From the NCBI GenBank assembly GCA_018971685.1, contig JAGXAG010000003.1:24366-88365 (forward strand): a stretch of DNA of 64,000 nt, read 5' to 3'. Numbering within the stretch: position 1 is the first letter of the stretch; the number at the start of each line of letters is the position of its first letter. This DNA is from Patescibacteria group bacterium. GTDB taxonomy: Bacteria; Patescibacteriota; Minisyncoccia; Phycocordibacterales; PALSA-1337. The notes beneath the pieces were generated by a model, which was not told where the DNA came from, ran no database searches, and saw only the letters and a list, made by a program, of their open reading frames with translations. The translations under genes were made by a program, and so were the position numbers. Positions 1 through 64,000 of this stretch are shown here, in pieces.

Positions 1-67
1 GGGCTAGCCATTAGTGATTAGCCACTAGTTACGAAATATGTATACAATCATAACACTGTTCTATCTC

Positions 68-373
68 TCATTCATCGCCATGATCCTCATGGTCTGGCTG
101 AAGGGCCATGAATTGAGAACTGGCCGGCCGACGGTGGTCTCGAGGCTTGGGCGGGGCAGCGATCACTTTTTCATAACCGTCTACCTCGCAATCAGGCGCG
201 CTGTTTCCTATGTTAACAAGCATACATTCATTGCTCTGGTGCAGTGGGTAGCATTCCACATCCTCCTGCGTGTCCGGCGCGTATACGTCGAGATCAAACA
301 TAGAATACTCCAGAACCCTCACGGCAAGCGCATGATAGACGCGGTGCGCGGCCGCGGCGAGATCAAACATCAC
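68..373 (-). CDS. hypothetical protein (acidic, Cys-containing); low-confidence call
   Basis: 101-aa ORF from the track with GAGG about 7 nt upstream of its ATG on the minus strand. No recognisable family. The overlapping + ORF 38..415 is an equally unsupported alternative. Confidence 0.25.
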   Translation of the reverse strand: MMFDLAAAAHRVYHALAVRVLEYSMFDLDVYAPDTQEDVECYPLHQSNECMLVNIGNSAPDCEVDGYEKVIAAPPKPRDHRRPASSQFMALQPDHEDHGDE

Positions 374-445
374 GGCGCCTCGTTCTACTTGAGGCGGATT
401 GCGGAGGGCAATTAAATAGTTTACAGTGAAAAGTGATTAGTTTGC

Positions 446-521
446 GCCACCTTAGCTCAGTTGGTAGAGCACCGCTTTTGTAAAGCGGCTGTCCTCGGTT
501 CGAGTCCGAGAGGTGGCTCCA
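446..521 (+). tRNA. tRNA-Thr (anticodon TGT)
   Basis: 76-nt cloverleaf read by hand. Acceptor GCCACCT/AGGTGGC, D stem GCTC/GAGC, anticodon stem CCGCT/AGCGG with loop TTTGTAA, T stem CTCGG/CCGAG with loop TTCGAGT, discriminator T and an encoded CCA. Confidence 0.85.
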
Positions 522-548
522 AAGATCATTTTTTGTTAAAATTAACAA

Positions 549-770
549 ATGATTAAACCGGGGATTTACAAGCATTCCAAAACAGGTCATGAATACAGGG
601 TTCATTTTACTGCCAAGCATTCGGAGACATTGGAGAACTTGGTAATTTACGAGGCTTTGTACGATAATAACAAATCAAAATTCTGGGCAAGACCGGCGAC
701 AATGTTTACGGAAGGGGTCGAAATTGATGGCAAGAAAGTTCCGAGATTTCAATTTGTAAGAGAAAATTAA
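549..770 (+). CDS. DUF1653 family small protein
   Basis: 73 aa, [30 protein letters not shown] motif pattern typical of DUF1653 proteins. Confidence 0.6.
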
Positions 771-790
771 TCGATCAACTGACGAAAACC

Positions 791-1933
791 ATGCGACACA
801 CAATAACGATAAAAGATCCGGCCGAGAATGAAATGCGGGCAATATTGGAAAAGCGGGACGATTTCAAGAGTTTGCGGATAAAGAAATTGCTGGCACTGCC
901 GGACCTGACCAAGAAGCCCAATTCGCCGGTAAAAATCCTGTTTGACAGAATATTGGAATTGCCAAGATTCAGAGACTTCGATATCGTGGAATTTCCGAAA
1001 ATCGTGACCGTGGAGCAGGATTTCGATCTGCTCAATACGCCCAAAGATCATCCCAGCCGCCGCGAAACCGACACTTATTATGTCACCGATAAATATTTGT
1101 TGCGTACCCAAATGACCGCCTTTTGGTCTTTTTATTTGAAAGACGAGGAAGTATTGAAAAGATTGGAGACTGAAGGCGAGATAAGGGCATTATCGCCGGG
1201 CATTGTCTACCGCAAGGACGAGATAGACCGCCATCATTTTCCGGCTTTTCACCAAATCGACGGTCTGCTTATCTGCAAGAAATCAAAGAAAGTAATTGAT
1301 CAGAATGAATTGAAAGCTGTGCAAGTGGACTTGGCCCAAGGCATATTCGGCAAAGACATAGAATATAAATTCTTAGATGATGATTTCCCGTATACGGTGG
1401 AGAGTCTAGAAATGGACATAAAGTTCAACGGTGATTGGCTAGAAGTAAATGGTGCAGGACTGGTCAACCCGGTCGTGCTCGAGAATTTCGGACTTGACCC
1501 GGAAGTTTACAACGGCTGGGCTTTCGGCTTTGGCGAGCGGCTGGCGATGATCAAGATGGGCATACCGGACATACGCATCCTCTGGTCTGACGATCAGAGG
1601 ATCACAAGCCAATTCAAAGACATTGATTCGAAATTCAAAGAAGTCAGCAGATATCCGGCGGTGGTGCGCGACATTTCATTCGTAGTCGATTCCAATGTCG
1701 CCTTGAACAATTATTTTGAGATTGTGCGCGAGATCGGCGGCAATCTGATCGAAGAAGTGAAGCTCACCGACAAGTATGAAAACGCCGAAAAGTTCGGCAA
1801 AGGGAAAATCAGTTACACTTTCCGCATAGTTTACCGTTCTTTCGAGCGCACGCTCACCAATGAAGAGGTTAATGCCATACACGCAAAAATTCAAGACAAA
1901 ACAATTAAAGAATTGGGTGCGACAGTGAGATAA
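791..1933 (+). CDS. pheS: phenylalanine--tRNA ligase, monomeric mitochondrial-type (PheS catalytic core fused to a C-terminal FDX-ACB anticodon-binding domain)
   Basis: Class II motifs are present. Motif 1 region is DHPSRRETDTYYV..LLRTQMTAF, motif 2 is VYRKDEIDRHHFPAFHQIDGL and motif 3 is GWAFGFGERLAMIKMGIPDIRILW. The C-terminus SRYPAVVRDISFVV..IVREIGGNLIEEVKLTDKY..YRIVYRSFERTLTNEEVNAIH matches the FDX-ACB domain of monomeric PheRS and PheT C-termini. Confidence 0.8.
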   Translation: MRHTITIKDPAENEMRAILEKRDDFKSLRIKKLLALPDLTKKPNSPVKILFDRILELPRFRDFDIVEFPKIVTVEQDFDLLNTPKDHPSRRETDTYYVTDKYLLRTQMTAFWSFYLKDEEVLKRLETEGEIRALSPGIVYRKDEIDRHHFPAFHQIDGLLICKKSKKVIDQNELKAVQVDLAQGIFGKDIEYKFLDDDFPYTVESLEMDIKFNGDWLEVNGAGLVNPVVLENFGLDPEVYNGWAFGFGERLAMIKMGIPDIRILWSDDQRITSQFKDIDSKFKEVSRYPAVVRDISFVVDSNVALNNYFEIVREIGGNLIEEVKLTDKYENAEKFGKGKISYTFRIVYRSFERTLTNEEVNAIHAKIQDKTIKELGATVR

Positions 1934-2179
1934 AAATTATTACGACACATTCTTTCGTGGTTGTGAGCTTGCACGATTCTTTCTAAGGAGTACAATTCAG
2001 GCACAAATCAACCAATACACTGCGTTGGACATCAAACAATTGCAACAACCTAAATCTTAGAGATTTGGCTCTATAGATTCTACACTCGATTTTCTCAAAG
2101 AACAGACGGCCATTTTTGTAAAGACTGTGAACAAGCTCGTGAAATAAACGCGATGTGTATAAGAAATATTCCGTAATAG

Positions 2180-4384
<2,205 letters not shown>

Positions 4385-4451
4385 CATATTTGACAGATAA
4401 TGACTAAGTTTAAATTGAGAGGATAGGCCCAGAAATAAACTAAATATAATA

Positions 4452-5732
<1,281 letters not shown>

Positions 5733-5927
5733 TTATAGTTTTGGCAGCAATAACAAGTAATTAATAAACAGATATTTTTTTGGCTGGTTTAATTGCAGAA
5801 CTATTTTCTATGGTTGTCGATATTGATTTTTATTTTCGTGGTGAGAAAATGGGAGCATGGAAGCAATAACGAAAAATCGTATTGTTCAAAAGACAAGAAA
5901 TTCGTAAGGCCATCGAATCTTACTCAA

Positions 5928-8861
5928 ATGCAAAATGACGCCAAGGCCGAAACAACTTTTGAATCGCTGTACAAATCACTGAATCCCGCGCAAAAGCGGG
6001 CGGTTGACGCTATAGAGGGGCCGGTAATGGTCATCGCGGGACCGGGGACCGGCAAGACTACTATACTCACTCTGCGCATCGCCAACATTTTGCGCGAGAC
6101 CCAAACCGCGCCCGACAGTATTCTGGCGTTGACCTTTACCGAATCCGGCGCTTACGCCATGCGCCGCAAACTGGTCGAAATTATCGGCGCGGCCGCTTAT
6201 AGGGTAAATATACACACATTTCACGGTTTTGCGTCCCAAATCATCGAAAAGTATCCCGATTATTTTCCGAGAATTATCGGGTCGACGATCATTACCGAAT
6301 CCGAACAATTCAAAATCGTCGAAAACATTATCCGGTCCAAGAAGATAAAATTATTGCGCCCGTACGGCGACCAAAATTATTATGTCGGTCCGATTTTGAG
6401 AGAAATCCAGATTCTCAAGAGGGAAAATATTTCCCCGGCGCGATTGAGGTCACAAATAAAATTGGAAATGTCCGGAGAGCCGATGAACGGGCGAAAAAGC
6501 GATACGGAAAAAGAAAAATTGGAAAAGCAAAATGCCAAGAACATTGAGCTCGCCTATGTATACGATCAGTACGAAAAAGCGCTTGCCAAGAATAAGTATT
6601 ACGATTTCGAGGATATGTTGCTCGAACTCATTCATGCCATGGAAGACAGTCCCGAATTCAAATTGATTTTGCAGGAAGAATACCAATACATTCTCGCCGA
6701 CGAGCACCAAGATGCCAATACTGCGCAAAATCGCATATTGGAATTGCTCTCCGATTTCCATCAATCACCAAACTTGTTCATCGTCGGCGACGACAAACAA
6801 GCCATTTACCGCTTCCAAGGCGCCTCGCTCGAAAACTTCCTCTATTTCAAGGAAAAATACCAAGGCGCCCAAGTTATCGACCTGGAGCATAATTATCGTT
6901 CACACCAAGGGATTCTGGATGCCGCCCACAGCTTGATAACGAAAAATCCCACTATCCCCGGCAGAGAACGCAAGAAACTGATTTCGCTACAAATGGGCAG
7001 CGCCCCGGTGTTTGTCATCGAATGTGCCACCATTAATGACGAACTTGAATGTGTCGCCGGACTGATAGATAAAATGATTAAACGAGGCAAAAAAGCCGAG
7101 GAAATAGCGATATTATATCGCGACAACAAACACGCCGAGCCCATAAGCGCCGCTCTGAAAGCGCGCGGCGTCGAGCACAGGATAGAGTCGGACTACGACA
7201 TCATGGCCGAGCCGGATGCCGTGAAAATAGTCATATTGTGCAAAGCGATCCGCGATCCGTCAGACAGTGAAGCATTGGCCGGAGCGTTTTTCCTGCCGGA
7301 ATTAGATCTCGATTCTGGCGAAGTCGCCGAAGCGTGCAAAGAATCGACGATGAATAAACAACCGCTTTACAGAATCGTAAAGAAATATTCCCAGCTCAAC
7401 AAAGCATATGAGAGAATTGCCAAATGGAATGGTGAATCGCAAACCGCGCCTTTTCCGCAATTCTTGCAGAAATTGATCCAAGAAACAAATATGATCGCTT
7501 CGGTCGTATCCGCGCCGAATTCGCTTTCGCGGCTCGACGCGGTTCAGTCATTTTACGACCATGTCGAAAAAGCCGCGCGGTCAAAAAAGACTTTCTATCT
7601 GAAAGACTTCATCGAGCAAATCGATGTCGCCAAAGAACACGGCGTTAAAAGCAAGCGTAACTATGCCGAGTTTGAAGGCGGCGTGCGCTTGATGACCGCG
7701 CACCGCGCCAAAGGTCTTGAATTCGACCATGTCTTCATCATCCATTGCGACGACGGCGTTTGGGGCAACCGTTCGGCGCGGAATCTTTTCCATATTCCGG
7801 CGATCGAGCATGCTCGCAATTCAGGCCGCATCGAGGATGAACGGCGGTTGTTCTATGTGGCGATGACCAGGGCGCGCGAGGCCGTGCACATGATTTATTC
7901 GCTATCAGACGGCGAAAGAGAGATGATACCGTCGCAATTCTTGTCGGAAATAGATCCGGCGCTAGTCGCTTTTGAAAAGCTCGGAGTTGATAGCATTTCG
8001 GCGCACACTTACCGGTTGTTTCAAAATCCGGAACAGATGTGCGAAGTTTCTATCCTGAAGCCGGAATTCGTCCGCGCCAAATTCCTGGCACAGCCATTCT
8101 CGGTGACGCATTTGAACAATTACCTCGAATGTCCCTGGAGGTATTTTTTCGTGAATTTGATCCGCGTGCCGCAAACCGAAAACAAACATCAGATGTACGG
8201 CACCGCAGTGCATGCCACTTTGCGGACACTTTTTGATGCGTACAAAGAGGGCAGAGATCTCGGCAAGAAGCGTTTGCTCGATCTCTTCAAGCACAATATC
8301 GAAAAACAGCCGATGGGCGCGGATGACAGGCGCGAATCGCTTGAGAAAGGCAAAAAAGCGCTGTCAGGATATTACGATGAATACAGCGGCAAATGGAATG
8401 TCAGATTGATCACGGAGTATGCGGTTAAGGGGACTGAATTGGCGTTTGGCAACGGTCAAAAACTCCAACTCACGGGAAAACTTGATAAAATCGAATTTGC
8501 CGACGATAAAAATGTAACAGTGGTTGACTACAAGACGGGCAAGCCCAGGTCCAAGAATGAAATAGCGGGCAAGACGAAGGAGGGTGACGGCAATTACATG
8601 AGACAGCTGATCTTTTACAAATTGCTGTTAAGCGATTCCAGACTGAAGATGAGATACGGCGAAATAGATTTTGTTGAGCCAAATGTCGGCGGAAAATACA
8701 AGAAAGAACGATTTGAAATCAGCGATGAAGAAGTAGTCAAACTAAAGAAGCAGATCGAAAAAGTCGCACAGGAGATCGCCGCGTTGAAATTCATCGGCGA
8801 AAAATGCGATGACAAAGATTGCGAATATTGCAAACTCGGGAAGTTGCTGCGTGATAAGTAG
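5928..8861 (+). CDS. UvrD/PcrA-like SF1 helicase fused to a C-terminal RecB/Cas4-like PD-(D/E)XK nuclease with a 4-Cys cluster
   Basis: Walker A AGPGTGKTT, UvrD motifs and a UvrD_C region (RLMTAHRAKGLEFD..LFYVAMTRAR). The C-terminus has CPWRYFF, a DxK core (VVDYKTGKP..YMRQLIFY) and CDDKDCEYC. The track ORF starts at TTG 5793 with a hydrophobic extension. ATG 5928 (MQNDAKAETTFESLY) is preferred. Confidence 0.75.
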   Translation: MQNDAKAETTFESLYKSLNPAQKRAVDAIEGPVMVIAGPGTGKTTILTLRIANILRETQTAPDSILALTFTESGAYAMRRKLVEIIGAAAYRVNIHTFHGFASQIIEKYPDYFPRIIGSTIITESEQFKIVENIIRSKKIKLLRPYGDQNYYVGPILREIQILKRENISPARLRSQIKLEMSGEPMNGRKSDTEKEKLEKQNAKNIELAYVYDQYEKALAKNKYYDFEDMLLELIHAMEDSPEFKLILQEEYQYILADEHQDANTAQNRILELLSDFHQSPNLFIVGDDKQAIYRFQGASLENFLYFKEKYQGAQVIDLEHNYRSHQGILDAAHSLITKNPTIPGRERKKLISLQMGSAPVFVIECATINDELECVAGLIDKMIKRGKKAEEIAILYRDNKHAEPISAALKARGVEHRIESDYDIMAEPDAVKIVILCKAIRDPSDSEALAGAFFLPELDLDSGEVAEACKESTMNKQPLYRIVKKYSQLNKAYERIAKWNGESQTAPFPQFLQKLIQETNMIASVVSAPNSLSRLDAVQSFYDHVEKAARSKKTFYLKDFIEQIDVAKEHGVKSKRNYAEFEGGVRLMTAHRAKGLEFDHVFIIHCDDGVWGNRSARNLFHIPAIEHARNSGRIEDERRLFYVAMTRAREAVHMIYSLSDGEREMIPSQFLSEIDPALVAFEKLGVDSISAHTYRLFQNPEQMCEVSILKPEFVRAKFLAQPFSVTHLNNYLECPWRYFFVNLIRVPQTENKHQMYGTAVHATLRTLFDAYKEGRDLGKKRLLDLFKHNIEKQPMGADDRRESLEKGKKALSGYYDEYSGKWNVRLITEYAVKGTELAFGNGQKLQLTGKLDKIEFADDKNVTVVDYKTGKPRSKNEIAGKTKEGDGNYMRQLIFYKLLLSDSRLKMRYGEIDFVEPNVGGKYKKERFEISDEEVVKLKKQIEKVAQEIAALKFIGEKCDDKDCEYCKLGKLLRDK

Positions 8862-8880
8862 GCTGGAAAGGCACCATCTG

Positions 8881-9633
8881 TCAATTTTGCGATAACAGCG
8901 CGTCTATGGCGGACTTGATGGTCTGATACGACTGCGCTCCGACCAACGGAATCTTCGTGCCGGAAGGAGTGATCAAGACGGAGAAGGGCGTGCCGGAGAC
9001 GCCGGCGTTCAAGCCGTCGGTATAATCGGCTTCCACTTTGTTTTTGAATTGGCCGCTGGACAGGCAGTCGCTGAAAGCGCTTTGATCCAGGCCGGAATTC
9101 TTGGCCACAGCAAGAAGCATCGCCTGATCGGTCGAAGTGGAATCGACTGCGCCGTTTTCGGGAATGGTGTTATACCAATTTTTCTCGAAAGCCCAGAATT
9201 TGTCATTGCCGCCCAGGGACGCGGCGCATTCCATGGCTTGGGCTTCATGTCCGGCGTTTTTGTGCAATATGTTGCCGTTTTGGTCAGGCTTATCGAGCGG
9301 GAAATGACGATAGATCCAGGCAACTTTGCCGCCGGGACCGTAATCACTCATGATTTGTTCCATGGTGGGGTTGAATAATTTGCAATAAGGACAGGACGGG
9401 TCGGAAAATTCGACGATTTTTATCGGCGCGTTGGGATTGCCAAGAATATGGTCTGCGGCGGTCACCGGTCTCATGTTGATCTGCGCTATTGTTGGTTGCC
9501 CAGTGGCATTTTGATTTTGCGTCGGGGCGGCCGCCGGCTTGTTGACCCAAATTATAGCTATCGCCACCAATGCTCCGGCTACGATAATCGCCGCCGGTAA
9601 AGTCACTAATGAAGAACGGGGTTGTGATTCCAT
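8881..9633 (-). CDS. DsbA-like thiol:disulfide oxidoreductase, membrane-anchored
   Basis: N-terminal TM helix, thioredoxin fold with a CPYC active site (SDPSCPYCKLF), DsbA/BdbD-like length. Confidence 0.7.
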   Translation of the reverse strand: MESQPRSSLVTLPAAIIVAGALVAIAIIWVNKPAAAPTQNQNATGQPTIAQINMRPVTAADHILGNPNAPIKIVEFSDPSCPYCKLFNPTMEQIMSDYGPGGKVAWIYRHFPLDKPDQNGNILHKNAGHEAQAMECAASLGGNDKFWAFEKNWYNTIPENGAVDSTSTDQAMLLAVAKNSGLDQSAFSDCLSSGQFKNKVEADYTDGLNAGVSGTPFSVLITPSGTKIPLVGAQSYQTIKSAIDALLSQN

Positions 9634-9649
9634 GATTTTATGTTAAAAA

Positions 9650-10225
9650 TTAAAATGGTAAGGTGAAAGTCATCATGCTATGCACTGGTACTTCCCAGTG
9701 AGAAGTATCAAGTTTTACTTCTTTGATTGTACCATTATCTCTGTATTTGAGCGAATTGTTGGCCAATGCGTATTTGTAAAGCTCCTTGGTTATACGCACA
9801 TCGTCGATGCAATATTTTACAACTTTGTCTGTCTCGCCGTTATTCCACCAGACAATGGCGTCCATGCCGCTACCGCTCTTGTTCTCGCCCAAGGTTGCCG
9901 CGGCAACGGTATCGAGCTTCAATCTTCGGCCCAATGATCTCTGTACTTCTTTCATCATATCGACATGTTTTATTTTGCCGAGGTCGCCCGGATAGTATTT
10001 GTTCAATATCGGCAGGTCGAAATGTTCGCCGTTCCATGTGATCAATATGTCCGCTTGTTCCAAGATGGGCCACAGATTGCCGAGCTCGTTCTCGAAGTAG
10101 TGTTTGTACTGATCGTCTTCGGAATCGTGCGCGCAGATCACGGACAAGTCAAGATCCGCCGGATCGTTCGAGCCGACATCTTGGAAAGAGTTCTTTGTTT
10201 CCAGATCAAAGGTGATTTTTCTCAT
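9650..10225 (-). CDS. RNase H-like 3'-5' exonuclease domain protein (YprB/PolB-exo-like)
   Basis: DEDD-type acidic motifs FDLET, WNGEHFDLPIL and YCIDDV. 191 aa. Overlaps the hisS stop by 4 nt, consistent with operon context. Confidence 0.55.
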   Translation of the reverse strand: MRKITFDLETKNSFQDVGSNDPADLDLSVICAHDSEDDQYKHYFENELGNLWPILEQADILITWNGEHFDLPILNKYYPGDLGKIKHVDMMKEVQRSLGRRLKLDTVAAATLGENKSGSGMDAIVWWNNGETDKVVKYCIDDVRITKELYKYALANNSLKYRDNGTIKEVKLDTSHWEVPVHSMMTFTLPF

Positions 10226-11505
10226 AAGACAAATTCACTTTCTGCCGTAACGGTTTCATCGCCGGATTTCAGATCTTTGACGCGAAACCTGCCGGTTTTG
10301 GCTTCTTCGTCGCCGATACAGATAATCTTGGGAATGCCGCGCTTGTCGGCCCAAGCTATCTGGTCACCAACTTTTCTGTCCGTTAGGTTGGTAGATACAT
10401 TTATCCCCTTGGCACGGAGCCTGACTGCTAATTCTTGGGCATTTGGAATGAACTTTTCTTCCAGGGTACAAATATGGATTTCGGTCGGATTTTTAATGTC
10501 GGGTAATAACTTGTGAGTTTCTAGGAAGTTTCGAATGGTCACATCGCCCATACCAAAACCGACTGCCGGTATTCTGTCGCCCCCGAATAGGGAAGTGAGG
10601 TCGTCATATCTGCCGCCGCCAAAGAGCGAACGCTTGTTTTCCGGATTGGTGTCGAATATCTCGAACACTACGCCGGTGTAGTAATCGAAGCCGCGAACAA
10701 CGGTGGTCAAATCTATCCGCGCATTAGTGATACTCAAATTTTCAAGTCTCTTAATTATCTGTTTAAGTTTTAAATTCAATTTCTTGTCTATCGCCTCCCA
10801 ATCAATTCCTTTTCCTGAAACGATCTCCGGCGTCAGATTCGTATCAATCTCTTTTAGCCCCCTCATATATTTTTCCGGATCTTTATCTTTTGTATCTAAC
10901 AGGCGGAAGAGTTTTTTCTTGTTTTCTTCGGTTTTCGTAAAATCGCCGAGCTCTACCGCTAACCAATCAAGCCATCTGCGGTCGCCAATCTTAATTGAGA
11001 AATCCTCATCTTTTGCCCCGAAATTTTTCATTATTTGATGGGCCAGAGAAATTATTTCTATATCAGCCTCTATTGAATCAATTCCAAACAAATCCACATT
11101 CAACTGCCAATGTTCTCGTACGCGACCTCGTTGAGGTTGTTCATATCTGAATAGATTGGGTATTGAATACCAGCGTAAAGGCAGTCCCAATTCACGGCGT
11201 TTGGCAGTTACCATTCGGGCGACCGTCGGAGTCATTTCCGGACGCAGGGTAACCTCGCGGCTGCCGCGGTCGGTAAATGTATAGGTCTGCTCGTTGACGA
11301 TCTCTTCGCCGGTCTTGGCGCGGTAAAGTTCGGCCGGTTCGAGAACGGACGCGCCGTATTCTTCGTAACCGTATTTCTCGCAGATATTGCGCCAGACGCC
11401 GAATATGCGCTTTTGTATGGCCATGTCTTCCGGAAAGAAATCACGTACGCCTTTGTATGGCTCGGTCGAGAGTTTCTTTGCCTTGTTCCGGTCGCTATTT
11501 GTCAT
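10222..11505 (-). CDS. hisS: histidine--tRNA ligase
   Basis: 427 aa. HisRS signatures RPEMTPTVARM, LRWYSIPNLFRYEQPQRGRVREHWQ and GGGRYDDL, with a C-terminal anticodon-binding domain. Confidence 0.9.
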   Translation of the reverse strand: MTNSDRNKAKKLSTEPYKGVRDFFPEDMAIQKRIFGVWRNICEKYGYEEYGASVLEPAELYRAKTGEEIVNEQTYTFTDRGSREVTLRPEMTPTVARMVTAKRRELGLPLRWYSIPNLFRYEQPQRGRVREHWQLNVDLFGIDSIEADIEIISLAHQIMKNFGAKDEDFSIKIGDRRWLDWLAVELGDFTKTEENKKKLFRLLDTKDKDPEKYMRGLKEIDTNLTPEIVSGKGIDWEAIDKKLNLKLKQIIKRLENLSITNARIDLTTVVRGFDYYTGVVFEIFDTNPENKRSLFGGGRYDDLTSLFGGDRIPAVGFGMGDVTIRNFLETHKLLPDIKNPTEIHICTLEEKFIPNAQELAVRLRAKGINVSTNLTDRKVGDQIAWADKRGIPKIICIGDEEAKTGRFRVKDLKSGDETVTAESEFVL

Positions 11506-11538
11506 GCTTATAGTCTATCAAAAAACGCGAGAATTTTA

Positions 11539-11573
11539 CACATGTCGGACCTGTGGCATATGTCCGACATGTG
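11539..11573. promoter_or_regulatory. 12-bp perfect inverted repeat CACATGTCGGAC / GTCCGACATGTG in the hisS-pilB divergent intergenic region
   Basis: Read directly. Each arm contains the recurrent GTCGGAC core. A related copy lies upstream of the major pilin gene at about 15883..15901. Confidence 0.45.
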
Positions 11574-11646
11574 AAATCTGTTGACGCGCAAGCAGGATAG
11601 GGGTGTTATCATTCCGTTATCGTTTTATCATTAAATTGTTATCGGT

Positions 11647-11665
11647 TTGTAATCAGATTGTAATC
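11647..11665. promoter_or_regulatory. direct repeat TTGTAATC-N3-TTGTAATC (11-bp periodicity) upstream of pilB
   Basis: Read directly. The homologous TTGTAATC-N3-TTGCAATC lies upstream of the pilin gene at 15952..15970. GTTATC repeats flank it. Confidence 0.4.
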
Positions 11666-11683
11666 TCGGACGCGTATAATGCG

Positions 11684-12784
11684 ATGGTGCAAGAAATTCA
11701 AGCCGACAACGCAGTGACTGCCATAGACACTTTGCTTGAACGCGCGGTTAAAACGCGCGCGTCAGACATACATATTGATCCGCGCGATGACGATACCATG
11801 GTTAGATTCCGGATAGACGGCGTGATTGAGCCGATAGGCGCTTTGCCGGCGCGACTGCACGAAGAAATGATTGCCAGGTTAAAGATATTGTCCGGCTCAC
11901 GGACCGATGTCCACTTTATGCCGCAAGACGGTCGATGGAAAGCTAATGTGTCCGGCGAAGACTACAATGTGCGTATATCATTCATGCCTACTTATTACGG
12001 CGAAAACGCGGTTATCCGATTATTGCCGTCCCGGGCTGCATCCGGCATATCGTTCGCCAAGCTCGGATTCACGCCCGAACATGTGAGGATTATAGCCAAA
12101 ACACTCGAAAAACCGAGCGGCCTGGTCTTGGCGACAGGTCCGACCGGTTCCGGCAAGACAACCACGCTACATGCCTGTTTATCGCTGAAAGCGCGCGAGC
12201 CGCTGTCGATAATCACGCTGGAAGATCCGGTTGAATATGAAATCCCCGATGTGCGCCAAGTCCACATCCGGCATGATTATGGAGTGACTTTCGCTTCCGG
12301 TTTGCGCGCCGCCTTGCGGCAGGATCCGGACATCATCATGGTCGGCGAAATTCGCGACAGCGAAACCGCGCGCGTGGCGATACATACGGCCCTTACTGGT
12401 CACCTGGTTTTTTCCACGCTTCATACCAATTCCGCCATGGAAGCCATTCCACGGCTTCTCGACATGGGAGTTGACCACTACTTGTTGGCTTCGACGCTCC
12501 GCCTGTTGATCGCCCAGCGCCTGATACGCGACACTTGCCGCGAATGTTTCGCCGGAGGTTGCGAGTGTTGCCGGAATACCGGCTATTCCGGGCGCTCAGC
12601 CATCGTCGAAGTTTGCGAAGTAGACAATCATATGAGAGAGATGATAGGTGCACGCGCGCCCTTGTCGGACATCGTCGAATCCGCACATAACAATGGTTTT
12701 CGCGGCATAGAAGAAGACGGAGCAGAAAAGGTCGATTGGGGGGTGACAACTAAGGAAGAAATCATGAGGGTTTTGTATTTGTAG
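11684..12784 (+). CDS. pilB: type IV pilus assembly ATPase (PilB/GspE family), short form
   Basis: Walker A GPTGSGKTT, Asp/His boxes and a C-terminal tetracysteine-like region, matching the GspE/PilB family. The track start GTG 11603 lies inside the conserved upstream element. ATG 11684 is preferred. Confidence 0.85.
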   Translation: MVQEIQADNAVTAIDTLLERAVKTRASDIHIDPRDDDTMVRFRIDGVIEPIGALPARLHEEMIARLKILSGSRTDVHFMPQDGRWKANVSGEDYNVRISFMPTYYGENAVIRLLPSRAASGISFAKLGFTPEHVRIIAKTLEKPSGLVLATGPTGSGKTTTLHACLSLKAREPLSIITLEDPVEYEIPDVRQVHIRHDYGVTFASGLRAALRQDPDIIMVGEIRDSETARVAIHTALTGHLVFSTLHTNSAMEAIPRLLDMGVDHYLLASTLRLLIAQRLIRDTCRECFAGGCECCRNTGYSGRSAIVEVCEVDNHMREMIGARAPLSDIVESAHNNGFRGIEEDGAEKVDWGVTTKEEIMRVLYL

Positions 12785-12788
12785 AAAA

Positions 12789-13853
12789 ATGAAATTCATC
12801 AAGAATAAAAAATGGAAGAAATGGAAAAGAAGAGAGATGATTTTATTCTTGGAGAAAATGGAGCTATATACGGCCTCGGGACTGGCACTGAATAAATCCC
12901 TGAGGATAATCGCCGCCGGTGCGCCCAAGAAACGCAAACCCTCCGTTACTCAAGCCGTGCGGGCGGTTGAAAATGGCGGTTTGTTGGCAAAATCGCTGGA
13001 AGAATACCTTGGCGCGTCGAAAACCGTGGCGGCGCTTCTGGAGCGCGGCGAAACGGCCGGCGAGCTAGTCAAAGCGCTCGGTCAGGCGAAAGCACTTATG
13101 GAAAGAGAAGATGATCTTTATAAAAAATGCGCTTCGGCGATGGTTTATCCTGTGGCTATCGGCGTATTCGCTTTATTGCTTACGATCGGGCTGGTCAGAG
13201 GCGTTATGCCGCAAATTATTCCGATGTTAAAAGGCCTCAATGTTCAGTTACCGCTTTTGACGAGGATCGTCATGTTCGCGTCAGACAATTTGCTGGCATA
13301 TGGCCCGTACATTTTCTTGTCGGCGGGCATGTGCGTTATCGTGGCGCCGATGGTATACAAGAAAATCGCGGCTATCAGAGCGTTTTGCCACTTTGCGGCC
13401 GCCGTTACGCCCTTGGCCGGCAAATTGGTCGTGCAATATTCGCTGTCGGTGTCGTTGCGTTCATGTGGCTCGCTCGTCAATTCCGGCATGAGCGTGGCCA
13501 AAGCATACGCCGATGTGACGGAAACAACATGGTTTTTGCCATTAAAAGTATCTTTGGCCCTAGAAGGCGAGCAAGTGGCGAGAGGCGTGCCTCTAGGAGT
13601 CGTGTTCGCCGGAATCAAGCACTTGCCGGAATATATCGCGCCGCTCGTGATCGCCGGCGAAGCATCTGGTTCTCTCGGCGACTCGCTTATCCGCGCCGCG
13701 GATATATTGGATCGCGACATCGAACATTCCTTGAGGCGGCTAACTGCGCTCATCGAACCAGTGATGATGGCGGGAATGGGATGCGTGGTCGGGGCGATTG
13801 CTCTTTCGATAATGATGCCCATTTATGACATATCGAAAGTTTTGCAACACTGA
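12789..13853 (+). CDS. pilC: type IV pilus platform protein (PilC/GspF family)
   Basis: 354 aa, T2SSF-like with multiple TM helices, and it directly follows pilB. Confidence 0.75.
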   Translation: MKFIKNKKWKKWKRREMILFLEKMELYTASGLALNKSLRIIAAGAPKKRKPSVTQAVRAVENGGLLAKSLEEYLGASKTVAALLERGETAGELVKALGQAKALMEREDDLYKKCASAMVYPVAIGVFALLLTIGLVRGVMPQIIPMLKGLNVQLPLLTRIVMFASDNLLAYGPYIFLSAGMCVIVAPMVYKKIAAIRAFCHFAAAVTPLAGKLVVQYSLSVSLRSCGSLVNSGMSVAKAYADVTETTWFLPLKVSLALEGEQVARGVPLGVVFAGIKHLPEYIAPLVIAGEASGSLGDSLIRAADILDRDIEHSLRRLTALIEPVMMAGMGCVVGAIALSIMMPIYDISKVLQH

Positions 13854-13887
13854 ACTGATTACCGCAAATTCAATCCTGATATTTCGA

Positions 13888-15342
13888 ATGTGCAAAAAGA
13901 TGATCAGATTTTCAACAAAACACGGTTTTGGAATAAATCAAGGAATTATTCTTGTCGACATTCTGTTCGCATTAACATTGGCCTCGGTATTTATCGCGGC
14001 GGTGACAGAATCGTCAATCGGGGCGCGCGAGATATTCGAATACGCCAAAAGGAAAAACACGCTTTTGGACATATTCGATAATTATCACAACGGCGGTGCT
14101 ACAACTTCCGCTGTTACGATAAGCAGTCGGCCGTTCGGCAATGATCGCACTGAAGATATTATCAGGATTTCCTCGCAACTGATATTTTCTTCCATCCAAG
14201 CCAGACCGTTTTCAAATATAAATGAAGTTGCCGGTACCCCGCTGTGTTCTGTTGATCTCATCAACAATACGGTTGTCGGCTCTTACGAGTATTTGAAATC
14301 CGCTGGATTGTACGGCGCGGCCGACGATTCGTCGTCTTCGGTACAATCTTCTTTGGTAACGCGGCCTCCGACCATCACGCCAATAGCCTTGCCGGTAAAT
14401 CCGTTATTGCCGTTGACGGACCTGCAAGTCAGAAATGGCGTCGCTTATATATCGGTGGATTCGTCGACCGCTTCTGATGCGGACTTATTGGCGGTCGATA
14501 TCAACGATAAGCGAAATCCGACAATACTTTCTTCCATCAACACGGGACCGGGGATTTCCTCGTTCGCGCTTGCCGGAAAATTCATTTATGCTGCAGCCGC
14601 AAGCACCGCAGGACAGCTGCATGTCATCGAGATAAACAATCTCAATAAGCTGACGGTCAAAAAGAGATTCAAATTGCCTCTGCCGTATGCGACTGCCACG
14701 CCACCTTACGGCAGCGCGATATTTTACGATCGAGGGATGATTTATCTCGGTACGGAAAAGTGGGATGGTCGCGAATTTTCTGTGATCGACATCACCAATC
14801 CGGCTGATCCGCAGATGATTGGCAGTTTTGAAATCGGCAGTAAAGTTAACAGTGTATTCGTTTTGAACGGCATTGCATATGTAGCAGATTCCGATCAAGA
14901 ACAGTTACGCGTGGTAGATGTGAGCGATCCGGCAAATCCTGTATTAGCAAATTCGTTCAGTCCTTCTGGTTGGGAAAGGCAAGAAGGCAAGGTTGTATCA
15001 ATATTCGAAGGCCGACTTACATTCGGCAGAACTTCCGGCGGTTTCAACATGACCGTTGACCACGAAGCTTTTTCTTGGGCGACAACTTCGCTTACATCCA
15101 TAATGCCACCCCATTCGATGGATGTGCCGGGCGGCGTTTACGGCGCGGTTCAAGACAGAAACGGTATATTTATGGCAACGCGCGATATCAACAAAGAGTT
15201 TCAAATAACAAACCAGATCATATCTTCAACAACTGTTATCGGTTATTCTCTGCCGGTAGCTCCTCAGACCATAACATGCGACAACGGCCGCTTATACATT
15301 CTGGCGCATACCGCGCCTGTCATATATGAGATATCTTTCTGA
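13888..15342 (+). CDS. pilin-like N-terminus fused to an LVIVD-repeat beta-propeller-like domain (candidate pilus-associated adhesin)
   Basis: N-terminus KHGFGINQGIILVDILFALTLASV resembles a prepilin hydrophobic segment. It is followed by repeated D(I/V)(S/T/N)(D/N)PxxPxxxxSF motifs (DINDKRNPTILSSINTGPG, DITNPADPQMIGSFEIGS, DVSDPANPVLANSFSPSG) typical of LVIVD repeats. The start is ambiguous (ATG 13825, 13888 or 13900). Confidence 0.55.
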   Translation: MCKKMIRFSTKHGFGINQGIILVDILFALTLASVFIAAVTESSIGAREIFEYAKRKNTLLDIFDNYHNGGATTSAVTISSRPFGNDRTEDIIRISSQLIFSSIQARPFSNINEVAGTPLCSVDLINNTVVGSYEYLKSAGLYGAADDSSSSVQSSLVTRPPTITPIALPVNPLLPLTDLQVRNGVAYISVDSSTASDADLLAVDINDKRNPTILSSINTGPGISSFALAGKFIYAAAASTAGQLHVIEINNLNKLTVKKRFKLPLPYATATPPYGSAIFYDRGMIYLGTEKWDGREFSVIDITNPADPQMIGSFEIGSKVNSVFVLNGIAYVADSDQEQLRVVDVSDPANPVLANSFSPSGWERQEGKVVSIFEGRLTFGRTSGGFNMTVDHEAFSWATTSLTSIMPPHSMDVPGGVYGAVQDRNGIFMATRDINKEFQITNQIISSTTVIGYSLPVAPQTITCDNGRLYILAHTAPVIYEISF

Positions 15343-15526
15343 TAATGCCAAGACCAATCAAGAGGTCGTCTTAGCGGTTCGTCTGACTCGCGGCATTACG
15401 CTCGTCGAGGTTGTGATTTACGCCGCGTTGTTGTCGGTCTTGCTTGCCGGATTCATTTCTTATGCCTATCGGACTCATCTTGATAACATCCGTTTAACAA
15501 ATGAAATCGAGAATGCTTACAATTGA
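15326..15526 (+). CDS. minor pilin-like protein (prepilin-type N-terminus)
   Basis: RG|ITLVEVVIYAALLSVLLAGFI has Gly at -1 and Glu at +5, followed by a hydrophobic helix. 66 aa. Confidence 0.45.
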   Translation: MRYLSDNAKTNQEVVLAVRLTRGITLVEVVIYAALLSVLLAGFISYAYRTHLDNIRLTNEIENAYN

Positions 15527-15872
15527 CGGAAAACTATCCTATAAAGACGGCTTTGCCGCTCTTGTATCCGTAATCTTGCTTGCGGCTGGTACGACCGCTT
15601 TTTCCTTGTCGACGATGGCGTCGGCCTACTCGTATGCCGATTCCGTAAACCGTAGAGAGTTGCGAATCCAAGCTTCGTTGAATGCCGGCGCATGCTTGGA
15701 CACAGCCAGGCTTATGGTTGCCAAGGATAATTTTTTCACCGGTACCACGACGATTCCATATTTCGGTTGTGAAATAATTGCCGTGAATGATTCTGTTTCT
15801 TCCGTTTCCTTGAATGTAACCGCGCGGTTTGAAGGCGTGTCAGTGCAAAAAAGTGGCATAGCACTGTATTGA
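15501..15872 (+). CDS. pilin/pseudopilin-like protein
   Basis: DG|FAALVSVILLAAGTTAF hydrophobic N-terminal segment after a short leader. 123 aa, within the pilus locus. Confidence 0.4.
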   Translation: MKSRMLTIDGKLSYKDGFAALVSVILLAAGTTAFSLSTMASAYSYADSVNRRELRIQASLNAGACLDTARLMVAKDNFFTGTTTIPYFGCEIIAVNDSVSSVSLNVTARFEGVSVQKSGIALY

Positions 15873-15882
15873 GATTGTATTT

Positions 15883-15970
15883 GCACATGTCCGACATATG
15901 CAAACCTTCGTCATTAAAAAGTCATACTTTCGTCACCAAATCGTTATCAATTTGTAATCGTATTGCAATC
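15883..15970. promoter_or_regulatory. conserved upstream element shared with the pilB upstream region (GTCGGAC-core palindrome plus TTGTAATC-N3-TTGCAATC direct repeat)
   Basis: GCACATGTCCGACATATGC at 15883..15901 and TTGTAATCgtaTTGCAATC at 15952..15970 parallel 11539..11573 and 11647..11665. Confidence 0.45.
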
Positions 15971-16033
15971 TCAGTCTGATACGCTTCTGTATTATTAGCG
16001 GTTTAACCTAGCGGCTAATCAGCCGTAAAAACT

Positions 16034-16540
16034 ATGAATATAAAACATAAGAAAGAGAATATGCGCAGCGGGTTTACATTGATTGAAGTGCTTGTAGTTA
16101 TCGGCATTATCGCTATCCTGGCGACGGTCGTATTGGTTGCGGTAAATCCGGCCCGTCAATTTGCCTTGGCGCGCGATTCCCAGCGCGTGAGCAATGTCAA
16201 CGCCATATTGAACGCCGTCCAGCAGAACATGGCGGAACACCGGGGAGTGTTCACTTGCGCCGGTTCATCAGTCGCCATACCAAGCACGCAAGATTACTTC
16301 ATAGCCACAAGCACGGCCGATGTGACGCAATTGCCTGCCGGCAGTAATATTATCGACCTGTCACCCTGTCTGGTGCCAGATTATATTTCCTCTTTGCCTT
16401 TTGATCCGTCGCAGTACGGCGCCTCTTGGGATGGGGTTGATAAGTATAATACCGGCTACCAAATATTCCGCTATGCCGACGGTCGCATCACCGCCAGTTC
16501 CACCGGCGAACTTACGCCGACCATTTCGGTGACCAGGTAA
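16034..16540 (+). CDS. pilA: type IV major pilin (prepilin N-terminal methylation domain)
   Basis: Classic SGFTLIEVLVVIGIIAILATVVL N-terminus with a 168-aa pilin-sized body. An alternative start at ATG 16061 (MRSGFTLIE) gives a canonical short leader. Confidence 0.85.
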   Translation: MNIKHKKENMRSGFTLIEVLVVIGIIAILATVVLVAVNPARQFALARDSQRVSNVNAILNAVQQNMAEHRGVFTCAGSSVAIPSTQDYFIATSTADVTQLPAGSNIIDLSPCLVPDYISSLPFDPSQYGASWDGVDKYNTGYQIFRYADGRITASSTGELTPTISVTR

Positions 16541-16631
16541 TTCCGGTCATTTGGTTGACAGAATTTATTCATTTGTTATTAGAAGTGCATGACAAGTCTG
16601 GTATTGTAGAACCCTTGGATAAGATTAAGAA

Positions 16632-16659
16632 AGAGCCGCCGAAAGGCGGTTCTTTCTTC
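16632..16659 (+). terminator. rho-independent terminator candidate downstream of pilA
   Basis: Stem AGAGCCGCC, loop GAAA, stem GGCGGTTCT, followed by TTCTTC. Confidence 0.45.
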
Positions 16660-16717
16660 GGATGAAACCAAAAAGCTCTTGATGTCCTGGCACTATCTGT
16701 TAAAATCAGCAGTATAG

Positions 16718-17755
16718 ATGCAACAAAAACACCCGAACATACCTTTATTTGTTGCGGCGAGCTTACTCATTATAGCCGTTGCGATTATCGTACGAATATC
16801 TATGAATGTAGAATCTCCTGTAAATAACATAGGGAATGCTTATGTTGCGACAGAAAACAGCAGAATAATCAAACCCGATGCCGCCTTCTTCCAAATTAAT
16901 AGTGATCGAAATAATACCATCAGTGTTGTTTCGAGCAGACCAGTCGTCGATACCGGCATTGACAACAAAAACATCAGCAGTCAAGTTGGCGGTAATCATA
17001 CAAAAATCGCCACAGATCCATTCATGGCAATGACGGCCAAGGCTTATCTGATCGGCAATGTCGAGACGGGCAAGATTATCATGGAAAAGAACGCCGACGA
17101 GCAGATGCCGGTGGCGTCGATGTCAAAACTGGTAACCGCTATTGTTGCGACAGACACCATGTCTCCAACCACCACGATTACTATCACTCCGGCCGAAGCA
17201 GCCGCGCCGCCGGACGGTAGCGGTATCAGTGCCGGTGAAAGTTATTCGTTGCGGGAACTTTTGTATCCTATGCTCCTTGATTCGTCCAACATTGCGGCTG
17301 AAGCTATAGCGTCGTCGACTGATCGAGTCAAGTTTCTGGAAAACATGTCCAGTTATGCTTGGGAAATCGGCATGCCGCAAGCATATTTTGCCGATCCTTC
17401 CGGCGTCAATCCGCACAACGAAGCTTCAGCTAAAGACATTTTCACTCTTGCCAAATATCTTTATAAATTCAGGCCGGATATATTAAAATTGACCCGTACG
17501 CGGTCGACCTCGGTTGCCACAACTTCCGAACACGCAGCGCACGACTTCGAAAGCATCCACCCCTTCGTATCCGATCCGCGATTTATCGGCGGCAAAACCG
17601 GCCGCACGCCCGAAGCCGGGGAAACCATGCTGACCATTCTGAATATTGATGGTATACCCACGGCTTTTGTAGTCATGGGTTCTGCCTATGGTGCTAGGGA
17701 AGGTGACACGGAGATTCTTATAAGTGCAATGGAGAAACAATTGGTGCGGAGCTAG
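16718..17755 (+). CDS. dacA: D-alanyl-D-alanine carboxypeptidase (serine-type, peptidase S11, PBP5-like)
   Basis: N-terminal TM, SxxK motif ASMSKLVTA, SxN motif DSSN, then KTG-like motif GGKTGRT. Confidence 0.75.
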   Translation: MQQKHPNIPLFVAASLLIIAVAIIVRISMNVESPVNNIGNAYVATENSRIIKPDAAFFQINSDRNNTISVVSSRPVVDTGIDNKNISSQVGGNHTKIATDPFMAMTAKAYLIGNVETGKIIMEKNADEQMPVASMSKLVTAIVATDTMSPTTTITITPAEAAAPPDGSGISAGESYSLRELLYPMLLDSSNIAAEAIASSTDRVKFLENMSSYAWEIGMPQAYFADPSGVNPHNEASAKDIFTLAKYLYKFRPDILKLTRTRSTSVATTSEHAAHDFESIHPFVSDPRFIGGKTGRTPEAGETMLTILNIDGIPTAFVVMGSAYGAREGDTEILISAMEKQLVRS

Positions 17756-18549
17756 TCCCGGGATTTTGCTGCTCTATCTATCGTTGTTGCAGAGATACTG
17801 TCTTTGCCCAACCAACCGCCGATCAATTCTTTTGTCTCGCGCGGGTCTTTCACTTTAATACAATCAATGCCAGTCGCTTTTGCCGGATAATCGTTGCCGC
17901 CCTGGAATAGTGCATCGCCGACAAAAACCATGCGGTCCAGCGGCATCTTCAGATATTCTTCGAGCTTTCTGATGCCGTAGCCCTTATTAACGCCACGCTT
18001 GGTGATATCTATGGAGGTGGTGCCGCCGATACGCACATCAAATTCCGGGATTTTGTTTTTCATTATGTCAACGATCTTTTGGCGTTTGGCATGTCCCGGA
18101 TCCCAGGCCGATTTAAGAGCCAAAGGCGCTTGCTGTCCCAGTGCCGAAAAAGTTATTTGTGAACCGCGATCTTCTATTTGCTGTCCGTAAATTTTGTCCG
18201 GCGTCGCGATTCCGGCCATCATGAGCGACTCGTTCAAGGCTGTCAAAATTTTCTCTTTTTCTTTGGGGGACAGGTGCTCGGCGTATTCTTCACACCACGC
18301 ACCTTTCCATGTGTACAATTTGGTGCCCGAAGTCGGCAACAACAACAAATTGCTCAAGCGGTCGCTTGCGGTCGGCAATCTGACCAGGAATTGTGTTTCG
18401 AATTGATGAAATCCGCCGCCGGAGATCACCGCCACCTTCTTTTTTTCCAGCAAATTGGAGAGTAATTCGCCCATATCCGATTCGAGTGGCGATTTTGAAG
18501 GCGCTAGTGTTCCGTCAAGATCGAATATTATAAGATCGTAGTTAGGCAT
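17752..18549 (-). CDS. phosphomannomutase-like HAD-IIB hydrolase (eukaryotic PMM type)
   Basis: FDLDGTL HAD motif I, ISGGG, and the cap/C-terminal signatures GGTTSIDITKRGVNKGYGI and VFVGDALFQGGNDYPAKA. These parallel eukaryotic-type PMM (GG.ISFDVFP.GWDK, FFGD...GGND). Confidence 0.6.
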   Translation of the reverse strand: MPNYDLIIFDLDGTLAPSKSPLESDMGELLSNLLEKKKVAVISGGGFHQFETQFLVRLPTASDRLSNLLLLPTSGTKLYTWKGAWCEEYAEHLSPKEKEKILTALNESLMMAGIATPDKIYGQQIEDRGSQITFSALGQQAPLALKSAWDPGHAKRQKIVDIMKNKIPEFDVRIGGTTSIDITKRGVNKGYGIRKLEEYLKMPLDRMVFVGDALFQGGNDYPAKATGIDCIKVKDPRETKELIGGWLGKDSISATTIDRAAKSRD

Positions 18550-18570
18550 TTGTAAACTGCGAACATCGGT

Positions 18571-20475
18571 TCATGTTTCCAGCATTTTCAGTATAGCACT
18601 TACTTTTACTGTCGCCACTCCGACTACGCTGTCGGCGGCACCGTAATATATGTACGCAGTATTACCTCGTACCACCAGGCCGCAAGGGAAGACGACATTG
18701 GGCATCGCGCCCTTGCGCTCGTATTCAGCTTCCGGCTCAAAAAGCGGTATTGCGGTGCGGGCTTTGATGACGGTTGGATCTTCCAAGTCGAGTAATACGG
18801 CGCCGATACGATAAGTTGTGCTCCATGATACGCCATGATACAAGAGCAGCCAACCTTCTCTCGTCTTTATCGGCGGTGCTGAAATGCCAACCTTGCCGCC
18901 GTCCCACATGCCGCGTCTTGGCGACAACATCTCGATACATTCATTGATTTTTTCTTTTGAAAAATCCAAAGAATTCAAAAAGTCGGCGCAAACACTTTCT
19001 TGGACACGATGAAAAACCATATACTTACCATTTACCGGCTCTGGCAAGATGGTGGCGTCTTTATCCATGATATTGGGCGGCGTGATCACTTGCGGTTCGG
19101 TCCAAGCACCCCACTTTTTGTCCAGGAATTCCTTTTCACCTATAAATGATACGGCTACGCGCGGCGTGCTGCCGTCATAGGCGGTGTAGGACATATAGAG
19201 GCGGTCGCCGATCTTGACTATGCGCGGGTCCTCACAGCCATAATTACTCTTTTCGTTGCCGCGTCTCTCGAAGACCGCACGCGGGAAATAAATCGGCTTG
19301 TCCAATCGTTCGTCGATGGATAGGCCGTCATGCGAAGCGGCATAGCCTATAGTAGATACATTCTCGTCGGAAACAGCGCGGTAGAGAATATGGATCTTGT
19401 CGCCGAGTTCGACCGCGGCCGGATTCATGGTGCCTTTCGCTTCCCAGGAATAGCCTGGTCTGGACGCGATGATCGGATTGCCGGGGAATCGGACGATTTT
19501 TTTCTCCTCGATACCAGTGATGCTTTTGAGCAGATTATCCAAAGGGATTGTGGCGACGGCGCAATAAGTGTCGGTGGCGCCATAATATACTTCCAAACGG
19601 CCGTTTTTGATGAGCGCGCCTGACGGGAAAATCACATTCGGTACCTGGCCGACTTGTTCATAGTATGCGTCCGGCACCATGAACGGTCCCTTGGTGCGTC
19701 CGATGACCGTACGCGGATTTTCCAAGTCCAACAAAATTGTTTCAATACCGAAAGTTACATCGGCGGTGCCGTATCTCTGGATATGCGCGTATACCACCAA
19801 CCACCCCTTGTCGGTTTTAACCGGTGGCGCGCCCAATTCCAAGTGATCGCTTGGCAATCTGCGGATATGGATCTTATGCGCATCCAGATTCTTCCGCCAA
19901 TCTTCCCAATATTGCGACGACCACATGTCTTCAATCTTGTCGAATTCAGCATAGCAGATATCCGATGGCGGGTGATCAGTGTTAACGGTCAAGAGCAGGC
20001 CGATTTTGCCGTTAATCCTCTCAGGAAACATAGCGATACCTTTTGCGTTGAACGGCGTTATCGCATGCTTTTCTTTGATCATATTCAAATCATCGCTTAT
20101 AGCCACGGCGGTTTTTATATTCTCGGCCGAGAATGGGTAGCCGCCGAGGCCGGTGTAGAAAATATAGTATTTGCCTTCAAATGCGGTGACGCGCGGGTCT
20201 TCACAGCCGAACTTGTCGAACGGTTGGTCTGGCCGTACCAACAGCTTTCTGTCGGTGAAGTGCCTTCTATCCGGTTCGGCCAAAGCCTTGGCAATCGCCG
20301 AAGTTCTTATATGCGGCTCTTTCAGCAGCTGCGGTTCGGACATCGCCCGATAGACCAAGTACATGTCTTTGCCGTGAATTATGGGACAGCCGTTAAAAGC
20401 GGCCGCGGCTTCCCATGGGTGATCTTTGGTGGGCGAAAGAATGGGATTGTGTTCGGAGCGGGTGAGAGTGAACAT
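18571..20475 (-). CDS. tandem double-domain GH130 family protein (mannoside phosphorylase/glycosidase-like)
   Basis: Two successive GH130 modules, each with the NPI(L/I).P..WE..FNP, GCEDPR, KGWL..YH and YYGA(A/T)D signatures. The track start is TTG 20523. ATG 20475 (MFTLTRSEHNPILSP) is preferred and leaves a 44-bp gap after the upstream gene. Confidence 0.8.
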   Translation of the reverse strand: MFTLTRSEHNPILSPTKDHPWEAAAAFNGCPIIHGKDMYLVYRAMSEPQLLKEPHIRTSAIAKALAEPDRRHFTDRKLLVRPDQPFDKFGCEDPRVTAFEGKYYIFYTGLGGYPFSAENIKTAVAISDDLNMIKEKHAITPFNAKGIAMFPERINGKIGLLLTVNTDHPPSDICYAEFDKIEDMWSSQYWEDWRKNLDAHKIHIRRLPSDHLELGAPPVKTDKGWLVVYAHIQRYGTADVTFGIETILLDLENPRTVIGRTKGPFMVPDAYYEQVGQVPNVIFPSGALIKNGRLEVYYGATDTYCAVATIPLDNLLKSITGIEEKKIVRFPGNPIIASRPGYSWEAKGTMNPAAVELGDKIHILYRAVSDENVSTIGYAASHDGLSIDERLDKPIYFPRAVFERRGNEKSNYGCEDPRIVKIGDRLYMSYTAYDGSTPRVAVSFIGEKEFLDKKWGAWTEPQVITPPNIMDKDATILPEPVNGKYMVFHRVQESVCADFLNSLDFSKEKINECIEMLSPRRGMWDGGKVGISAPPIKTREGWLLLYHGVSWSTTYRIGAVLLDLEDPTVIKARTAIPLFEPEAEYERKGAMPNVVFPCGLVVRGNTAYIYYGAADSVVGVATVKVSAILKMLET

Positions 20476-20519
20476 TTCGATGAATAACCAATAATCAAGA
20501 TACAATAACCAAACAACGA

Positions 20520-21644
20520 TCAATCAATTTTACCATAGTCGTTCAACCAATCCAGCAACCCTTTGAGCGGCGTATGCGCCACGCACACATGCTTGTCGCC
20601 GCCGCCGTAGTAGACAAAGAGATCATTGTTTTTGATCGTGGCACCGCAAGCGTATACCACTCCCGGTTTCCAATCGTTCTCGTACCATTCCGACGGCACC
20701 AATATCGGCGCTGGCGAGCGCGCTATGACTTTGGTCGGTTCAGCCAAATCGAGCAGCATGGCTCCAAGCTTATAACCGATCTGCGGCTCTTTCTTGTCCA
20801 TGGCGTGATACAAGAGCAGCCAGCCGCGATCGGTTTTCAAAGGCGGCGGCCCGGCGCTGCGAACCAAATTATCCCAATGATTAGGCCGGCCCGGTTGCGG
20901 TCCGCTCTTTCTGGGACTTTCGATTTCTCGCGGGATCGAATCTATCGAATCGACATATTCTATCTCTATCTTCGGTACGATGGAGTGAATGATGGCGAAT
21001 TTGCCGTTGATCTTTTCCGGGAATAAAACCCAGTTTTTGTTTATCTGATTCTTGGAAGAAATGAATATCGGCCGCCTCCAATTCCAGCGCTTGTTGAAGA
21101 AATCCGACGCTTTGATCGAAGTCACCGCGATCCGGATGAAATCCCAGCCGTCAAAGGCGTTGTAAGTCATGTAAATATTGTCGCCGATCCTGACCAGTCT
21201 AGGATCTTCACAGCCGCCCCAACTGCCGCCGGAAGGGAACATGACGGGGTCGGGCTTTTTCAAATCGTCAGGAACATCTTCGACGATATTTTCCCTTGGC
21301 TTCCGCATGGCGAATACCGGATAATCTGACCGGTCATCGAAGCGCAAGCCGTCTTTGCTGGAAGCGTAACCGATGCGCGAGACGCCGTCGGAACCGATAG
21401 CGCGGTAGAGGAGATGCACGCCGCCCTTGTCGTCTTGGATTGCCGCAGGATTGAAAGTGCCGGCCGCTTCCCAGTCATTCCAAGATTGTGGCGATATGAC
21501 CGGATTGGCGCCGTGGCGCTTGACTTTGGAATGGCCATAAATTATTTCTCGGCTACGCGCGGCCGCGAGAGCATATAATAGGACAACAACTGCGGCTGCG
21601 AAAGCGATTAATGATATTAAAAGTGCATTGTACGATTGTTGCAT
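20520..21644 (-). CDS. GH130 family protein with N-terminal transmembrane anchor
   Basis: TM helix LLISLIAFAAAVVVLLYALAA, then the GH130 signatures NPVISP..WEAAGTFNPAA, GCEDPRLV, RGWLLLYHA and VYYGGGD. Confidence 0.8.
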   Translation of the reverse strand: MQQSYNALLISLIAFAAAVVVLLYALAAARSREIIYGHSKVKRHGANPVISPQSWNDWEAAGTFNPAAIQDDKGGVHLLYRAIGSDGVSRIGYASSKDGLRFDDRSDYPVFAMRKPRENIVEDVPDDLKKPDPVMFPSGGSWGGCEDPRLVRIGDNIYMTYNAFDGWDFIRIAVTSIKASDFFNKRWNWRRPIFISSKNQINKNWVLFPEKINGKFAIIHSIVPKIEIEYVDSIDSIPREIESPRKSGPQPGRPNHWDNLVRSAGPPPLKTDRGWLLLYHAMDKKEPQIGYKLGAMLLDLAEPTKVIARSPAPILVPSEWYENDWKPGVVYACGATIKNNDLFVYYGGGDKHVCVAHTPLKGLLDWLNDYGKID

Positions 21645-21832
21645 TTATATCGATTTATTAAACGGTTTTTTTCTAGATACTGTCCGTAAAAGACAAAATC
21701 GTGCCCGCATTGTGACACTTTTCTGATCGCCATATATTTTGGTGAAATTTTAATCTAGCGATCGTGCGGTTTTCATTTACATTGTAACATTTCCGCACAT
21801 GGTCATGCATTCCGTCAACCTGTGTATAACTT

Positions 21833-22000
21833 TTAGAATCGCGAAAGCTTGAATCCGGCCCAAATACCGGCGATGCCGCCGACTGTACTTAGTATTATGC
21901 TTGATATTGACAGGAAACTGCTACCCCAAAGCACGGGCAAATATCCGCCGACGGTGGAGCCGACGAACAATCCTGTCCAAATCAAAGATTTTTGATTCAT
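21833..22000 (-). CDS. small Gly-zipper membrane protein (GlsB/YeaQ/YmgE 'transglycosylase-associated'-like), below the ORF-track length cutoff
   Basis: Hand-translated 55 aa MNQKSLIWTGLFVGSTVGGYLPVLWGSSFLSISSIILSTVGGIAGIWAGFKLSRF, two Gly-rich TM segments, located in the 370-bp gap between GH130 and aspS. Confidence 0.35.
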   Translation of the reverse strand: MNQKSLIWTGLFVGSTVGGYLPVLWGSSFLSISSIILSTVGGIAGIWAGFKLSRF

Positions 22001-22013
22001 AGTCGGGAAATTA

Positions 22014-23372
22014 TTATTTCGACAACAAGGTGTCTATTCTATTAATATCTCTTGGAAACAGTGTGGCTTCTTTGACATTGTCAATATCGAGTAATTTCGC
22101 TGTTAACCTTTCCAGACCCATACCGAGCCCGCCGTGCGGGGGCATGCCGTATTTGAAAGCTTGCAGATAATAGACGAATTTGTCGGGATTTAATCCCTTG
22201 TCTTTCATTGAAGATACCAGGGCATCGTAATCGTGTATGCGTTGCGCCCCTGTGGTAATCTCTACGCCTCGGAACAACAAATCGAAGCCTTTCGTGTAAG
22301 CAGGATCCTTTTCATCTCGATAAGTATAGAAGGGCCTTTTGGCGGTGGGGAAGTTTGTTATGAATATGAAGTCAGACCCGAATTGCTTTTGGGCATAATC
22401 GCATAACCACCTTTCATGTTCAGGTTCAAGGTCTGGTTCGTTCGTACAATCTTTGTCGGTTTCTTTCGTTATGACCGCTTGGGCTTCGCGCAATGTCATC
22501 TTGGGTATTTCTTTCGGCACAGACGGTATCTTTGCTCCCAGGAGTTTGAATTCTTGAGCGTAGTTGTCTCGCAGGTCACTCTCTAGTTGGCTGAAGAATT
22601 CGTTCTCGATCGTCATTATATCTTTATGATCTTTAATAAAGCCCATTTCTATGTCCATACTGGTGTATTCATTCAAATGTCTGGTGGTACTGTGCTTTTC
22701 GGCCCTATAAACATTGCCTATGGCAAATACCTTTTCGAATACTCCGACCATGATCTGTTTGTACAGTTGAGGGCTTTGTGCCAAATGCGCAGTATGGCCG
22801 AAATACTCTACATCGAAAGAGTTCGCGCCACCTTCGGCATCATCGCCTATGAGTTTCGGCGCTTGGAATTCAACGAATCCTTTGTCGCGGAAAAATTTCC
22901 GGAACGATTCTACGATCTGTGCCTGGACTTTGAATATTGCCGAATGTTTCTCGTCACGCAAAGTGAGCGGTAAGTAGTCGAGGTGGGTGTCGATATTTAT
23001 CTTCGTACCCAATTCGAACGGTAGTTCTTTGGCCCGGCTTAATACTTCAACATTTTTCAATTCGATCTCAATCTCGCCGTTCGGTTCAATCTCGCCGGTT
23101 TCTTTATTCTTGGAAACCATCTTTTCGGGCCTTTTGTTGACGATGCCGGTTGCCTTTACTACCCACTCGGGTCGGACAATGTTCGCGATTTCGTGGGCTT
23201 CTTTGTTATTGGGCAATGCCACGCTTTGCACTTTGCCGCTCACATCTCGCAAATCGATGAATATGAGCTTGCCGTGGTCGCGCCGTACATCGACCCAGCC
23301 GAAAACCGAGACTTCTTGGCCGGTTTTTTCTCGCAAGTTTTTTATATATGTGCGATCGCGCATGATTGGCAT
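22014..23372 (-). CDS. aspS: aspartate--tRNA ligase, type 2 (archaeal/eukaryotic-like, class IIb)
   Basis: 452 aa. N-terminal OB fold. Class II motifs FRAEKHSTTRHLNEYTSMDIE, TGAQRIHDYD and GMPPHGGLGMGLERL. An AsnRS identity cannot be excluded from sequence alone. Confidence 0.75.
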   Translation of the reverse strand: MPIMRDRTYIKNLREKTGQEVSVFGWVDVRRDHGKLIFIDLRDVSGKVQSVALPNNKEAHEIANIVRPEWVVKATGIVNKRPEKMVSKNKETGEIEPNGEIEIELKNVEVLSRAKELPFELGTKINIDTHLDYLPLTLRDEKHSAIFKVQAQIVESFRKFFRDKGFVEFQAPKLIGDDAEGGANSFDVEYFGHTAHLAQSPQLYKQIMVGVFEKVFAIGNVYRAEKHSTTRHLNEYTSMDIEMGFIKDHKDIMTIENEFFSQLESDLRDNYAQEFKLLGAKIPSVPKEIPKMTLREAQAVITKETDKDCTNEPDLEPEHERWLCDYAQKQFGSDFIFITNFPTAKRPFYTYRDEKDPAYTKGFDLLFRGVEITTGAQRIHDYDALVSSMKDKGLNPDKFVYYLQAFKYGMPPHGGLGMGLERLTAKLLDIDNVKEATLFPRDINRIDTLLSK

Positions 23373-23458
23373 ATCATAGCATATATTGTAGTGAAAAATA
23401 AAGATGTTTATGGTGGTTCTATGGCAATTTAGTATCGGTTAATGTATTATATATATCT

Positions 23459-23893
23459 ATGAAAAAAGATATAATCGGCACTGCCCCGGAAGAGCGTTTT
23501 GATGTACTCACAAAGGAGGCATCTGAGAGATTGACTTGTCCTATTTCGACTGTGTCTATTATTGACAACGACCGCGAGTGGTATAAGTCAGTCGTTGGCT
23601 TGAATGAAAAGCAGGCCCCCATAGCAGCTTCATTCTGCGTGCATGCCATGAAGGCTAAAAGCGTATTTCTGGTCGAAGACACACTGAATGATCCTCGTTT
23701 TGTCAATAACCCAATGGTTGTTAATCCGCCGAAAATCCGTGCTTATGCCGGAGTGGCATTATATGATAGAAAGTCTGAAATGCCGCTAGGTGCGTTTTGC
23801 GTGAAAGATATCAAACCGAGAAAATTCACGGTTGAAGAGATAGATGCGTTGGTCGATATAGCGTCACGCGTAGAGGACGAATTGAATAAATAG
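23459..23893 (+). CDS. GAF domain protein
   Basis: 144 aa with a GAF-like core (..SIIDNDREW..AYAGVALYD..PLGAFCV..). Confidence 0.55.
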   Translation: MKKDIIGTAPEERFDVLTKEASERLTCPISTVSIIDNDREWYKSVVGLNEKQAPIAASFCVHAMKAKSVFLVEDTLNDPRFVNNPMVVNPPKIRAYAGVALYDRKSEMPLGAFCVKDIKPRKFTVEEIDALVDIASRVEDELNK

Positions 23894-23926
23894 TCGATAT
23901 TATCAACAGTAAACTTAAAAATTATT

Positions 23927-24169
23927 ATGATGTGGGGATATTATGGCAATAATATGTGGAATGGCTTCTGGCCGTGGAGTGTTGTAGGCGGCTTGGTGCA
24001 AGTACTTATTGTAGTTTTTATCATAATGGTCATCGTGCGCGTAGTCAGGCACGAAAGATGTCATGGCTGGAAAGGCTCTTCGGCCGAGGAAGTATTGAAA
24101 GAAAGGTTTGCCAAGGGGGAAATTACCAAAGAAGAGTACGAGGAAAAATTGAAAGTGATTCGCGGATAG
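23927..24169 (+). CDS. SHOCT-domain small membrane protein
   Basis: N-terminal TM (VVGGLVQVLIVVFIIMVIV) and a C-terminal SAEEVLKERFAKGEITKEEYEEKLKVI matching the SHOCT motif. Confidence 0.55.
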   Translation: MMWGYYGNNMWNGFWPWSVVGGLVQVLIVVFIIMVIVRVVRHERCHGWKGSSAEEVLKERFAKGEITKEEYEEKLKVIRG

Positions 24170-24195
24170 TTCGCTGTGTTTACCGATGTTTATCG

Positions 24196-24206
24196 AGGTC
24201 GGACCT
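24196..24206. repeat. GGTCGGACC-core hairpin motif copy (AGGT-CGG-ACCT)
   Basis: Read directly, 27 nt after the stop of the SHOCT gene. Confidence 0.45.
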
Positions 24207-24263
24207 TAGCGAGCGTGCATGAACACAAAACTCTCTTTCTGTAATTTCTGCTAGAATTAGTCC

Positions 24264-25280
24264 ATGACCGAAATTTCGTCGATAATAAAAGAGAAGGCGC
24301 CGCTCATTCTCGCCGAAATAAAGAAGGCGAACTCGATTTTGCTGCATTGTCATCCATCACCGGACCCTGATTCGGTAGGTTCGGCTTTGGCGATGAGGTT
24401 CGCGCTGGAGCAAATGGGCAAGAAGGCGACAGTTATCAAAGGCGATTCGGAGATTCCGCTCGCGTTCATGCATTTTCCGGGCGCGAATGAGATTGTGCGG
24501 AAGAATTTCTTTGAAATTGATTTGAAAGAATTTGATTTGTTTTTGAGTTTGGACAGTGCAAGCACGGGTATGATTTCAAGGCGTGGGGAAATGAAAGCAC
24601 CTTTGCCGATAAGGACGATCAATATTGACCATCACCCGTCGAATACTTCATACGGCGAGATCAATCTTGTAGATCCCGCATCGCCGGCGCTGGCTTTTAT
24701 GCTGTATCAGCTATTCACAACTTGGAACATTGAATTTACTCACGACATATCAGTCGACTTATTTGTCGGCATGTACACTGACACCGGAGGTTTCAAATAT
24801 GAAGGTGTAAGTTATCGCGTACTGGAAGCGGCCGCCGAACTGAGCAAGATCGCTCCGGATTTTACCAAAGCGCTTTTCATATTGGATAATAGCAATCAAA
24901 AAGACGCGATTTACTTCGATGCGGCGGCGTTAAATTCGGTGAAGACTTATTTGAATGATAATATTGTAATCGCTACGGTTTCTCAGGCTGATCTGAAGGC
25001 AAGATCCATCTCTCCGGCGGTAGCGGGCGGAAGCGAGGTTGAGAATCGGTTGAAATCAGTGATCGGCTGGAATATCAGCGCGTTACTGACTGAAATTGAC
25101 CCGGACAAAATAAAAATAAGTTTTCGAACCAGGGATGCCGATAAATTCGATGTCTCCAAGCTTGCGGTTGCGCTCGGCGGCGGAGGACACAAGGCGACTT
25201 CGGGCGCGTTACTGGAAATGCCACTTGAGGAGGCGAAGGCGGCAGTTGTGTCAAAAGCCAAAGAGCTTTACAATCTGTAG
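24264..25280 (+). CDS. nrnA: DHH/DHHA1 phosphoesterase (NrnA-like oligoribonuclease / pAp phosphatase)
   Basis: DHH motifs (HPSPDPDSVGSALA, NIDHHPSN) and the DHHA1 GGGGHKATSGA motif. Confidence 0.8.
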   Translation: MTEISSIIKEKAPLILAEIKKANSILLHCHPSPDPDSVGSALAMRFALEQMGKKATVIKGDSEIPLAFMHFPGANEIVRKNFFEIDLKEFDLFLSLDSASTGMISRRGEMKAPLPIRTINIDHHPSNTSYGEINLVDPASPALAFMLYQLFTTWNIEFTHDISVDLFVGMYTDTGGFKYEGVSYRVLEAAAELSKIAPDFTKALFILDNSNQKDAIYFDAAALNSVKTYLNDNIVIATVSQADLKARSISPAVAGGSEVENRLKSVIGWNISALLTEIDPDKIKISFRTRDADKFDVSKLAVALGGGGHKATSGALLEMPLEEAKAAVVSKAKELYNL

Positions 25281-25295
25281 CATTAACGGTAATGT

Positions 25296-25316
25296 TTCCA
25301 AGGTCGGACCTTGGAA
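25296..25316. repeat. GGTCGGACC-core hairpin motif copy (TTCCAAGGT-CGG-ACCTTGGAA, perfect palindrome)
   Basis: Read directly, between the nrnA stop (25280) and the cyclophilin ATG (25326). Confidence 0.5.
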
Positions 25317-25325
25317 TGTAAAAAT

Positions 25326-26060
25326 ATGAAAAGAAACATCACAATCGCAGTAGTCGCAGTCATCGTCATCGCCGCAGCATGGTTATTATTGGATCACCGT
25401 TCACCGTACCCGATGAGCCCGGAGGAAATATTAAACCCCGCCACTTCGACGATGCAGATCAACGGGGAGAATTCAACATCGACTTCAACGGCACAAACAA
25501 ACAATACTTCGTCTTCAACAATTAACAACCAGCAACCAGACCAAGCGCAAACCGCCGGCACTAATCTTCCGCCAAACAAAAACTTCATGCACACCGTAAC
25601 CATACAAACCAATAAAGGCACGATCGTCTTCGAAACCTATGACGCCGATGCGCCGAATACCGTCAAGAATTTCATCACGCTCGCCGATAAAGGATTTTAT
25701 AATGGCCTTATCTTCCACCGGGTTATCAACGGCTTCATGATCCAAGGCGGCGATCCGACCGGCACCGGCATGGGCGGTCCGGGCTATAAATTCGCCGACG
25801 AATTGAATCCGAACACGGTTTCATATAAAGCCGGCTATGTGCGCGGCACGGTCGCTATGGCCAACGCCGGTCCCGATACCAACGGCTCGCAATTCTTCAT
25901 CATGCAGAAAGACAACGCTTTGCCGCACGATTACACGATTTTCGGCAAGGTCATTTCCGGCATGGATGTAGTCGACGCTATCGCTTCGGTAAAGACCGAC
26001 CAGTATAAAAAGCCGCTTACGCCAGTCACCATGTCCAAAGTGACAGTGGCGACAAATTAG
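25326..26060 (+). CDS. ppiB: peptidyl-prolyl cis-trans isomerase, cyclophilin type, membrane-anchored with Ser/Thr/Asn-rich linker
   Basis: FHRVINGFMIQGGDP..GTGMGGPGYKFADE cyclophilin core. The track start is TTG 25311. ATG 25326 (MKRNITIAVVAVIVIAAAW) is preferred. Confidence 0.85.
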   Translation: MKRNITIAVVAVIVIAAAWLLLDHRSPYPMSPEEILNPATSTMQINGENSTSTSTAQTNNTSSSTINNQQPDQAQTAGTNLPPNKNFMHTVTIQTNKGTIVFETYDADAPNTVKNFITLADKGFYNGLIFHRVINGFMIQGGDPTGTGMGGPGYKFADELNPNTVSYKAGYVRGTVAMANAGPDTNGSQFFIMQKDNALPHDYTIFGKVISGMDVVDAIASVKTDQYKKPLTPVTMSKVTVATN

Positions 26061-26135
26061 GTAAAGGCACATCAACCGTTGGACAGTTGTGTTTTTCACA
26101 AGAAGTTGTAGTATCTTGTACAGAAAGGTCACAAC

Positions 26136-26483
26136 ATGAAAAAAGAGCGTTTTTCTTATGTGTTACCAATAGGCGATTACACGAACCGTTGTATTGCCGA
26201 ATACCTTGATGACCGAAAAACAGACGCCGAGAAAAAGAAATGCGTACGAGGCGCCAAAGAGCCGATCGGTGTCTGGGAAATGACGCATGACGAGGTACTG
26301 GCGTTGGTGGAAAGTCGAAAAAATCTCAATTTTAGATTCAAGGTCTACGAATCTACGCCACTCGGTGATCTCGAGGAAAGTTTGGTATCTGTCATTTCGC
26401 CGGACAAGGTAGGCGGTAACAACGCTTCCAACGCCAAAGTCCGAGCCGTAAAGCGGCGGCTCTGCAAACTTGCCGGGAAATGA
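26136..26483 (+). CDS. hypothetical protein
   Basis: 115-aa ORF followed by a strong terminator. No family recognised. Confidence 0.4.
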   Translation: MKKERFSYVLPIGDYTNRCIAEYLDDRKTDAEKKKCVRGAKEPIGVWEMTHDEVLALVESRKNLNFRFKVYESTPLGDLEESLVSVISPDKVGGNNASNAKVRAVKRRLCKLAGK

Positions 26484-26510
26484 CGCGGATTCGAGGATAT
26501 TTTTTGTCGC

Positions 26511-26534
26511 GCCGGCCGTATTACGGCCGGTTTT
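26511..26534 (+). terminator. rho-independent terminator
   Basis: Stem GCCGGCCGTA, loop T, stem TACGGCCGG, followed by TTTT, 28 nt after the stop of 26136..26483. Confidence 0.6.
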
Positions 26535-26547
26535 CATTTATTAAAAA

Positions 26548-26567
26548 GCGGCTCACGCCGGAGCCGC
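26548..26567 (-). terminator. hairpin GCGGCTC-ACGCCG-GAGCCGC at the 3' end of the minus-strand gene 26553..27083
   Basis: 7-bp stem overlapping the stop codon. On the minus strand it is followed by TTTTTAATAA. Confidence 0.4.
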
Positions 26568-27083
26568 CCTGAGGGATAGGAACTTGTCGCGTTGTCTCGC
26601 GACTGCACCTATGACTTTACCGTAAGTGGTCATTGGTGGATCCAAGATATTTACGACGACAGCTCTAATCCCGCCGTCTGGATGCTCTCGTTCAAATCTG
26701 AGAGCGTTCATTTGGGAGCTTTTGATGTTTATAAAGATTGGACCTACATCAACAGTATGGAACATGAAGTCAACACCTTTTTTGTCCATTGTTGAGTATT
26801 TCTTCTTTCTCTCCCAACCCAAAAGCCATGAAGGGAGCTTATCTTCCGACTCGGCTTTATCGAAAACCTCCTCCACATACTTTTCGGCGCGGTCTCCAAG
26901 TTCCAAGGCAATCCGTCCAAAGATCGCGCTGATTTTCGGGTTGAACTTCTTCGGCACCCTGACTCTTTTTACAAAGTGTCTCAATGTTATCACCTCCTTT
27001 CTATAGGATATGTAATGATATTTGCATGAAAAAGTCAATAGCCAGCCGAAATCTTTAATATTCTTTCCAATCGGAATTTGCAA
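26553..27083 (-). CDS. hypothetical protein (possible restriction-endonuclease-like fold)
   Basis: 176-aa ORF divergent from the Cas4-like gene. A weak D..(I/V)xK pattern (VDFMFHTVD..INIKSS) was seen, with no confident family. Confidence 0.35.
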   Translation of the reverse strand: MQIPIGKNIKDFGWLLTFSCKYHYISYRKEVITLRHFVKRVRVPKKFNPKISAIFGRIALELGDRAEKYVEEVFDKAESEDKLPSWLLGWERKKKYSTMDKKGVDFMFHTVDVGPIFINIKSSQMNALRFEREHPDGGIRAVVVNILDPPMTTYGKVIGAVARQRDKFLSLRAAPA

Positions 27084-27135
27084 TAGTTATTTTACAAATT
27101 TCTAAAATAGACTGGCTCGTGGTACCATTCAATCC

Positions 27136-27930
27136 ATGAGTGAATACTACAAACCGAGAAAAACGCGCGGATTGTTCGATCCGAGATCGGAAGAGCCGTA
27201 TAGAATAAGCAGGAGCAAGATCGACTTGTTCGTGGAGTGCCCGCTGTGTTTCTACTTGGACGCCAGGCTGGGCGTGGCACGGCCACCATCGTACCCATTG
27301 ACCTTGAATGTTGCCGTCGACGAACTATTGAAGAAGGAATTCGACACGCATAGAGTCGCCAAGACGCGCCACCCGTTCATGGAAACTTACAAGATCGACG
27401 CTGTGCCGTTCGACCACCCCAAAATGGAAGAGTGGAGAGACTCGTTGCGCCGCGGCATCGAATTCGTGCATCCTGAGACCAACCTATCCGTGCGCGGTGG
27501 CGTTGACGATGTCTGGGTCAACCCCAAAGGTGAACTTATCATCGTCGATTACAAAGCCACTTCCAAGCGCGACGAGATCACCCTCGAAGGCAAACTCGGC
27601 GCACAATACAAGCGGCAGATGGAGGTTTACCAGTGGCTCTTCCGGCAGAACGGCTTCAAGGTCTCTCCGACCGGCTATTTCGTCTATGTCAATGGCAATA
27701 AGGACGCTGAAGCCTTCGATAAGAAGCTTGAATTCAATGTCGTGCTTTTGCCATGCAAAGGCGATCCCTCCTGGCTCGAGCCCGTTCTCCTCAAATTGAA
27801 GCAAACCCTTCTCTCAGGCACTCCTCCGGCCCCCGGCGCCGACTGCGACTTTTGTGCTTACCGCAAAGCCGCCCGCGATGTACAAGTCGATGCCAAAAAC
27901 ACCGCGAAAAATAAAAAGTTGAAGCTCTGA
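27136..27930 (+). CDS. Cas4-like / RecB-family PD-(D/E)XK nuclease with 4-Cys cluster
   Basis: CPLCFY near the N-terminus and CDFCAY near the C-terminus, with a catalytic core GGVDDVW..GELIIVDYKAT..QMEVYQWL. No cas genes or CRISPR repeats are nearby. Confidence 0.65.
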   Translation: MSEYYKPRKTRGLFDPRSEEPYRISRSKIDLFVECPLCFYLDARLGVARPPSYPLTLNVAVDELLKKEFDTHRVAKTRHPFMETYKIDAVPFDHPKMEEWRDSLRRGIEFVHPETNLSVRGGVDDVWVNPKGELIIVDYKATSKRDEITLEGKLGAQYKRQMEVYQWLFRQNGFKVSPTGYFVYVNGNKDAEAFDKKLEFNVVLLPCKGDPSWLEPVLLKLKQTLLSGTPPAPGADCDFCAYRKAARDVQVDAKNTAKNKKLKL

Positions 27931-28091
27931 TGTCGCCGGCGTAGATATTTTCTTGGTTTATCTTACCAAGTTATTCCAGAATGTATCCTCTTTCTTATCG
28001 ATAATTCATGGAATATTGAATGCAAGATTGAAAATATCAGCAGAACATTCGTTTTATCTGACAGTTGAACCGACCGTTTTCCCATCTTTGT

Positions 28092-29579
28092 TCAAGGAGA
28101 TTTATCGCGCGATCTTTCAGTCTTGGTATGGTTTTGCCCATTCTTTTTTATCGGTATTGTGACGACGCACACAGTGCCTATACTGTGTTTACTTTCGATC
28201 TTGAATTCTCCGCCAAGTTCTTCAACGACCGCTCTCGTCGTCATAAGCCCTCTGCCGGTGCCGTTTGGTTTGGTTGTGAATGGCCGCCTACCTAACTTGT
28301 CAGACAATTCAGCCGGAATACCGCAACCGTTATCCGTCACTTGGAAAACCGCCCGGTCGCCGGTTTTTTCGAGAGATATGATTATGCTTTTTGGATATGC
28401 TTCGATGGCATTCGAGACCAGATTTAAGAACATCTGATGAATCCTTATAGGTTCGACAGGAATGGAAACCTGATCGCACTTCCCGACCGTGATTTTGATG
28501 CCAGCGACGCGTGCCTTATAAGCGGTGAGGTCTTTCACTATCTGAACCTCCTTGGCCAGATTTGTGGTATTTTCACCAACGCAACCTGTGCAATCGCTTG
28601 CGCGTCTGATACTCGTCATGAATGATTTCATCCGCCGTGAAGCGGCCAGCGTCTTTTCCACCATTTCCGCCGTCTCTTCAGGATGATTGGGCGCTTTGGC
28701 CATGTGTTCTACATAAAGAGCCAATGACGATAACGGGTTCATCAGGTCGTGGAACAAGCCTTGGGACAACTCTCCAAACCGGGCGTTTTCTTCAAGATCA
28801 GAAAATCTTTTTCTTTCCGAAGCCAACATGTCCTCGGTACGCTCAGCCACAATCCGCTCGAGGGAATTCCTCTCCTGTTCCAATAATTTTTCAGAATGTC
28901 TGGCTCTGTATAATGATTTGTCGATTTCCCGGTTCGATAGCCAGGAAATAAAACTTAAGAAGAAGAATATTGAAACATAACTAGCCAGATCGGTCGCGCT
29001 GATGATCCGCATGTGCCAATCGGGCACGCCCATTACGAACGCTTCACGCCAGCCAAGCGCGATCGAAGCGAGCACCATGATTACGGCCGTAAAGAAACCT
29101 ATTCCGGAGCCGAGAAGTATGCTAGCCGTGACTATCACCAAAGTATTGGTGAGCAAAGTAGCCGGCAAGCTTTCTCCATACAACCACCCAGATAACATTG
29201 CACCTATGGCGAACAATGAGGTAAGCATATAAGCGGCCAAGACGGGCCGACCTCTTTTGGATATTATGAACAACAAGACAAGGAAGCTCGGAATAGATGC
29301 AAATACTAACGGATGAATACCATCATAATCTTCTCCAAACCTGGACCAGTTCAGCAATTTCGTTACGAAGAGTATTGACAGCAGAAATATTGATACCATT
29401 AATACGGTATTTAACAGGTATTCGTGCCGGCGAGTATCTTCATCTGCTGAACACGGTCCTATTATCTTGCCGATTGTTTTCGCCGCCCGAATCTTAAATA
29501 TCCGAGCGGCGCGAACAACCATCGAGCCGAAAGTGCTTCGAGAAAATTTGCCTAAATTCTCGAAAGCGTAGGGAACCAT
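28092..29579 (-). CDS. sensor histidine kinase (multi-TM sensor, HisKA + HATPase_c)
   Basis: About 6 N-terminal TM helices, an H-box (GLFHDLMNPLSSL) and N/G boxes (LNLVSNAIEAY, VTDNGCGIP, GTGRGLMTTRAVVEELGG). Confidence 0.85.
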   Translation of the reverse strand: MVPYAFENLGKFSRSTFGSMVVRAARIFKIRAAKTIGKIIGPCSADEDTRRHEYLLNTVLMVSIFLLSILFVTKLLNWSRFGEDYDGIHPLVFASIPSFLVLLFIISKRGRPVLAAYMLTSLFAIGAMLSGWLYGESLPATLLTNTLVIVTASILLGSGIGFFTAVIMVLASIALGWREAFVMGVPDWHMRIISATDLASYVSIFFFLSFISWLSNREIDKSLYRARHSEKLLEQERNSLERIVAERTEDMLASERKRFSDLEENARFGELSQGLFHDLMNPLSSLALYVEHMAKAPNHPEETAEMVEKTLAASRRMKSFMTSIRRASDCTGCVGENTTNLAKEVQIVKDLTAYKARVAGIKITVGKCDQVSIPVEPIRIHQMFLNLVSNAIEAYPKSIIISLEKTGDRAVFQVTDNGCGIPAELSDKLGRRPFTTKPNGTGRGLMTTRAVVEELGGEFKIESKHSIGTVCVVTIPIKKNGQNHTKTERSRDKSP

Positions 29580-29800
29580 GCTAGCCGTTCCAAGGCACCA
29601 ATTCTTCGGCCTGGTTTCCGGAAGTTACGGGCTCCCGGGAAAGGTTTTGAGCTTTCTCCATTTTCGTCACGAATGAAATGGTTACTAATTGTTATGTCGA
29701 CTACATAACCATTACCAGCCTATCAGATCGCGATTACGGCGCGGTTACGAAGTGATAACAGATCGATAACAAAAGTATGACTTTTCAATGACAAAAGCTG

Positions 29801-30499
29801 TCAAATCGCTGAAAATCGCCTCAAATTTGCCGGCGTGTCTATGATGTAACCTCTGCCCTGGATGTTAGATATCAGATTCGCGCCATGGCTGCGGTTCAAC
29901 TTCTTGCGCAGACGAGCCATATGAGCTTCGACGGTATTTGACATAGGATCGCTGTCAGCCGTCCAAACATGTTCCATGATCATGGGTCTGGAGACTATCT
30001 TGCCTATGTGACGCATCAGATATTCCAAAAGACAGAATTCTTTCTTGGTAAGGTGAACGAGTTTGCCTTTTCGCCGCGCTGTTTGCGTTTCGGTGTCAAG
30101 CGACAAGTCAGCTACCGAAAAAACCGGTTTTCGTATGATATCCGGCCGGCGTGCCACAGCTTTTATTCTGGCGCGCAACTCCTCAAATGAGAAAGGCTTT
30201 GTAATATAATCATCCGCACCTTTGGCAAAAGCCGCGACTTTGATAGAAGTCTCATCAGCCACGGAAAGGAAAAGTATGGGCGTAGTCTTACCGGCACGAC
30301 GAATATCGTCGCAGACTTCCAAGCCGTTCTTTTTCGGCAGAGAATAATCCAAGACAACGACATCGTAGTTGTAACTTCGTGCCAGGAATGAGCCGTCCGC
30401 ACCGTCCGGCGCGATCTCGACAGCGTGAGATTCCGATTCGAGTTCCAATTTTATCATTTCCGCGGTCTCGCGATCATCCTCGACGATCAAGATTTTCAT
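29801..30499 (-). CDS. OmpR-family response regulator (REC + winged-helix)
   Basis: MKILIVEDD..VVLDYSLP receiver domain and a C-terminal trans_reg_C (ARLRKKL..IQGRGY). Confidence 0.85.
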   Translation of the reverse strand: MKILIVEDDRETAEMIKLELESESHAVEIAPDGADGSFLARSYNYDVVVLDYSLPKKNGLEVCDDIRRAGKTTPILFLSVADETSIKVAAFAKGADDYITKPFSFEELRARIKAVARRPDIIRKPVFSVADLSLDTETQTARRKGKLVHLTKKEFCLLEYLMRHIGKIVSRPMIMEHVWTADSDPMSNTVEAHMARLRKKLNRSHGANLISNIQGRGYIIDTPANLRRFSAI

Positions 30500-30507
30500 A
30501 AATTGAA

Positions 30508-31725
30508 TTACTTTAGTTTAGATCTCCTGAGAAATGCCGGAATCGGACCCCAATCGTCGTCCTCGTCTTTCTCCTTGGCGTCTTTTTTGATTTCGATCTT
30601 GATCGGTTCCGTAGGTTTTTTCTGTTCCGGCAGGGAATTGAATATTCGTCCCCGGTCTTTTTCTCCGGAACGCGCCAAAGTTGACACTGCAGATTCGGCC
30701 AAAGGCGCTTGAGCCGCGGAAGAAACACCGGTACCCGAATGCGCTTTTACTGTTTGGCCGTTCGCCGCCGCTTCCGGAAAACCGGTAGCTATGACCGTAA
30801 CCTTGATCTCGTTCTTTTTGAGCTTGTCATCCCGCACGGTTCCGAATATGATCTTGGCTTCGGGATCGATTGACTCGGTAATAACTTTGGCTGCATCTTG
30901 TATTTCGAACATGGTCAGATCCTCGCCACCCGCTATGGAGAACAGTACGCCCTTGGCGCCGTTTATCGAAACATCGAGAAGCGGTGAATTGATGGCCAGC
31001 TTGGCGGCTTCAACGGCGCGATTTTCTCCGGAAGCCGCGCCGATGCCCATCAAAGCCGAGCCGGCATTCTCCATTACTGTTCTGATGTCGGCAAAATCAA
31101 TGTTGATGAGGCCTGGCGTGGTGATAAGATCGGATATGCCTTCGACGGCTTGCCTCAATATTTCGTCGCACATGGCGAAGGCGTTCTTTACAGTTGTCTC
31201 TTTTGAGACCACGGCGAGCAGTTTATCGTTCGGTATTACAATGAGTGCGTCAACTTCTTTGCGCAATTCGTCGAGTGCAGCTTCGGCGATGCGCGACCGC
31301 TGGCGGCCCTCGAAGAAAAACGGCTTGGTGACGACGGCGACAGTCAAGCAGCCAAGCTCTTTCGCCGTGCGGGCAACCATCGGCGCTGCGCCGCTGCAGG
31401 TGCCGCCGCCGAAGCCGCCGGCTACAAAGACCATATCTGCGCCTTTGACGGCTTCCTGGATCTCATCTTTGGTCTCTTCAACGGCACGCCTGCCTAGGTC
31501 AGGGTTCATGCCGGTGCCGAGGCCGCGTGTCAAATTTTTGCCTATATGGATGCGTTTTTTGGTGAGCGAACGATGAAGGTCCTGGGAATCGGTGTTTACG
31601 GAGATAAAATCAACGCCTTTAACCTTGCTGTTGATCATGTGGTTGACCGCATTACCGCCCGAGCCGCCGACTCCAAGCACTTTTATTCTGGCGAACGCTT
31701 CGATTTCCGGTGTGATGTTGGGCAT
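30508..31725 (-). CDS. ftsZ: cell division protein FtsZ
   Basis: GGGTGSG-type tubulin motif (GVGGSGGNAVNHM, AGGFGGGTCSGAAP) and a C-terminal variable tail. Confidence 0.9.
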   Translation of the reverse strand: MPNITPEIEAFARIKVLGVGGSGGNAVNHMINSKVKGVDFISVNTDSQDLHRSLTKKRIHIGKNLTRGLGTGMNPDLGRRAVEETKDEIQEAVKGADMVFVAGGFGGGTCSGAAPMVARTAKELGCLTVAVVTKPFFFEGRQRSRIAEAALDELRKEVDALIVIPNDKLLAVVSKETTVKNAFAMCDEILRQAVEGISDLITTPGLINIDFADIRTVMENAGSALMGIGAASGENRAVEAAKLAINSPLLDVSINGAKGVLFSIAGGEDLTMFEIQDAAKVITESIDPEAKIIFGTVRDDKLKKNEIKVTVIATGFPEAAANGQTVKAHSGTGVSSAAQAPLAESAVSTLARSGEKDRGRIFNSLPEQKKPTEPIKIEIKKDAKEKDEDDDWGPIPAFLRRSKLK

Positions 31726-31893
31726 GAATGTAAATCTGATTACGGGTAGTTATTGAAACCATATTAACATACGAGCAAAAGGACGCAAGCTTATTTTCCG
31801 TCTCTTTGTTAAAATCTTTCCGGTCAAAATAGATCAAGTCTATCATCTATCGGTCGTTGCTTATGAGTATCGATATGTCTTGCCCGTTCATAA

Positions 31894-33090
31894 CTACGGC
31901 AAGAACTGCTTGACCCAGTCGGAGGCTCGGCGCCATATGCGGCGGAGAAGGGAATTGAGAGTAGTCTCCAAATTGTCCGGTTCTTCGCCGGCGTGCAAAC
32001 CCCAAATACACAGGCCGTAAGCTACCGCCCAGGTCGCGTCTTTGAAGGAAGATTTGCCGTCGATCATGCCTAAAGTGCCGATGCGCGAAGGCAGTTTGAG
32101 CGCAGCGCGCGCCAAAGCGTCGATTGACGAGAGCGCAGAACCACCGCCGGTGATGACGATACCGGCCGGTAGAAGGCCGTTCCGGCCTATTTTTTTCAGA
32201 TGCGCTTCGATGAGTTCGAAGATGTCAGAAAGCCGCGCGGCTACGATCTCGTCCAGTTTTTTCCGCGGGAAAGAACTGCCGGTAATGGCGCCAACTTTTA
32301 TTTGCTCAGCTTCTTCCAGGGGCACCTTGAGGCCGAGCGCGATATCATTGGTGATGTCCGTCGAGCCTATGGGGAAGACTTCGAGCGAAGTCGGGATATT
32401 GTTTTCAAAAACCGCTATAGAGGCTGTTTCGGCGCCGATGTTGGCAAGTACGCAGCCGGCGACTTTTTGCGCTTTGGACAATGTCACAAACCCGGCTACT
32501 ACCGGCGAAGCCATGACGTCCTCAACCTCAACGCCCGCCTCATTTACGGCTTGGATCAAATCAGCAACATGGTGATCAAGGCAGGTTACTAAAAGCATTT
32601 TCAATTCTAATTTGTTGCCCCTCATGCCTTCGAGACGGCCGAGCGCCGGGTTGCCGTCTATTTTGTATTGCAAAGGAATGGCGTAGATAATCTTACGGTT
32701 GGCGATAGCGGTGCGGGGCATATCATTCTCGCATTGTTCACGGAGCTTCTTGACATCTGCCGCACCGATTTCAGCGTCTGCACGCGAAGTCATGACTGTG
32801 CTAGAGACTATAGTACTAGTCAGGCCTATGCCGCCTACGCCTAGGAACGCTTTCTTGATCTTGACGCCAGCTTTTTCTTCGGCTATTTTGACCGCTTTTT
32901 CAACACTGCGAGTCACATCGTCTATGTTAGTGACATAGCCGTGTCGCAGTCCGCGCGATTCGGCATGGCCGACACTGATTATTTTCGGATAACCTTTCTC
33001 ATTTTTGTCTTTGGTGCTAGCGATGACGACCTTGGTATGGTAGGTGCCGACATCGATACCGGTGATGAAGTTGCGCGCCATATTTTGCAT
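31894..33090 (-). CDS. ftsA: cell division protein FtsA
   Basis: Actin-like ATPase (ITGIDVGTYHTKVVIAS). The start may be ATG 33081 (MARNF). Confidence 0.85.
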   Translation of the reverse strand: MQNMARNFITGIDVGTYHTKVVIASTKDKNEKGYPKIISVGHAESRGLRHGYVTNIDDVTRSVEKAVKIAEEKAGVKIKKAFLGVGGIGLTSTIVSSTVMTSRADAEIGAADVKKLREQCENDMPRTAIANRKIIYAIPLQYKIDGNPALGRLEGMRGNKLELKMLLVTCLDHHVADLIQAVNEAGVEVEDVMASPVVAGFVTLSKAQKVAGCVLANIGAETASIAVFENNIPTSLEVFPIGSTDITNDIALGLKVPLEEAEQIKVGAITGSSFPRKKLDEIVAARLSDIFELIEAHLKKIGRNGLLPAGIVITGGGSALSSIDALARAALKLPSRIGTLGMIDGKSSFKDATWAVAYGLCIWGLHAGEEPDNLETTLNSLLRRIWRRASDWVKQFLP

Positions 33091-33443
33091 TCGAATGATT
33101 CCATTCTAGCCCCGTGACGATAACCTTTCAAGTGTGCACAGCCGTGAATGAAAAGTTGTATGAAAAAATCTCGGTAATTTTTTCCGAAAAGCCTGGCTTG
33201 CCGTCGCGTCTCGGACGGGCAAAGATAAATTTCTCCTTGGCGTTCGGAAAGAGGAAAACTCAATATGTCGGTTGTTTTATTCAGGTTTCGATATTCGAGA
33301 TTGAATTTTTTTAGCGTGGCGGATCCGGTGACGACTAGAGTTAATTCATAACCCTTGCCCAAAACGAGCTCTTTTATTTTTTCAAGAACAGATCTCGCGA
33401 CAGGCAACACGGACAAGGTCTCGTTTGTTACCGATAAGTTCAT
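32979..33443 (-). CDS. ybeY: endoribonuclease YbeY (rRNA maturation factor)
   Basis: TDILSFPL and the HGCAHLKGYRH zinc-binding motif. The 3' 112 nt overlap ftsA in another frame. Confidence 0.7.
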   Translation of the reverse strand: MNLSVTNETLSVLPVARSVLEKIKELVLGKGYELTLVVTGSATLKKFNLEYRNLNKTTDILSFPLSERQGEIYLCPSETRRQARLFGKNYRDFFIQLFIHGCAHLKGYRHGARMESFECKIWRATSSPVSMSAPTIPRSSSLAPKTKMRKVIRK

Positions 33444-33456
33444 TTTGGCTCGTCAG

Positions 33457-33708
33457 TTATTTCTTGTGGCCGCGGACGGCCTTTACCGGCGCTTTGCCGA
33501 GCTTGATCAGTTCGGCCATATGTGCGGTTCTGACGAGTCGTTTCAATGCTTTTTGTTTGATCTTATAAGATGATTGCTTGCGTCCGGAATAACGCAGGCC
33601 TCTCATTCTCGGTATTATACCGGCGCTCTGTACTTTCCTGCTGAATCTACGCAAAGCGCCGACACTGTTTTCGTTTGGATTCCGGATGATCTCTATATTT
33701 GTTGACAT
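33457..33708 (-). CDS. rpsU: 30S ribosomal protein S21
   Basis: 83-aa basic protein. ALRRFSRKVQSAGI..R....Y.KP..RK..A.KR pattern of bS21. Confidence 0.65.
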   Translation of the reverse strand: MSTNIEIIRNPNENSVGALRRFSRKVQSAGIIPRMRGLRYSGRKQSSYKIKQKALKRLVRTAHMAELIKLGKAPVKAVRGHKK

Positions 33709-33793
33709 GAAAGTAATATTAACACATCGGTTGTTTTAAGGCAATTGGTCGCGAAAATTTGCAAAAAAACCAATTTGATATTACAATCATGCC

Positions 33794-34453
33794 ATGAATC
33801 ACGCTGGCGCAGTTGAAAATGCTAAAAATGCGCAAAACACCGCGCCTGCGCAAACCAAAGATACAGATACGGGACAAGATGAGAAAGAGATATTGAAGGG
33901 ACAATCGAAAGGGTGGCAAACTCTCCGGGAATGGGCGCAGACAATCATCATCGCTCTTATAATAGCTTTGCCGATACGTTACTTTGTGGCAGAACCGTTC
34001 ATTGTCTCTGGCGCTTCTATGGATCCCACTTTTGCTTCCGGGCAATTTCTGGTAGTCGACAGGCTATCGTACAGATTCGAAAAGCCGCAAAGGGACGCGG
34101 TTATAGTATTTGAATTTCCCAACAATCCAAGCGTGTACTATATCAAGCGCATCATCGGTCTACCCGGCGAAACTCTAAAGATAAACGACGGAAAGATTAC
34201 TGTCATAAATGCTGCTCATCCCGACGGGCTTATTCTCGATGAGCCTTTCGTATCGCCTGCGCACGCTTCGCACGACACAGAAACCGTTACATTGGGACAG
34301 GGCCAGTATTTTGTCATGGGCGACAATCGCGCCCAGAGTTCAGATTCCAGGGCGTGGGGGAATTTAGACGCAAAATACATAGTTGGCAGACCGATTTTGC
34401 GACTTTTACCATTGAATAAATTGGCAATTTGGCCCGGCGATTATGAAAAATAA
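33794..34453 (+). CDS. lepB: signal peptidase I
   Basis: S26 boxes: SGASMDPT (catalytic Ser), Lys box (YIKRIIGLPGE) and GDNRAQSSDSR. Confidence 0.85.
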   Translation: MNHAGAVENAKNAQNTAPAQTKDTDTGQDEKEILKGQSKGWQTLREWAQTIIIALIIALPIRYFVAEPFIVSGASMDPTFASGQFLVVDRLSYRFEKPQRDAVIVFEFPNNPSVYYIKRIIGLPGETLKINDGKITVINAAHPDGLILDEPFVSPAHASHDTETVTLGQGQYFVMGDNRAQSSDSRAWGNLDAKYIVGRPILRLLPLNKLAIWPGDYEK

Positions 34454-35681
34454 AGAATCAAAATTTATAAAATACGATCATCTGGACAAGATCGGTGAAA
34501 TTGCTGTTTACTACGGCTTTACTCCAACTAAGAGTCCGGTTGTGACCAAAGAAGACTTAGAAACGGCCAAGAGTGTGCTTGAGGGCGATTCGATAGACGA
34601 TGAGACTGATAATCACGGCCGACTACCTTTGCGCGTCGAAGAAAAAATAGCTCTTTTACGGACTTATCATGAAGAAAACATGCAGGCGTTGCCTCAGCCT
34701 GTTATGCTCTATTTCAAAGATCCGTGCCGCGGTACCTTCAGGTCGGCTTCGGGCAAGAAGCCGTTGCGCCGTTATGCAGACATGGAGATTCTCGGCAATT
34801 CCGGTGCTATTGCTGAAGCCACGCTTATTCAAGCGGCGCGTACCATGCTGGCTGAAGACGGTTATGACAAAACACTTGTTGAAGTTAACAGTGTAGGCGA
34901 TCGTGATTCGTTGTCGAAATTTTCACGCGAATTAAGCACTTATTACCGAAAACATTTGAATGATATGCCAGCTGAATGCAGGCAGCTTTTCAAAGATGAT
35001 CAATTTGACCTACTATCTTCAGCTTCCGATGCGTGTAAATCGTTGAATGAACAAGCGCCAAAGTCATTGGATTTTTTGTCTGAAGCAAGCCGCCGGCATC
35101 TGGAAGAATTGTTGGAATATTTCGAAACTCTTGGTATCCCTTATACAATCAACAATATGTTGGTTGGCAATAAGAAGTATTGCACAGAAACCATTTTTAC
35201 CATTGTGGGCGCGCAAGCCGAAGACCGCGCCAAACCAGAGCGCATCTTGGCTGTGGGGGTACGCTATAACGGCCTGGCCAAGCGCGTGTCAATGAAACGA
35301 GACTTGCAGGCTGTCGGCATTTCTATTTTGGCTAAAGGCAATGATCAGTCCTTGCGCGGGCCTCTGACGAAAGTAAAGCGGCCTGTCGCTTCGTTCGTCC
35401 AGTTGGGTGCGGAGTCGAAATTGCTTTCGCTTGACATTGTGGAAAAGCTACGCAAAGCGAAAATACCGTTATATTTGTCACTTGCCAAAGACCGTTTAGG
35501 CGCTCAGGTCTCTACGGTTGAACGCTTGCACGCGCCGTACTCAATTATTGTAGGCAAGAAAGAGGCCGTCGAACGCACGGCTATCGTGCGCCACTCAGAT
35601 ACACATGCCCAAGCAATCGTGCCGATAGACGAATTATCTCAATACATGAAAAAGATCGAAGCTGATTACTGGGCGAAATAA
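34443..35681 (+). CDS. HisRS-like paralog with degenerate class II motifs (HisZ-like, retains an anticodon-binding-like C-terminus)
   Basis: Collinear with HisRS: TLVEVNSVGDRDS (cf. TLELNSIGS), ..ECRQLFKDDQFDLL (cf. DCKRRMYTNPLRVLD), SRRHLEELLEYFETLGIPYTINNMLV (cf. [23 protein letters not shown]). Motif 2 and motif 3 residues are replaced (FRSASGKKPLRRYADME; VGVRYNG for GGRYDG). A bona fide hisS is present at 10222..11505. Confidence 0.6.
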   Translation: MKNKESKFIKYDHLDKIGEIAVYYGFTPTKSPVVTKEDLETAKSVLEGDSIDDETDNHGRLPLRVEEKIALLRTYHEENMQALPQPVMLYFKDPCRGTFRSASGKKPLRRYADMEILGNSGAIAEATLIQAARTMLAEDGYDKTLVEVNSVGDRDSLSKFSRELSTYYRKHLNDMPAECRQLFKDDQFDLLSSASDACKSLNEQAPKSLDFLSEASRRHLEELLEYFETLGIPYTINNMLVGNKKYCTETIFTIVGAQAEDRAKPERILAVGVRYNGLAKRVSMKRDLQAVGISILAKGNDQSLRGPLTKVKRPVASFVQLGAESKLLSLDIVEKLRKAKIPLYLSLAKDRLGAQVSTVERLHAPYSIIVGKKEAVERTAIVRHSDTHAQAIVPIDELSQYMKKIEADYWAK

Positions 35682-35722
35682 TTACCATCGCGCATTCTCA
35701 ACTATTCAATTATAATCTTATT

Positions 35723-36316
35723 ATGTCATATGTTTTAATGGGTTTGGGAAATCCCGGAGAAGAATATGAAGGCGCTCGGCATAATACCGGCCGTTTTGTG
35801 GTAGATCGCGCTCGCGATAGATTCGGCGGCGAATTCAAAGAAGACAAAAAAATAAACGCTTTGATGTCGAAGGGTAAAATAGGAAAAGAAGTGGTAATAT
35901 TCGCAGCGCCTAATACCTTCATGAACAAATCGGGAACCGCCGCGGTGAAATTGGTCAAGAGTAAAAAGGCGGCCGAAAGGCTGATCGTCATTTACGACGA
36001 CTTTAGTCTGCCTCTCGGCCGAATCAAGATATCTTTCAACCGTTCGTCCGGTGGCCACAACGGGTTGGAATCTGTCATCAAAGCGCTCAAGACTGAAGCG
36101 TTCGTCCGAATTCGCGTAGGCATAGCGCCCGAGACAGCCAAGGGTTTAGCCAAAGCGCCTCACGGCGATGACAAAATCATCCGTTTCATCTTGGGCAAAT
36201 ACAAGCCAGACGAATTGAAAATTTTGAACAAAATCGCAAAGGAAGCGGTCGAAGCGGTCGAAACCATAGTCAAATACGGCAAAGAAAAAGCCATGAGCGT
36301 CTACAATACCCGATAG
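35723..36316 (+). CDS. pth: peptidyl-tRNA hydrolase
   Basis: MSYVLMGLGNPGEEYEGARHNTGRF..FAAPNTFMNKSG. Canonical Pth. Confidence 0.9.
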   Translation: MSYVLMGLGNPGEEYEGARHNTGRFVVDRARDRFGGEFKEDKKINALMSKGKIGKEVVIFAAPNTFMNKSGTAAVKLVKSKKAAERLIVIYDDFSLPLGRIKISFNRSSGGHNGLESVIKALKTEAFVRIRVGIAPETAKGLAKAPHGDDKIIRFILGKYKPDELKILNKIAKEAVEAVETIVKYGKEKAMSVYNTR

Positions 36317-36337
36317 TATCGGCGATAGATCACCGTC

Positions 36338-37495
36338 TTATTTTGTGCCTGCGAATGACAATGCCATTTTTTGTTCTTTGGGATCAAACAAGGAGATCTT
36401 GAAATCATAAGTCTTGCCGAGTTCCAACATTTTGTGCAGTTTTTCTTCGTTGCCGAATTCGGATATATGAACCAATCCCGCTACGCCTTCCTCGACTGAA
36501 GCCAGGGCGCCGTGTTTGTTGAATTTGATGATTACGCCTGTCACGGACATGTCCTTTTTGTATTTTTTGGCCGCTTCGATCCACGGATTTGGCTTCAATT
36601 GTTTGATCGACAAGGAAATTTTGCCGTCTTTCACTTCAATAATCCTGGCTCGGATCTTCTGTCCGACCTTGACGAAATTATTTGGATTGTCAACCAAACC
36701 CCAATCAATCTCTGATATGTGCACCAAACCTTCCAACCCTTCTTCAACCTTGACGAATGCGCCAAAATCGACGACGCCGGTAACTGTGCCTTCTACCTCG
36801 TCGCCGATCTCATATTTGCTTATGATTTTTTCTTTTTCTTTGATTTCGGATCCTTTTTCCGAGAATATGAGTTTGCCCTCCTTGGGATCGGCGGTGATTA
36901 TGGAGACGCCCAAACGCGTGCCGACAAGTTTTTTCAGTTCGTCCAAGATCCTGTCTTTATCACCATCGGCTATCTTGGGGTAGTGTTCCGGTTTCAATTG
37001 GGAAGCCGGCAAAAAGCCCGTTATCCCTTGCCATTCTATGAGCAAACCGCCTTTATTGGCTTCTTTGACCGGCAGATCCAAAGATTTCTTTTCTTTTATG
37101 GCAGCCTCGGCTTCGCTCCAGATAAGTGCTTGACGAGCTTCTTTCAAGGACAGCTCGTAATATCCTTCTTTATGGGTATTATCAACAATCTTGGCGGCTA
37201 TGATATCGCCTATGTTTATCTTTTTTATTATATCGCGTGCGGACAGAAATTCTCTGCCGTAAATGATGCCGGTGCCAAAAGGCGCCATGTCGATGAAAAC
37301 CGACGACTTTTCCACAGCCATGACCGGACCCTCAACCATATCGCCGACGATTGGCGGGTTTTTCATTTTGGCTACCATTTCGCCCATGACGGTCGCCTTT
37401 TTCTCTTCAGACAGGCGCATGGGCTTATCCTTAGCTTCTATTTTGTTTGTTTCTTCGCCTGAATAGCTCTTCTTCTCTTTTAATGGTTTTAACAT
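36338..37495 (-). CDS. rpsA: 30S ribosomal protein S1 (short, four S1 domains)
   Basis: Repeated S1 RNA-binding modules (VGDMVEGPV, IGDIIAAKI, VGTRLGVSII, IGDEVEGTVTGVVDFGAFV). Confidence 0.75.
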   Translation of the reverse strand: MLKPLKEKKSYSGEETNKIEAKDKPMRLSEEKKATVMGEMVAKMKNPPIVGDMVEGPVMAVEKSSVFIDMAPFGTGIIYGREFLSARDIIKKINIGDIIAAKIVDNTHKEGYYELSLKEARQALIWSEAEAAIKEKKSLDLPVKEANKGGLLIEWQGITGFLPASQLKPEHYPKIADGDKDRILDELKKLVGTRLGVSIITADPKEGKLIFSEKGSEIKEKEKIISKYEIGDEVEGTVTGVVDFGAFVKVEEGLEGLVHISEIDWGLVDNPNNFVKVGQKIRARIIEVKDGKISLSIKQLKPNPWIEAAKKYKKDMSVTGVIIKFNKHGALASVEEGVAGLVHISEFGNEEKLHKMLELGKTYDFKISLFDPKEQKMALSFAGTK

Positions 37496-37685
37496 TTATT
37501 TTCCGCCGTAAGACGGAGCGCTCCGCTTTTTAAACTATTAATAACTATTGCGGGATGACGCGTTGCTGATTAAAACGGCGTTCGCCGTCTGGTTACAAGC
37601 TAACACAGTGCATTTATTTTGTCCAAATTTATCGGCATGACGAGTTTCTTGATGAAATTTTTCGAGATTGTGCTATATTAAAGCC

Positions 37686-38330
37686 ATGATAATAACCTAT
37701 CTAGGCGGAGAATCCGTTAAGGTGCAATTTGGCGACACGATACTGGCATTCAACCCGATATCGAAAGATTCGTTTTTGAAACATAACAAATTCGGCGCCG
37801 ATATCGTGCTTTCCGGCCTGAACCACAAAGATATGAACGGAGTCGATCAGGTTACATTCGGCGACAAAAAACCATTTGTAATCAATGGACCGGGCGAATA
37901 TGAAGTCGGAGGAGTTTTCATCAAAGGTTTCCAATCCGAATCAAATTATGACAAGGAGAGGCGCATAAACACAATGTTTTCTGTAACCCTCGAAGGCATG
38001 AATATATGTTTTCTAGGGGCGATCAACCAGATAGAATTGCCGAAAGAGGCTGATGAAGCTATCGATTGCGTGGATGTGTTATTGGTGCCCATAGGCGGCG
38101 ACGGCGTACTCGATGCCCAAAAAGCATACAAATTGGCCGTTGAAATAGGTCCAAAAGTCATTATACCGATGCATTACGGAGATATTGAGAAAAACCCCGC
38201 GGCCGGCGGAGCCTTGAAGTTATTCACCAAGGAAGCTGGCGAAAATCCGGCGCCGGTGTCAAAATTGACGATAAAGAGAAAAGACCTGGAAGGGAAGGAG
38301 GCGGAAGTAGTGATTCTCGAGAAAGAGTGA
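37686..38330 (+). CDS. metallo-beta-lactamase-fold metal-dependent hydrolase (UPF0173-like)
   Basis: MIITYLGGESVKVQFGDTILAFNP..IVLSGLNHKDM..IPMHYGD pattern. The track start is 37668. ATG 37686 is preferred. Confidence 0.6.
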   Translation: MIITYLGGESVKVQFGDTILAFNPISKDSFLKHNKFGADIVLSGLNHKDMNGVDQVTFGDKKPFVINGPGEYEVGGVFIKGFQSESNYDKERRINTMFSVTLEGMNICFLGAINQIELPKEADEAIDCVDVLLVPIGGDGVLDAQKAYKLAVEIGPKVIIPMHYGDIEKNPAAGGALKLFTKEAGENPAPVSKLTIKRKDLEGKEAEVVILEKE

Positions 38331-38333
38331 ATT

Positions 38334-38400
38334 TAGTTTACAGTTTACAATGAAAAATTATTAATTTCACTAATAACTTATCATTGTAAACTGTAAACTT
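38334..38400. repeat. long inverted repeat (17-bp perfect arms GTTTACAGTTTACAATG / CATTGTAAACTGTAAAC) with a palindromic AT-rich loop
   Basis: Read directly, between the MBL hydrolase stop (38330) and the next ATG (38408). The arms contain the tandem GTTTACA GTTTACA. Confidence 0.5.
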
Positions 38401-38407
38401 TAATACT

Positions 38408-38707
38408 ATGAGCTTTCAATCATACCTAGATAACTTGCGAGAAAAACCGGAACACATCCGGCGCCACTATGCATTCTGGACATCATTAGGCGTAACCGCA
38501 ACTATATTCGCTTTTTGGCTTGCTTCTTTTACAACCTTAGGAAATTCGACCAAGGACGCCGTGGCGAGAGTGGTCAACAACACAGAAACTCCGGCGCAGT
38601 CTCTGGTAGCGTCGGTCGGCGCGTTTTTCGGCGATATCAAAGATATGGTTTTCGGTCCAAAGAAGATCAACTACTCGACTGTCGAAGTTTCACCCGGCGA
38701 GCGTTAG
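38408..38707 (+). CDS. hypothetical single-TM protein
   Basis: 99 aa with one TM (VTATIFAFWLASF). No family recognised. Confidence 0.4.
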   Translation: MSFQSYLDNLREKPEHIRRHYAFWTSLGVTATIFAFWLASFTTLGNSTKDAVARVVNNTETPAQSLVASVGAFFGDIKDMVFGPKKINYSTVEVSPGER

Positions 38708-38773
38708 CGGCGCATACGAAAAGCGCGCGAAATGACATTTGCTGCGCTTTTTGCTATAATGTAAATAACTGAA

Positions 38774-41260
38774 ATGGCAAAAAAGAACGAAAAAAACGCG
38801 CCGGAAAATGGCAAAAACACGGCGGAACCGGCGGTTGACGCGGGCGTTTTGCAGCAACCGATAGCGGAAGAAATGCGCCGGTCATTCCTGGACTATGCCA
38901 TGTCCGTGATTACCGACCGCGCTTTGCCCGATGTGCGTGATGGTTTGAAGCCGGTGCACCGCAGGATCTTGTATGCCATGCATGAAAAAGGCCTTACCGC
39001 CGCCGCCAAATTCCGCAAATCGGCCGTGGTAGTCGGCGATGTGCTCGGCAATTATCACCCACACAGCGATGCCGCCGTTTACGATTCGATGGTCAAAATG
39101 GCCCAAGAATTTAGCATGCGCTATCCGCTGGTGCAAGGTCAAGGAAACTTCGGCACCATCGACGGCGACAGCGCCGCCGCCATGCGTTATACCGAAGCCA
39201 GAATGTCCAAGATTGCCGCCGAACTTTTGAAAGATATAGACAAAGACACCGTCGATTTTCGCCCCAATTACGACGGCACCAAGAAAGAGCCGATCGTCTT
39301 GCCGACTTCGGTGCCAAACCTGCTCTTGAACGGCACGCTCGGCATTGCAGTCGGCATGGCGACCAACATTGCGCCGCATAACCTGAATGAAATCGCCGAC
39401 GCGGCTATCCATCTAGTCGACAATCCCGAAGCCACAACCGAAGACCTCGTGCGGTTCGTCAAAGGTCCCGATTTCCCGACCGGCGGAGTCATGTACGGCG
39501 AGAAAGACATACATCACGCCTATGCGACCGGCCGCGGCGGCATCGTCGTGCGCGGCGAAGCGGAAATCGTCGAGGACAAAAAAGGCCAATTCCAAATCGT
39601 CATAAGTTCCATCCCTTACCGCGTGAACAAAGCGTCGCTCATAATGCGCATAGCCGATCTGGTGCGAGAAAAGACGATCGAAGGCATCAAAGCTTTGCGC
39701 GACGAATCGACCAAAGACATCCGCATCGCGATCGATCTCAAGCAGGGCTCATTCCCGGAAAAGATCCTAAACCAGCTCTACAAGCACACCCAGCTCGAAG
39801 AATCATTCCATGTCAACATGGTCGCGTTGGTCGACGGCGTGCCGCACACGCTCGGATTAAAATCGATTTTGGCGGAATTCGTCGATCACCGCGTCACCGT
39901 CATCCGCCGGCGCACGCAGTTTGACCTCAACAGAGCCGAGGAAAGAGAACACATACTTCTGGGACTGAAAAAGGCGCTCGATCACATCGACGAGATCATC
40001 ACTTTGATCCGCGCTTCCAAAGATGTCGCCGAAGCCCATGCCGGCCTGATGAAGAAGTTCAAATTCAGCGACAAGCAGGCGACCGCCATTCTGGAAATGA
40101 AATTACAAAAGCTGGCCGGGCTTGAGCGCAAGAAGGTGCTTGACGAGCTGAAACAAGTCCAGGAATTAATCGCCGAATTGAAGGAGATTTTGGGGAGCGA
40201 AAAGAAAGTCCGCGGTATCATCAAGACCGAGCTCGGCGAAGTAAAAGCCAAATACGGCGATGCACGCCGGACCAAACTGGTCAAGCACGGCGTCAAAGAA
40301 TTCAGCGCCGAAGACCTGATCGCCGACGAAGAATCCGTTTTGGTTCTCACCAAGGGTGGCTACATCAAGCGCACCGATCCCGCCGAATACAGGAAGCAAA
40401 AGCGCGGCGGCGTCGGCGTTGTCGACTTGGACACCAAGGAAGAAGACTTCATCTCGCATTTGGTCTACGCGACCACGCACAGCGACCTTTTGTTCTTCAG
40501 CGACAAAGGCAAGGCGTATCAGATCAAAATGCACGAAATCCCCGAAGGCAAGCGCGCCACCAAAGGCAAGTCGATCATGAATTTCCTTTCCCTGGCGGAA
40601 GGGGAAAGAGTGACCTCGATCTTGCCGATGCCAAAAGACAAGAAGTCCGCCGAAGGTTTGGCTTTGATGATGATCACAAAGAACGGTACCGGCAAGAAGA
40701 CTTCGGCTGGCCATTTCAAGGATGTTAGAAGGTCCGGCCTTATCGCCATCACACTCGACCAAGGCGACGAATTGATGTCGGCATCATTCGTGTCCAAGAG
40801 TGAAGAGGCGGTTATCGCGACCAAAGAAGGGCAATCAATCCGATTCAAAGAATCCGATGTGCGTGAAATGGGGCGCAATGCCGCCGGCGTTCGGGTGATC
40901 CGTCTGGGGAAGGGCGATGAAGTCATTTCCGCCGATATTGTCTCCAAAGGATCAAAAGGAGCTATGCTATTTGTCATGAGCGCCAACGGTTACGGCAAAA
41001 AGACCGAACTTTCCGAATACAAGACGCAAAAGCGCGGTGGTTCCGGCATACTGACCATGAAAGTAACCGCCAAGACAGGACCGCTCATGGCTGCCAAAGT
41101 CATCACCGAAATCGACGAGGAGATCGTTGCCATGTCCAAAAAAAGCCAGGTCATCCGCGTCGATCTGAAAGAGATTCCGGCGCTTTCCCGCGCTACCCAA
41201 GGCGTGCGCGTGATGAAGTTACGCGACGGCGACGCTCTCGCGAGCTTGATTTGTCTGTAA
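38774..41260 (+). CDS. gyrA: DNA gyrase subunit A
   Basis: [44 protein letters not shown] (active-site Tyr region) and C-terminal beta-pinwheel repeats. Confidence 0.9.
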
Positions 41261-41335
41261 TAATATTAGGGAACACCGAGAACTTGCCCTGATGCTTTTA
41301 CTGTCCACAACGGCGTTATTTATTAGGCCGACAGT

Positions 41336-41869
41336 ATGGGATATAATATATTCATGTTTTCCGACCCCGCCTCAAACTTGGCGAAATTTGGCCTTACGGA
41401 AGGCATGAAAGTTGTCGATCTGGGCGCCGGTTCCGGCTTTTATGCTGTTGAGGCGGCGCGCAGAGTGGGTGCGAGCGGCAGGGTTTACGCGGTTGAAGTC
41501 CAGAAAGACCTGCTCGACAGAATCAGGTCCAACGGCGCCGCGGAAGGCCTGCACAATATCGAAGTCGTATGGGGCGACGCCGAGAAGATCGGCGGCACGA
41601 AACTGCGCGAAGCTTTGGCAGACAGGGTAATCGTGTCGAATATTCTATTCCAGGCGGAAAAGCCGGACGAATTGGCGCTGGAAGTAAAGCGGCTGTTGAA
41701 GCCCGGCGGCAAGGCGCTGGTGGTCGACTGGAGCGAACTTAGCCCGATCGGGCCCGGTAATATTTTTCCGGCGGCAAAAGCGCAAACGCTTTTCGAAAAA
41801 TCGGGATTCAAACTGGAACAGTCGTTTGGAGCGGGAGAACACCACTACGGATTGGTATTTACGAGATAA
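41336..41869 (+). CDS. class I SAM-dependent methyltransferase
   Basis: VVDLGAGSGFYAVEAA motif I, with acidic post-I and motif II/III patterns. Confidence 0.7.
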   Translation: MGYNIFMFSDPASNLAKFGLTEGMKVVDLGAGSGFYAVEAARRVGASGRVYAVEVQKDLLDRIRSNGAAEGLHNIEVVWGDAEKIGGTKLREALADRVIVSNILFQAEKPDELALEVKRLLKPGGKALVVDWSELSPIGPGNIFPAAKAQTLFEKSGFKLEQSFGAGEHHYGLVFTR

Positions 41870-41891
41870 AATTTCATGCCTTAAACCAATC

Positions 41892-43187
41892 ATGTCGAAA
41901 TTCCAAATAACAGTTATCGGTATCTTCATAGTCGCAATAATCGCCGGAGTGGCAGTCTTCGCTACTTACAAAGGTGCGGGAAGTTCAAGCACCCAACTGC
42001 CGCCCATAACGGTTTGGGGAACTTTTCCGGCGGACACTTTCAACAATTATGTTGCAAAAATAAACCAAACGCTGTCCGCGCCATTGGGCATTACCTATGT
42101 GCAAAAAAGCCAGTCGGCATTTTCGGACGACTTCGTCAGAGCGTTGGCGGTTGGGCAGGGGCCTGATGCCATTTTGGTGCCGGCGGACATGCTTCTGCCG
42201 CAAATGAACAAGATAACGCCGATACCTTATACCGCCTTGTCGCAGAGAACATTCATGGACTCGTACATCAACGAAGCGCAGATTTATCTTTCCAATAATG
42301 GCGCATTGGCGGTTCCATTTGTGATTGACCCGCTGGTGATGTATTGGAACAAGGACATGTTCGCGGCGGCCGGCCTGGCATCATATCCCAAGTATTGGGA
42401 CGAATTCACGGCCTTAAATAAAACGCTGACGCAAAAAGACCAAAACGGCAATATCAGGCGCTCGGCGATTGCTATGGGCGACTTTAACACGGTTCTTAAC
42501 GCTCGCGAACTTCTAGGTACACTATTCCTTCAGTCCGGCAACACCGTGACTTCCATAAGCTCTACCGGCGCGGTTACTAGCGCGCTTTCAAATTCCGGAC
42601 CGACAAATCTGTCATCAGCACTTCAATATTTTACACAATTTGTCAATCCGAACAGTTCGAATTATTCTTGGAATGGCGGAATGACTGATTCGAAAACAGC
42701 ATTTCTTTCGGGCACGCTGGCGACTTATTTTGGTTTTGCTTCGGAATTGGGCGACATTAGAGCCAAGAATCCAAACCTGAATTTTGATGTCGCGCCTATA
42801 CCGCAATGGCGTTCTGGCGGCCAAAAAGCTACTTACGGACGCATGTATGGATTTTCATTAGTGCGCGCCTCATCCAACCAAAACGCCGCTTATCAGACTA
42901 TCGCCATTTTGACCAACCAGGCCAATCTTTCCATGTTGTCCCAGATGACTTATCTGCCGCCGGTCAGTTCGTCCTTGATAGCTCAAGGATCTTCTGATCC
43001 GTATATGACGATCTTTGACCAAGCGGCGCTCATTTCCCGCACCTGGTTTGATGCCGACCAAGCGCAGTCGTATCAGATATTCGGCAATATGGTTAACGCC
43101 GTCGTGAGCGGCGCCAAGAATGCGAGTGACGCGATCAATGACGCTTCGGATCAGTATAATGTGGTGTTGGGGCAGGCGACGCAGTGA
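41892..43187 (+). CDS. membrane-anchored extracellular solute-binding protein, family 1-like (orphan)
   Basis: N-terminal TM anchor (ITVIGIFIVAIIAGVAVFATY) and an SBP_bac_1-like body (ITVWG, DAILVPADML, IDPLVMYWNKDMF). No permease or ATPase genes are adjacent. The track start is TTG 41826. ATG 41892 is preferred. Confidence 0.55.
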   Translation: MSKFQITVIGIFIVAIIAGVAVFATYKGAGSSSTQLPPITVWGTFPADTFNNYVAKINQTLSAPLGITYVQKSQSAFSDDFVRALAVGQGPDAILVPADMLLPQMNKITPIPYTALSQRTFMDSYINEAQIYLSNNGALAVPFVIDPLVMYWNKDMFAAAGLASYPKYWDEFTALNKTLTQKDQNGNIRRSAIAMGDFNTVLNARELLGTLFLQSGNTVTSISSTGAVTSALSNSGPTNLSSALQYFTQFVNPNSSNYSWNGGMTDSKTAFLSGTLATYFGFASELGDIRAKNPNLNFDVAPIPQWRSGGQKATYGRMYGFSLVRASSNQNAAYQTIAILTNQANLSMLSQMTYLPPVSSSLIAQGSSDPYMTIFDQAALISRTWFDADQAQSYQIFGNMVNAVVSGAKNASDAINDASDQYNVVLGQATQ

Positions 43188-43203
43188 TTTGCGATTTACG
43201 AAT

Positions 43204-43557
43204 ATGGCGACATTAAATCCATTTGATCCACATTTCAAACTATCGGTATGCGATGGGCCTGCTGGTGCACCCGGAGTAACGACTCCCTGTGATTTCGCCG
43301 GACTGATGGCCCAGGCGCAATTTCTCATAAATGCCATGATCATACTGGGCGTTTTGGCGGCTGTCGTCAGCTTTACTTATGCCGGATATCTGTACATTAC
43401 CGGCGAAAGGGGCAAAATCGAGCACGCCAAGGACATCTTCCGCAAAACCGGCATTGGGCTTATAATGATGCTAACTGCCTGGTTTATCGTCTATCAGCTC
43501 TTGAGCTGGCTCGCCAGCAATCCAGGCGTGACGGCGCTGTTAGGGAGTCCGAATTAA
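43204..43557 (+). CDS. small two-TM protein, VirB2/TrbC-pilin-like paralog 1
   Basis: TM1 AMIILGVLAAVVSFTYAGYLYI, basic loop GERGKIEHAKDIFRK, TM2 IGLIMMLTAWFIVYQLLSWL. Paralogous to the five following ORFs. The track start is 43120. ATG 43204 avoids overlap with the upstream gene. Confidence 0.5.
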   Translation: MATLNPFDPHFKLSVCDGPAGAPGVTTPCDFAGLMAQAQFLINAMIILGVLAAVVSFTYAGYLYITGERGKIEHAKDIFRKTGIGLIMMLTAWFIVYQLLSWLASNPGVTALLGSPN

Positions 43558-43569
43558 CATATAATTCAA

Positions 43570-44043
43570 ATGAATTTTCAGTACAAAAAATTATTAGTTG
43601 CCGGCCTGGCACTATTTGCCGCAACGGCTTTTACTTGTACCGCAACAGCTAAGACAAGTGGCCAAAGCGTTGGCCCGGCCAATACTTCCGGCCAAACAGG
43701 CGGACCAAGTACGCAAACTACGCAGACGGTAACTTTGCAGAACCCTCTTAAAGTCAATTCTGTCGGTGCCGCGATAAGCGAAGGAACGGCGATATTCAGT
43801 TATGTCGCAGTATTGGTTGCTGTTCTGGCTCTTATCTGGGTTGGATTGCAATTTATTCTTGCCAGAGGAAATACCGCCAAAATATCTGAATTGAAAAATT
43901 GGCTATGGGCCATAGTCGTCGGTATCGCTATAGTCATAGGCGCGCGCATAATAATACAAATTGTGGTAAACACTTTGGGCGCTACCAATCTGATAAACCA
44001 GAATGTAATACAAAGCGCCAGTCAAGTTATTAACGGCCAATAA
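43570..44043 (+). CDS. secreted small two-TM protein, VirB2/TrbC-pilin-like paralog 2
   Basis: Signal peptide MNFQYKKLLVAGLALFAATAFTCTATA. TM1 IFSYVAVLVAVLALIWVGLQFIL, loop ARGNTAKISELKNW, TM2 LWAIVVGIAIVIGARIIIQIVVNTL. Confidence 0.55.
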   Translation: MNFQYKKLLVAGLALFAATAFTCTATAKTSGQSVGPANTSGQTGGPSTQTTQTVTLQNPLKVNSVGAAISEGTAIFSYVAVLVAVLALIWVGLQFILARGNTAKISELKNWLWAIVVGIAIVIGARIIIQIVVNTLGATNLINQNVIQSASQVINGQ

Positions 44044-44065
44044 AATTATAAATTAATAAAATAAA

Positions 44066-44476
44066 ATGAAAAAAAACTTTCGTCTTGCCGTTTCTGCAAT
44101 CGTCGTCTCAATACCGTTTGTCGTATTTGCACAGACAAAGACAAATACTCTAAGCGATCTAATATCCCTGGTGACAAGCTACCTAAACAAGATATTACTC
44201 CTGCTTATGGGCTTCGCCGTAGTACTTTTCGTGTATTACATCATCCAATATTTTCTCAGACCGGCGGAAAAGAGAGCGGAAGGCGCGAAATATCTTATGT
44301 GGAGCATTACAGGTTTTTTTGTGATTTTATCTTTCTGGGGGATAGTCAATGTATTACAGAATACTTTCAACCTGAACAGCAATCGTCCGTCTTCATGGAG
44401 TGATTTCTTCAACATATTTCCGACGAATACAGGTACCAATACAAGCGGTAGCAGTCTCTATAGCGGTAATCAATAA
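44066..44476 (+). CDS. secreted small two-TM protein, VirB2/TrbC-pilin-like paralog 3
   Basis: Signal peptide MKKNFRLAVSAIVVSIPFVVFAQ. TM1 ILLLLMGFAVVLFVYYIIQYFL, loop RPAEKRAEGAKY, TM2 LMWSITGFFVILSFWGIVNVLQNTF. C-terminal N/S/T/G-rich tail. Confidence 0.55.
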   Translation: MKKNFRLAVSAIVVSIPFVVFAQTKTNTLSDLISLVTSYLNKILLLLMGFAVVLFVYYIIQYFLRPAEKRAEGAKYLMWSITGFFVILSFWGIVNVLQNTFNLNSNRPSSWSDFFNIFPTNTGTNTSGSSLYSGNQ

Positions 44477-44482
44477 ACAGCC

Positions 44483-44938
44483 ATGCCTCCAATAAACCAG
44501 ATAAACAATGCCAATGATGTAGTGAAATTCCTGGTATCAGTGGGTAATGTGATTATTTACTTACTTATCGCCGCAGCCGTGGTTTTCATTGTCTGGAATA
44601 CAGTTGTCTATTTCGTGAGAGGTAAACAGGGCGATGAGAACCGCAAAGAAGCCGGCCAGCACATTATGTGGGGCATAATAGGGCTAGCCATCATCTTGTC
44701 GGTTTGGGGATTGGTAAACATCGTGCTGAATACTTTTGTGACTAATAATAATGTTCCTACCAATAAATTTCCTACAGCTGATTTCATCAATAATAACCAA
44801 AACACCGGCTCGAGCGGCTTTAGCGGAAGTTATCAGAATCAGGTCTTGCCTCCGGCGGCCGGAATACCAGATCAGATGAATTATGGCAATCAGCCGCCTA
44901 CAAGCACCTTGCCTCCGGCGGCCAACTATCCGAATTAA
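44483..44938 (+). CDS. small two-TM protein, VirB2/TrbC-pilin-like paralog 4
   Basis: TM1 VIIYLLIAAAVVFIVWNTVVYFV, loop RGKQGDENRKEAGQH, TM2 IMWGIIGLAIILSVWGLVNIVLNTF. Long N/Q/P/G-rich C-terminal tail. Confidence 0.55.
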   Translation: MPPINQINNANDVVKFLVSVGNVIIYLLIAAAVVFIVWNTVVYFVRGKQGDENRKEAGQHIMWGIIGLAIILSVWGLVNIVLNTFVTNNNVPTNKFPTADFINNNQNTGSSGFSGSYQNQVLPPAAGIPDQMNYGNQPPTSTLPPAANYPN

Positions 44939-45039
44939 TGATGTTAAAAGTAATCCACAGAACGATCCTTGTGTCGTAAAGCAGATAAGTTGTATCATTA
45001 AACAGTAAATATTATTATCAATAATTAGAGATTCATAAC

Positions 45040-45432
45040 ATGAAAAAATTAATTGCAGCTATCATTTCGTTTTCTCCAGCCCTGGCCATGGCGCAGACGG
45101 CGCCGATCACAGATGTCAATTCCCTGACATACAAACTGATCGGCATAGGCAATGTCATTTTGTATTTGCTTATTGCCGCGGCGGTCATCTTCATCGTCTG
45201 GAATATAGTGATGGTTCTCATAAAAGGGTCCGATCCCGAAGCAAAGAGCGGCGCATGGAAAAATGTCGGATGGGGCGTAGTGGGCTTGGCGATCATATTG
45301 TCCATCTGGGGTTTGGTCAACATACTGACAAATACTTTCCGTACGACTCCCACTTATCAAGCAATCCCGAATATCGGGAACAATGTGAGCAACGGCGGTA
45401 TTCCTGCCAATCAGATGCCGGTGGTCCAATAG
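45040..45432 (+). CDS. secreted small two-TM protein, VirB2/TrbC-pilin-like paralog 5
   Basis: Signal peptide MKKLIAAIISFSPALAMAQ. TM1 VILYLLIAAAVIFIVWNIVMVLI, loop KGSDPEAKSGAWKN, TM2 VGWGVVGLAIILSIWGLVNILTNTF. Confidence 0.55.
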   Translation: MKKLIAAIISFSPALAMAQTAPITDVNSLTYKLIGIGNVILYLLIAAAVIFIVWNIVMVLIKGSDPEAKSGAWKNVGWGVVGLAIILSIWGLVNILTNTFRTTPTYQAIPNIGNNVSNGGIPANQMPVVQ

Positions 45433-45433
45433 C

Positions 45434-45733
45434 ATGTCTGGCCTGCTGTCATATTTTGTACCTCGAGCGAACGCGGCCGTAGATGCGGCCGCGTTCGGCA
45501 AAGTGCTCGATCCGGTGATAACCAATATCGTCAATCCGATCATTGAATTGCTTTTTGCTGTAGGCATATTTGTATTTGCTTTCGGTATTGTGGAAATGAT
45601 TGCCCACGGCGATGATTCGACTGCGCGGGAAAAAGGCAGGTGGCATATGCTTTACGGAGCGATAGGGATGTTCATCATGCTCTCGGCCTGGGGGATCATA
45701 CATTTGATAGCTAATACGGTGAAAAGCATTTGA
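45434..45733 (+). CDS. small two-TM protein, VirB2/TrbC-pilin-like paralog 6
   Basis: TM1 IIELLFAVGIFVFAFGIVEMIA, loop HGDDSTAREKGRWH, TM2 MLYGAIGMFIMLSAWGIIHLIANTV. Starts 2 nt after paralog 5. Confidence 0.5.
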   Translation: MSGLLSYFVPRANAAVDAAAFGKVLDPVITNIVNPIIELLFAVGIFVFAFGIVEMIAHGDDSTAREKGRWHMLYGAIGMFIMLSAWGIIHLIANTVKSI

Positions 45734-45800
45734 ATTAATTTTTGTATTTTACGCAAGAATAAAAAGCCGCGTGCAGAATGCGCGCGGCTTTGTGGGTGGC

Positions 45801-46280
45801 CTACTTTACCCAGATCCTGATCATTACCGGACCCTTCGCAGAGTCAATGTCTTTCGCGGTCATCTGGAACCTTTTGATTCCGGAGGTTGTAAAGTGCGAC
45901 CCTGGTTCGACAATATGGTCAACAGCGTGGTTGTCCAAATCGATGACATGGATTTCATCTGCCCACCCGTTCTCAACCCTGAAATACCAATCCATGTCGT
46001 TTGGTATTTCAAAGATCTTTGATGGTTCGGAAGTCAGCGTAATTACGACAGATTTGCCGTTTCCGATAATCCGCTTTTTGTCTTCATCGCCAATGCTACC
46101 AGAACTGGTGGTTCTGAAATAACTTACAGCGACAACAAACAAAACGAACATGATGATCAGGCCGACTTTCTTCGACGGAGTGTCGTAATACTTCCGCCAT
46201 TTACTGCCACCGGAAGACGGAGCCGTGCCACCTAATGGCTTACCGCCGAACTCCTCGTTCACTATGAATGTGTCTGCCAT
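45801..46280 (-). CDS. hypothetical membrane-anchored protein
   Basis: N-terminal Gly/Ser-rich segment, one TM (VGLIIMFVLFVVAVSYF) and a 100-aa C-terminal domain. No family recognised. Confidence 0.4.
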   Translation of the reverse strand: MADTFIVNEEFGGKPLGGTAPSSGGSKWRKYYDTPSKKVGLIIMFVLFVVAVSYFRTTSSGSIGDEDKKRIIGNGKSVVITLTSEPSKIFEIPNDMDWYFRVENGWADEIHVIDLDNHAVDHIVEPGSHFTTSGIKRFQMTAKDIDSAKGPVMIRIWVK

Positions 46281-46289
46281 GGTACACCT

Positions 46290-47267
46290 CTATTTCTTGT
46301 TTTTGTCTTCTTTTTTCTTGCTACCGAATAAGTTTTCTGGAATGAATCCACCAACACTTTGCAGGTTCTCCAAACCGCTTACATCAAAGACCTTGAATTC
46401 CGCCTTACCGTCGATTGCCAACAGAGCATTCAGTGCTTGCTTGCCGGTTATCGGTTTATCTTCTGTCTTACCGGCTTCGACAAGAGCTTTTACAGCTTCT
46501 CCGCTTTTTTTCGCTATCGCTTGAAGTTCGGCGGCGTGTTGGAATTCGTCACTGAGTGTTATGTTTCTGATTGTAAGTTCGGATGTAGCCAGACCACACC
46601 GCTTTTCTGTAGGGTGGGATTTATGGTCCCCGCCATAAATGTCTCCGAACCACTTATCCAACTCGTTCATATGTTGTATGGCGTTTTCCTGATTGACACC
46701 ACGGAGTTTCGCTTGTAACTGGCTTTCCGTGCCGGCAACAAGTATTTGCCGAGACTCGTCTTCGGTATTCCTTACCAGATTACACAAGAAACCTCGCAAT
46801 GCTTTTAACACCATTACATAACTCACTGTGAGCTTAATGTTATCCAGTGAATATGCAGTAATTGGTTTATCTATCGTGAACTGTCTACGCAGATCTACGA
46901 AGATTGCATTTTGCCAAGGCCATTTCGGATGCAGGCCCGGCCCGACTTCTTCCAGCATCCTTGTCTTTCCCAGATCCATTGGATCGGAATCTGTCGCAGG
47001 CTTCTTGTAGCTCAAGAACCTATTGGACAATACTGCGCCGTGAAAATCGGCCACATTTGCGGTGAAAAGGTTAATGCCTCTCACAAAACAAATGATTATC
47101 GTCCAAAAGGCGGTTGCAAGTATCAAGGACCAAACGGTGGTTAATCCTTGGAACAGCAACCCGAATCCCACCGACAATAAAGTGATTGCCACAAGCTGTT
47201 GAGCTCCTACAGCAACCCACATCATTGTCTCCCTAGCGTTACTTCTGCACATATCTTCATCGTTCAT
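46290..47267 (-). CDS. SPFH/band 7 (stomatin/prohibitin/flotillin/HflKC) domain membrane protein
   Basis: Two N-terminal TM helices, then an SPFH core (..VDLRRQFTIDKPITAYSLDNIKLTVSYVMVLKA..FQHAAELQAIAKKSGEA). Confidence 0.65.
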   Translation of the reverse strand: MNDEDMCRSNARETMMWVAVGAQQLVAITLLSVGFGLLFQGLTTVWSLILATAFWTIIICFVRGINLFTANVADFHGAVLSNRFLSYKKPATDSDPMDLGKTRMLEEVGPGLHPKWPWQNAIFVDLRRQFTIDKPITAYSLDNIKLTVSYVMVLKALRGFLCNLVRNTEDESRQILVAGTESQLQAKLRGVNQENAIQHMNELDKWFGDIYGGDHKSHPTEKRCGLATSELTIRNITLSDEFQHAAELQAIAKKSGEAVKALVEAGKTEDKPITGKQALNALLAIDGKAEFKVFDVSGLENLQSVGGFIPENLFGSKKKEDKNKK

Positions 47268-47730
47268 GGTGACCTTGTTGTTGTGAACCTCTCAAATCTT
47301 GGGAGGTTCCGGTTTAGAATGTCAATGCGGTGCTCATACGAGAACCGCGAACAAGTTTAATTAAAAATTAGCATCTTTTATTAGAAATGTCAAATTTTGC
47401 AAAAATACTAATCTTCACAGATTCACTTGGCAGATAATGCTGCTCGACATTGCACGAGAAATAGGAACCTTTTGGAAGACTAATAAAGCCCATATTTGGC
47501 TACCAAATATCAAGCAGGGTTTCTTTGGAATTACGAGGCCGACTGAGGCTGAGATGGCGAAGTGTTGCTAGTCTTTCAGAGAGATAACTTGAAGGCCTTT
47601 ATCATCAATATCTTGTCGTGGCCAAAACTTTGTAAGATCGTCTATCTTCCACTTACCAACATAGCCCACTTGTGGTCCTGATATGACGGATAAAAAGGCC
47701 GAAAAAACGGCTATCATTAGTCTCAAAGAA

Positions 47731-47801
47731 GATACCACGCAGTTTCCCGAAGTAACGGGAAATTTACGGGAAGAAAATATCAAATTGGATACCACGCAGT
47801 T
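47731..47801. repeat. 14-bp direct repeat GATACCACGCAGTT x2 (57 bp apart) in a 0.7-kb non-coding stretch
   Basis: Read directly. A CCCG-aagtaa-CGGG mini-hairpin lies between the two copies. Confidence 0.45.
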
Positions 47802-47906
47802 GCCATAAAATGAGTTAACCCTGGAAGACATATCCAAGGAAGATATAGGACTAGGAAACGCAACATTATGAATAAATTTCCAATAATCTTAGGAGTAATA
47901 AAAGTT

Positions 47907-47938
47907 AAACCCCACTCAGCCGAAGCCTTGTGGGGTTT
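47907..47938 (-). terminator. hairpin AAACCCCAC-(14 nt)-GTGGGGTTT, likely terminator of the minus-strand gene 47964..48308
   Basis: 9-bp perfect stem. On the minus strand it is followed by a T-rich run (AACTTTTATTACTCC). Confidence 0.5.
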
Positions 47939-47963
47939 GTGTTCGAGATTGTCGAACAGGTGT

Positions 47964-48308
47964 TTACTTGCGAGAACGACTGGCACTCGCACCGCTGCTA
48001 CCGAGGGAGGACCCTGCGCCGAGCAGGAAGCCGAAGTTATACCATCCGCCGTTGTTGCGGATTTCATAAATGCTTACATTATCCGAAAACAACGGGACGA
48101 TAAACATGATCGGGCAGATCATGCCATGCCAGAGGCCGCGCCAGAAACCGGCGATGTTGCCGACTTCGTTAGCCGTATGGACCCGAGGGATTGTGTCCCG
48201 CAGCGCAACCGGCCATGAAGCGGCATCAAATATCAAGCAATAAAAGACAAAACCCACAAAATGTGAGGTTTCGTCACTAGGGCTTTGCATAGAGCTAGAA
48301 ACTGCCAA
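47964..48308 (-). CDS. hypothetical small membrane protein
   Basis: 114-aa ORF with two hydrophobic segments (VGFVFYCLIF, ICPIMFIVPLF) and a convincing downstream hairpin terminator. Confidence 0.4.
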   Translation of the reverse strand: MAVSSSMQSPSDETSHFVGFVFYCLIFDAASWPVALRDTIPRVHTANEVGNIAGFWRGLWHGMICPIMFIVPLFSDNVSIYEIRNNGGWYNFGFLLGAGSSLGSSGASASRSRK

Positions 48309-48391
48309 CCAGATATGTGATAGTCAGTAGATGTAAAACAAAAGAGCGCGGGGCATTCCGAAGAATGCACACCGCGCCCGTGAATCCGATG

Positions 48392-49873
48392 TCACCAACG
48401 ATCGAATTTCAATCGAAGCGTTGATGATTGGACTCCCGGCCTAAGCCGGAGTCGTAGCTCCTTGTGAGGTATTCTGCCTGTGGGCTTAACCTCACCCGAA
48501 GTCGGTTGTACGATTTTCCCGTCAAGGGCTGCATCGTACTGATCCGCATTGGCACTCATGTGAATGCCAAGTCCCCAGCCGTTGGGGATGACGACTTCTA
48601 CATCGTCTCCTGCGTAGACTGTAGTCTCCGGGAGCGTGAAGCCGTCTATACCGCTATCCACCAAGCACTGTGCCGGCTTTATCACCCTCGTTGGTCCGAA
48701 GTCTTTCGGCCACTGTTTGGCGGTCGTTTGATTATCACCGACCGATGTCGGAGTCGAACCACTGCGCCGTGCCGGTTCGCCATTGATCATGACAACATTG
48801 CTGTTGCCGCTGATCACGACATTGCCGTGTCCGACGACGATGAAGTTACCGTTGCCGTCAACACTACCGCCTGTGTTCGATGGAATAGGTGATGGCGCCG
48901 GCGTCACCACTGATGCTGTTGCAGGACCGGCGTTACTCACTTTGCTCGCCTTTTTCGTGAGCCTGTCTTTAATCGACAGGGCGAGTAACACGATTATTCC
49001 ACATGCCGTTATACCAACCAACGGACCAAACCACCCTGTCCCAACTACTTTTTGTAGTTTTTTGGTCATGCCACGGACTAACCAGTGGGACTCTTCTTTT
49101 TGTTGTTCTGTAGTCGGAGGTACCGGTGGAACCGTTGGGGTAGGCGCCGGTGCAGGCGTCGGTTGCGGTATCGGCTTCCTGGAAGCCAGTTTTGCCGTTT
49201 CAGCCGCGTGATGTCTCCGAAGCTCGGAAACAACCTCCTGCAGCTTGTCCCATTCCGGGTTTGCGTTGGACGCCTTGAACGAGTCGATTTGCAGTCCCAT
49301 TTCGTCCATCGCCACCGCCATATCGTTCAGCATCCTTCCGGATGGGATGATAGTTCCCGCTTCGATTTTCATGAGGTTATCCCTAATCCTTTTGAGGCGG
49401 GTCTTTATTATGTTGAACTCTGCCGGCAGTTTCTTTGAGGGAGGCGGCACTGGTGGAACCGGTTTTGTCGGTTCCGGCGCGGGAGTTGGCGGTGGAGGAG
49501 TGGGTGGGACGGGAGCCGGTTTTTCAACCGGTTTCTCCGTGAGGATCTTCCCGTCGTTGCTGATCCAGATTTCCTTTTCCCACTTATCCTCACTTCGCAA
49601 TTCGTCTCCGATCAACGCGTAAACTTCCAAGGAATACGCTACGCCCTTTTTCGGATGTCCCGTGTGCCACTTCAAGAACTCAGTGTCCTTGAGAGTGATT
49701 TGCGAGTTGGGCAGGAATTTTTCGACCATGTATGTTCCCGTCGCGGGAACCTTCTCCCCGTTTTTCGCCATAACTGTGATGGCGAAACCTTTTTGTGGCG
49801 GATATTCTGGACCCGCTGGACCTGCCTGGATCCAGAGAGTACCTTCGGTTATCTTGCAATAATCCTCGTTCAC
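48392..49873 (-). CDS. hypothetical bitopic protein with Pro-rich linkers and C-terminal beta-helix-like repeats
   Basis: Cytoplasmic N-domain, PAPVPPTPPPPTPAPEP and PIPQPTPAPAPTPTVPPVPP linkers, one TM (WFGPLVGITACGIIVLLALSI), then GNGNFIVVGHGNVVISGNSNVVMING repeats. Confidence 0.45.
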   Translation of the reverse strand: MNEDYCKITEGTLWIQAGPAGPEYPPQKGFAITVMAKNGEKVPATGTYMVEKFLPNSQITLKDTEFLKWHTGHPKKGVAYSLEVYALIGDELRSEDKWEKEIWISNDGKILTEKPVEKPAPVPPTPPPPTPAPEPTKPVPPVPPPSKKLPAEFNIIKTRLKRIRDNLMKIEAGTIIPSGRMLNDMAVAMDEMGLQIDSFKASNANPEWDKLQEVVSELRRHHAAETAKLASRKPIPQPTPAPAPTPTVPPVPPTTEQQKEESHWLVRGMTKKLQKVVGTGWFGPLVGITACGIIVLLALSIKDRLTKKASKVSNAGPATASVVTPAPSPIPSNTGGSVDGNGNFIVVGHGNVVISGNSNVVMINGEPARRSGSTPTSVGDNQTTAKQWPKDFGPTRVIKPAQCLVDSGIDGFTLPETTVYAGDDVEVVIPNGWGLGIHMSANADQYDAALDGKIVQPTSGEVKPTGRIPHKELRLRLRPGVQSSTLRLKFDRW

Positions 49874-49980
49874 TGTTCGCTCCTTTGGTTGAGGCCTCTT
49901 TTGTAGAGGCCTGGGTTTATGTCAAACTACGATTTCACTACATTATACACTTTTTGACAGAAATGTCAAGAGTATGATTT

Positions 49981-50382
49981 TTACCTTTCGCCGTGCGTCC
50001 AATTGTCGTAATTCCCATAGTTCTCGCGATTTCCGTAATTTCTGTACCCGCCATATCCGTAATCTCTCTGCGGTGTCTGATAGTATCCGTAATATGAACT
50101 TATATTGTATTGGTAAGGATAATAAACCGATGGTGGCGTTGTCGGCGCACAGGGGCATTGGTAGTATGAGTAAGTAGGATAATAAGTGGGGTAATAGTAA
50201 GTCGGATAAGCTTGGTAAGCCTGATAAGCCGGATAAGCCGGATAATAGCCGTATGAACCGTAGTAATAATAATTGCCGTAATCAGCGTTCGCCGATGTGG
50301 GAATTACGGCCCAGAATGTGAAAGCCGCTATTATCGCCGTTAATGTTGCGCCGAGTGTTTTCATACCGTTAATATCATTCAT
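49981..50382 (-). CDS. secreted Tyr/Gly/Pro-rich low-complexity protein
   Basis: Signal peptide MKTLGATLTAIIAAFTFWAVIPTSANA, then YGNYYYYGSYGYYPAYPAYQAYQAYPTYYYPTYYPTYSYY..YGYGGYRNYGNRENYGNYDN. The track start is TTG 50400. ATG 50382 or 50364 is preferred. Confidence 0.5.
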   Translation of the reverse strand: MNDINGMKTLGATLTAIIAAFTFWAVIPTSANADYGNYYYYGSYGYYPAYPAYQAYQAYPTYYYPTYYPTYSYYQCPCAPTTPPSVYYPYQYNISSYYGYYQTPQRDYGYGGYRNYGNRENYGNYDNWTHGER

Positions 50383-50457
50383 ACACCCGAATCGGTGCAA
50401 AGTAAAGCGCCGCCTCTAGATTAGTCGAGAAGCGGCGCGAGCTAAGGAATTTCACTG

Positions 50458-50904
50458 TCAGTGATATCCGTAGCAATTTCCAATTGGGGATCCTCCACCC
50501 GAATAAACGGGCGGCGCACAGCTGTACCCGTACGGGCCACTGACCCCCACACTTCCGGAGTACCCGTATCCGCCGACAGGGTAACCGTATCCGAATCCGA
50601 CAGCACCATATCCACCGTAATACCCGCCGCCCGACCAGTAGGTCGAGTTCGCCGGGATCGGCTGGATGGTGTGAGACTCGGTCCCCACTGCCACCTCGCT
50701 GTCGTAATGCCGTTGGTACCCTTGAGTCCCCACGAGGGCGAACCCTCGCGAACGGTCTGTGTAGGTGGAATGATCCACCACCGTCCCGTTCGCGTACCGC
50801 ACAATGTCGTTTTTCTTTTCAATGGCATTGTGCTGGTAGGTGGCACAGCCCGTGCCACCGAACACAACCGTAGCGAGGCAAACCGACGAAACCAAATTTT
50901 TCAT
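50458..50904 (-). CDS. secreted Gly/Tyr-rich low-complexity protein
   Basis: Signal peptide MKNLVSSVCLATVVFGGTGC, then a globular segment and GGGYYGGYGAVGFGYGYPVGGYGYSGSVGVSGPYGY. The track start is TTG 51024. ATG 50904 is preferred. Confidence 0.5.
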   Translation of the reverse strand: MKNLVSSVCLATVVFGGTGCATYQHNAIEKKNDIVRYANGTVVDHSTYTDRSRGFALVGTQGYQRHYDSEVAVGTESHTIQPIPANSTYWSGGGYYGGYGAVGFGYGYPVGGYGYSGSVGVSGPYGYSCAPPVYSGGGSPIGNCYGYH

Positions 50905-51185
50905 ACTACAGTTCTCCGATTTCTCCACTGAAGCCGTCTCGAGACAATCCCGAGACTTTTTGAATAGGTTAAACAACCTCAGTGAAGTTCGCTCATAGTA
51001 TATCACAATTATTGTAATTGTCAAATTTGGAGTTATCCACAGCTCTCCTTGTGGTGTGGATAGTCAATGATGTTGTATTATACCCATTAAGTGGGACAGA
51101 GTGGGAGAGGGGCGGAAAACACATTCGTTAAGCGTTTGATGAAAAATCCGCGCACTCATATCACCACTACTCCCGCAAAAGTTTT

Positions 51186-51629
51186 ATGCTCATCGGCGAA
51201 TTCAGGCATACTATCGACGGCAAAAATCGCCTATCCCTTCCCGCCAAATTTCGGCAGGAAATGGGGAACAAGGTGATTTTGACGGGCGGACTCGATAACT
51301 GCTTGTTCGTTTACACGACGGACAGCTGGGAACGAATCACCGCGCGTTTGTCCGGACCAGAATCGTCGATGTTGCAGGCGGACAATCGAAGCTTCAACCG
51401 CTACCTCCTCGGAGGGGCGGTTGAAGCCGAGGTTGACAGTGCCGGCCGCATCCTCGTTCCTCAATATTTGCGTGAACGAGGTAAGCTCGAAAAGGGCAAA
51501 GTTGTCATCGTCGGCGTACGCGACCGCGCTGAAATTTGGGACGAAGATCGTTGGAACGAGTATCGCAAGGGCGTTGAACAGCGCGCTGATGCGCTCGCCG
51601 AGAAGCTGGGGCAGGCCGGCGTCATCTAA
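51186..51629 (+). CDS. mraZ: transcriptional regulator MraZ
   Basis: Duplicated MraZ (SpoVT/AbrB-like) modules (IDGKNRLSLPAKFR, VDSAGRILVPQYLR) at the head of a dcw cluster. Confidence 0.85.
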   Translation: MLIGEFRHTIDGKNRLSLPAKFRQEMGNKVILTGGLDNCLFVYTTDSWERITARLSGPESSMLQADNRSFNRYLLGGAVEAEVDSAGRILVPQYLRERGKLEKGKVVIVGVRDRAEIWDEDRWNEYRKGVEQRADALAEKLGQAGVI

Positions 51630-51633
51630 CCAG

Positions 51634-52563
51634 ATGCCAAACCACGCCCAAAGCATTCATAAGCCAGTTCTTTTACATGAAGTAGTTGATTACTTATTTC
51701 TGCGGGGAGGCAAAGGCGGGAAGGTACCGCGTGTTTATCTGGACGGCACCATCGGCGGTTGCGGCCACGCCCTCGCGCTTGCCGAAGCTCTTGGAGGCAA
51801 ATTGACCATAATCGGCCTCGACCGAGATCGTCAGGCGATCGAAAGCGCCCGTGAGAAGCTGGCCGGCAAAGCGGAGCGGCTGATATTGGAACACAAAAAC
51901 TTCCGCAATCTCGACGAAGTATTGTCCAAGCATGGTATTGATGGCGTCGACATCGTATTGTTCGATCTGGGCATGTCATCAGACCAGCTTGAAAATTCCG
52001 GCCGAGGATTTTCATTCCAAAGAGACGAACCGCTTCTCATGACTATGGGCGATCCGGCCGAATATCCGTTCACCGCGAAAGATCTGGTCAACAGCTGGAA
52101 AGAAGAAGACATCGCCAATGTTATATTCGGGTACGGCGGAGAGAGATTTGCCACAAAGATAGCCCGAGCGATCGTCCGTTATCGGGAGATGAGAACTATC
52201 GATACTTCCAGCGAACTGGCTGAGATCGTGAAAGGAGCCGTACCGGCGTTTTATCGGCGAGGCAGACTGCACCCGGCCACCAAAACATTCCAGGCCGTTA
52301 GGATAGCGGTGAATGACGAGTTGAATGCCTTGAAAGAAGGATTGCGTAAGGGTTGGGCCGTACTGGCCAAAGGCGGCAGGATGGCGATCATATCATTCCA
52401 CTCTCATGAAGACAGAGTAGTCAAAGAATTTTTCAGGGAGCATGGCAGGATAGACGGTTTGATCATTACCAAGAAGCCGATCAGGCCAGGCGCGGGTGAG
52501 ATCGAGGATAATTCGCGCGCCCGAAGTGCCAAACTCAGAATTTCCGAAAAACGTGTCGTATGA
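51634..52563 (+). CDS. rsmH: 16S rRNA (cytosine1402-N4)-methyltransferase RsmH (MraW)
   Basis: HKPVLLHEVVDYL, DGTIGGCGHA and FDLGMSSDQL. ATG 51634 lies 5 nt after the mraZ stop. The track ORF from 51421 overlaps mraZ. Confidence 0.85.
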   Translation: MPNHAQSIHKPVLLHEVVDYLFLRGGKGGKVPRVYLDGTIGGCGHALALAEALGGKLTIIGLDRDRQAIESAREKLAGKAERLILEHKNFRNLDEVLSKHGIDGVDIVLFDLGMSSDQLENSGRGFSFQRDEPLLMTMGDPAEYPFTAKDLVNSWKEEDIANVIFGYGGERFATKIARAIVRYREMRTIDTSSELAEIVKGAVPAFYRRGRLHPATKTFQAVRIAVNDELNALKEGLRKGWAVLAKGGRMAIISFHSHEDRVVKEFFREHGRIDGLIITKKPIRPGAGEIEDNSRARSAKLRISEKRVV

Positions 52564-52601
52564 ATATGTGAATAATTTTTAAATTTAATCTTGTACTCAC
52601 C

Positions 52602-52919
52602 ATGACCAAAGCTATAGCAAATACTGTTTATCTAACCAATGAATACCGCGCGCTTATCGCACGCATTTTGACAGGAGGATGTCTTTTGGCTGTCCTTGTC
52701 TACGGTTTGAATATTTACGCCGCCATTTCGGATGCTGTAGCCCTGGAGAAGGTAGAAAATGAAACTGCAATTGTTGAAAACAAAGTGCAGGCGCTGGACA
52801 CGAATTATATAGCCCTTTCGGGCAAAATCACGCCGGACATGGCGAAAAGTTACGGTCTTACCCAGACGGCAACAGCTGAATACATAAACCGAAACGGCGC
52901 ACTTTCCGTGGCCCGATGA
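52602..52919 (+). CDS. ftsL: cell division protein FtsL-like
   Basis: 105 aa with one TM (GGCLLAVLVYGLNIYAAI) and a coiled-coil, in the canonical position between rsmH and ftsI. Confidence 0.55.
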   Translation: MTKAIANTVYLTNEYRALIARILTGGCLLAVLVYGLNIYAAISDAVALEKVENETAIVENKVQALDTNYIALSGKITPDMAKSYGLTQTATAEYINRNGALSVAR

Positions 52920-54637
52920 ACCAATCACAAAAGACAAGACTCAGGATAGTATTTGCCGGCATAGCATTGTCCGCCGTGGCGTTGGCGGCGTCTTTGTACT
53001 CGACGCAAATCATTCACGGCGCCGGATATGCCGCCAAAGCGGATAAACAATATTCCAGACCGGCTACCACGCTATTTGACCGCGGCACGATATACTTTCA
53101 GCTGAAAGACGGCACAAAAATCGCCGCGGCCACGGTAGAGCGGGGATATTTGGCATATATGAATCCAAAACTGATCAACGATCCGACGACGACTTACGAA
53201 GTGGTCTCCCAGTTCTTGCAAGTAGATAAAAAAAGATTTTTAGATTTAGCGGCCAATAAAAACGACTCGTATGAGGAGTTGGCTGGCGGATTAAAGAGTG
53301 CCGTGGGACAATCGATCGCCGCTTTGAATTTGCCGGGCATAGGCGTGGTGCCGGAATCGTGGCGATTTTATCCCGGCGATTCGCTGGCGGCGCATGTTTT
53401 GGGATTGGTAGGTGAAGACGCAAGTTCGTCGGCGATAACGGGCAAATACGGTCTGGAAAGATTTTACCAAAACACACTTGGGCGCGAAGGCGGTTTCGGT
53501 TCCGGCGCCGATATATTTGCGGAGCTTTTTTCCGGCGTGAAAGATACGGTTTTCGGCGGCAGAGCTGATGAAGGAGACATCGTGACTACCATCGATCCGG
53601 CGGTTGAAACTTATCTGGAGAAAGTCCTTTCGGATACTGAGGCAAAATGGCATCCCGATACTATAGGTGGTATTGTTATGAACCCCGAAAACGGGGAGAT
53701 CGTAGCGATGGCTTCACATCCGTCATTCAATCCGAACAAACTATCGTCGCTAAAGTCGAGCGCCGTTTTATCTGACCCATTGGTTGAGAATGTATACGAG
53801 ATGGGCTCCATAATGAAGCCGATAACCATGTCGTCGGCTCTCGATGCTGGAGCAGTTGGGCCGGATTCGACTTATGACGATACAGGCTGTCTCAAAATCG
53901 CCGGTTATAATGTATGCAATTACGATCTGAGAGCCAGAGGTCCAGGCACGACCATGCAGACTATATTGTCGCAATCGCTCAATGTGGGCGCCGCCACCAT
54001 AGCAATGAAGATGGGTTCGACCACCATGTATGATTATTTCAAAAGATTCGGGCTCTTTGGCAAGAGCGGCATAGATTTGCCGAACGAGGGTATGCCCATA
54101 ACCGGCAACTTGAAGCATGGTGCGGATATAGATATAGTCACGGCCGCTTTTGGCCAGGGTATAGCGGTATCGCCGGTACAAATGGCCAGAGCCCTCTCGG
54201 TCATAGCCAACGGTGGCTATTTGGTAACGCCGCATTTGGTCAAGGAGATCGACTATAATGACGGCAAGACGAAGGAAGTAAACCCGCCGCGCATAGGCCC
54301 GGTTATATCGCCCAAAACAGCCAATGAGGTGCAGACCATGTTGGTCAATGTAGTTGACAAGGCATTTGCACCTGGCACCATCGCTAAGAATCATTATTCT
54401 CAAGGTGCCAAGACGGGCACTGCCCAAATAGCGGATCCTACGAACGGTGGCTATTACCCCAACCGCTACTTGCACTCTTTCTTTGGATTTTTTCCGGCCT
54501 ACAATGCCAAATTTTTGATTTTCCTGTACCAAGTGTATCCGAAGGGCGCCGAATATGCCTCACAAACTTTGACTGCGGCATATACCGAATTGGCCAGTTT
54601 CCTGATAAACTACTACAACATCGCGCCGGATCGATAG
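52916..54637 (+). CDS. ftsI: penicillin-binding protein 2/3-type transpeptidase (FtsI-like)
   Basis: N-terminal TM, PBP dimerisation domain, SxxK (GSIMKPIT), SxN and KTG (AKTGTAQ) motifs. Confidence 0.85.
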   Translation: MNQSQKTRLRIVFAGIALSAVALAASLYSTQIIHGAGYAAKADKQYSRPATTLFDRGTIYFQLKDGTKIAAATVERGYLAYMNPKLINDPTTTYEVVSQFLQVDKKRFLDLAANKNDSYEELAGGLKSAVGQSIAALNLPGIGVVPESWRFYPGDSLAAHVLGLVGEDASSSAITGKYGLERFYQNTLGREGGFGSGADIFAELFSGVKDTVFGGRADEGDIVTTIDPAVETYLEKVLSDTEAKWHPDTIGGIVMNPENGEIVAMASHPSFNPNKLSSLKSSAVLSDPLVENVYEMGSIMKPITMSSALDAGAVGPDSTYDDTGCLKIAGYNVCNYDLRARGPGTTMQTILSQSLNVGAATIAMKMGSTTMYDYFKRFGLFGKSGIDLPNEGMPITGNLKHGADIDIVTAAFGQGIAVSPVQMARALSVIANGGYLVTPHLVKEIDYNDGKTKEVNPPRIGPVISPKTANEVQTMLVNVVDKAFAPGTIAKNHYSQGAKTGTAQIADPTNGGYYPNRYLHSFFGFFPAYNAKFLIFLYQVYPKGAEYASQTLTAAYTELASFLINYYNIAPDR

Positions 54638-54651
54638 CATCGTGCCAATCC

Positions 54652-55944
54652 ATGAACTCAATCAAAAAAATCGTCGTCCAGATGCTGACTCTCGAATCAC
54701 GGCTGATTCTGGCCAAATACAAGCCGTTTATCGTGGCGGTTACCGGCAGTGTCGGCAAAACTTCGACGAAAGACGCTGTTTATGCTGTCTTGAAAAATAA
54801 ATATAATTTTGCCAGAAAAAGCGAGAAAAGCTTGAACAGTGAAATCGGTTTGCCGCTTACGGTGATCGGGGCGCCGAATGCATGGCACAGTATGTCCGGC
54901 TGGATTAGCAATATCATACAGGGGTTCGTACTTATGGTCGTCAAAAAGGATTACCCCAACTGTCTGGTTTTGGAGGTCGGAGCGGATCACCCAGGTGACA
55001 TACGAAAAGCCGCGAAATGGCTGAAGCCGGATATCGCAGTCATCACCAAAATCAGCAAGACTCCGGTGCATGTCGAATTTTTCGATTCGCCGGAACAAGT
55101 ATTCGAGGAAAAAATGGCGTTAGCGAAGGCGGTCAAAGATGGCGGCTCGGTTGTTTTGTTCGCGGACGACGAAAGAATGGCAGCTTATCCCCGTTGGAGC
55201 AATTCATCGGTCCTGACTTTTGGAGAGAATAAAGGCGCGAGTGTGAGGGGATTTGATTATGAGGTTTACGGGGTGAATGAAGGATTGTCTTTCAAGATAA
55301 ATTTTGACGGCAGGGTTGAGACGGTCAAGTTGAAAGGTGCTATCGGCAGACAGCAAATGTACCCCCTGTTGGCGGCCGCGGCGGTGGGGAAGGCGAAAGG
55401 GTTGTCTGTCGACGAGATATTGAGGGGGTTGTATGATTACGAACCGGCGCCGGGCAGGATGAGGATTTTGGAAGGCGTGAACGGTTCGACTGTAATAGAC
55501 GACTCGTATAATTCTTCGCCGGACGCGGCGTTTTCGGCGCTTATGTCTCTGAAGGACGCTAAGTGTGGTGGTAGGCGCATAGCTGTCCTGGGCGATATGA
55601 TGGAATTGGGCAAATATTCCGGCGAAGAACATCGCAAGCTCGGCCGCGAGGCGGTTGGATGTGTCGATATTTTGGTAACTATCGGTCCGCGTGCCCGCGC
55701 CGTGGCGGAAGAAGCTCTCAAGGGTGGCATGGCGCCGGTGTCGGTGAAGCAGTTTGATTCCTCTGTTTCAGCGGCGCCGTTCGTCTCGGCGCTCGCGGGC
55801 GCCGGCGATGTCATTCTGGTCAAAGGTTCCCAGGCGCCGCGACTGGAATATGTGACCAAGGCTCTCTTGAAAAACCACGAGAAAGCGGCTAAACTGCTTG
55901 TGCGGCAAGAAGCCGAATGGTTGAAACGGGGCCCTATCGTCTAG
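54652..55944 (+). CDS. murF: UDP-N-acetylmuramoyl-tripeptide--D-alanyl-D-alanine ligase (MurF), short form
   Basis: Mur ligase P-loop VAVTGSVGKTSTK and DDSYNSSPDA, in the dcw position after ftsI. Its last about 15 nt overlap the following tRNA-Glu. Confidence 0.8.
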   Translation: MNSIKKIVVQMLTLESRLILAKYKPFIVAVTGSVGKTSTKDAVYAVLKNKYNFARKSEKSLNSEIGLPLTVIGAPNAWHSMSGWISNIIQGFVLMVVKKDYPNCLVLEVGADHPGDIRKAAKWLKPDIAVITKISKTPVHVEFFDSPEQVFEEKMALAKAVKDGGSVVLFADDERMAAYPRWSNSSVLTFGENKGASVRGFDYEVYGVNEGLSFKINFDGRVETVKLKGAIGRQQMYPLLAAAAVGKAKGLSVDEILRGLYDYEPAPGRMRILEGVNGSTVIDDSYNSSPDAAFSALMSLKDAKCGGRRIAVLGDMMELGKYSGEEHRKLGREAVGCVDILVTIGPRARAVAEEALKGGMAPVSVKQFDSSVSAAPFVSALAGAGDVILVKGSQAPRLEYVTKALLKNHEKAAKLLVRQEAEWLKRGPIV

Positions 55945-56007
55945 CCTGGTCCAGGACGGAGGCTTTTCAAGCCTTAAACCCGGGTTCGAATCCCGGTAGG
56001 GTCACCA
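55930..56007 (+). tRNA. tRNA-Glu (anticodon TTC)
   Basis: Hand-folded. Acceptor GGCCCTA/TAGGGTC, D stem GTCT/GGAC, anticodon stem GAGGC/GCCTT with loop TTTTCAA, T stem CCGGG/CCCGG with loop TTCGAAT, and an encoded CCA. Its 5' half resembles canonical bacterial tRNA-Glu. Confidence 0.8.
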
Positions 56008-56097
56008 ATGATATGTAGCCCGTTTAGTAGACACAAGAGATCTGCGTTCACCGTTTCAGAGTATTATATGTCTAAATACCAACAGAGTGAGAAATGA

Positions 56098-56463
56098 GTG
56101 ACCTTACTCGAACAACCGCGTGGCGTTTTGAGTTATAATATAACCATATCCATGAACAAAAACAATATCATCAAATATGCGCTGGCAAATGCTTTGTGGA
56201 CGGCACTGTATGTAATATTGATAGGCGTTTTCTTGAATAATGCTCCACTTATTTTCGGTCGGCAACCGGGCATTGTGGCGCCCATAGTGATACTCCTACT
56301 TTTCGTATTGTCGGCGGTAGTTTGCGGAGCTTTATTCTTGGGCAAGCCGATCCTGTGGTATTTGGAAGGCAACAAGAGGGAGGCGCTATCGCTTTTCGGC
56401 TACACGCTTCTTGTTTTCTTTGTGGTGACGGTGTTGGTATTGATTTCTCTGGCGATATTTTGA
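56098..56463 (+). CDS. hypothetical 3-TM membrane protein
   Basis: 121-aa ORF. The likely start is ATG 56152 (MNKNNIIKY). Three hydrophobic helices. Confidence 0.4.
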   Translation: MTLLEQPRGVLSYNITISMNKNNIIKYALANALWTALYVILIGVFLNNAPLIFGRQPGIVAPIVILLLFVLSAVVCGALFLGKPILWYLEGNKREALSLFGYTLLVFFVVTVLVLISLAIF

Positions 56464-56495
56464 AACATTAACGGACTAATCGATAGAAAATAATC

Positions 56496-56981
56496 ATGCC
56501 GGCATCAAATCCAAGGAAAAAAATAATACTGGCGGCTGATCACGCCGGTTTTGCGCTCAAAGAGGCCGTTAAAAAATTCCTGCAAGAAAAGGATTATGAA
56601 ATAGAGGATGTCGGCGCGCGTGAATACAAAGAGGACGACGATTATCCGGAATACATGGCCAAAGCGGCTGTCAAGATCGCTTATGACCAGACCGGCAAGA
56701 CCAAAGCGGTAATTTTCGGCAAATCGGGCCAGGGTGAAGCCATGGTCGCCAATCGATTTCCCGGCGTGAGAGCAGCCGTGTGGTATGGCGGGCCGGAAGA
56801 ATCTTCGGGCAAAATATTGAGATTGTCGCGAGAACACAATGATGCCAATATGCTTGCGGTCGGTGCGGATTTTGTGAATGAAAACCAAACGGAAGAGGCG
56901 GTTGAGTCATGGTTGAATACCGCATTTTCCGGAGAAGAAAGACATTTTCGGAGAATTGAAGAAATGGATTCGTTGGAATAA
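56496..56981 (+). CDS. rpiB: ribose-5-phosphate isomerase B
   Basis: KIILAADHAGFALKE and the RpiB/LacAB fold pattern. 161 aa. Confidence 0.85.
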   Translation: MPASNPRKKIILAADHAGFALKEAVKKFLQEKDYEIEDVGAREYKEDDDYPEYMAKAAVKIAYDQTGKTKAVIFGKSGQGEAMVANRFPGVRAAVWYGGPEESSGKILRLSREHNDANMLAVGADFVNENQTEEAVESWLNTAFSGEERHFRRIEEMDSLE

Positions 56982-57009
56982 TGCCGAGGTCCGGTATCGA
57001 CAGATTAAA

Positions 57010-57720
57010 ATGCCAAAAGAAATCGAAATAATTCCCGCAATATTGCCGCAAGACTACGACGAAATCGCCGACAAGGTCTCGCGGGTAAGCGGGCTTACAA
57101 AGACGGTACAAGTCGATGTTTGCGACGGACATTTCGTGCCGTCGTTTTCTTGGCCGTACAAAGGCGATCACGGCGAATTCGAAAAGTTGGCGCGTGAGGA
57201 GGAAGGACTGCCTGATTGGGAAAAGATCAATTACGAATTCGATTTGATGGTCGACAGGCCCGAAGAAGTCGTCGATGGCTGGGTCGGAGCGGGCGCGGCG
57301 AGGATTGTTTTGCACGCCGAAGCGAAAGGCGATCTGGGGAAAGCGATCGAAATGTTGAATGGCCTCGTGGAAGTAGGCATGGCGCTCAATATCGATACGC
57401 CGATAAGTGCTGTAGGTGATCCGAAATTCAAGGTAAAAGAAGGCAGTCTACAGTTTATCCAACTTATGGGCATAGACCGCGTCGGTTTCCAGGGTCAAGA
57501 ATTTGATGCGCGCGCCATCGACAAGATAAAAGAGATAAAAAAGATGTGCCCGGACTATCCGGTCTCCGTCGACGGCGGCGTCTCGCTCGAAAACGCGCGT
57601 CGGCTGATCGACGCCGGCGCGGACAGGCTGGTCATCGGTTCGGCGATATTCGAATCCGGCGATGTGATGAAAGTGATGCGTGAATTAAGGTCGGACCTTG
57701 GAAACCATGTTATTAACTGA
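57010..57720 (+). CDS. rpe: ribulose-phosphate 3-epimerase
   Basis: IIPAILPQDY, VDVCDGHFVPS and a TIM-barrel pattern. The track start is TTG 56956. ATG 57010 is preferred. Confidence 0.8.
   Translation: MPKEIEIIPAILPQDYDEIADKVSRVSGLTKTVQVDVCDGHFVPSFSWPYKGDHGEFEKLAREEEGLPDWEKINYEFDLMVDRPEEVVDGWVGAGAARIVLHAEAKGDLGKAIEMLNGLVEVGMALNIDTPISAVGDPKFKVKEGSLQFIQLMGIDRVGFQGQEFDARAIDKIKEIKKMCPDYPVSVDGGVSLENARRLIDAGADRLVIGSAIFESGDVMKVMRELRSDLGNHVIN
57685..57701. repeat. GGTCGGACC-core hairpin motif copy (TTAAGGT-CGG-ACCTTGG) at the rpe/tkt junction
   Basis: Read directly. It lies inside the last codons of rpe and immediately 5' of the tkt ATG (57707). Confidence 0.45.
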
Positions 57721-58552
57721 GGAAAAAGTAAAATTCTTGGAGAAAAAAGCCGCGGAAATACGGCGCTCGATTATCGATATGCTGATTGAAGCGAAATCAG
57801 GCCATACCGCCGGCTCGCTCGGCATGGCTGATATTTTCACATACTTGTATTTCCACGCGCTCAAGCATGACCCCAAAAACCACAATTGGCCGTACAGAGA
57901 TCGTCTGGTGCTTTCCAACGGTCATATTTGCCCGGCTCTTTATGCCGCTATGGCTCACGCTGGTTATTTTCCCGTGGAGGAACTTAATGAATTACGCAAG
58001 CTCGGCAGTCCGCTTCAAGGCCATCCGCACCGAGAATGGCTGAAAGGGCTTGAGACTTCTTCCGGGCCGCTTGGATCGGGACTTTCGCAGGCGGTGGGCA
58101 TGGCGCTTTCCGACAGGATGGATAACGGCAAGTCGTCTGGCAGACAATTCTTTTGCCTATTAAGCGACGGTGAGCTTGATGAGGGCAATTCATGGGAAGG
58201 AGCGATGCTGGCCGGCAAAGAGAAATTGCAAAACCTGACGGTTATAGTTGACCGGAATAATATTCAGATAAGCGGATTTACGGAAGATGTCATGCCGTTG
58301 AATCCATTGGTCGACAAATGGCGCGCTTGGAATTGGCATGTACAGGAAGTCGACGGTCACAATTTCGCCGATATTGACCGTGCCGTGAATGAAGCACGCG
58401 CGGTTTTCGACAAACCGTCGGTTATTATTGCTTATACCATTTCCTCGAAAGGAATTCCGGAATTCGAGCGCAAATATGAATGGCATGGTAAGGCGCCGAC
58501 GACAAAGGAGGAAATAGAAACTGCTTTATCAGCATTTAATAAAATATCATGA
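57707..58552 (+). CDS. tkt: transketolase, N-terminal subunit (split form)
   Basis: TPP-binding GHTAGSLGMADI, GDGELDEGNSWE and NIQISG. The track start is TTG 57698. Confidence 0.85.
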   Translation: MLLTEEKVKFLEKKAAEIRRSIIDMLIEAKSGHTAGSLGMADIFTYLYFHALKHDPKNHNWPYRDRLVLSNGHICPALYAAMAHAGYFPVEELNELRKLGSPLQGHPHREWLKGLETSSGPLGSGLSQAVGMALSDRMDNGKSSGRQFFCLLSDGELDEGNSWEGAMLAGKEKLQNLTVIVDRNNIQISGFTEDVMPLNPLVDKWRAWNWHVQEVDGHNFADIDRAVNEARAVFDKPSVIIAYTISSKGIPEFERKYEWHGKAPTTKEEIETALSAFNKIS

Positions 58553-58779
58553 ATTATAATTCATTATTTTTCATTTTTGCAATACTCATATTTCTAATGT
58601 CGGCATTTGACCAAATAAGGGGGCGTACTAGTGATTTGGTATCAGGTTCTTTCCGTCCTAGATTAATAAGATATGTTTATGTAAATAAAAACGATAATCC
58701 AACTGCTTTCTGGGTGTCGCAAATACTTAAGATTGTTGCTGCCGTTGTTTTTTTGTGTATAGGAATTTTATTGAAATAA
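58549..58779 (+). CDS. hypothetical small 2-TM membrane protein encoded in an AT-rich insert between the transketolase halves
   Basis: 76-aa ORF. The local GC content is far below that of the flanking tkt genes. Confidence 0.4.
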   Translation: MNYNSLFFIFAILIFLMSAFDQIRGRTSDLVSGSFRPRLIRYVYVNKNDNPTAFWVSQILKIVAAVVFLCIGILLK

Positions 58780-58805
58780 TAATTGCATCACAGTCATATT
58801 AATAT

Positions 58806-59828
58806 ATGATAAAATCTGAACTAAATATAAATGATACTAAAAAAGTTTCTATACGCGACGGATTCGGGGACGGTTTACTGAATGCGGCTGAGAAAGACAA
58901 GAGAGTGGTCGCCTTGTGCGGAGATTTAGAAGAATCTGTGCGCATGGCCGAATTCAAGGAAAAATTTCCGGAAAGATTCATTGAGGTCGGTGTGGCGGAG
59001 CAGAACTTGGTGACGGTGGCCTCAGGCATGGCCGCCATGGGGAAAATACCTTTCGCTGGTTCATTCGCAATATTCAGCCCCGGCCGGAATTGGGAACAGA
59101 TACGGACGACCGTTTGCTACAACAATGTGCCGGTGAAAATCGTCGGCAGCCACGCAGGACTTTCGGCGGCGCTCGACGGAGGCAGCCATCAGGCGCTGGA
59201 AGATATCGCCCTCGCAAGGGTTTTGCCGAGAATGGTCGTGATTTCGCCGTGCGATGCCATTGAAGCCAAGAAGGCGACTATGGCCGCGGCGATGACGAAA
59301 GATCCGACTTACATACGATTGAATAGGAACGCCACGCCGGTGATGACTACCGAAGAAACGCCTTTTGAAATAGGGAAGGCGCAAGTAATTTTTAGGTCCA
59401 AAGATCAAATGACAAATGACAAATCAAATCCAAAGTTCAAAATAGGCAATCATTCTGGCGTTGGCATAATAGCGACCGGCGCGGTGTTGCATCAAGCACT
59501 GATAGTGGCGAAGAAATTGGACGGGGAAGGCAAGAGCGTGGCGGTCATGAACTTGTCGACGATCAAGCCGCTGGATGAGTATGCCGTCATAAAATTGGCG
59601 CACGAGACGGGCGCAATGGTCACAGTGGAAGAGCATCAGATAAATGGTGGCATGGGGAGCGCGGTCGCGGAATTGCTGGCACAACATTATCCGGTGCCGA
59701 TGGAATTCGTCGGCATCAGCGACAAATTCGGGCAAACGGGAAAATATGAAGAATTGCTCGAACTTTACGGTCTGGACGAAAAGAACATTTATTCGGCGGC
59801 GCAGAGGGTGATGTTGCGCCGGCAGTGA
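58806..59828 (+). CDS. tkt: transketolase, C-terminal subunit (split form)
   Basis: Pyrimidine-binding and C-terminal domains (GVAEQNLVTVASGMA, GSHAGLSAALDGGSHQALEDIA). Confidence 0.85.
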   Translation: MIKSELNINDTKKVSIRDGFGDGLLNAAEKDKRVVALCGDLEESVRMAEFKEKFPERFIEVGVAEQNLVTVASGMAAMGKIPFAGSFAIFSPGRNWEQIRTTVCYNNVPVKIVGSHAGLSAALDGGSHQALEDIALARVLPRMVVISPCDAIEAKKATMAAAMTKDPTYIRLNRNATPVMTTEETPFEIGKAQVIFRSKDQMTNDKSNPKFKIGNHSGVGIIATGAVLHQALIVAKKLDGEGKSVAVMNLSTIKPLDEYAVIKLAHETGAMVTVEEHQINGGMGSAVAELLAQHYPVPMEFVGISDKFGQTGKYEELLELYGLDEKNIYSAAQRVMLRRQ

Positions 59829-59849
59829 TTCCAAGGTCGGATCTTGGAG
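59829..59849. repeat. GGTCGGAYC-core hairpin motif copy (TTCCAAGGT-CGG-ATCTTGGAG)
   Basis: Read directly, starting 1 nt after the tkt-C stop. Confidence 0.45.
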
Positions 59850-60377
59850 ACTGTGCATAACCGATCTTGTGGTAATTTGGCGGTGTGTTAATATCAACCA
59901 TGATGAAATCAGTCATAATAAAGTCTAATCTATTTACGCTCTACGCCGTCTATGGCGATGGCGTTTGGAGCCGGTTTCTGTAATGAATCTCAAAAACGAT
60001 TGATCACAGAAACGGGTTCCAAACGCAAGAATGGAACCTGTTTCGCTCGTCCCGTCCAAAGGTGCGGATGGGAGTGGGAGCGGAAATTGAACATCAAAAC
60101 GCTATGCAAATCAACGCAAATCCACTTGCCGACGTAACGGCGGCTCCGTTTGGTTACTTGGGTCAGCCAATATCGGATCTGTACACCATATACAGGAACA
60201 AATACGGCATGGCCCCTGTTCTGCGACCATTGCCGGGTCAAAATGCCTGGACAAATACAGGCAAAGGAAGAGTGGCTGTCAGGTGGGTGAGAGGGTACTG
60301 GTTTTTGTTGAAACCAAAACTCCGATTGGCAGACAGATTCCCAGCGCTTAAAGGCGGAGGAGATTGAAAGGAAAACC

Positions 60378-60470
60378 ATGAACGAAGAAGTGTCAGATCA
60401 AGAATATTTCGACAACAAATATAAGATTATCTTTACGCCTGAGGATGACCAAGCAGACAACGGACTCTAA
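60378..60470 (+). CDS. candidate 30-aa acidic small ORF with unusually strong SD-like sequence
   Basis: GGCGGAGGAG..GAAAGGAAAACC precedes ATG. Peptide MNEEVSDQEYFDNKYKIIFTPEDDQADNGL. It is followed by a GC-rich stem and ATTTTC. Confidence 0.25.
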   Translation: MNEEVSDQEYFDNKYKIIFTPEDDQADNGL

Positions 60471-60578
60471 GTCCCACAGCCGCCTGCTCTCCCGCCGCAA
60501 TTTGCGAGCGTGAGAGCGCGGCATTTTCATTGTGCGATAATACAGATTGAGGTGGGGCGCGCTAATTTTTATAAAAAT

Positions 60579-60604
60579 CAGGCATCCTTGGATTTGGATG
60601 CCTG
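60579..60604 (-). terminator. hairpin CAGGCATCC-(8 nt)-GGATGCCTG flanked by a palindromic AT-run, likely terminator for minus-strand ORF 60625..60834
   Basis: 9-bp perfect stem. On the minus strand it is followed by ATTTTTATAAAAATTAG. Confidence 0.45.
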
Positions 60605-60624
60605 CGAGAAACCGGCTGGACGGA

Positions 60625-60834
60625 TCACAGATTGAGTTTGAGTTGTTTTTCCGACTCTTGGAATGACGATTGTTGCGAGTATGGGTCAAATGAGTCGAGG
60701 ATCAATTCAAGGGCCTTCAAAGTACCCTTGACAGTCGACTCATTTTCCCTGTCCCTTTCGTGTTCATTCGATTGTCCGAACGGTCCGCCATTTTTGAAAG
60801 GAGATGGCGGTGTCTCCATTATGTGTTTGTTCAT
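60625..60834 (-). CDS. hypothetical small hydrophilic protein
   Basis: ORF with an AGAGG 6 nt upstream of ATG 60834 (MNKHIMETPPSPFKNGGPF...) and a downstream terminator hairpin. The track start is TTG 60876. Confidence 0.35.
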   Translation of the reverse strand: MNKHIMETPPSPFKNGGPFGQSNEHERDRENESTVKGTLKALELILDSFDPYSQQSSFQESEKQLKLNL

Positions 60835-60888
60835 AATATGCCTCTGACTTAACATTAGCATTTTATTCTTTGGCAAGCTATAGTTTCC

Positions 60889-60907
60889 ACACAGGTCGGA
60901 CCTGTGT
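60889..60907. repeat. GGTCGGACC-core hairpin motif copy (ACACAGGT-CGG-ACCTGTGT)
   Basis: Read directly, 9 nt upstream of the uvrB ATG. Confidence 0.5.
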
Positions 60908-60915
60908 ATTAATAA

Positions 60916-63042
60916 ATGAAATCACCGTTCAAAATCGCCACTATCCTAAAGCCTGCAGGCGACCAGCCGAAAGCTATTTCAGCGTTGAATGAAGGGCTGG
61001 CGAAAAAGCTGGGCCGTCAAACACTTTTGGGCGTAACGGGATCGGGAAAAACATTCACTATGGCGAATGTTATCGCTGATTACGGCAAGCCGGCCTTGGT
61101 CATCGCGCACAACAAGACCCTGGCGGCGCAGTTGGCGCAGGAATACCGTGAATTTTTTCCCGATAATGCGGTGCATTATTTCGTATCGTATTACGATTAC
61201 TATCAGCCCGAAGCATACATACCTTCGTCGGATACATACATCGAAAAAGAGGCGATGATCAATGAAGAAATAGAACGGTTAAGGCACGCTTCGACGCAGG
61301 CTCTTCTTACCCGCAAAGATGTGATTATTGTGGCGTCCGTTTCGTGCATCTACGGTTTGGGCAGTCCCGAAGAATATGAAAAGGTCAATTTGAAGCTGTC
61401 AGTCGGCACTGAATTGTCGCGCGCCGAACTTGTTCGAAAATTGATAAATATTCACTTCGAGCGCACCAACGCGGACTTGAATTCTGGTCAATTCAGGGCT
61501 GTCGGTAATACCGTCGAAATCATGCCCGTAAATGACAGAACGATTTACAGAATTTCCTATAACCACGCGTCCGCGACGACCACCCCGACCGTCGCAGCGG
61601 GGCCGCATGTTTCCCGACATGAGCGAGGAATGATAGACGGCGGTGGCAACCACATAAGTGAAATCATGGAACTCGATCCCGTATCGAGGTCAGTCCGCGG
61701 CAATCACGAGACGGTATTTATTTTTCCCGCCAAGCATTTCATTTCCAACGAAGATCAAAACAAACGAGCATTCGAGACCATCAAAGCGGAATTGGCGGAC
61801 AGGCTTAAAATCCTGGAAAAGAAAGGCAAACTTTTGGAGGCGGAACGGTTGAGAAGGCGTGTGAAATACGATTTGTCAATGATACGCGAGATCGGCTATA
61901 CGAACGGGATCGAAAATTATTCGCGCCACTTCAGTGGCAAGATGTCTGGGGAGCCGCCGTACACCTTGCTGTCATATTTTCCCCATGACAAGAACGGTGA
62001 ACCAAACTTTCTGACCATTGTGGACGAGTCGCATGTAACTGTACCGCAATTGAACGGCATGTACGCCGGCGATGCCAGCCGCAAAGAGACATTGGTAGAA
62101 CACGGATTTAGACTGCCGTCAGCTAAAGACAACCGGCCACTCAAATTCAATGAGTTCCTAGAAAGAGTGGGGCCTATGATATTCACTTCGGCGACGCCGG
62201 GGGATTATGAGCGTAAGGAATCGCAACAAATAATTGAACAGGTTATCCGTCCTACGGGATTGGTGGATCCTGAAGTGAATATTAGGCCTATAAAGGAGAA
62301 GGGAAAATACAAAGGCCAGATATTCGACTTCATAGACGAAGCAGAGAAGACCATAAAGAAAGGTGACAGGGTATTGGCGACAACGCTGACGAAGAAGATG
62401 GCAGAAGACCTGGCTGAATTCTTAAAGGAAAAGAAAATAAAGGCGGCGTACCTCCATAGCGACATTAAGACGATAGAGCGTATCAACATCCTTACGGACT
62501 TCAGGAAGGGCAAGCACGACATTCTGGTGGGCGTGAATCTCTTGCGCGAAGGCCTGGACCTGCCGGAAGTGTCGCTCATAGGTATATTGGACGCCGACAA
62601 GGAGGGCTTCCTGCGCTCGGAGACAAGCTTGATTCAGACCATCGGCCGTGCGGCCCGCAATGCCGCCGGTCGAGTCATTCTATACGCCGACAATATGACC
62701 GGTTCCATGGAGGCGGCCATAGGCGAAACCAATCGCCGCCGAGCCATCCAAACGGCCTACAACACGGAACACGGCATCACGCCCAAGACTATACACAAGA
62801 AGATTCATGACATCACCGACCAGCTCCGCACTGAGCACGACAAGACTGTAGGTGAGATGATGCGCATAGACGAGGAGCTATTTCGTACCGATCCAAAGAA
62901 GCTCATCCGCATGAAGGAGGAGCAGATGGCCGAGGCTGTCAAGGGGTTAGATTTCGAAACGGCGGCACTCGTCAGAGATGAATTGTTCAAGCTACAGGAG
63001 AAGATGATGATTGGTAAAAATAAGAAAGCAAAGTCTGTATGA
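60916..63042 (+). CDS. uvrB: excinuclease ABC subunit B
   Basis: GVTGSGKTFTMANVI Walker A, helicase motifs, YLHSDIKTIERI, DILVGVNLLREGLDLPEVSLI and a C-terminal UVR domain (ALVRDELFKLQEKM). It contains a roughly 30-aa GC-rich insertion. Confidence 0.9.
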   Translation: MKSPFKIATILKPAGDQPKAISALNEGLAKKLGRQTLLGVTGSGKTFTMANVIADYGKPALVIAHNKTLAAQLAQEYREFFPDNAVHYFVSYYDYYQPEAYIPSSDTYIEKEAMINEEIERLRHASTQALLTRKDVIIVASVSCIYGLGSPEEYEKVNLKLSVGTELSRAELVRKLINIHFERTNADLNSGQFRAVGNTVEIMPVNDRTIYRISYNHASATTTPTVAAGPHVSRHERGMIDGGGNHISEIMELDPVSRSVRGNHETVFIFPAKHFISNEDQNKRAFETIKAELADRLKILEKKGKLLEAERLRRRVKYDLSMIREIGYTNGIENYSRHFSGKMSGEPPYTLLSYFPHDKNGEPNFLTIVDESHVTVPQLNGMYAGDASRKETLVEHGFRLPSAKDNRPLKFNEFLERVGPMIFTSATPGDYERKESQQIIEQVIRPTGLVDPEVNIRPIKEKGKYKGQIFDFIDEAEKTIKKGDRVLATTLTKKMAEDLAEFLKEKKIKAAYLHSDIKTIERINILTDFRKGKHDILVGVNLLREGLDLPEVSLIGILDADKEGFLRSETSLIQTIGRAARNAAGRVILYADNMTGSMEAAIGETNRRRAIQTAYNTEHGITPKTIHKKIHDITDQLRTEHDKTVGEMMRIDEELFRTDPKKLIRMKEEQMAEAVKGLDFETAALVRDELFKLQEKMMIGKNKKAKSV

Positions 63043-63129
63043 ATAAAGATACACTTTGGTATTAGAGGTGATACCGTCATCCACAGCCGTAGGCGTGCTT
63101 GGCGGGCGTATTCGAGGTAGAATAGGAGC

Positions 63130-63951
63130 ATGGCGAATGATATAAAAAGCCGCAAAATTGCCGACGCGCAGAATACGGCACAGAAAATACTAATAATAAC
63201 GGGCGATGGGGCATTCGGCGAGCGATTACAGAGGACACTCTATGACGGCGGGTACTCTATAACACTGGTCAAGAACGGTGCTGATGCGCTTAAGGTCATC
63301 ATAGACACGATGCCCCATCTTGTGCTCTTGGATATCGTGGTTCCTGGTACAGACGGTTACGGCATACTGGCCGAGAAACAAGCTGAACCAATGCTTGCCA
63401 AGATTCCTGTTTTCTTGATGTCGGCTCAAGGTATGCCTATCAACATCGCGCGTTTGCCACATAACAGCGTCACTGAGTTTATTGTGGCAATACATGCCGA
63501 TCCCAATGATATTATGAAGCGCATAGATCGTTATTTCGGTCGCGACCGCAGACAGGCCAAAGATCTTCCTAAGATGATTACAAACGGCAAAAAAATATTA
63601 TGGGTTGAAGATGATAGGCTTATAGGCAACATTTTAGGCAAAAAATTCATATCTTCCGGTTTTGATCTGGTACACACCAAAAATGGCGATGAAACCATGG
63701 AAGAATTGGAAAAATTTACACCGGATGCTCTTGTTGTAGATTTGTTATTACCCGGGATGAGCGGCTTTGAGATCTTACAGAAAGTCAAAATGGATGAATC
63801 GCTGAAAAAGATCCCGGTGATGGTACTCTCTAATCTTTCCAAACCTTCCGACATCGAAAAGGCGCGCGTTCTGGGCGCCCAAAAATTCCTGGTTAAAGCC
63901 GCCGTTTCGCTCGACCAGATCGTAAGCGAAGTCATGAGCATGTGCAAATAA
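63130..63951 (+). CDS. response regulator with two tandem receiver (REC) domains and no output domain
   Basis: REC1 KILIITGDG..LVLLDIVVPGTDG and REC2 KILWVEDD..LVVDLLLPGMSGFE..VMVLSNL. CheY-like. Confidence 0.7.
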   Translation: MANDIKSRKIADAQNTAQKILIITGDGAFGERLQRTLYDGGYSITLVKNGADALKVIIDTMPHLVLLDIVVPGTDGYGILAEKQAEPMLAKIPVFLMSAQGMPINIARLPHNSVTEFIVAIHADPNDIMKRIDRYFGRDRRQAKDLPKMITNGKKILWVEDDRLIGNILGKKFISSGFDLVHTKNGDETMEELEKFTPDALVVDLLLPGMSGFEILQKVKMDESLKKIPVMVLSNLSKPSDIEKARVLGAQKFLVKAAVSLDQIVSEVMSMCK

Positions 63952-64000
63952 ACACTTCGTGCGCTAATATAATGACACGATCATGGTCATCGCCATCGCC

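What the first reader, a model, noticed from the sequence alone, without database searches (positions are those of the whole stretch)
791..1933. Mitochondrial-type monomeric phenylalanyl-tRNA synthetase in a bacterium
The 380-aa protein combines a PheS class II catalytic core with a C-terminal domain that aligns along its length with the FDX-ACB anticodon-binding domain of monomeric organellar PheRS (SRYPAVVRDISFVV..REIGGNLIEEVKLTDKY..YRIVYRSFERTLTNEEVNAIH). Motif 2 (VYRKDEIDRHHFPAFHQIDG) is also closer to the organellar form. Canonical bacterial PheRS is an (alpha-beta)2 heterotetramer whose FDX-ACB domain sits on PheT. A single-chain enzyme implies no separate pheT and suits extreme genome reduction.
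Basis: partly seen in the sequence, partly recalled or inferred. Interest (0 to 1): 0.55.

Follow-up and report, generated by a model that had tools for sequence, protein, structure and literature searches.

The report
Single-chain mitochondrial-type PheRS in Parcubacteria
A tiny-genome bacterium of the Patescibacteria (Parcubacteria group) encodes a one-piece phenylalanyl-tRNA synthetase built like the human mitochondrial enzyme, and the gene sits exactly where related bacteria keep the usual two-subunit pheS-pheT genes, so it has most likely replaced them.

Summary
ORF 791-1933(+) encodes a 380-aa protein with a PheS-type class II core (residues 44-275) fused to an FDX-ACB anticodon-binding domain (286-380). 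Its confident AlphaFold model (pLDDT 95) superposes over both domains on human mitochondrial PheRS 3CMQ (TM 0.79).

The host is a Parcubacteria-group Patescibacterium. The protein is as conserved as GyrB (76-81% identity across genomes), has native base composition, and keeps the PheRS catalytic residues.

It is not the NCBIfam 'mystery ligase' SrmL (241 bits, cutoff 300). It also falls just under the mitochondrial equivalog cutoff (244 vs 258). It belongs to a bacterial sister clade of the eukaryotic/viral FARS2-like enzymes.

New here: four canonical Patescibacteria lineages have pheS-pheT-gyrB, and in this clade the single-chain gene occupies that same slot upstream of gyrB. Both of its domains are closest to other single-chain enzymes, not to local PheS or PheT. 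This points to gene displacement in place rather than a recent local fusion.

One fully tabulated canonical Paceibacteria genome lacks the single-chain form.

I could not check a whole single-chain-carrying genome for absence of pheT. 'Sole PheRS' is therefore well supported but inferred. No published description was found.

The parts
791..1933 (+). Gene for the 380-aa single-chain (PheRS-M-type) phenylalanyl-tRNA synthetase, including the stop codon
   Evidence: ORF. Pfam two-domain architecture. PDB best hit is human mtPheRS. AlphaFold model with pLDDT 95.3 and Foldseek best hit 3cmq.
791..919 (+). N-terminal helical extension (residues 1-43). It replaces the long coiled-coil Phe_tRNA-synt_N domain of canonical PheS, which is absent here.
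   Evidence: No PF02912 hit, whereas canonical CPR PheS proteins have it. The model shows a short strand plus helices at 10-21 and 25-34.
920..1615 (+). Class II PheS-type catalytic core (residues 44-275)
   Evidence: PF01409, E 4e-52. 38% identical to E. coli PheS residues 108-327.
1199..1264 (+). Motif 2, GIVYRKDEIDRHHFPAFHQIDG (residues 137-158). R141 equals E. coli R195 and Q155 equals Q208. D157 replaces the usual Glu (E. coli E210).
   Evidence: Residue mapping. Invariant in the clade. The FHQxD variant is common among clusters that pass the pheS_mito cutoff.
1385..1405 (+). Phe-pocket motif FPYTVES (residues 199-205); the canonical form is FPFTxPS. F199 equals E. coli F248, Y201 equals F250 and T202 equals T251.
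   Evidence: FPY also occurs in a bona fide canonical PheS, P0245, which passes TIGR00468.
1514..1549 (+). Motif 3, GWAFGFG-ERLAM (residues 242-253). A244 equals E. coli A294 and R250 equals R301. It is one residue shorter than in every other PheRS examined.
   Evidence: The gap appears in the HMMER alignment to FARS2 and in the alignment to E. coli. It is invariant in 14 clade members and absent from all 150 cluster representatives.
1646..1930 (+). FDX-ACB (ferredoxin-fold anticodon-binding) domain, residues 286-380
   Evidence: PF03147, E 3e-26. The model shows a beta-alpha-beta-beta-alpha pattern. It is included in the 388-column superposition on 3cmq. It is closer to the FDX-ACB of other single-chain enzymes (87-122 bits) than to any PheT tail (62 bits or less).
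2267..4384 (+). gyrB, the conserved downstream neighbour that anchors the 'PheRS slot'
   Evidence: Translation and Pfam. pheS-pheT-gyrB is seen in canonical Patescibacteria. Single-chain gene followed by gyrB is seen.
549..770 (+). DUF1653 gene, the conserved upstream neighbour of the single-chain gene in this clade
446..521 (+). tRNA-Thr(UGU), which lies upstream in the same housekeeping block (rpsB-tsf-...-tRNA-Thr-DUF1653-PheRS-gyrB-rpoD)

Best explanation
The gene encodes the cell's phenylalanyl-tRNA synthetase in a single polypeptide. The PheS-type class II core (motifs 1-3) activates phenylalanine with ATP and transfers it to tRNA-Phe. The fused C-terminal FDX-ACB domain reads the GAA anticodon, which is the job done by domain B8 of the beta subunit in ordinary bacterial (alpha-beta)2 PheRS. 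By analogy with human mitochondrial PheRS, the enzyme should work as a monomer that swings from a closed to an open state on tRNA binding, and it has no B3/B4 editing domain. In this Parcubacteria-group lineage the single-chain gene occupies the chromosomal slot immediately upstream of gyrB, the slot that holds pheS-pheT in related lineages. It therefore most likely displaced the two-subunit enzyme in place and is the only PheRS of the cell. Shown here: architecture, fold, conserved catalytic residues, family-wide conservation, synteny, and phylogenetic placement. Inferred: Phe specificity, the monomeric state, and absence of pheS/pheT elsewhere in the genome.
For: 1. Two-domain architecture with strong E-values.
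2. Best solved-structure relatives are human mtPheRS.
3. The model has pLDDT 95.3 and pTM 0.90, and superposes on 3cmq over 388 columns (TM 0.79/0.74, rmsd 3.0 A), against TM 0.58 for the open tRNA-bound form 3tup.
4. Catalytic residues are kept: motif-2 R141, Q155, F199, T202, A244, motif-3 R250. The variants D157, T109 and Y201 also occur in proteins that pass curated PheRS cutoffs.
5. Thousands of homologs exist, 76-87% identical across Parcubacteria-group MAGs. Identity of 76-81% equals that of GyrB and exceeds that of S2 and EF-Ts (54-70%) in the same genome pairs.
6. Synteny rpsB-tsf-DUF1653-gene-gyrB is conserved on contigs of 675 kb and 858 kb, and GC and GC3 are native.
7. pheS-pheT-gyrB is present in four canonical Patescibacteria lineages.
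8. Neither the window plus flank nor the gene-gyrB spacers contain any other PheS or PheT-like sequence or pheT remnants.
9. The complete 866-gene table of the canonical Ca. Yanofskyibacterium has one PF01409 gene and one PF03147 gene only, so it has no single-chain copy.
10. The top-120 lists of single-chain and PheT clusters share no contig.
Against: - No complete genome carrying the single-chain gene could be scanned, so absence of pheS/pheT there is not demonstrated.
- The protein scores below the curated cutoffs of all three relevant NCBIfam equivalogs: pheS_mito 244.4 vs 258.35, SrmL 241 vs 300, pheS 159 vs 237. NCBI annotates it as hypothetical.
- Motif 3 carries a clade-specific one-residue deletion next to the ATP-binding arginine. 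The effect of this deletion is unknown.
- A close relative (P0122, Oligoflexia) lies in a non-housekeeping context, where it may be an extra paralog.
- The sister family SrmL is of unknown function.
- No biochemical data exist.
Confidence: 0.8

Rival explanations
1. The protein is an accessory PheS-like paralog with a non-canonical job, as is suspected for the 'mystery ligase' SrmL. In this reading it coexists with an ordinary pheS-pheT pair located elsewhere in the genome.
For: It scores almost equally against SrmL and pheS_mito and passes neither cutoff. In NJ trees its clade groups with SrmL at 66-81% support. The related P0122 in an Oligoflexia MAG sits among non-housekeeping genes. Some Parcubacteria-group genomes do have canonical pheST.
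Against: True SrmL proteins score 387-446 bits, lack the FPF motif and have an altered motif 3. The window protein keeps the PheRS residues. It lies in the pheST slot next to gyrB in a housekeeping block. It is conserved like GyrB. A redundant aaRS paralog would be unusual in genomes of about 0.7-0.9 Mb. The fully tabulated canonical genome has no such paralog.
Confidence: 0.08
2. The gene arose recently and independently in this lineage by an in-frame deletion within the adjacent pheS-pheT genes, joining the PheS core to the PheT B8 domain. Its likeness to mitochondrial PheRS would then be convergent.
For: pheS and pheT are adjacent and sit in the same slot upstream of gyrB in related lineages. 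A deletion running from the 3' end of pheS to the start of B8 would give exactly this architecture.
Against: The catalytic half scores 213-256 bits against other single-chain enzymes but only 113 bits against the Kerfeldbacteria PheS. The FDX-ACB half scores 87-122 bits against them and at most 62 bits against any CPR PheT tail. All two-domain proteins form one clade apart from canonical PheS with 99-100% bootstrap support, even on the catalytic domain alone. No pheT remnants remain.
Confidence: 0.05
3. The gene is a recent acquisition from a eukaryote (a FARS2 copy) or from a large virus, or the contig is chimeric or contaminated.
For: The best PDB hits are eukaryotic. Single-chain PheRS genes are common on huge-phage and giant-virus contigs.
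Against: The identical gene in the same bacterial housekeeping context occurs on several independent assemblies. Synteny holds on contigs of 675 kb and 858 kb. Composition is native. The clade is not nested inside the eukaryote/viral group, which is itself monophyletic at 70-75%. Identity to viral copies is at most 42%, against 50-52% to other bacterial copies.
Confidence: 0.03

Closest known systems
Mitochondrial phenylalanyl-tRNA synthetase (human FARS2, yeast MSF1; 'PheRS-M' in AARS Online; PDB 3CMQ and 3TUP)
   Same: One chain with a PheS-type class II core followed by a C-terminal FDX-ACB anticodon-binding domain. There is no PheS N-terminal coiled coil and no beta-subunit editing or B-domains. 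The whole-chain fold matches (TM 0.79 to 3cmq). The length of motif 2 and the GWAFG signature are shared.
   Different: The host is a bacterium and the gene is chromosomal in a housekeeping block. Identity is only about 32-38%. It lacks the roughly 35-residue insertion of animal FARS2 between motif 2 and the FPF strand (the two-stretch alignment). It misses the TIGR00469 cutoff (244 vs 258). It belongs to a bacterial sister clade. It has a unique one-residue deletion in motif 3.
Canonical bacterial (alpha-beta)2 PheRS (PheS/PheT), including the short CPR-type PheT without B1/B2 (PMC5370408)
   Same: The catalytic chemistry and residues are the same as in PheS (38% identity to E. coli PheS 108-327). 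The FDX-ACB fold is the same as PheT domain B8. In Parcubacteria-group genomes it occupies the same position upstream of gyrB.
   Different: It is one gene instead of two. The PheS N-terminal domain, the B3/B4 editing domain, B5 and the catalytic-like B6/7 module are all absent. It is phylogenetically separate from canonical PheS at 99-100% support.
SrmL, 'PheS-related mystery ligase' (NCBIfam NF051887)
   Same: It has the same two-domain layout (a 349-position model that covers residues 45-369 of the window protein). It is the nearest neighbour clade in NJ trees.
   Different: The window protein scores 241 bits against a cutoff of 300, whereas real SrmL proteins score 387-446. SrmL lacks the FPF Phe-pocket motif and has GLALGMGLDRLVM in place of GWAFGxGxERLAM.
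Single-chain PheRS genes of huge phages and giant viruses
   Same: They are full-length, two-domain proteins of about 320-390 aa, and P0159 passes the pheS_mito cutoff.
   Different: They are at most 42% identical to the window protein. They fall in the eukaryote/viral group rather than the bacterial clade, and they are auxiliary genes of mobile genomes rather than a cell's housekeeping enzyme.

Membership tests
Single-chain (PheRS-M-type) phenylalanyl-tRNA synthetase, defined by architecture and fold | PheS-type class II catalytic core with motifs 2 and 3 and the Phe-pocket residues | tested here: met
   PF01409, E 4e-52. R141, Q155, F199, T202, A244 and R250 align to E. coli R195, Q208, F248, T251, A294 and R301.
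Single-chain (PheRS-M-type) phenylalanyl-tRNA synthetase, defined by architecture and fold | FDX-ACB anticodon-binding domain fused to the C-terminus of the same chain | tested here: met
   PF03147 at residues 286-380, E 3e-26. It is modelled with high confidence and included in the superposition on 3cmq.
Single-chain (PheRS-M-type) phenylalanyl-tRNA synthetase, defined by architecture and fold | Absence of the PheS N-terminal coiled coil and of all other beta-subunit domains | tested here: met
   Only two Pfam families hit the protein. Canonical CPR PheS and PheT show PF02912, PF03483, PF03484 and PF17759.
Single-chain (PheRS-M-type) phenylalanyl-tRNA synthetase, defined by architecture and fold | Catalytic domain groups with the other single-chain enzymes and apart from canonical PheS | tested here: met
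   NJ bootstrap support is 99% on all columns and 100% on the catalytic domain only. This is NJ only, and the canonical outgroup was small and chosen by similarity.
Single-chain (PheRS-M-type) phenylalanyl-tRNA synthetase, defined by architecture and fold | Monomeric quaternary state and Phe-tRNA-Phe synthesis | not testable with these tools
   This needs purified protein (SEC-MALS, aminoacylation assay). It is inferred only from the fold match to monomeric 3cmq.
Mitochondrial PheRS orthologs (NCBIfam/TIGRFAM TIGR00469 pheS_mito equivalog) | Score at or above the curated cutoff of 258.35 bits | tested here: not met
   It scores 244.4 bits. Neighbouring clusters P0121, P0131, P0133, P0135, P0136, P0138 and P0139 do pass. 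It is therefore not filed as a mitochondrial ortholog.
SrmL, PheS-related mystery ligase (NF051887) | Score at or above the curated cutoff of 300 bits | tested here: not met
   It scores 241.2 bits. True members score 387-446 bits and lack the FPF motif.
Canonical bacterial PheS alpha subunit (TIGR00468) | Score at or above 237.45 bits, presence of the N-terminal PF02912 domain, and a partner pheT | tested here: not met
   It scores 158.9 bits. There is no PF02912 hit. No pheT lies in the window or flank.
Sole PheRS of its genome (replacement of pheS-pheT) | No pheS or pheT anywhere in a genome that carries the single-chain gene | not testable with these tools
   Only about 74 kb of the source genome was readable. 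The indirect support is slot occupancy next to gyrB (vs 70, 74, 83, 84), GyrB-like conservation, and the absence of a single-chain copy from the fully tabulated canonical genome.

The most novel reading that the evidence does not exclude
Single-chain PheRS is not an invention of the eukaryotic or mitochondrial lineage. It would be an older bacterial or viral enzyme family that spreads horizontally, with huge phages and giant viruses carrying it, and that displaced the heterotetrameric pheS-pheT in place in a large Parcubacteria clade. Mitochondrial FARS2 would then descend from such a bacterial or viral donor rather than from an in-eukaryote fusion of alpha-proteobacterial pheS and pheT. A major bacterial radiation would also translate without any PheRS editing domain.
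Probability: 0.35. Interest if true: 0.8.

Novelty: new member of a known kind. Interest (0 to 1): 0.6.

Why it matters
Reviews treat monomeric PheRS as an organellar peculiarity: AARS Online and Douglas et al. name the family 'mitochondrial-like' (PMC11580382, PMC10810186). A large, abundant bacterial clade that uses this form as its housekeeping enzyme would matter in several ways:
- It shows the minimal PheRS design works in free-standing cells.
- These bacteria would lack the B3/B4 editing site that clears Tyr- and m-Tyr-tRNA-Phe, which raises questions about translational fidelity in ultra-small cells.
- It gives a bacterial outgroup for tracing the origin of FARS2, a human disease gene.
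- It gives a clean example of gene displacement in place at an essential locus.
- It exposes an annotation gap. NCBI calls these proteins hypothetical and IMG calls them alpha chains. The GTDB marker models pheS and pheT (from my memory of the bac120 set) would then be systematically missing in this clade, which could depress completeness estimates.

Tried and rejected
1. Looking for pheT inside the window. The only PheT-sized ORF (38774-41260) is GyrA. tblastn with E. coli and CPR PheS, PheT, IF3, L35 and L20 found nothing except this gene, so the usual infC-rpmI-rplT-pheST cluster is not in the window.

2. Whole-genome co-occurrence. The tools return at most +/-10 kb around a gene, so long contigs (675 kb and 858 kb) could not be scanned. 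This is suggestive, not decisive.

3. Literature. Nine full-text queries found no description of a bacterial monomeric PheRS or of SrmL. Supplement searches in four further papers found nothing.

4. SrmL identity was rejected on score and motifs.

5. A recent in-place pheS-pheT fusion was rejected by the domain-wise similarity and bootstrap results.

6. The three 'two-domain' tblastn HSPs in pheT loci were only over-extended alignments to ordinary pheS genes.

7. The active-site substitutions (E to D, S to T, FPF to FPY) were considered as signs of a changed substrate. This was rejected because the same variants occur in proteins that pass curated PheRS cutoffs.

Full report
**Observation.**
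- The ORF at 791-1933 (+) exists as described and encodes 380 aa containing the quoted peptides.
- Among solved structures, the best sequence matches are the human mitochondrial PheRS entries (E about 1e-59). Bacterial PheS chains match only the core, and PheT chains match only the last ~100 residues.
- An AlphaFold2 model built on a 61-sequence alignment is very confident (pLDDT 95.3, pTM 0.90).
- Its best PDB neighbour over the whole chain is 3CMQ, the closed form of human mtPheRS (TM 0.79/0.74, rmsd 3.0 A, 388 columns). The open tRNA-bound form 3TUP gives TM 0.58.
- The C-terminal domain is therefore a real FDX-ACB fold, docked as in the organellar enzyme.

**Organism and context.**
- The identical protein is recorded by NCBI as a 'hypothetical protein' of a Patescibacteria-group MAG.
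- The gene lies in a housekeeping block: rpsB - tsf - tRNA-Thr - DUF1653 - this gene - gyrB - rpoD - uvrD/addA-like - hisS.
- The order is conserved on contigs of 675 kb and 858 kb, about the size of a whole genome in this group.
- Close homologs (76-87% identity) occur in MAGs labelled Taylorbacteria, Staskawiczbacteria, 'Pacebacteria' and Parcubacteria. Taylorbacteria and Staskawiczbacteria belong to NCBI's Parcubacteria group.
- In the same genome pairs the protein is as conserved as GyrB (76-81% vs 77-80%) and more conserved than S2 or EF-Ts (54-70%).
- Its GC and GC3 are within the range of its neighbours.
- It behaves as a vertically inherited essential gene.

**Is it a PheRS?**
- Mapping onto E. 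coli PheS shows these residues retained: the motif-2 arginine (R141 = R195), Q155 (= Q208), F199 (= F248), T202 (= T251), A244 (= A294, known from the literature as a specificity determinant) and the motif-3 arginine (R250 = R301).
- Three substitutions are invariant in the clade: T109 for Ser, D157 for Glu, Y201 for Phe.
- The same variants occur widely in clusters that pass the curated pheS_mito cutoff, and FPY occurs in a canonical PheS that passes TIGR00468. They therefore lie within normal PheRS variation.
- One feature is unique to this tight clade. Motif 3 is one residue shorter (GWAFGFG-ERLAM) than in all 150 cluster representatives, FARS2 and E. coli. Its consequence is unknown.

**Family placement.**
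- NCBIfam gives near-equal scores to pheS_mito (244.4, cutoff 258.35) and to 'PheS-related mystery ligase SrmL' (241.2, cutoff 300). Canonical pheS scores 158.9 (cutoff 237.45).
- An exhaustive HMMER search of 1.8 billion cluster representatives found 247 relatives at E<=1e-30. Of the 150 best, 92 have the full two-domain layout.
- True SrmL proteins (387-446 bits) form a separate group that lacks the FPF motif. The window protein is not SrmL.
- In bootstrapped NJ trees all two-domain proteins separate from canonical PheS (99-100%, even on the catalytic domain alone).
- The window's clade has 100% support. It groups with other bacterial single-chain proteins and SrmL (66-81%). The remaining group is monophyletic at 70-75%.
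- Only two members of that remaining group have a known source: a choanoflagellate FARS2 and a huge-phage copy.
- The nearest bacterial relatives include an Oligoflexia MAG protein.
- They also include a protein from a genome that reads UGA as glycine (code 25, Gracilibacteria/Absconditabacteria type).
- The enzyme is thus a bacterial sister lineage of FARS2, not a recent import from eukaryotes.

**Does it replace pheS-pheT?**
- The window plus 10 kb of extra flank holds no other PheS or PheT-like sequence.
- Canonical enzymes do exist in Patescibacteria. A CPR-type operon thrS-infC-rpmI-rplT-pheS-pheT with a short 660-aa PheT was recovered. This is the short form noted by Mukai et al. (PMC5370408).
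- PheT homologs carry names such as Woyke-, Collier-, Gottesman-, Magasanik- and Kerfeldbacteria.
- Published gene tables show that Ca. Yanofskyibacterium parasiticum (Paceibacterales) has exactly one PF01409 gene (canonical PheS) and one PF03147 gene (PheT) among its 866 genes. It therefore has no single-chain copy (PMC10936435 Table S2).
- In Ca. Microsyncoccus PMX.50 the gene order is pheS - pheT - gyrB (PMC9763046).
- The same pheS-pheT-gyrB adjacency is present in a Kerfeldbacteria genome (L093) and on two further Patescibacteria contigs of 392 kb and 567 kb.
- In the window and in two other single-chain genomes, the single-chain gene is the one upstream of gyrB.
- The single-chain gene therefore sits in the pheST slot.
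- No pheT remnants remain in the spacer.
- Each half of the protein is much closer to other single-chain enzymes than to Parcubacteria PheS or PheT-B8: 213-256 vs 113 bits for the core, and 87-122 vs 62 bits or less for the FDX-ACB domain.
- This pattern fits displacement of pheST in place by a pre-existing single-chain gene. It does not fit a recent local pheS-pheT fusion.
- I could not scan a complete single-chain-carrying genome, so 'sole PheRS' remains an inference. I put it at about 0.8.

**Mechanism proposed.**
- The core activates Phe and aminoacylates tRNA-Phe, and the fused FDX-ACB domain recognises the anticodon.
- By analogy with the 3CMQ and 3TUP pair, the enzyme acts as a monomer that opens on tRNA binding.
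- There is no editing domain, so fidelity would rest on the synthetic site alone.
- Architecture, fold and residue conservation are shown here. Activity, specificity and oligomeric state are inferred.

**Comparison with what is known, and novelty.**
- The closest known system is mitochondrial PheRS (the 'PheRS-M' family).
- Reviews and databases treat that family as mitochondrial-like (PMC11580382, PMC10810186).
- Nine full-text searches found no report of a bacterial counterpart or of SrmL.
- Curators clearly know of prokaryotic PheS-like two-domain proteins, since the SrmL model exists. The finding is therefore best rated as a new member of a known kind, in the form of a distinct bacterial subclade.
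- It carries two added points of interest: replacement at the pheST locus, and the motif-3 deletion.

**Side observations.**
- Single-chain PheRS genes are frequent on huge-phage and giant-virus contigs: 46 viral contigs, many of 200-540 kb and one of 1.47 Mb.
- This offers a plausible vehicle for horizontal spread and bears on the origin of FARS2.

Noticed in passing
L006 (JGI Ga0210003_1000004, 494 kb), gene at 10001-11104; also L099-L144: A 367-aa single-chain PheRS (P0159, passes the pheS_mito cutoff) lies on a 494-kb contig with a terminase, a NUMOD homing endonuclease, T4-type RNA ligase, PNKP, ClpP and a GluRS/GlnRS-type synthetase, which looks like a huge phage. A scan of IMG/VR found 46 viral contigs with full-length single-chain PheRS genes, many of 200-540 kb, plus several giant-virus MAGs and one 1.47-Mb contig.
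   Followed up: partly
L015 9463-10833 and L016 154-1524 (P0126): A 456-aa single-chain PheRS from a 32% GC genome in which every gene has many in-frame TGA codons. In the PheRS gene the TGAs fall on conserved glycine columns, so the genome uses code 25 (Gracilibacteria/Absconditabacteria type). The database translation used Trp at those positions, which puts wrong residues in motif 3.
   Followed up: partly
P0224, P0247, P0266, P0207 (no loci fetched): True members of NCBIfam NF051887 'PheS-related mystery ligase SrmL' (387-446 bits) have the same two-domain layout but lack the FPF phenylalanine-pocket motif and have GLALGMGLDRLVM as motif 3. This suggests a substrate other than phenylalanine. 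They are the nearest neighbour clade of the bacterial single-chain PheRS group.
   Followed up: partly
L008 10001-11245 (P0122, Oligoflexia MAG GCA_019694465.1): A 414-aa single-chain PheRS-like protein, 52% identical to the window protein, sits among a beta-lactamase, enolase-superfamily genes and hypothetical genes in a non-CPR bacterium. There it may be an extra paralog rather than the housekeeping enzyme.
   Followed up: no
window 1514-1549 (motif 3): There is a one-residue deletion in class II motif 3 (GFG-ERLAM instead of GxGxERLAM), directly before the ATP-binding arginine. It is invariant in the window's clade and absent from all other PheRS sequences examined.
   Followed up: partly
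L093 4505-10032; L097 6435-12490; L098 6848-12685: The pheS-pheT-gyrB gene order recurs in canonical Parcubacteria-type genomes. In L097 a small gene with 23S_rRNA_IVP/bAvd domains is inserted between pheS and pheT.
   Followed up: partly
L009 4928-6910: A short 660-aa CPR-type PheT lacks the N-terminal B1/B2 (tRNA_bind) domains, as reported by Mukai et al. 2017. Full-length PheTs of about 795-807 aa with PF01588 occur in Kerfeldbacteria-like genomes, so both PheT forms exist within Patescibacteria.
   Followed up: no
window 48392-49873 (-): A 493-aa ORF has no Pfam match at E<=1e-5. It was not examined further.
   Followed up: no

Follow-up and report, generated by a model that had tools for sequence, protein, structure and literature searches.

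A probable modular minor pilin carrying a seven-bladed LVIVD propeller in a conserved type IV filament locus of Patescibacteria

Introduction

Modular pilins occur widely, and a location at the filament tip has been proposed for them (PMC8179133). Among the minor pilins, the essential ones are those that are conserved, and these build a tip complex whose cap is a subunit that lacks Glu5 (PMC10191384). In Saccharibacteria, the minor pilin PilX2 has been described as having a signal peptide of non-canonical type and a heptabladed propeller; its deletion halves host binding while filaments remain (PMC11623550). The propeller-on-pilin architecture is consequently known from other bacteria; the family presented here has not been described before.

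The gene that founds this family comes from an uncultivated, ultra-small bacterium of the Patescibacteria and lies in a window of 64,000 nucleotides, which is the whole stretch of DNA that was analysed. According to the data presented below, its product is probably a modular minor pilin belonging to a compact type IV filament system found in many Patescibacteria lineages, a subunit which would both prime the filament and form part of its tip.

The pilus cassette and its conservation

The genes of the cassette are the following:

11603..12784, + strand: extension ATPase, short and PilB/GspE/ComGA-like, 393 aa (Pfam T2SSE, E=3.3e-110)
12789..13853, + strand: platform protein, PilC/GspF/ComGB-like, 354 aa (Pfam T2SSF, E=7.2e-33, two stretches)
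13900..15342, + strand: propeller pilin-like protein, modular, 480 aa (100% match at NCBI; LVIVD, 46.5 bits; AF2 model, pLDDT 92 and pTM 0.88)
15326..15526, + strand: p66, a very small pilin with the canonical class III signal TRG↓ITLVE (the arrow marks the cut), mature form of ~43 aa that is essentially alpha1 only (Pfam N_methyl, E=1.5e-4)
15501..15872, + strand: p123, pilin-like, G↓FAALV, no acidic residue at +5, two conserved Cys (family consensus)
16034..16540, + strand: probable major pilin, 168 aa, SG↓FTLIEVLVVIGIIAIL, GFTLIE signal (N_methyl, E=1.4e-7, and TIGR02532)

The longest frame of the propeller ORF found in the ORF scan spans 13825-15342 (+), with ATG codons at 13888 and 13900. 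Translation from the second of them yields 480 aa, 100% identical to the 480-aa NCBI record [quoted passage not shown]. The 480-aa ORF of an earlier, sequence-only reading is consequently real, with the correction that the start given there, 13888, is an alternative ATG, the NCBI protein starting at 13900. That reading had also placed the ORF between pilC and the minor pilins, which agrees with the platform gene at 12789-13853 and the pilin-like ORFs from 15326 onwards, in an order kept in ~70 species. A promoter/terminator scan of 11400-16800 gave nothing better than shuffled sequence.

Synteny was counted in 73 related loci from about 70 species representatives. The order PilB-PilC-propeller-p66-p123 is kept in 60-72 of these 73 loci, with the ATPase gene upstream of the propeller gene in 66, the platform gene directly 5' of it in 72, p66 present in 60 and p123 in 64 (the latter two fused in ~6 loci). 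The family is widespread in Patescibacteria, its records being labelled Paceibacterota, Parcubacteria, Taylorbacteria and others. The ATPase scores below the equivalog cutoffs of the NCBIfam GspE and PilB models, and its best PDB sequence matches are PilB, PilF and GspE (E about 1e-85 to 1e-80).

The propeller gene shares 17 nt with p66 (15326 vs 15342), which in turn shares 26 nt with p123 (15501 vs 15526). The p66 family has the consensus G↓MTLIEV.IY..LLS, in which Glu5 is present. The p123 protein has no Pfam match; its family shows the N-terminus G↓F(I/M/T)A(L/V/T)(I/T)AV, devoid of an acidic residue at +5, and a conserved ACLD...FGC, and this protein is a candidate for the cap subunit. 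A homologue of the 168-aa pilin is found downstream in 29/73 loci, with a median identity of 59% across its family, and its profile retrieves the solved pilins PpdD, geopilin, PilA and PilE1 from the PDB sequences (E=4e-7 to 6e-3). Because its sequence is canonical and highly conserved, this protein is probably the major pilin.

Pfam detected no prepilin peptidase (A24), PilT or PilMNO in the 64-kb window, where FtsA gave a weak, sub-threshold match to PilM_2 only. A crude screen for GxGD[VI]K in hydrophobic ORFs likewise found no prepilin peptidase within +/-6 kb of the cassette in 70 related loci. For the canonical GFTLIE pilin to be processed, this enzyme would have to be encoded elsewhere in the genome.

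The arrangement of the locus bears directly on whether the protein has anything to do with a filament. LVIVD repeats typically occur in cell-surface proteins of diverse kinds (PMC2447325), and the family profile also matches thousands of giant LVIVD proteins, so that an ordinary surface protein with a signal anchor, lying next to the pilus genes by chance and with no link to the filament, might be imagined. Such a protein would hardly have kept its place between pilC and the minor pilins in essentially every locus of ~70 species at 31-57% identity. The overlapping ORFs, which suggest translational coupling, and the pilin-type invariants at the N-terminus (see below) also speak against this explanation, which we consider extremely improbable.

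Domain architecture and predicted structure

The protein can be divided into four parts:

13900..13944, + strand: putative leader peptide, residues 1-15 (MIRFSTKHGFGINQG), the last residue being the conserved Gly-1 (G15 in 94/94 homologues)
13945..14202, + strand: pilin-like module, residues 16-101, with alpha1 to residue 63, D20 as Asp+5 and a 3-stranded antiparallel sheet (D20 in 112/112 homologues; PilFind motif; AF2; hhalign)
14203..14370, + strand: linker, residues 102-157, with the invariant Cys116 (14245-14247) and a variable, indel-rich stretch (alignment; AF2 pLDDT)
14371..15339, + strand: seven-bladed LVIVD beta-propeller, residues 158-480, with the invariant Cys460 (15277-15279) (AF2; Foldseek; loop conservation)

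The LVIVD repeats claimed in the sequence-only reading are confirmed by the Pfam model PF08309, which matches two stretches of the protein well above its threshold (E=2.3e-12, 46.5 bits vs a cutoff of 20.2). The pattern D[IV][STN][DN]PxxPxxxxSF occurs exactly twice, as DITNPADPQMIGSF at residue 297 and DVSDPANPVLANSF at residue 340, and once loosely, as DINDKRNPTILSSI at residue 200; in 20000 shuffled versions of the protein, not a single exact match turned up. The model TIGR04312 scores only 18.9 bits vs a cutoff of 100.

The AF2 model of the full protein (pLDDT 92, pTM 0.88) predicts a helix of ~50 residues (14-63), three strands (72-79, 83-90 and 94-101) and then a propeller of 28 strands, organised in seven sets of four and mostly with pLDDT >90, while pLDDT drops to about 60 in the linker (residues 141-150). 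The beta-propeller on an N-terminal helix that had been anticipated is in this way predicted with high confidence. When the C-terminal part was compared with the PDB by Foldseek, 7- and 8-bladed propellers were retrieved, with E values down to 2.5e-10, the best of them being non-enzymatic WD40-type propellers. In addition, all 114 sequences hold C116 and C460, which may form a disulfide, and the family holds the specific invariant motifs NTGPG, GTEKWDGxE, PSGWxRQEG, GRTSGGF and GGVYG.

A prepilin-type N-terminus

The conserved cleavage-type motif is NQG↓IILVD, with G15 at -1 and D20 at +5. The Gly at -1 is found in all 94 homologues that reach this column and the Asp at +5 in 112/112, never replaced by Glu, while positions -2 and -3 are mostly R/K/S/N/Q in a leader which is short and basic. 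The site implied by the earlier reading, HG↓FGINQ (G9), has to be replaced by this one, since its columns are not conserved and it would place a Gln at +5.

The PilFind rule, [GAS]x4[DE] followed by 14 uncharged residues, matches at residue 15. The same motif is found in 94 of the 114 homologues, at residue <=40 in 93 of these 94 sequences; the other 20 are gene calls that start at +1, and in both of the two that were checked a basic leader lies upstream in frame and ends in G. PilFind and its authors allow either D or E at +5 (PMC3244431). The protein is longer than the PilFind limit (<350 aa) because it is modular. In a six-frame scan of the 64-kb window, the motif was found at the N-terminus of a gene only in the propeller gene, p66 and the major pilin.

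When the N-terminal module was aligned with the major-pilin profile by hhalign, G-1 fell on G-1 and D5 on E5 (E=8e-4, probability 25%), a result to be read with the ease with which hydrophobic helices align; against the p66 profile, E was 0.044. One homologue (P0012) has been annotated as "pseudopilin PulG" by JGI.

The general pilin models are blind to this N-terminus. PF07963 (N_methyl) and TIGR02532, which do match p66 and the 168-aa pilin, gave no match on the propeller protein at E<=1, and even at E<=10, 24 N-termini of the family yielded no PF07963 match. Among the PDB sequences, no solved pilin was retrieved at E<=10 by an HMM built from the N-terminal module, in a search where the neighbouring major-pilin profile finds pilins, and Foldseek of the isolated N-terminal model (pLDDT 82) against the PDB gave nothing significant and no pilins. 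A search of the N-terminal profile against a collection of 5.8 billion proteins, intended to find this stalk combined with different head domains, gave no match at E<=0.001 and is uninformative, since the family members were not recovered either. The prepilin-like N-terminus put forward in the earlier reading therefore holds as regards its hydrophobic segment, its invariant Gly-1 and Asp+5 and its PilFind motif, and finds no echo in the N_methyl and TIGR02532 models. From the sequence pattern, this N-terminus likely behaves as a class III (prepilin) signal that would be cleaved after G15.

These negative searches would also be expected if the protein were an uncleaved bitopic membrane protein of the machinery, in which the helix serves as a permanent anchor and the propeller, placed at the outer face of the membrane or in the wall zone, plays an alignment or scaffold role in replacement of PilM/N/O- or GspC/L/M-type proteins, never entering the filament. 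The absence of PilMNO-like genes from the cassette fits this explanation, as does conservation at the level of PilC, which is expected of machinery, and the conserved face of the propeller (see below) could be a protein-protein interface. However, a plain anchor leaves unexplained the invariant Gly and the Asp exactly at +5 within a hydrophobic segment, which are pilin positions, as well as the 50-residue helix followed by a small sheet and the in-register alignment with the major pilin. Moreover, monoderm Com-type systems assemble without PilMNO (PMC10191384). We regard such a machinery protein as unlikely.

Conservation and charge of the propeller

The propeller protein shows a median identity of 45% (31-57% across loci), vs 49% for PilC. 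Of the 45 loop positions conserved at >=90%, 39 lie in two loop classes on one face of the propeller. The invariant polar residues (D187, D193, D195, K287, W288, E292, R360, Q361, E362, R377, D387, E389, Y414, R428 and E433) are located in these loop classes or at strand ends, on one face. A tip adhesin for host attachment, as proposed in the sequence-only reading, is plausible; nevertheless, the high conservation of the sequence argues against a host-specific adhesin. PilC-like conservation together with a near-invariant face fits better a core subunit for priming and tip formation, whose partner or ligand is conserved, than a fast-evolving adhesin of that kind.

Invariant polar residues on one face, beyond what the repeat fold needs, might also constitute an active site, and the propeller would then be an enzyme, either presented by the pilus or anchored in the membrane, that modifies for example glycans or the cell wall. 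Peptidase modules have been predicted in some modular pilins (PMC8179133), and genes for a DD-carboxypeptidase and GH130/PMM flank the cassette in 18-23 of the 73 loci, a proximity which may be general synteny only. Against an enzymatic role, no enzyme family in Pfam or NCBIfam matches the protein, an hmmsearch of the full-length profile against the PDB sequences was empty, and the best structural matches are the non-enzymatic propellers mentioned above. An enzyme is in our opinion very improbable.

Both modules of the protein are acidic in all 114 homologues, with a median pI of 4.8 and a net charge of about -12 for the propeller, and a median pI of 4.6 for the pilin module. This property is relevant to a further alternative, in which the protein is the DNA receptor at the tip of a competence-type (Com-like) pilus, the counterpart of ComZ, a large minor pilin of Thermus, and serves nucleotide scavenging in a genome-reduced bacterium. 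The ATPase and the platform protein are short, like ComGA and ComGB, and match the models of these two proteins with scores under the cutoffs; the arrangement of the genes is similar to comGA-GB plus pilins; and large modular minor pilins such as ComZ can bind DNA (PMC8179133). Nonetheless, such acidity is unfavourable for DNA binding, the ATPase scores higher on the GspE and PilB models than on ComGA, and no comEA or comEC gene adjoins the cassette. Given this acidity across the whole family, we hold this role to be quite improbable.

Proposed mechanism

For the favoured explanation, a modular minor pilin, the following sequence of events can be proposed. The hydrophobic helix would insert the preprotein into the membrane, where the prepilin peptidase encoded elsewhere would cut after G15, and Asp5 would take over the charge-neutralising role of the usual Glu5. 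The mature propeller protein, the helix-only p66, which provides a Glu5, and p123, of the Glu5-less cap type, would then assemble on the PilC platform into a priming complex. As filaments grow from the tip towards the base, this complex would end up at the tip, and a propeller of 320 residues, too bulky for the filament body, would be displayed there. On this analysis, the tip is the most likely location of the protein. There the propeller may recognise a ligand that is itself conserved; a surface glycan or some other component of the partner-cell surface is the most plausible candidate. Alternatively, the conserved face may dock on the other tip subunits, with the variable face turned outward.

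A more specific version of this proposal can be formulated, to which we give less credit and which we advance only tentatively. It postulates that the functions of a PilY1-like propeller and of a pilin have been merged into one core subunit with an Asp5 signal, that this subunit forms a minimal three-protein priming/tip complex with the helix-only pilin and the Glu5-less cap, and that the invariant acidic face reads a ligand common to many partners, such as a cell-wall glycan. If true, the protein would be what a large group of uncultivated bacteria generally uses for attachment.

Significance

Patescibacteria represent a large part of bacterial diversity. To our knowledge, every member cultivated so far lives attached to a host cell, and we know of essentially no described mode of attachment outside Saccharibacteria. 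With its conservation and well-predicted structure, the propeller family provides a concrete candidate for the functional tip of the pilus in the lineages in which it was found, labelled Paceibacterota, Parcubacteria and Taylorbacteria, and it defines a putative minimal tip set of three genes. The analysis also indicates that modular-pilin surveys based on IPR012902, as well as surveys of prepilin substrates, miss a well-populated Asp+5 class. The advance is incremental, because modular pilins and the propeller-bearing minor pilin of Saccharibacteria were already established.

Comparison with known systems

The priming complexes of the GspK/PilX(PilK) type, including GspH-I-J-K and ComGD-GG, resemble the present cassette in that the gene for the largest minor subunit sits with those of smaller minor pilins beside the ATPase and platform genes, the subunit evolves at a core-like rate and a Glu5-less partner, here p123, is found in the same cassette. 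GspK holds no acidic residue at +5 and has an inserted alpha-domain, whereas the propeller protein has an invariant Asp and a C-terminal propeller; the absence of an acidic +5, which defines the cap type, is consequently found in the p123 family and not in the propeller protein, where D20 is invariant. Furthermore, complexes of the GspH-I-J-K type have four components, while the cassette has only three non-major pilin-like genes.

PilY1/PilC of diderm T4aP (IPR008707/PF05567), known from Pseudomonas, Neisseria and Myxococcus, would be a functional analogue: there, too, a propeller is presented at the tip along with a priming complex of minor pilins. PilY1 itself is no pilin and docks non-covalently on minor pilins of the PilVWX/FimU type, while in the protein studied here the propeller is covalently fused to a pilin-like module. 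The comparison with PilY1/PilC-type adhesins suggested by the sequence-only reading sets the protein outside that family: PF05567 gave no match at E<=1, PilY1 is absent from the top 50 Foldseek matches in the PDB, and the N-terminus is pilin-like and not of the Sec type.

The repeat family, the beta-propeller and the presumed extracytoplasmic location are shared with the LVIVD (PF08309) surface proteins known from archaea and bacteria (Adindla et al. 2004, PMC2447325) and with the "choice-of-anchor B" proteins (TIGR04312). Those proteins rely on a Sec signal and a C-terminal anchor, and many of them are giant and multi-repeat, in contrast to the single propeller on a pilin-like N-terminus described here.

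In overall design, the protein resembles PilB and PilC of Streptococcus sanguinis, which carry a vWA and a lectin module, respectively (Raynaud et al. 2021, PMC8179133; PMC9934059). In both cases a small pilin module, which in the present protein is a predicted pilin-like one, made of alpha1 and a small sheet, is followed by a linker and by a bulky domain that is not pilus-specific, the gene lies among minor pilins of a monoderm-type system, and a tip location has been proposed. Here, the module is a 7-bladed LVIVD propeller and the residue at +5 is Asp, not Glu, all of this being known from the sequence and a structural model. The architecture of a modular pilin is present according to AF2 and the LVIVD HMM, in a protein that lacks the IPR012902 signature required by the formal definition of Raynaud et al. 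2021. Since IPR012902/PF07963, the signature used in that survey, does not detect the family, the survey would have missed it.

Finally, PilX2 of the T4P-2 system of Nanosynbacter lyticus TM7x also holds seven blades on a pilin-like N-terminus and is a candidate tip adhesin (PMC11623550). Its propeller is built from RCC1 repeats, for which the LVIVD protein gave no match at E<=1, and on this description the two proteins are set apart. While the PilX2 gene is found in a separate pilin locus, the propeller gene directly follows pilC. According to the TM7x study, the pilins of that organism show poor conservation across the other Patescibacteria phyla (PMC11623550), in contrast to the propeller family, which is well conserved across its ~70 species.

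The propeller gene and its cassette

The gene located by the sequence-only reading between pilC and small pilin-like ORFs has been confirmed as a real, well-supported feature, and that reading was right in outline. The longest frame covers 13825-15342 (+) and holds ATG codons at 13888, the start adopted in the reading, and at 13900, which gives a 480-aa product (hereafter, the propeller protein) with 100% identity to the NCBI entry 'hypothetical protein KGQ27_01795 [Patescibacteria group bacterium]'. The LVIVD repeats claimed for it are recovered by Pfam (PF08309, 46.5 bits vs. a threshold of 20.2, E=2.3e-12), and the repeat pattern then described occurs twice exactly and a third time loosely, but in none of 20000 protein shuffles.

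Features of the cassette and its right flank (16718-21644). Fractions are related loci with a tblastn match to the window protein, and percentages are median identities to it; in motifs, the bar separates positions -1 and +1.
11603-12784, upstream of the propeller gene: short PilB/GspE-type ATPase (T2SSE, E=3e-110; closest solved proteins PilB/PilF/GspE); 66/73; 64%
12789-13853, directly upstream of the propeller gene: PilC/GspF platform protein (T2SSF, E=7e-33); 72/73; 49%
13900-15342 (+): propeller protein; 45%
15326-15526 (+): p66, a 66-aa ORF overlapping the propeller gene by 17 nt, with the canonical signal TRG|ITLVE and an N_methyl match; 60/73; 46%
15501-15872, downstream: p123, a 123-aa ORF overlapping by 26 nt, with N-terminal KDG|FAALV; 64/73; 47%
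16034-16540, downstream past a 161-nt gap: canonical 168-aa pilin, taken as the major pilin (SG|FTLIE; N_methyl, TIGR02532); 29/73; 59%
16718-17755, right flank: DD-carboxypeptidase; 23/73
17752-18549 (-), right flank: phosphomannomutase; 18/73
18571-21644 (-), right flank: two GH130 beta-1,4-mannooligosaccharide phosphorylase homologues

A word-indexed search returned at least 372 homologues of the propeller protein, which align over the full length at 42-59% identity; every one comes from a Patescibacteria-type metagenome bin. Among the top 150 matches of an exhaustive profile search, about a hundred are representatives of 50%-identity clusters that have the full length of about 420-530 aa, and the remaining ones are giant LVIVD proteins. 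Scanning one genome per GTDB species yielded 70 loci, nearly all labeled Paceibacterota, Parcubacteria, Taylorbacteria, Minisyncoccia or Patescibacteria; many third-party (TPA) assemblies carry the label 'Saccharibacteria', and the sole 'Verrucomicrobia' match is a 1-kb contig. Since the neighbors are nearly always present among the 73 loci compared by tblastn, with absences falling mostly at contig ends, pilB-pilC-propeller gene-p66-p123 constitutes a fixed cassette, and the called genes of three loci agree with this picture. Median identities put the evolutionary rate of the propeller protein level with that of the platform protein.

The DD-carboxypeptidase and phosphomannomutase genes lie beside the cassette even in loci whose propeller protein has as little as 31% identity, and GH130 genes are annotated in the window and in three loci with called genes. 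This association may be plain synteny or a hint of mannoside-related biology.

The N-terminus

The prepilin-like N-terminus proposed by the sequence-only reading stands as a motif, but at a different site: the columns of its HGFGINQ segment are variable, and the cleavage site was wrong. In alignments of 30 and then 114 homologues, the conserved element begins at G15 (pilin position -1), with the consensus [K/R/N/S][R/S/K/Q]G|(I/M/L)IL(V/I)D(I)(L)(L)A(L)(S)L, which in the window reads NQG|IILVD. G15 is present in all 94 homologues reaching that column and D20 (position +5) in 112/112. Twenty homologues that seemingly lack the Gly are gene calls beginning at a frequent Met at +1; both of the two inspected regain a basic leader with a terminal G when read from an in-frame ATG further upstream (MTYRRRSSADRGG|MILLD and MISRKLSRDSRSG|MIAVD). 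Because both residues are invariant and the apparent losses of Gly are late gene calls, the motif can be written as Gly-1, Asp+5, and then 16 uncharged residues.

Public gene calls of many members start at this Met, losing the leader peptide and Gly-1 (two related loci, L002 and L003, both at 8001, and ~20 database proteins, e.g., P0035, P0076 and P0106), and the upstream ATGs that restore the leaders overlap the end of pilC.

This N-terminus satisfies the PilFind rule ([GAS]x4[DE] plus 14 uncharged residues), whose authors explicitly accept E or D at +5 (PMC3244431). When the rule was applied to the six-frame ORFs of the 64-kb window with 50 codons or more, 13 matches were obtained, and only those of the propeller protein, p66 and the 168-aa pilin are at the N-terminus of a gene. 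The pilin profiles PF07963 and TIGR02532 do not match the propeller protein, and relaxing PF07963 to E<=10 gave no match among 24 family N-termini. A profile of its first 100 residues retrieved no solved pilin, whereas the same search with the profile of the neighboring major pilin retrieves PpdD, geopilin, PilA and PilE1. Profile-profile comparison with the major-pilin family places G on G and D on E5 over 47 columns, at only E=8e-4 and a probability of 25%; the comparison with p66 gives E=0.044.

Predicted structure and propeller surface

An AlphaFold2 model built from the 114-sequence alignment (pLDDT 92, pTM 0.88) shows an unstructured leader, a single continuous helix (residues 14-63), three antiparallel strands (72-79, 83-90 and 94-101), a linker (102-157) with an indel-rich, low-confidence stretch and, as the earlier reading anticipated, a propeller, predicted with seven blades and 28 strands (7 x 4, residues 158-479). 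Foldseek against the PDB finds generic 7-/8-bladed propellers (beta-TrCP, Nup43, G-beta and BamB; E down to 2.5e-10), and PilY1 is not among the top 50 matches. Cys116, in the linker, and Cys460, in the last blade, are invariant in the 114 sequences, and a putative disulfide between them, fixing the propeller to the stalk, is plausible.

The main rival explanation holds that the protein is an uncleaved, membrane-anchored component of the machinery. It would account for the conservation of the family and for the negative HMM searches, but it leaves the invariant Gly-1 and Asp+5 and the pilin-like stalk unexplained, and is regarded as improbable.

In a beta-meander, consecutive loops alternate between two faces. 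If the four strands of each blade are called x, y, z and w, one face carries the x-to-y loops together with the z-to-w loops. This face accounts for 39 of the 45 loop positions with a conservation of 90% or more (mean top-residue frequencies 0.81 and 0.73), and the y-to-z and w-to-x loops of the opposite face for 6 (0.62 and 0.51). The canonical LVIVD hallmark, DxS/TDPxxP, sits in the less conserved w-to-x loops, and the invariants of the conserved face (NTGPG, GTEKWDGxE, PSGWxRQEG, GRTSGGF, DxE and GGVYG) are family-specific. From this pattern we infer a conserved function for one face, either binding of a conserved ligand or contact with conserved partners. The propeller is acidic in every homologue (median pI 4.8, net charge ~-12), and direct DNA binding by it is unlikely. 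Specific evidence also counts against each of the other rivals, which make the protein a DNA receptor, an enzyme at the tip or a surface protein unrelated to the pilus.

Partner subunits and proposed role

In the p66 family the signal is the canonical G|MTLIE, and the mature form has only ~43 residues, essentially an alpha1 helix with no globular head, which makes it an unusually small pilin. The p123 family shows G|F(I/M/T)A(L/V/T)(I/T)AV, with a non-acidic +5 and two conserved Cys. In known systems, a priming complex of conserved essential minor pilins comes to lie at the tip, where a subunit lacking Glu5 caps it (PMC10191384). The trio of propeller protein (Asp5), p66 (Glu5) and p123 (no acidic +5) fits a minimal version of this scheme. 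As the acidic +5 is kept, the propeller protein is not a GspK-type cap.

In ~6 related loci, p66 and p123 are fused into a single ORF (...NEVEEAQKG|FVATTAV...; L015 7506-7979, L024 3686-4105, L026 6981-7442, L030 7437-7835, L037 7415-7864 and L043 7555-8052; compare 15326-15872 in the window). Two class-III-like hydrophobic N-termini on one polypeptide are topologically puzzling, and suggest either that p66 and p123 function together or that p123 does not use its hydrophobic segment as a cleaved signal.

Given the operon context, invariants, predicted architecture and conservation pattern, the propeller protein is probably a pilin-type subunit entering the filament at its tip. It would enter the membrane via alpha1, a prepilin peptidase from elsewhere in the genome would cleave it between G15 and the next residue, and Asp5 would stand in for Glu5. 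Together with p66 and p123, it would assemble into a priming complex on PilC, and its propeller would be displayed at the filament tip and bind a surface ligand. No prepilin peptidase was found in the window or, by a crude motif screen, in the 6 kb on either side of the 70 related loci; the canonical GFTLIE pilin nevertheless needs one. The specific role of host adhesin claimed earlier exceeds the evidence: it is a tentative reading, clearly less likely than that of a tip pilin-type subunit.

Other features of the window

8881-9633 (-): membrane-anchored DsbA-like thioredoxin (Thioredoxin_4, E=4e-22; DSBA, E=7e-18)
43120-45733 (+): tandem array of six small ORFs (99-157 aa) that are paralogous
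48392-49873 (-): 493-aa ORF, Pro-rich over long tracts (PxPxP repeats) and with a hydrophobic segment at its center; no Pfam family

The thioredoxin gene lies ~2 kb upstream of pilB and is also found in one related locus (L001). The propeller protein has two conserved or invariant Cys, as do p123 and the major pilin, and a link between these pairs and the thioredoxin is speculative. The tandem ORFs all match T4SS_pilin (PF18895), five at E=5e-8 to 8e-11 and the sixth, which also has a weak TrbC/VirB2 match, at E=4e-4, below the cutoff; they form a VirB2-like pilin gene array unrelated to the type IV pilus cassette.

Comparison with known systems

PilB and PilC of Streptococcus sanguinis carry a functional module grafted on a small pilin module, probably tip-exposed, and more than 1200 modular pilins have been catalogued via IPR012902 (PMC8179133). 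In its predicted structure, the propeller protein shares this modular architecture; its family lacks the IPR012902 signature and would therefore have escaped that catalogue. A tip propeller on a minor-pilin complex would also resemble PilY1, although membership of that family was rejected (no PF05567 match, and a pilin-like N-terminus).

In the saccharibacterium TM7x, the minor pilin PilX2 is the closest specific analogue: it bears a heptabladed RCC1 propeller, its signal peptide is not predicted as a PilD substrate, and without it host binding falls by roughly half although filaments are still made (PMC11623550). The two differ in repeat family, as the propeller protein has LVIVD repeats and no RCC1 match, and in gene context, since, unlike pilX2, its gene lies directly 3' of pilC in a conserved cassette. 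Moreover, the TM7x pilins show, according to their authors, little conservation in other Patescibacteria phyla (PMC11623550), whereas the propeller protein is well conserved over ~70 carrier species. Modular pilins are already known, and this family would add to them a minor pilin with Asp5 and an LVIVD propeller, belonging to the core of a minimal pilus cassette in Patescibacteria.

Follow-up and report, generated by a model that had tools for sequence, protein, structure and literature searches.

A tandem array of VirB2-like pilin genes adjoining a solute-binding protein gene in a Patescibacteria genome

Six consecutive plus-strand ORFs, occupying positions 43204-45733 of the window (the whole 64,000 nt stretch of Patescibacteria DNA analysed here), were identified by ORF calling and pairwise comparison as encoding homologous proteins with two transmembrane (TM) helices. 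The reading we favour, at a probability of roughly 55 %, is that they represent fixed, non-interchangeable VirB2-like (PF18895) pilin subunits of a Patescibacteria-type type IV secretion apparatus. Patescibacteria are ultra-small, host-cell-dependent bacteria, and in the sole genetically tractable species both a type IV secretion system (T4SS) and an unusual pilin array are essential. Tandem arrays of VirB2-like pilins are already known; what the present locus adds is the linkage of such an array to a solute-binding protein, the fusion of that protein to the first pilin in some lineages, and the positional orthology of the paralogs between species. No description of the linkage between binding protein and array was found in the literature searched.

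Architecture and family of the six pilins

Each of the six ORFs displays two hydrophobic helices with a short charged loop between them (Kyte-Doolittle), and the gaps separating consecutive ORFs from first to last are 12, 22, 6, 101 and 1 nt. Pairwise local identity amongst the paralogs is 22-52 %, and profiles of their ortholog groups are all mutually homologous (hhalign probability 97-100 %; 97-99 % for pilin 2 against the other types). Family positions W63, G67, S73, W75 and G76 are near-invariant, indicating motifs beyond plain hydrophobicity. Coordinates, hydropathy and identities therefore all agree with the earlier note's description of six same-strand, two-TM paralogs of 99-157 aa, and its paired-helix layout is reproduced by AlphaFold2, which models pilin 4 as a helical hairpin (helices 10-46 and 51-85, pLDDT 77). 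Each of the six ORFs has positional orthologs in 75 other species-level genomes, and all are real genes.

Beyond this common core, the individual proteins are readily told apart. Pilin 1 (43204..43557, plus strand) has 117 aa from an ATG that is also the NCBI start, within an ORF open from 43120, and harbours a conserved two-Cys motif (CDGP...PCDF) N-terminal to its two-TM domain; it has no signal peptide here, with signal peptides occurring on orthologs. Pilin 2 (43570..44043, plus strand; 157 aa) combines a predicted signal peptide, a T/Q/G/S-rich N-extension and the two-TM domain, and pilin 3 (44066..44476, plus strand; 136 aa) a predicted signal peptide, the two-TM domain and an S/G/N/P/T-rich tail that varies from 2 to 137 aa depending on the species. 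Pilin 4 (44483..44938, plus strand; 151 aa) is without a signal peptide and carries a long N/G/P/S-rich tail behind its two-TM domain, which is likewise followed by a P/N/T/Q-rich tail in pilin 5 (45040..45432, plus strand; 130 aa), again with a predicted signal peptide; these two proteins share 52 % identity. Pilin 6 (45434..45733, plus strand; 99 aa) starts 1 nt past the pilin 5 stop, closes the array in most loci, and represents a minimal form with a short N-terminus, the two-TM domain and no tail. The putative signal peptides of pilins 2, 3 and 5 are of the Sec type, with predicted cleavage between ATA and KT, VFA and QT, and AMA and QT, respectively. Low-complexity, N/G/S/P/T-rich C-terminal tails had been reported for three copies and are indeed present on pilins 3, 4 and 5, whilst the S.WG..N.L.NT. 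motif ascribed to the C-terminal part of the whole set is confined to pilins 3-6 and is not shared by pilin 1 (TAWFIVYQLLSWL) or pilin 2 (GARIIIQIVVNTL).

With regard to family membership, five of the six proteins pass the gathering cut-off of PF18895 (T4SS_pilin; 26.6 bits) with scores of 33-42 bits and E-values of 1e-8 to 1e-11, namely pilins 1 (35.7), 3 (38.4), 4 (42.3), 5 (33.2) and 6 (36.8); pilin 2 alone fails, at 20.8 bits. None of the six reaches the cut-off of PF04956 (TrbC/VirB2; 27.9 bits), the best being pilin 2 at 20.9 bits (E 4e-4), followed by pilins 3 and 5 at 13-14 bits, with the remainder returning no match; PF04956 TrbC matches are, in addition, recorded on pilin 2 orthologs. 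Pilins 3-6 also give sub-threshold matches to NCBIfam NF045849 (pilin-like conjugal transfer protein). Against an alignment of seven real VirB2/TrbC proteins from MPF_T plasmids, a mixed alignment of the family yields an hhalign probability of only 0.4 % (E 0.15). The pilin 2 ortholog profile, by comparison, attains 61.6 % (P 7.8e-5) over a region spanning TM1, loop and TM2, with the other groups at 17 % (pilin 1; P 1.4e-3), 12 % (pilin 6) and about 1 % (pilins 3-5). On these profile comparisons, pilin 2 is the most VirB2/TrbC-like of the six types, and the homology of the pilins to canonical VirB2 is weak. Fold searches with the hairpin returned only generic helical hairpins, and since hundreds of these are alike, a fold comparison with VirB2/TrbC is not decisive. 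Sequences of solved pilins show no match to the array, and a tblastn search with pilin 4 against 72,556 plasmids revealed no homolog. The proposed VirB2/TrbC identity is thus upheld in part: the T4SS_pilin family accommodates five of the six proteins, whereas PF04956 accommodates none and the match to VirB2 profiles is moderate, and for the pilin 2 group only.

Canonical VirB2/TrbC/TraA proteins (PF04956; MPF_T and MPF_F systems of diderms) nevertheless resemble the array pilins in their small size, Sec signal peptide, Gln after the cleavage site (in several copies), two helices flanking a short basic loop and predicted both-ends-out topology, as well as in the pilin 2 alignment. The array differs from them in that no member passes PF04956, virB1, virB3 and virB4 are not adjacent, and the host is monoderm-like; moreover, canonical systems employ one major pilin, whereas the array encodes five or six distinct subunit types.

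Conservation of the paralogs and known arrays

The gene order 1-2-3-(4)-5-6 is maintained across species and genera, the relatives being Taylorbacteria and Paceibacterota. The type 4 gene occurs only in some arrays (1-2-3-5-6 in 30 loci versus 1-2-3-4-5-6 in 12), and pilin 4 is a lineage-specific duplicate at the 4/5 position. Orthologs are 57-69 % identical in a close relative (with GyrA 84 % identical) and 44-52 % in Taylorbacteria, compared with the 22-52 % seen between paralogs; for pilins 1, 5 and 6 the values are 64, 60 and 69 % in locus L010 and 44, 48 and 52 % in locus L013, which belongs to the Taylorbacteria genome GCA_001821115.1. Each type also retains its own N-extension and tail architecture, type 1, for instance, being marked by its two-Cys motif and type 6 by its minimal form. 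The paralogs are thus ancient, and each has its orthologs at the matching position in other species. A conserved order, together with orthologs that are closer than paralogs, fits heteromeric assembly rather than antigenic variation, and contradicts the antigenic diversification that the number of paralogs had been taken to suggest. A further feature of the family is that 67 of its 150 best representatives are single polypeptides in which 2-8 tandem pilin domains follow one signal peptide; such covalent concatenation is hard to square with a classical filament of single extractable subunits.

A distinct new family, which the earlier note had offered as an alternative, can be set aside, as such arrays have already been described (PMC12102498, PMC10633639, PMC7427843). 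A catalogue of VirB2-like pilin arrays lists 441 of them, each with 2-11 tandem genes, in 383 Patescibacteria assemblies (PMC12102498). In Southlakia epibionticum, homologs of VirB6, PrgI and VirB4 are encoded next to six PF18895 genes (SEML1_0014-0019), all six of which are essential (PMC10633639). These genes, the 'Sec-secreted array' of TM7x and the catalogued arrays (PMC12102498) resemble the present locus in PF18895 membership, same-strand tandem layout and phylum; the S. epibionticum array additionally does so in its six genes of ~100-185 aa, and the reported paralog identity (mean 25 %, maximum 54 %; PMC12102498) is akin to the 22-52 % found here. Unlike those arrays, the present one is detached from virB4, virB6 and prgI (none in the ~84 kb examined), and is instead grouped, in an operon-like arrangement, with genes for a methyltransferase and for a MalE-like binding protein that is sometimes fused to pilin 1. 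Amongst the unknown genes of related Patescibacteria, those for T4SS pilins belong to the most strongly expressed (PMC10936435), and no Patescibacterium has been seen to form a pilus from such proteins (PMC12857230).

The binding-protein cassette and its neighbours

The cassette opens with a small class-I SAM-dependent methyltransferase (41354..41869, plus strand; 171 aa; Pfam PCMT/Methyltransf_11/25/31), for which NCBIfam gives generic, sub-threshold methyltransferase matches only. This is followed by a MalE-like (family 1) solute-binding protein (41892..43187, plus strand; 431 aa; Pfam SBP_bac_1 and SBP_bac_8) that is predicted to be membrane-anchored and has relatives encoded in 443 species genomes. 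Clustering places a methyltransferase homolog directly 5′ of the binding protein in 81/81 loci, and jackhmmer does so in 61/64; in L010 the methyltransferase gene overlaps the binding-protein start by 4 nt. Directly 3′ of the binding protein lies the pilin array, in all 75 fetched loci with enough downstream DNA, and the same arrangement is recovered in 5/5 loci sampled starting from the pilins. Far from being an orphan, as it had been labelled, the binding protein precedes the array together with the methyltransferase in every related genome examined, and by gene order it belongs to the same unit as the array. That the array always sits behind a sugar-binding protein gene suggests joint action at the cell surface.

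Several independent assemblies carry the binding protein fused in-frame to pilin 1 (loci L028, L060, L066 and L074; clusters P0241-P0243, P0290 and P0316). In the AlphaFold2 model of fusion P0242, an N-terminal TM helix (residues 3-26) is followed by the binding domain (pLDDT >90), a linker, and pilin helices at 484-518 and 522-557 (pLDDT 85-92). The closest PDB sequence to the binding protein is the manno-oligosaccharide binder CpMnBP1 (4r9f/4r9g), which is also the closest fold to P0242. Genes for GH130 mannoside phosphorylases also lie in the window. With MalEFGK-type ABC importers the binding protein shares the family 1 fold, and its closest solved relatives bind manno- or malto-oligosaccharides; unlike in those importers, no ABC permease or ATPase gene was found amongst the conserved neighbours in 80 loci or in the window neighbourhood, the invariant neighbours being two-TM pilin-domain proteins. 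A conceptual likeness is offered by the Sulfolobus bindosome (PMC3047682), which displays sugar-binding proteins by way of a pilin-type assembly system. The likeness lies in a solute-binding protein linked with pilin-like membrane or filament subunits at the surface of a cell that has no outer membrane, and is an analogy, not homology. Bindosome binding proteins bear class III (type IV pilin) signal peptides, and the system includes an ATPase and a platform resembling those of type IV pili, whereas the binding protein here is anchored by a plain N-terminal TM helix, with VirB2-like hairpins as partners; a G/F-type prepilin cleavage motif is absent from its N-terminus (MSKFQITVIGIFIVAIIAGVAVFATYKG), as is a Glu at +5.

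Downstream, two minus-strand genes converge on the array. The nearer (45801..46280) encodes a single-TM protein of 159 aa with no Pfam or NCBIfam match and of uncertain membership in the unit: a minus-strand gene of 130-171 aa is present at this position in all sampled relatives, with sequence homologs in only 4/51 loci and a fast-evolving sequence. The second (46290..47267; 325 aa) encodes an SPFH/Band 7 membrane protein (Pfam Band_7, 41.5 bits), a homolog of which occupies the minus strand ~570 bp past the array in 24 of 43 loci with enough DNA, making it a common though not universal neighbour.

Secretion machinery and the function of the array

The earlier remark that no other T4SS genes are in view holds for the window plus 10 kb on either side, ~84 kb of the 115-kb contig, where Pfam searches of the called genes recovered no VirB4, VirB3, VirB6 or VirD4. 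All seven reference virB2 genes are located between virB1 and virB3, neighbours that the array does not have, and no synteny between virB4 and the cassette was detected in 80 loci; in L024, a VirD4-like coupling ATPase lies directly 5′ of the cassette. Of 1948 assemblies, just 1135 have the pilin gene close to virB4 (PMC12102498). Amongst cassette-bearing genomes, Taylorbacteria GCA_001821115.1 is scored VirB4-positive and the draft GW2011_GWA1_40_21 (GCA_000996205.1) VirB4-negative (Table S1, PMC12102498). Irrespective of the cassette, 9 of the 23 Taylorbacteria drafts in that section of the table are also scored VirB4-negative. A dispersed component of a T4SS stands as the leading reading of the array.

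Under this reading, each pilin would enter the cytoplasmic membrane in the form of a hairpin of two helices with both ends out and the positive loop cytoplasmic, in the case of pilins 2, 3 and 5 after signal-peptide cleavage. The five ancestral types (1, 2, 3, 4/5 and 6) may then come together in a single heteromeric structure of the envelope, be it a short pilus or a ring resembling a channel, served by a VirB4-type ATPase and VirB3/VirB6-like partners that would be encoded elsewhere on the chromosome in most relatives. The low-complexity tails of types 3-5 would be surface-exposed, and the membrane-anchored, MalE-like oligosaccharide-binding protein could be physically coupled to the assembly via pilin 1, such that its glycan-binding head would serve host surface recognition or the capture of host-derived oligosaccharides. 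Counting against this explanation are the missing T4SS genes nearby, the one VirB4-negative cassette genome, the weak VirB2 homology, the generic folds and the fact that no pilus has been observed.

Some of these same points lend themselves to a self-contained cassette without VirB4, which we regard as possible but doubtful. Here, 5-6 two-TM subunits (10-12 helices) would form a heteromeric membrane ring or channel with the binding protein docked or fused, creating a new binding-protein-dependent uptake or adhesion device analogous to an ABC permease or the archaeal bindosome. Universal linkage and fusion to a binding protein that is without an ABC permease or ATPase in any locus would suit such a device, as would pilin polypeptides of 5-8 domains that resemble polytopic membrane proteins, an oligosaccharide-binder-like domain in a window that encodes GH130 mannoside phosphorylases, and a cassette found in a VirB4-negative-scored genome and never syntenic with virB4 in 80 loci. 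The cassette, however, has no energising component, the VirB4-negative scores stem from draft genomes, L024 places a VirD4-like ATPase directly 5′ of the cassette, and the same family lies inside a T4SS locus, and is essential, in Saccharibacteria.

That last observation equally opposes the idea that these are generic two-TM proteins, with 'pilin' being an artefact of a hydrophobic Pfam model and no tie to secretion or filaments. Such a reading, the least probable of those considered, draws on the non-specific fold searches, the missing match to solved pilins, the empty plasmid search with pilin 4 and the non-significant mixed profile, but must contend with the PF18895 E-values of 1e-8 to 1e-11, the near-invariant W63, G67, S73, W75 and G76, and a pilin 2 type that bridges to real VirB2. 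Improbable too is the suggestion, made for arrays generally (PMC12102498), that the paralogs are interchangeable major-pilin variants for antigenic variation or host-strain adaptation. Low pairwise identity, the variable tail length of types 3-5, the variable 4/5 copy number and the Bartonella and Anaplasma precedents that PMC12102498 cites would accord with it; yet type and order are conserved across genera, orthologs are closer than paralogs, every type has its own conserved architecture, all six genes are individually essential in S. epibionticum, and fused multi-domain proteins fix a 1:1 stoichiometry.

For the biology of these organisms, much depends on what the coupling of pilins and binding protein signifies. 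If it reflects operon-level co-regulation only, the locus is a further example of a known array. Conversely, methyltransferase, binding protein and 5-6 pilins might, as we tentatively entertain, constitute a distinct and ancient surface device of the Paceibacteria, a hairpin ring or short tube with an oligosaccharide-binding head for host glycan capture or envelope recognition, possibly working without a VirB4 motor; if true, it would represent a new class of conduit, assembled from the parts of secretion pilins and coupled to a binding protein. An ordered, coupled set of pilins argues against the published suggestion of antigenic or host-range variation. Being lineage-wide and sometimes covalent, the coupling provides a testable handle, as it predicts a physical complex and a ligand class, and also a heteromer of fixed stoichiometry instead of a homopolymeric pilus.

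Features and family of the six pilin-like proteins

All six of the two-TM paralogs proposed in an earlier note are present on the + strand, as pilins 1 (43204-43557), 2 (43570-44043), 3 (44066-44476), 4 (44483-44938), 5 (45040-45432) and 6 (45434-45733), separated in turn by gaps of 12, 22, 6, 101 and 1 nt. Each comprises a hydrophobic helix, a short charged loop and a further hydrophobic helix, with pairwise identities of 22-52 %. Sec-type signal peptides are found on pilins 2, 3 and 5, and N/G/S/P/T-rich tails on pilins 3, 4 and 5; the C-terminal motif that had been ascribed to the whole array is borne by pilins 3-6, but not by pilins 1 and 2. AlphaFold2 modelling of pilin 4 (77-sequence alignment) returned a two-helix hairpin (pLDDT 77), in keeping with the paired-helix fold that had been anticipated, and the charge of the loops predicts a topology in which both ends would lie outside and the basic loop inside. 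Elsewhere in the window are genes for a signal peptidase I (Peptidase_S26; 33794-34453) and, on the minus strand, a DsbA/thioredoxin-like protein (8881-9633). The Peptidase_S26 product is the likely processing enzyme for pilins 2, 3 and 5, and otherwise serves a housekeeping role.

With regard to family, the VirB2/TrbC assignment made in that note holds in part, as five of the six proteins exceed the gathering threshold of the T4SS pilin family PF18895 (33-42 bits), but that of the TrbC/VirB2 family PF04956 is not passed. Pilin 2 falls below threshold for both (20.8 and 20.9 bits, respectively), and pilins 3-6 give sub-threshold NCBIfam matches to NF045849, a Mycoplasma ICE pilin-like conjugal transfer protein. 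When compared by hhalign with seven VirB2/TrbC genes annotated on conjugative MPF_T plasmids, a profile of the mixed family produced no match (probability 0.4 %), as against 61.6 % (P 7.8e-5, spanning TM1-loop-TM2) for the pilin-2 ortholog profile, 17 % for pilin 1, 12 % for pilin 6 and about 1 % for pilins 3-5; the six types are homologous to each other at 97-100 %. The pilins are thus members of PF18895 and not of PF04956, with a kinship to VirB2 that appears only remote and runs solely via the pilin-2 type. The family is very large (27,884 representatives at 50 % identity, E 1e-3 or better), and neither a sequence-profile search of the PDB nor a tblastn search of 72,556 plasmids with pilin 4 returned a match. 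Holin-like or toxin/immunity small membrane proteins were also considered, and nothing in their favour was found.

Conserved order of the paralogs

Arrays of this kind have been described before. A published survey reports 441 VirB2-like arrays (PF18895 or PF04956) of 2-11 genes, spread over 383 Patescibacteria assemblies, with a mean paralog identity of 25 % and a maximum of 54 % (PMC12102498). In Southlakia epibionticum, six PF18895 genes (SEML1_0014-0019, 103-185 aa) adjoin VirB6-, PrgI- and VirB4-like genes, and all six are essential by Tn-seq (PMC10633639); in TM7x the array recurs, with four to six small Sec-targeted proteins. A 2025 review sees in the array the earliest hint that a monoderm T4SS has a pilus, and notes that none has been observed (PMC12857230), and T4SS pilin genes rank among the highest-expressed unknown genes in Paceibacteria-type metatranscriptomes (PMC10936435).

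In locus L010, from a relative with 84 % GyrA identity, each pilin has an ortholog at the same position (57-69 % identity), and orthologs in a Taylorbacteria genome are 44-52 % identical. The pilin 5 ortholog of L010 is apparently mis-called as a 133-aa minus-strand gene (10514-10915), whereas tblastn puts the real gene at 10530-10880 of the + strand. Among 80 related loci the commonest orders are 1-2-3-5-6 (n=30), 1-2-3-4-5-6 (n=12) and 1-2-3-5-5-6 (n=5); the ancestral types thus number five, position 4/5 having been duplicated in particular lineages. Type architectures are likewise retained: a long N-extension containing the conserved two-cysteine motif CDGP...PCDF in type 1, a long N-extension in type 2, low-complexity tails of varying length in types 3-5 and a minimal form in type 6. 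With a DsbA/thioredoxin-like protein encoded in the window, it is plausible that the two cysteines of pilin 1 and its orthologs, which lie in a predicted extracytoplasmic segment, form an extracellular disulfide. Conserved order together with type-specific architecture fits distinct, conserved roles, and not the antigenic diversification that the number of paralogs had suggested. That the paralogs are interchangeable antigenic variants is accordingly a very improbable explanation, fitting poorly with old positional orthology and architectures peculiar to each type.

Conserved genes upstream of the array

Immediately upstream of the array lie genes for a SAM methyltransferase (171 aa; 41354-41869) and a MalE-like solute-binding protein (41892-43187). 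An alignment of the latter, run against a single genome from each species, identified relatives in 443 genomes; the 80 best loci (39-68 % identity) were retrieved. A pilin HMM detects a same-strand pilin run directly 3′ of the binding-protein gene in 75 of the 75 loci that extend past it, the remaining five contigs stopping at that gene; the run comprises 5-7 ORFs where the contig could contain the entire array, and five loci entered from the pilin side display an identical layout. Far from being an orphan neighbour, as first supposed, the binding protein therefore belongs to the unit. The methyltransferase directly precedes it in 81/81 loci, and no ABC permease or ATPase lies beside it in the window neighbourhood or the fetched loci. 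Genes farther out vary, with gyrA upstream in 55 loci and a convergent SPFH protein gene downstream of the array in 24/43. The cassette genes are tightly spaced; scanning 41000-47500 for promoters and terminators added no further sign of an operon, the counts being equal to those in shuffled sequence.

Four loci encode the binding protein and pilin 1 as a single in-frame ORF, and the protein database contains five clusters of such fusions (560-597 aa, ≤8 member sequences), whose source assemblies (JGI, NCBI and Logan) are independent. The AlphaFold2 model of one fusion, P0242 (overall pLDDT 88), runs from an N-terminal TM helix through the binding domain (pLDDT >90) and a disordered linker to the pilin hairpin (pLDDT 85-92), so that the binding domain, between anchor and hairpin, would lie on the side predicted for the pilin N-terminus. 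In the window the open frame of pilin 1 reaches back over the last 68 nt of the binding-protein gene; a programmed frameshift joining the two was dropped from consideration, as the overlap is not conserved in relatives. Exceptional conservation of the binding protein's N-terminal anchor was similarly rejected, its value of 0.67 being only slightly above the protein average of 0.62.

Among solved structures, the binding domain is closest to the manno-oligosaccharide binder CpMnBP1 (4r9f/4r9g), by sequence in the case of the window protein and by fold in that of modelled P0242. Two adjacent genes of the GH130 (beta-1,4-mannooligosaccharide phosphorylase) family and a PMM/HAD hydrolase gene occupy 17752-21644 of the window. 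These genes, together with the closest solved relative, hint at manno-oligosaccharides as the possible ligand. Many cassette-bearing species-representative MAGs (loci L015-L091) are titled 'uncultured Candidatus Saccharibacteria bacterium'; these titles look unreliable, because their binding proteins are 50-66 % identical to Taylorbacteria/Paceibacterota records. A literature search found no description of a binding-protein/methyltransferase-linked array detached from virB4. The array itself is of a known kind; the apparently novel part is its invariant, sometimes covalent, linkage away from virB4.

On the minus strand downstream of the array, a protein called at 459 aa by NCBI (open ORF 493 aa; 48392-49873) has one TM helix and two proline-rich stretches (PVPPTPPPPTPAPEP...), and two small secreted proteins (49981-50400 and 50458-51024) are of extreme Tyr/Gly/Pro-rich low complexity, e.g. 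YYYGSYGYYPAYPAYQAYQAYPTYYYPTYYPTYSYY. None of the three has a Pfam match. The position of the 48392-49873 gene is filled in relatives by a gene of 380-690 aa, although homologs by sequence were detected in no more than 2/31 loci.

Secretion machinery and proposed co-assembly

As the earlier note had observed for the window, no other T4SS genes are in view: Pfam finds no VirB4, VirB6, VirB3/PrgI or VirD4 in the window and 10 kb on each side (~84 kb). The same region holds housekeeping genes (gyrB, rpoD, gyrA, tRNA synthetases, ftsA/ftsZ and the mraZ-mur cluster), two GH130 phosphorylases, two-component systems and a type IV pilus cluster (window 11603-16540) encoding two T2SSE ATPases, a T2SSF platform, a 505-aa weak-LVIVD protein and a 168-aa N_methyl pseudopilin. 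This cluster is unrelated to the VirB2-like array, such that two different 'pilin' systems lie <30 kb apart. Published data place a pilin gene close to virB4 in just 1135/1948 assemblies, and score two cassette-bearing relatives as VirB4-positive (GCA_001821115.1) and VirB4-negative (GCA_000996205.1), with 14/23 Taylorbacteria drafts in that part of Table S1 positive (PMC12102498). In one related locus, L024, the cassette is immediately preceded by a gene (126-2894) for a 922-aa VirD4-like coupling protein (DUF8128 + T4SS-DNA_transf/TraG-D_C), unusually conserved among relatives at 59-81 % identity over its top 120 matches; it was the sole large P-loop ORF detected next to a cassette, and a reading of it as VirB4 was rejected. 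A candidate ortholog, P0131, was set aside because it comes from a different assembly. Because of the Saccharibacteria loci, reliance on a T4SS encoded in trans would be the most economical inference.

Further evidence comes from family members (many among proteins P0361-P0503) in which one polypeptide carries 2-8 tandem PF18895-like domains, as is so for 67 of the 150 representatives with the highest scores. Those inspected (P0370, P0364, P0397 and P0494) have one N-terminal signal peptide and none internally, and P0494 bears an extra large Cys-rich C-terminal domain. With tandem domains behind one signal peptide, different pilin domains are thus at times locked in one chain, which we count as support for co-assembly. 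Our favoured reading, at a probability of roughly 0.55, is that non-redundant VirB2-like subunits co-assemble in the Patescibacteria T4SS, with the binding protein coupled via pilin 1. The six subunits would build one heteromeric envelope structure of that system, its ATPase and channel genes would be located elsewhere in the genome, and the membrane-anchored oligosaccharide-binding protein would attach through pilin 1. A VirB4-independent channel or display module, also coupled to the binding protein, is possible but rather unlikely; the lack of VirB4 near the array and the VirB4-negative relative sit comfortably with it, and the VirB4-positive relative with a T4SS in trans. About as improbable as antigenic variation is that the name 'pilin' is an artefact and the proteins are generic membrane proteins, to which the lack of a match between the mixed family profile and VirB2 might be held to point, and against which stand the PF18895 scores of five of the six.

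Positional orthology corrects a published interpretation of the paralogs. Should the binding protein turn out to be built into the pilin assembly as a structural component, the interest of the system would be considerably higher.
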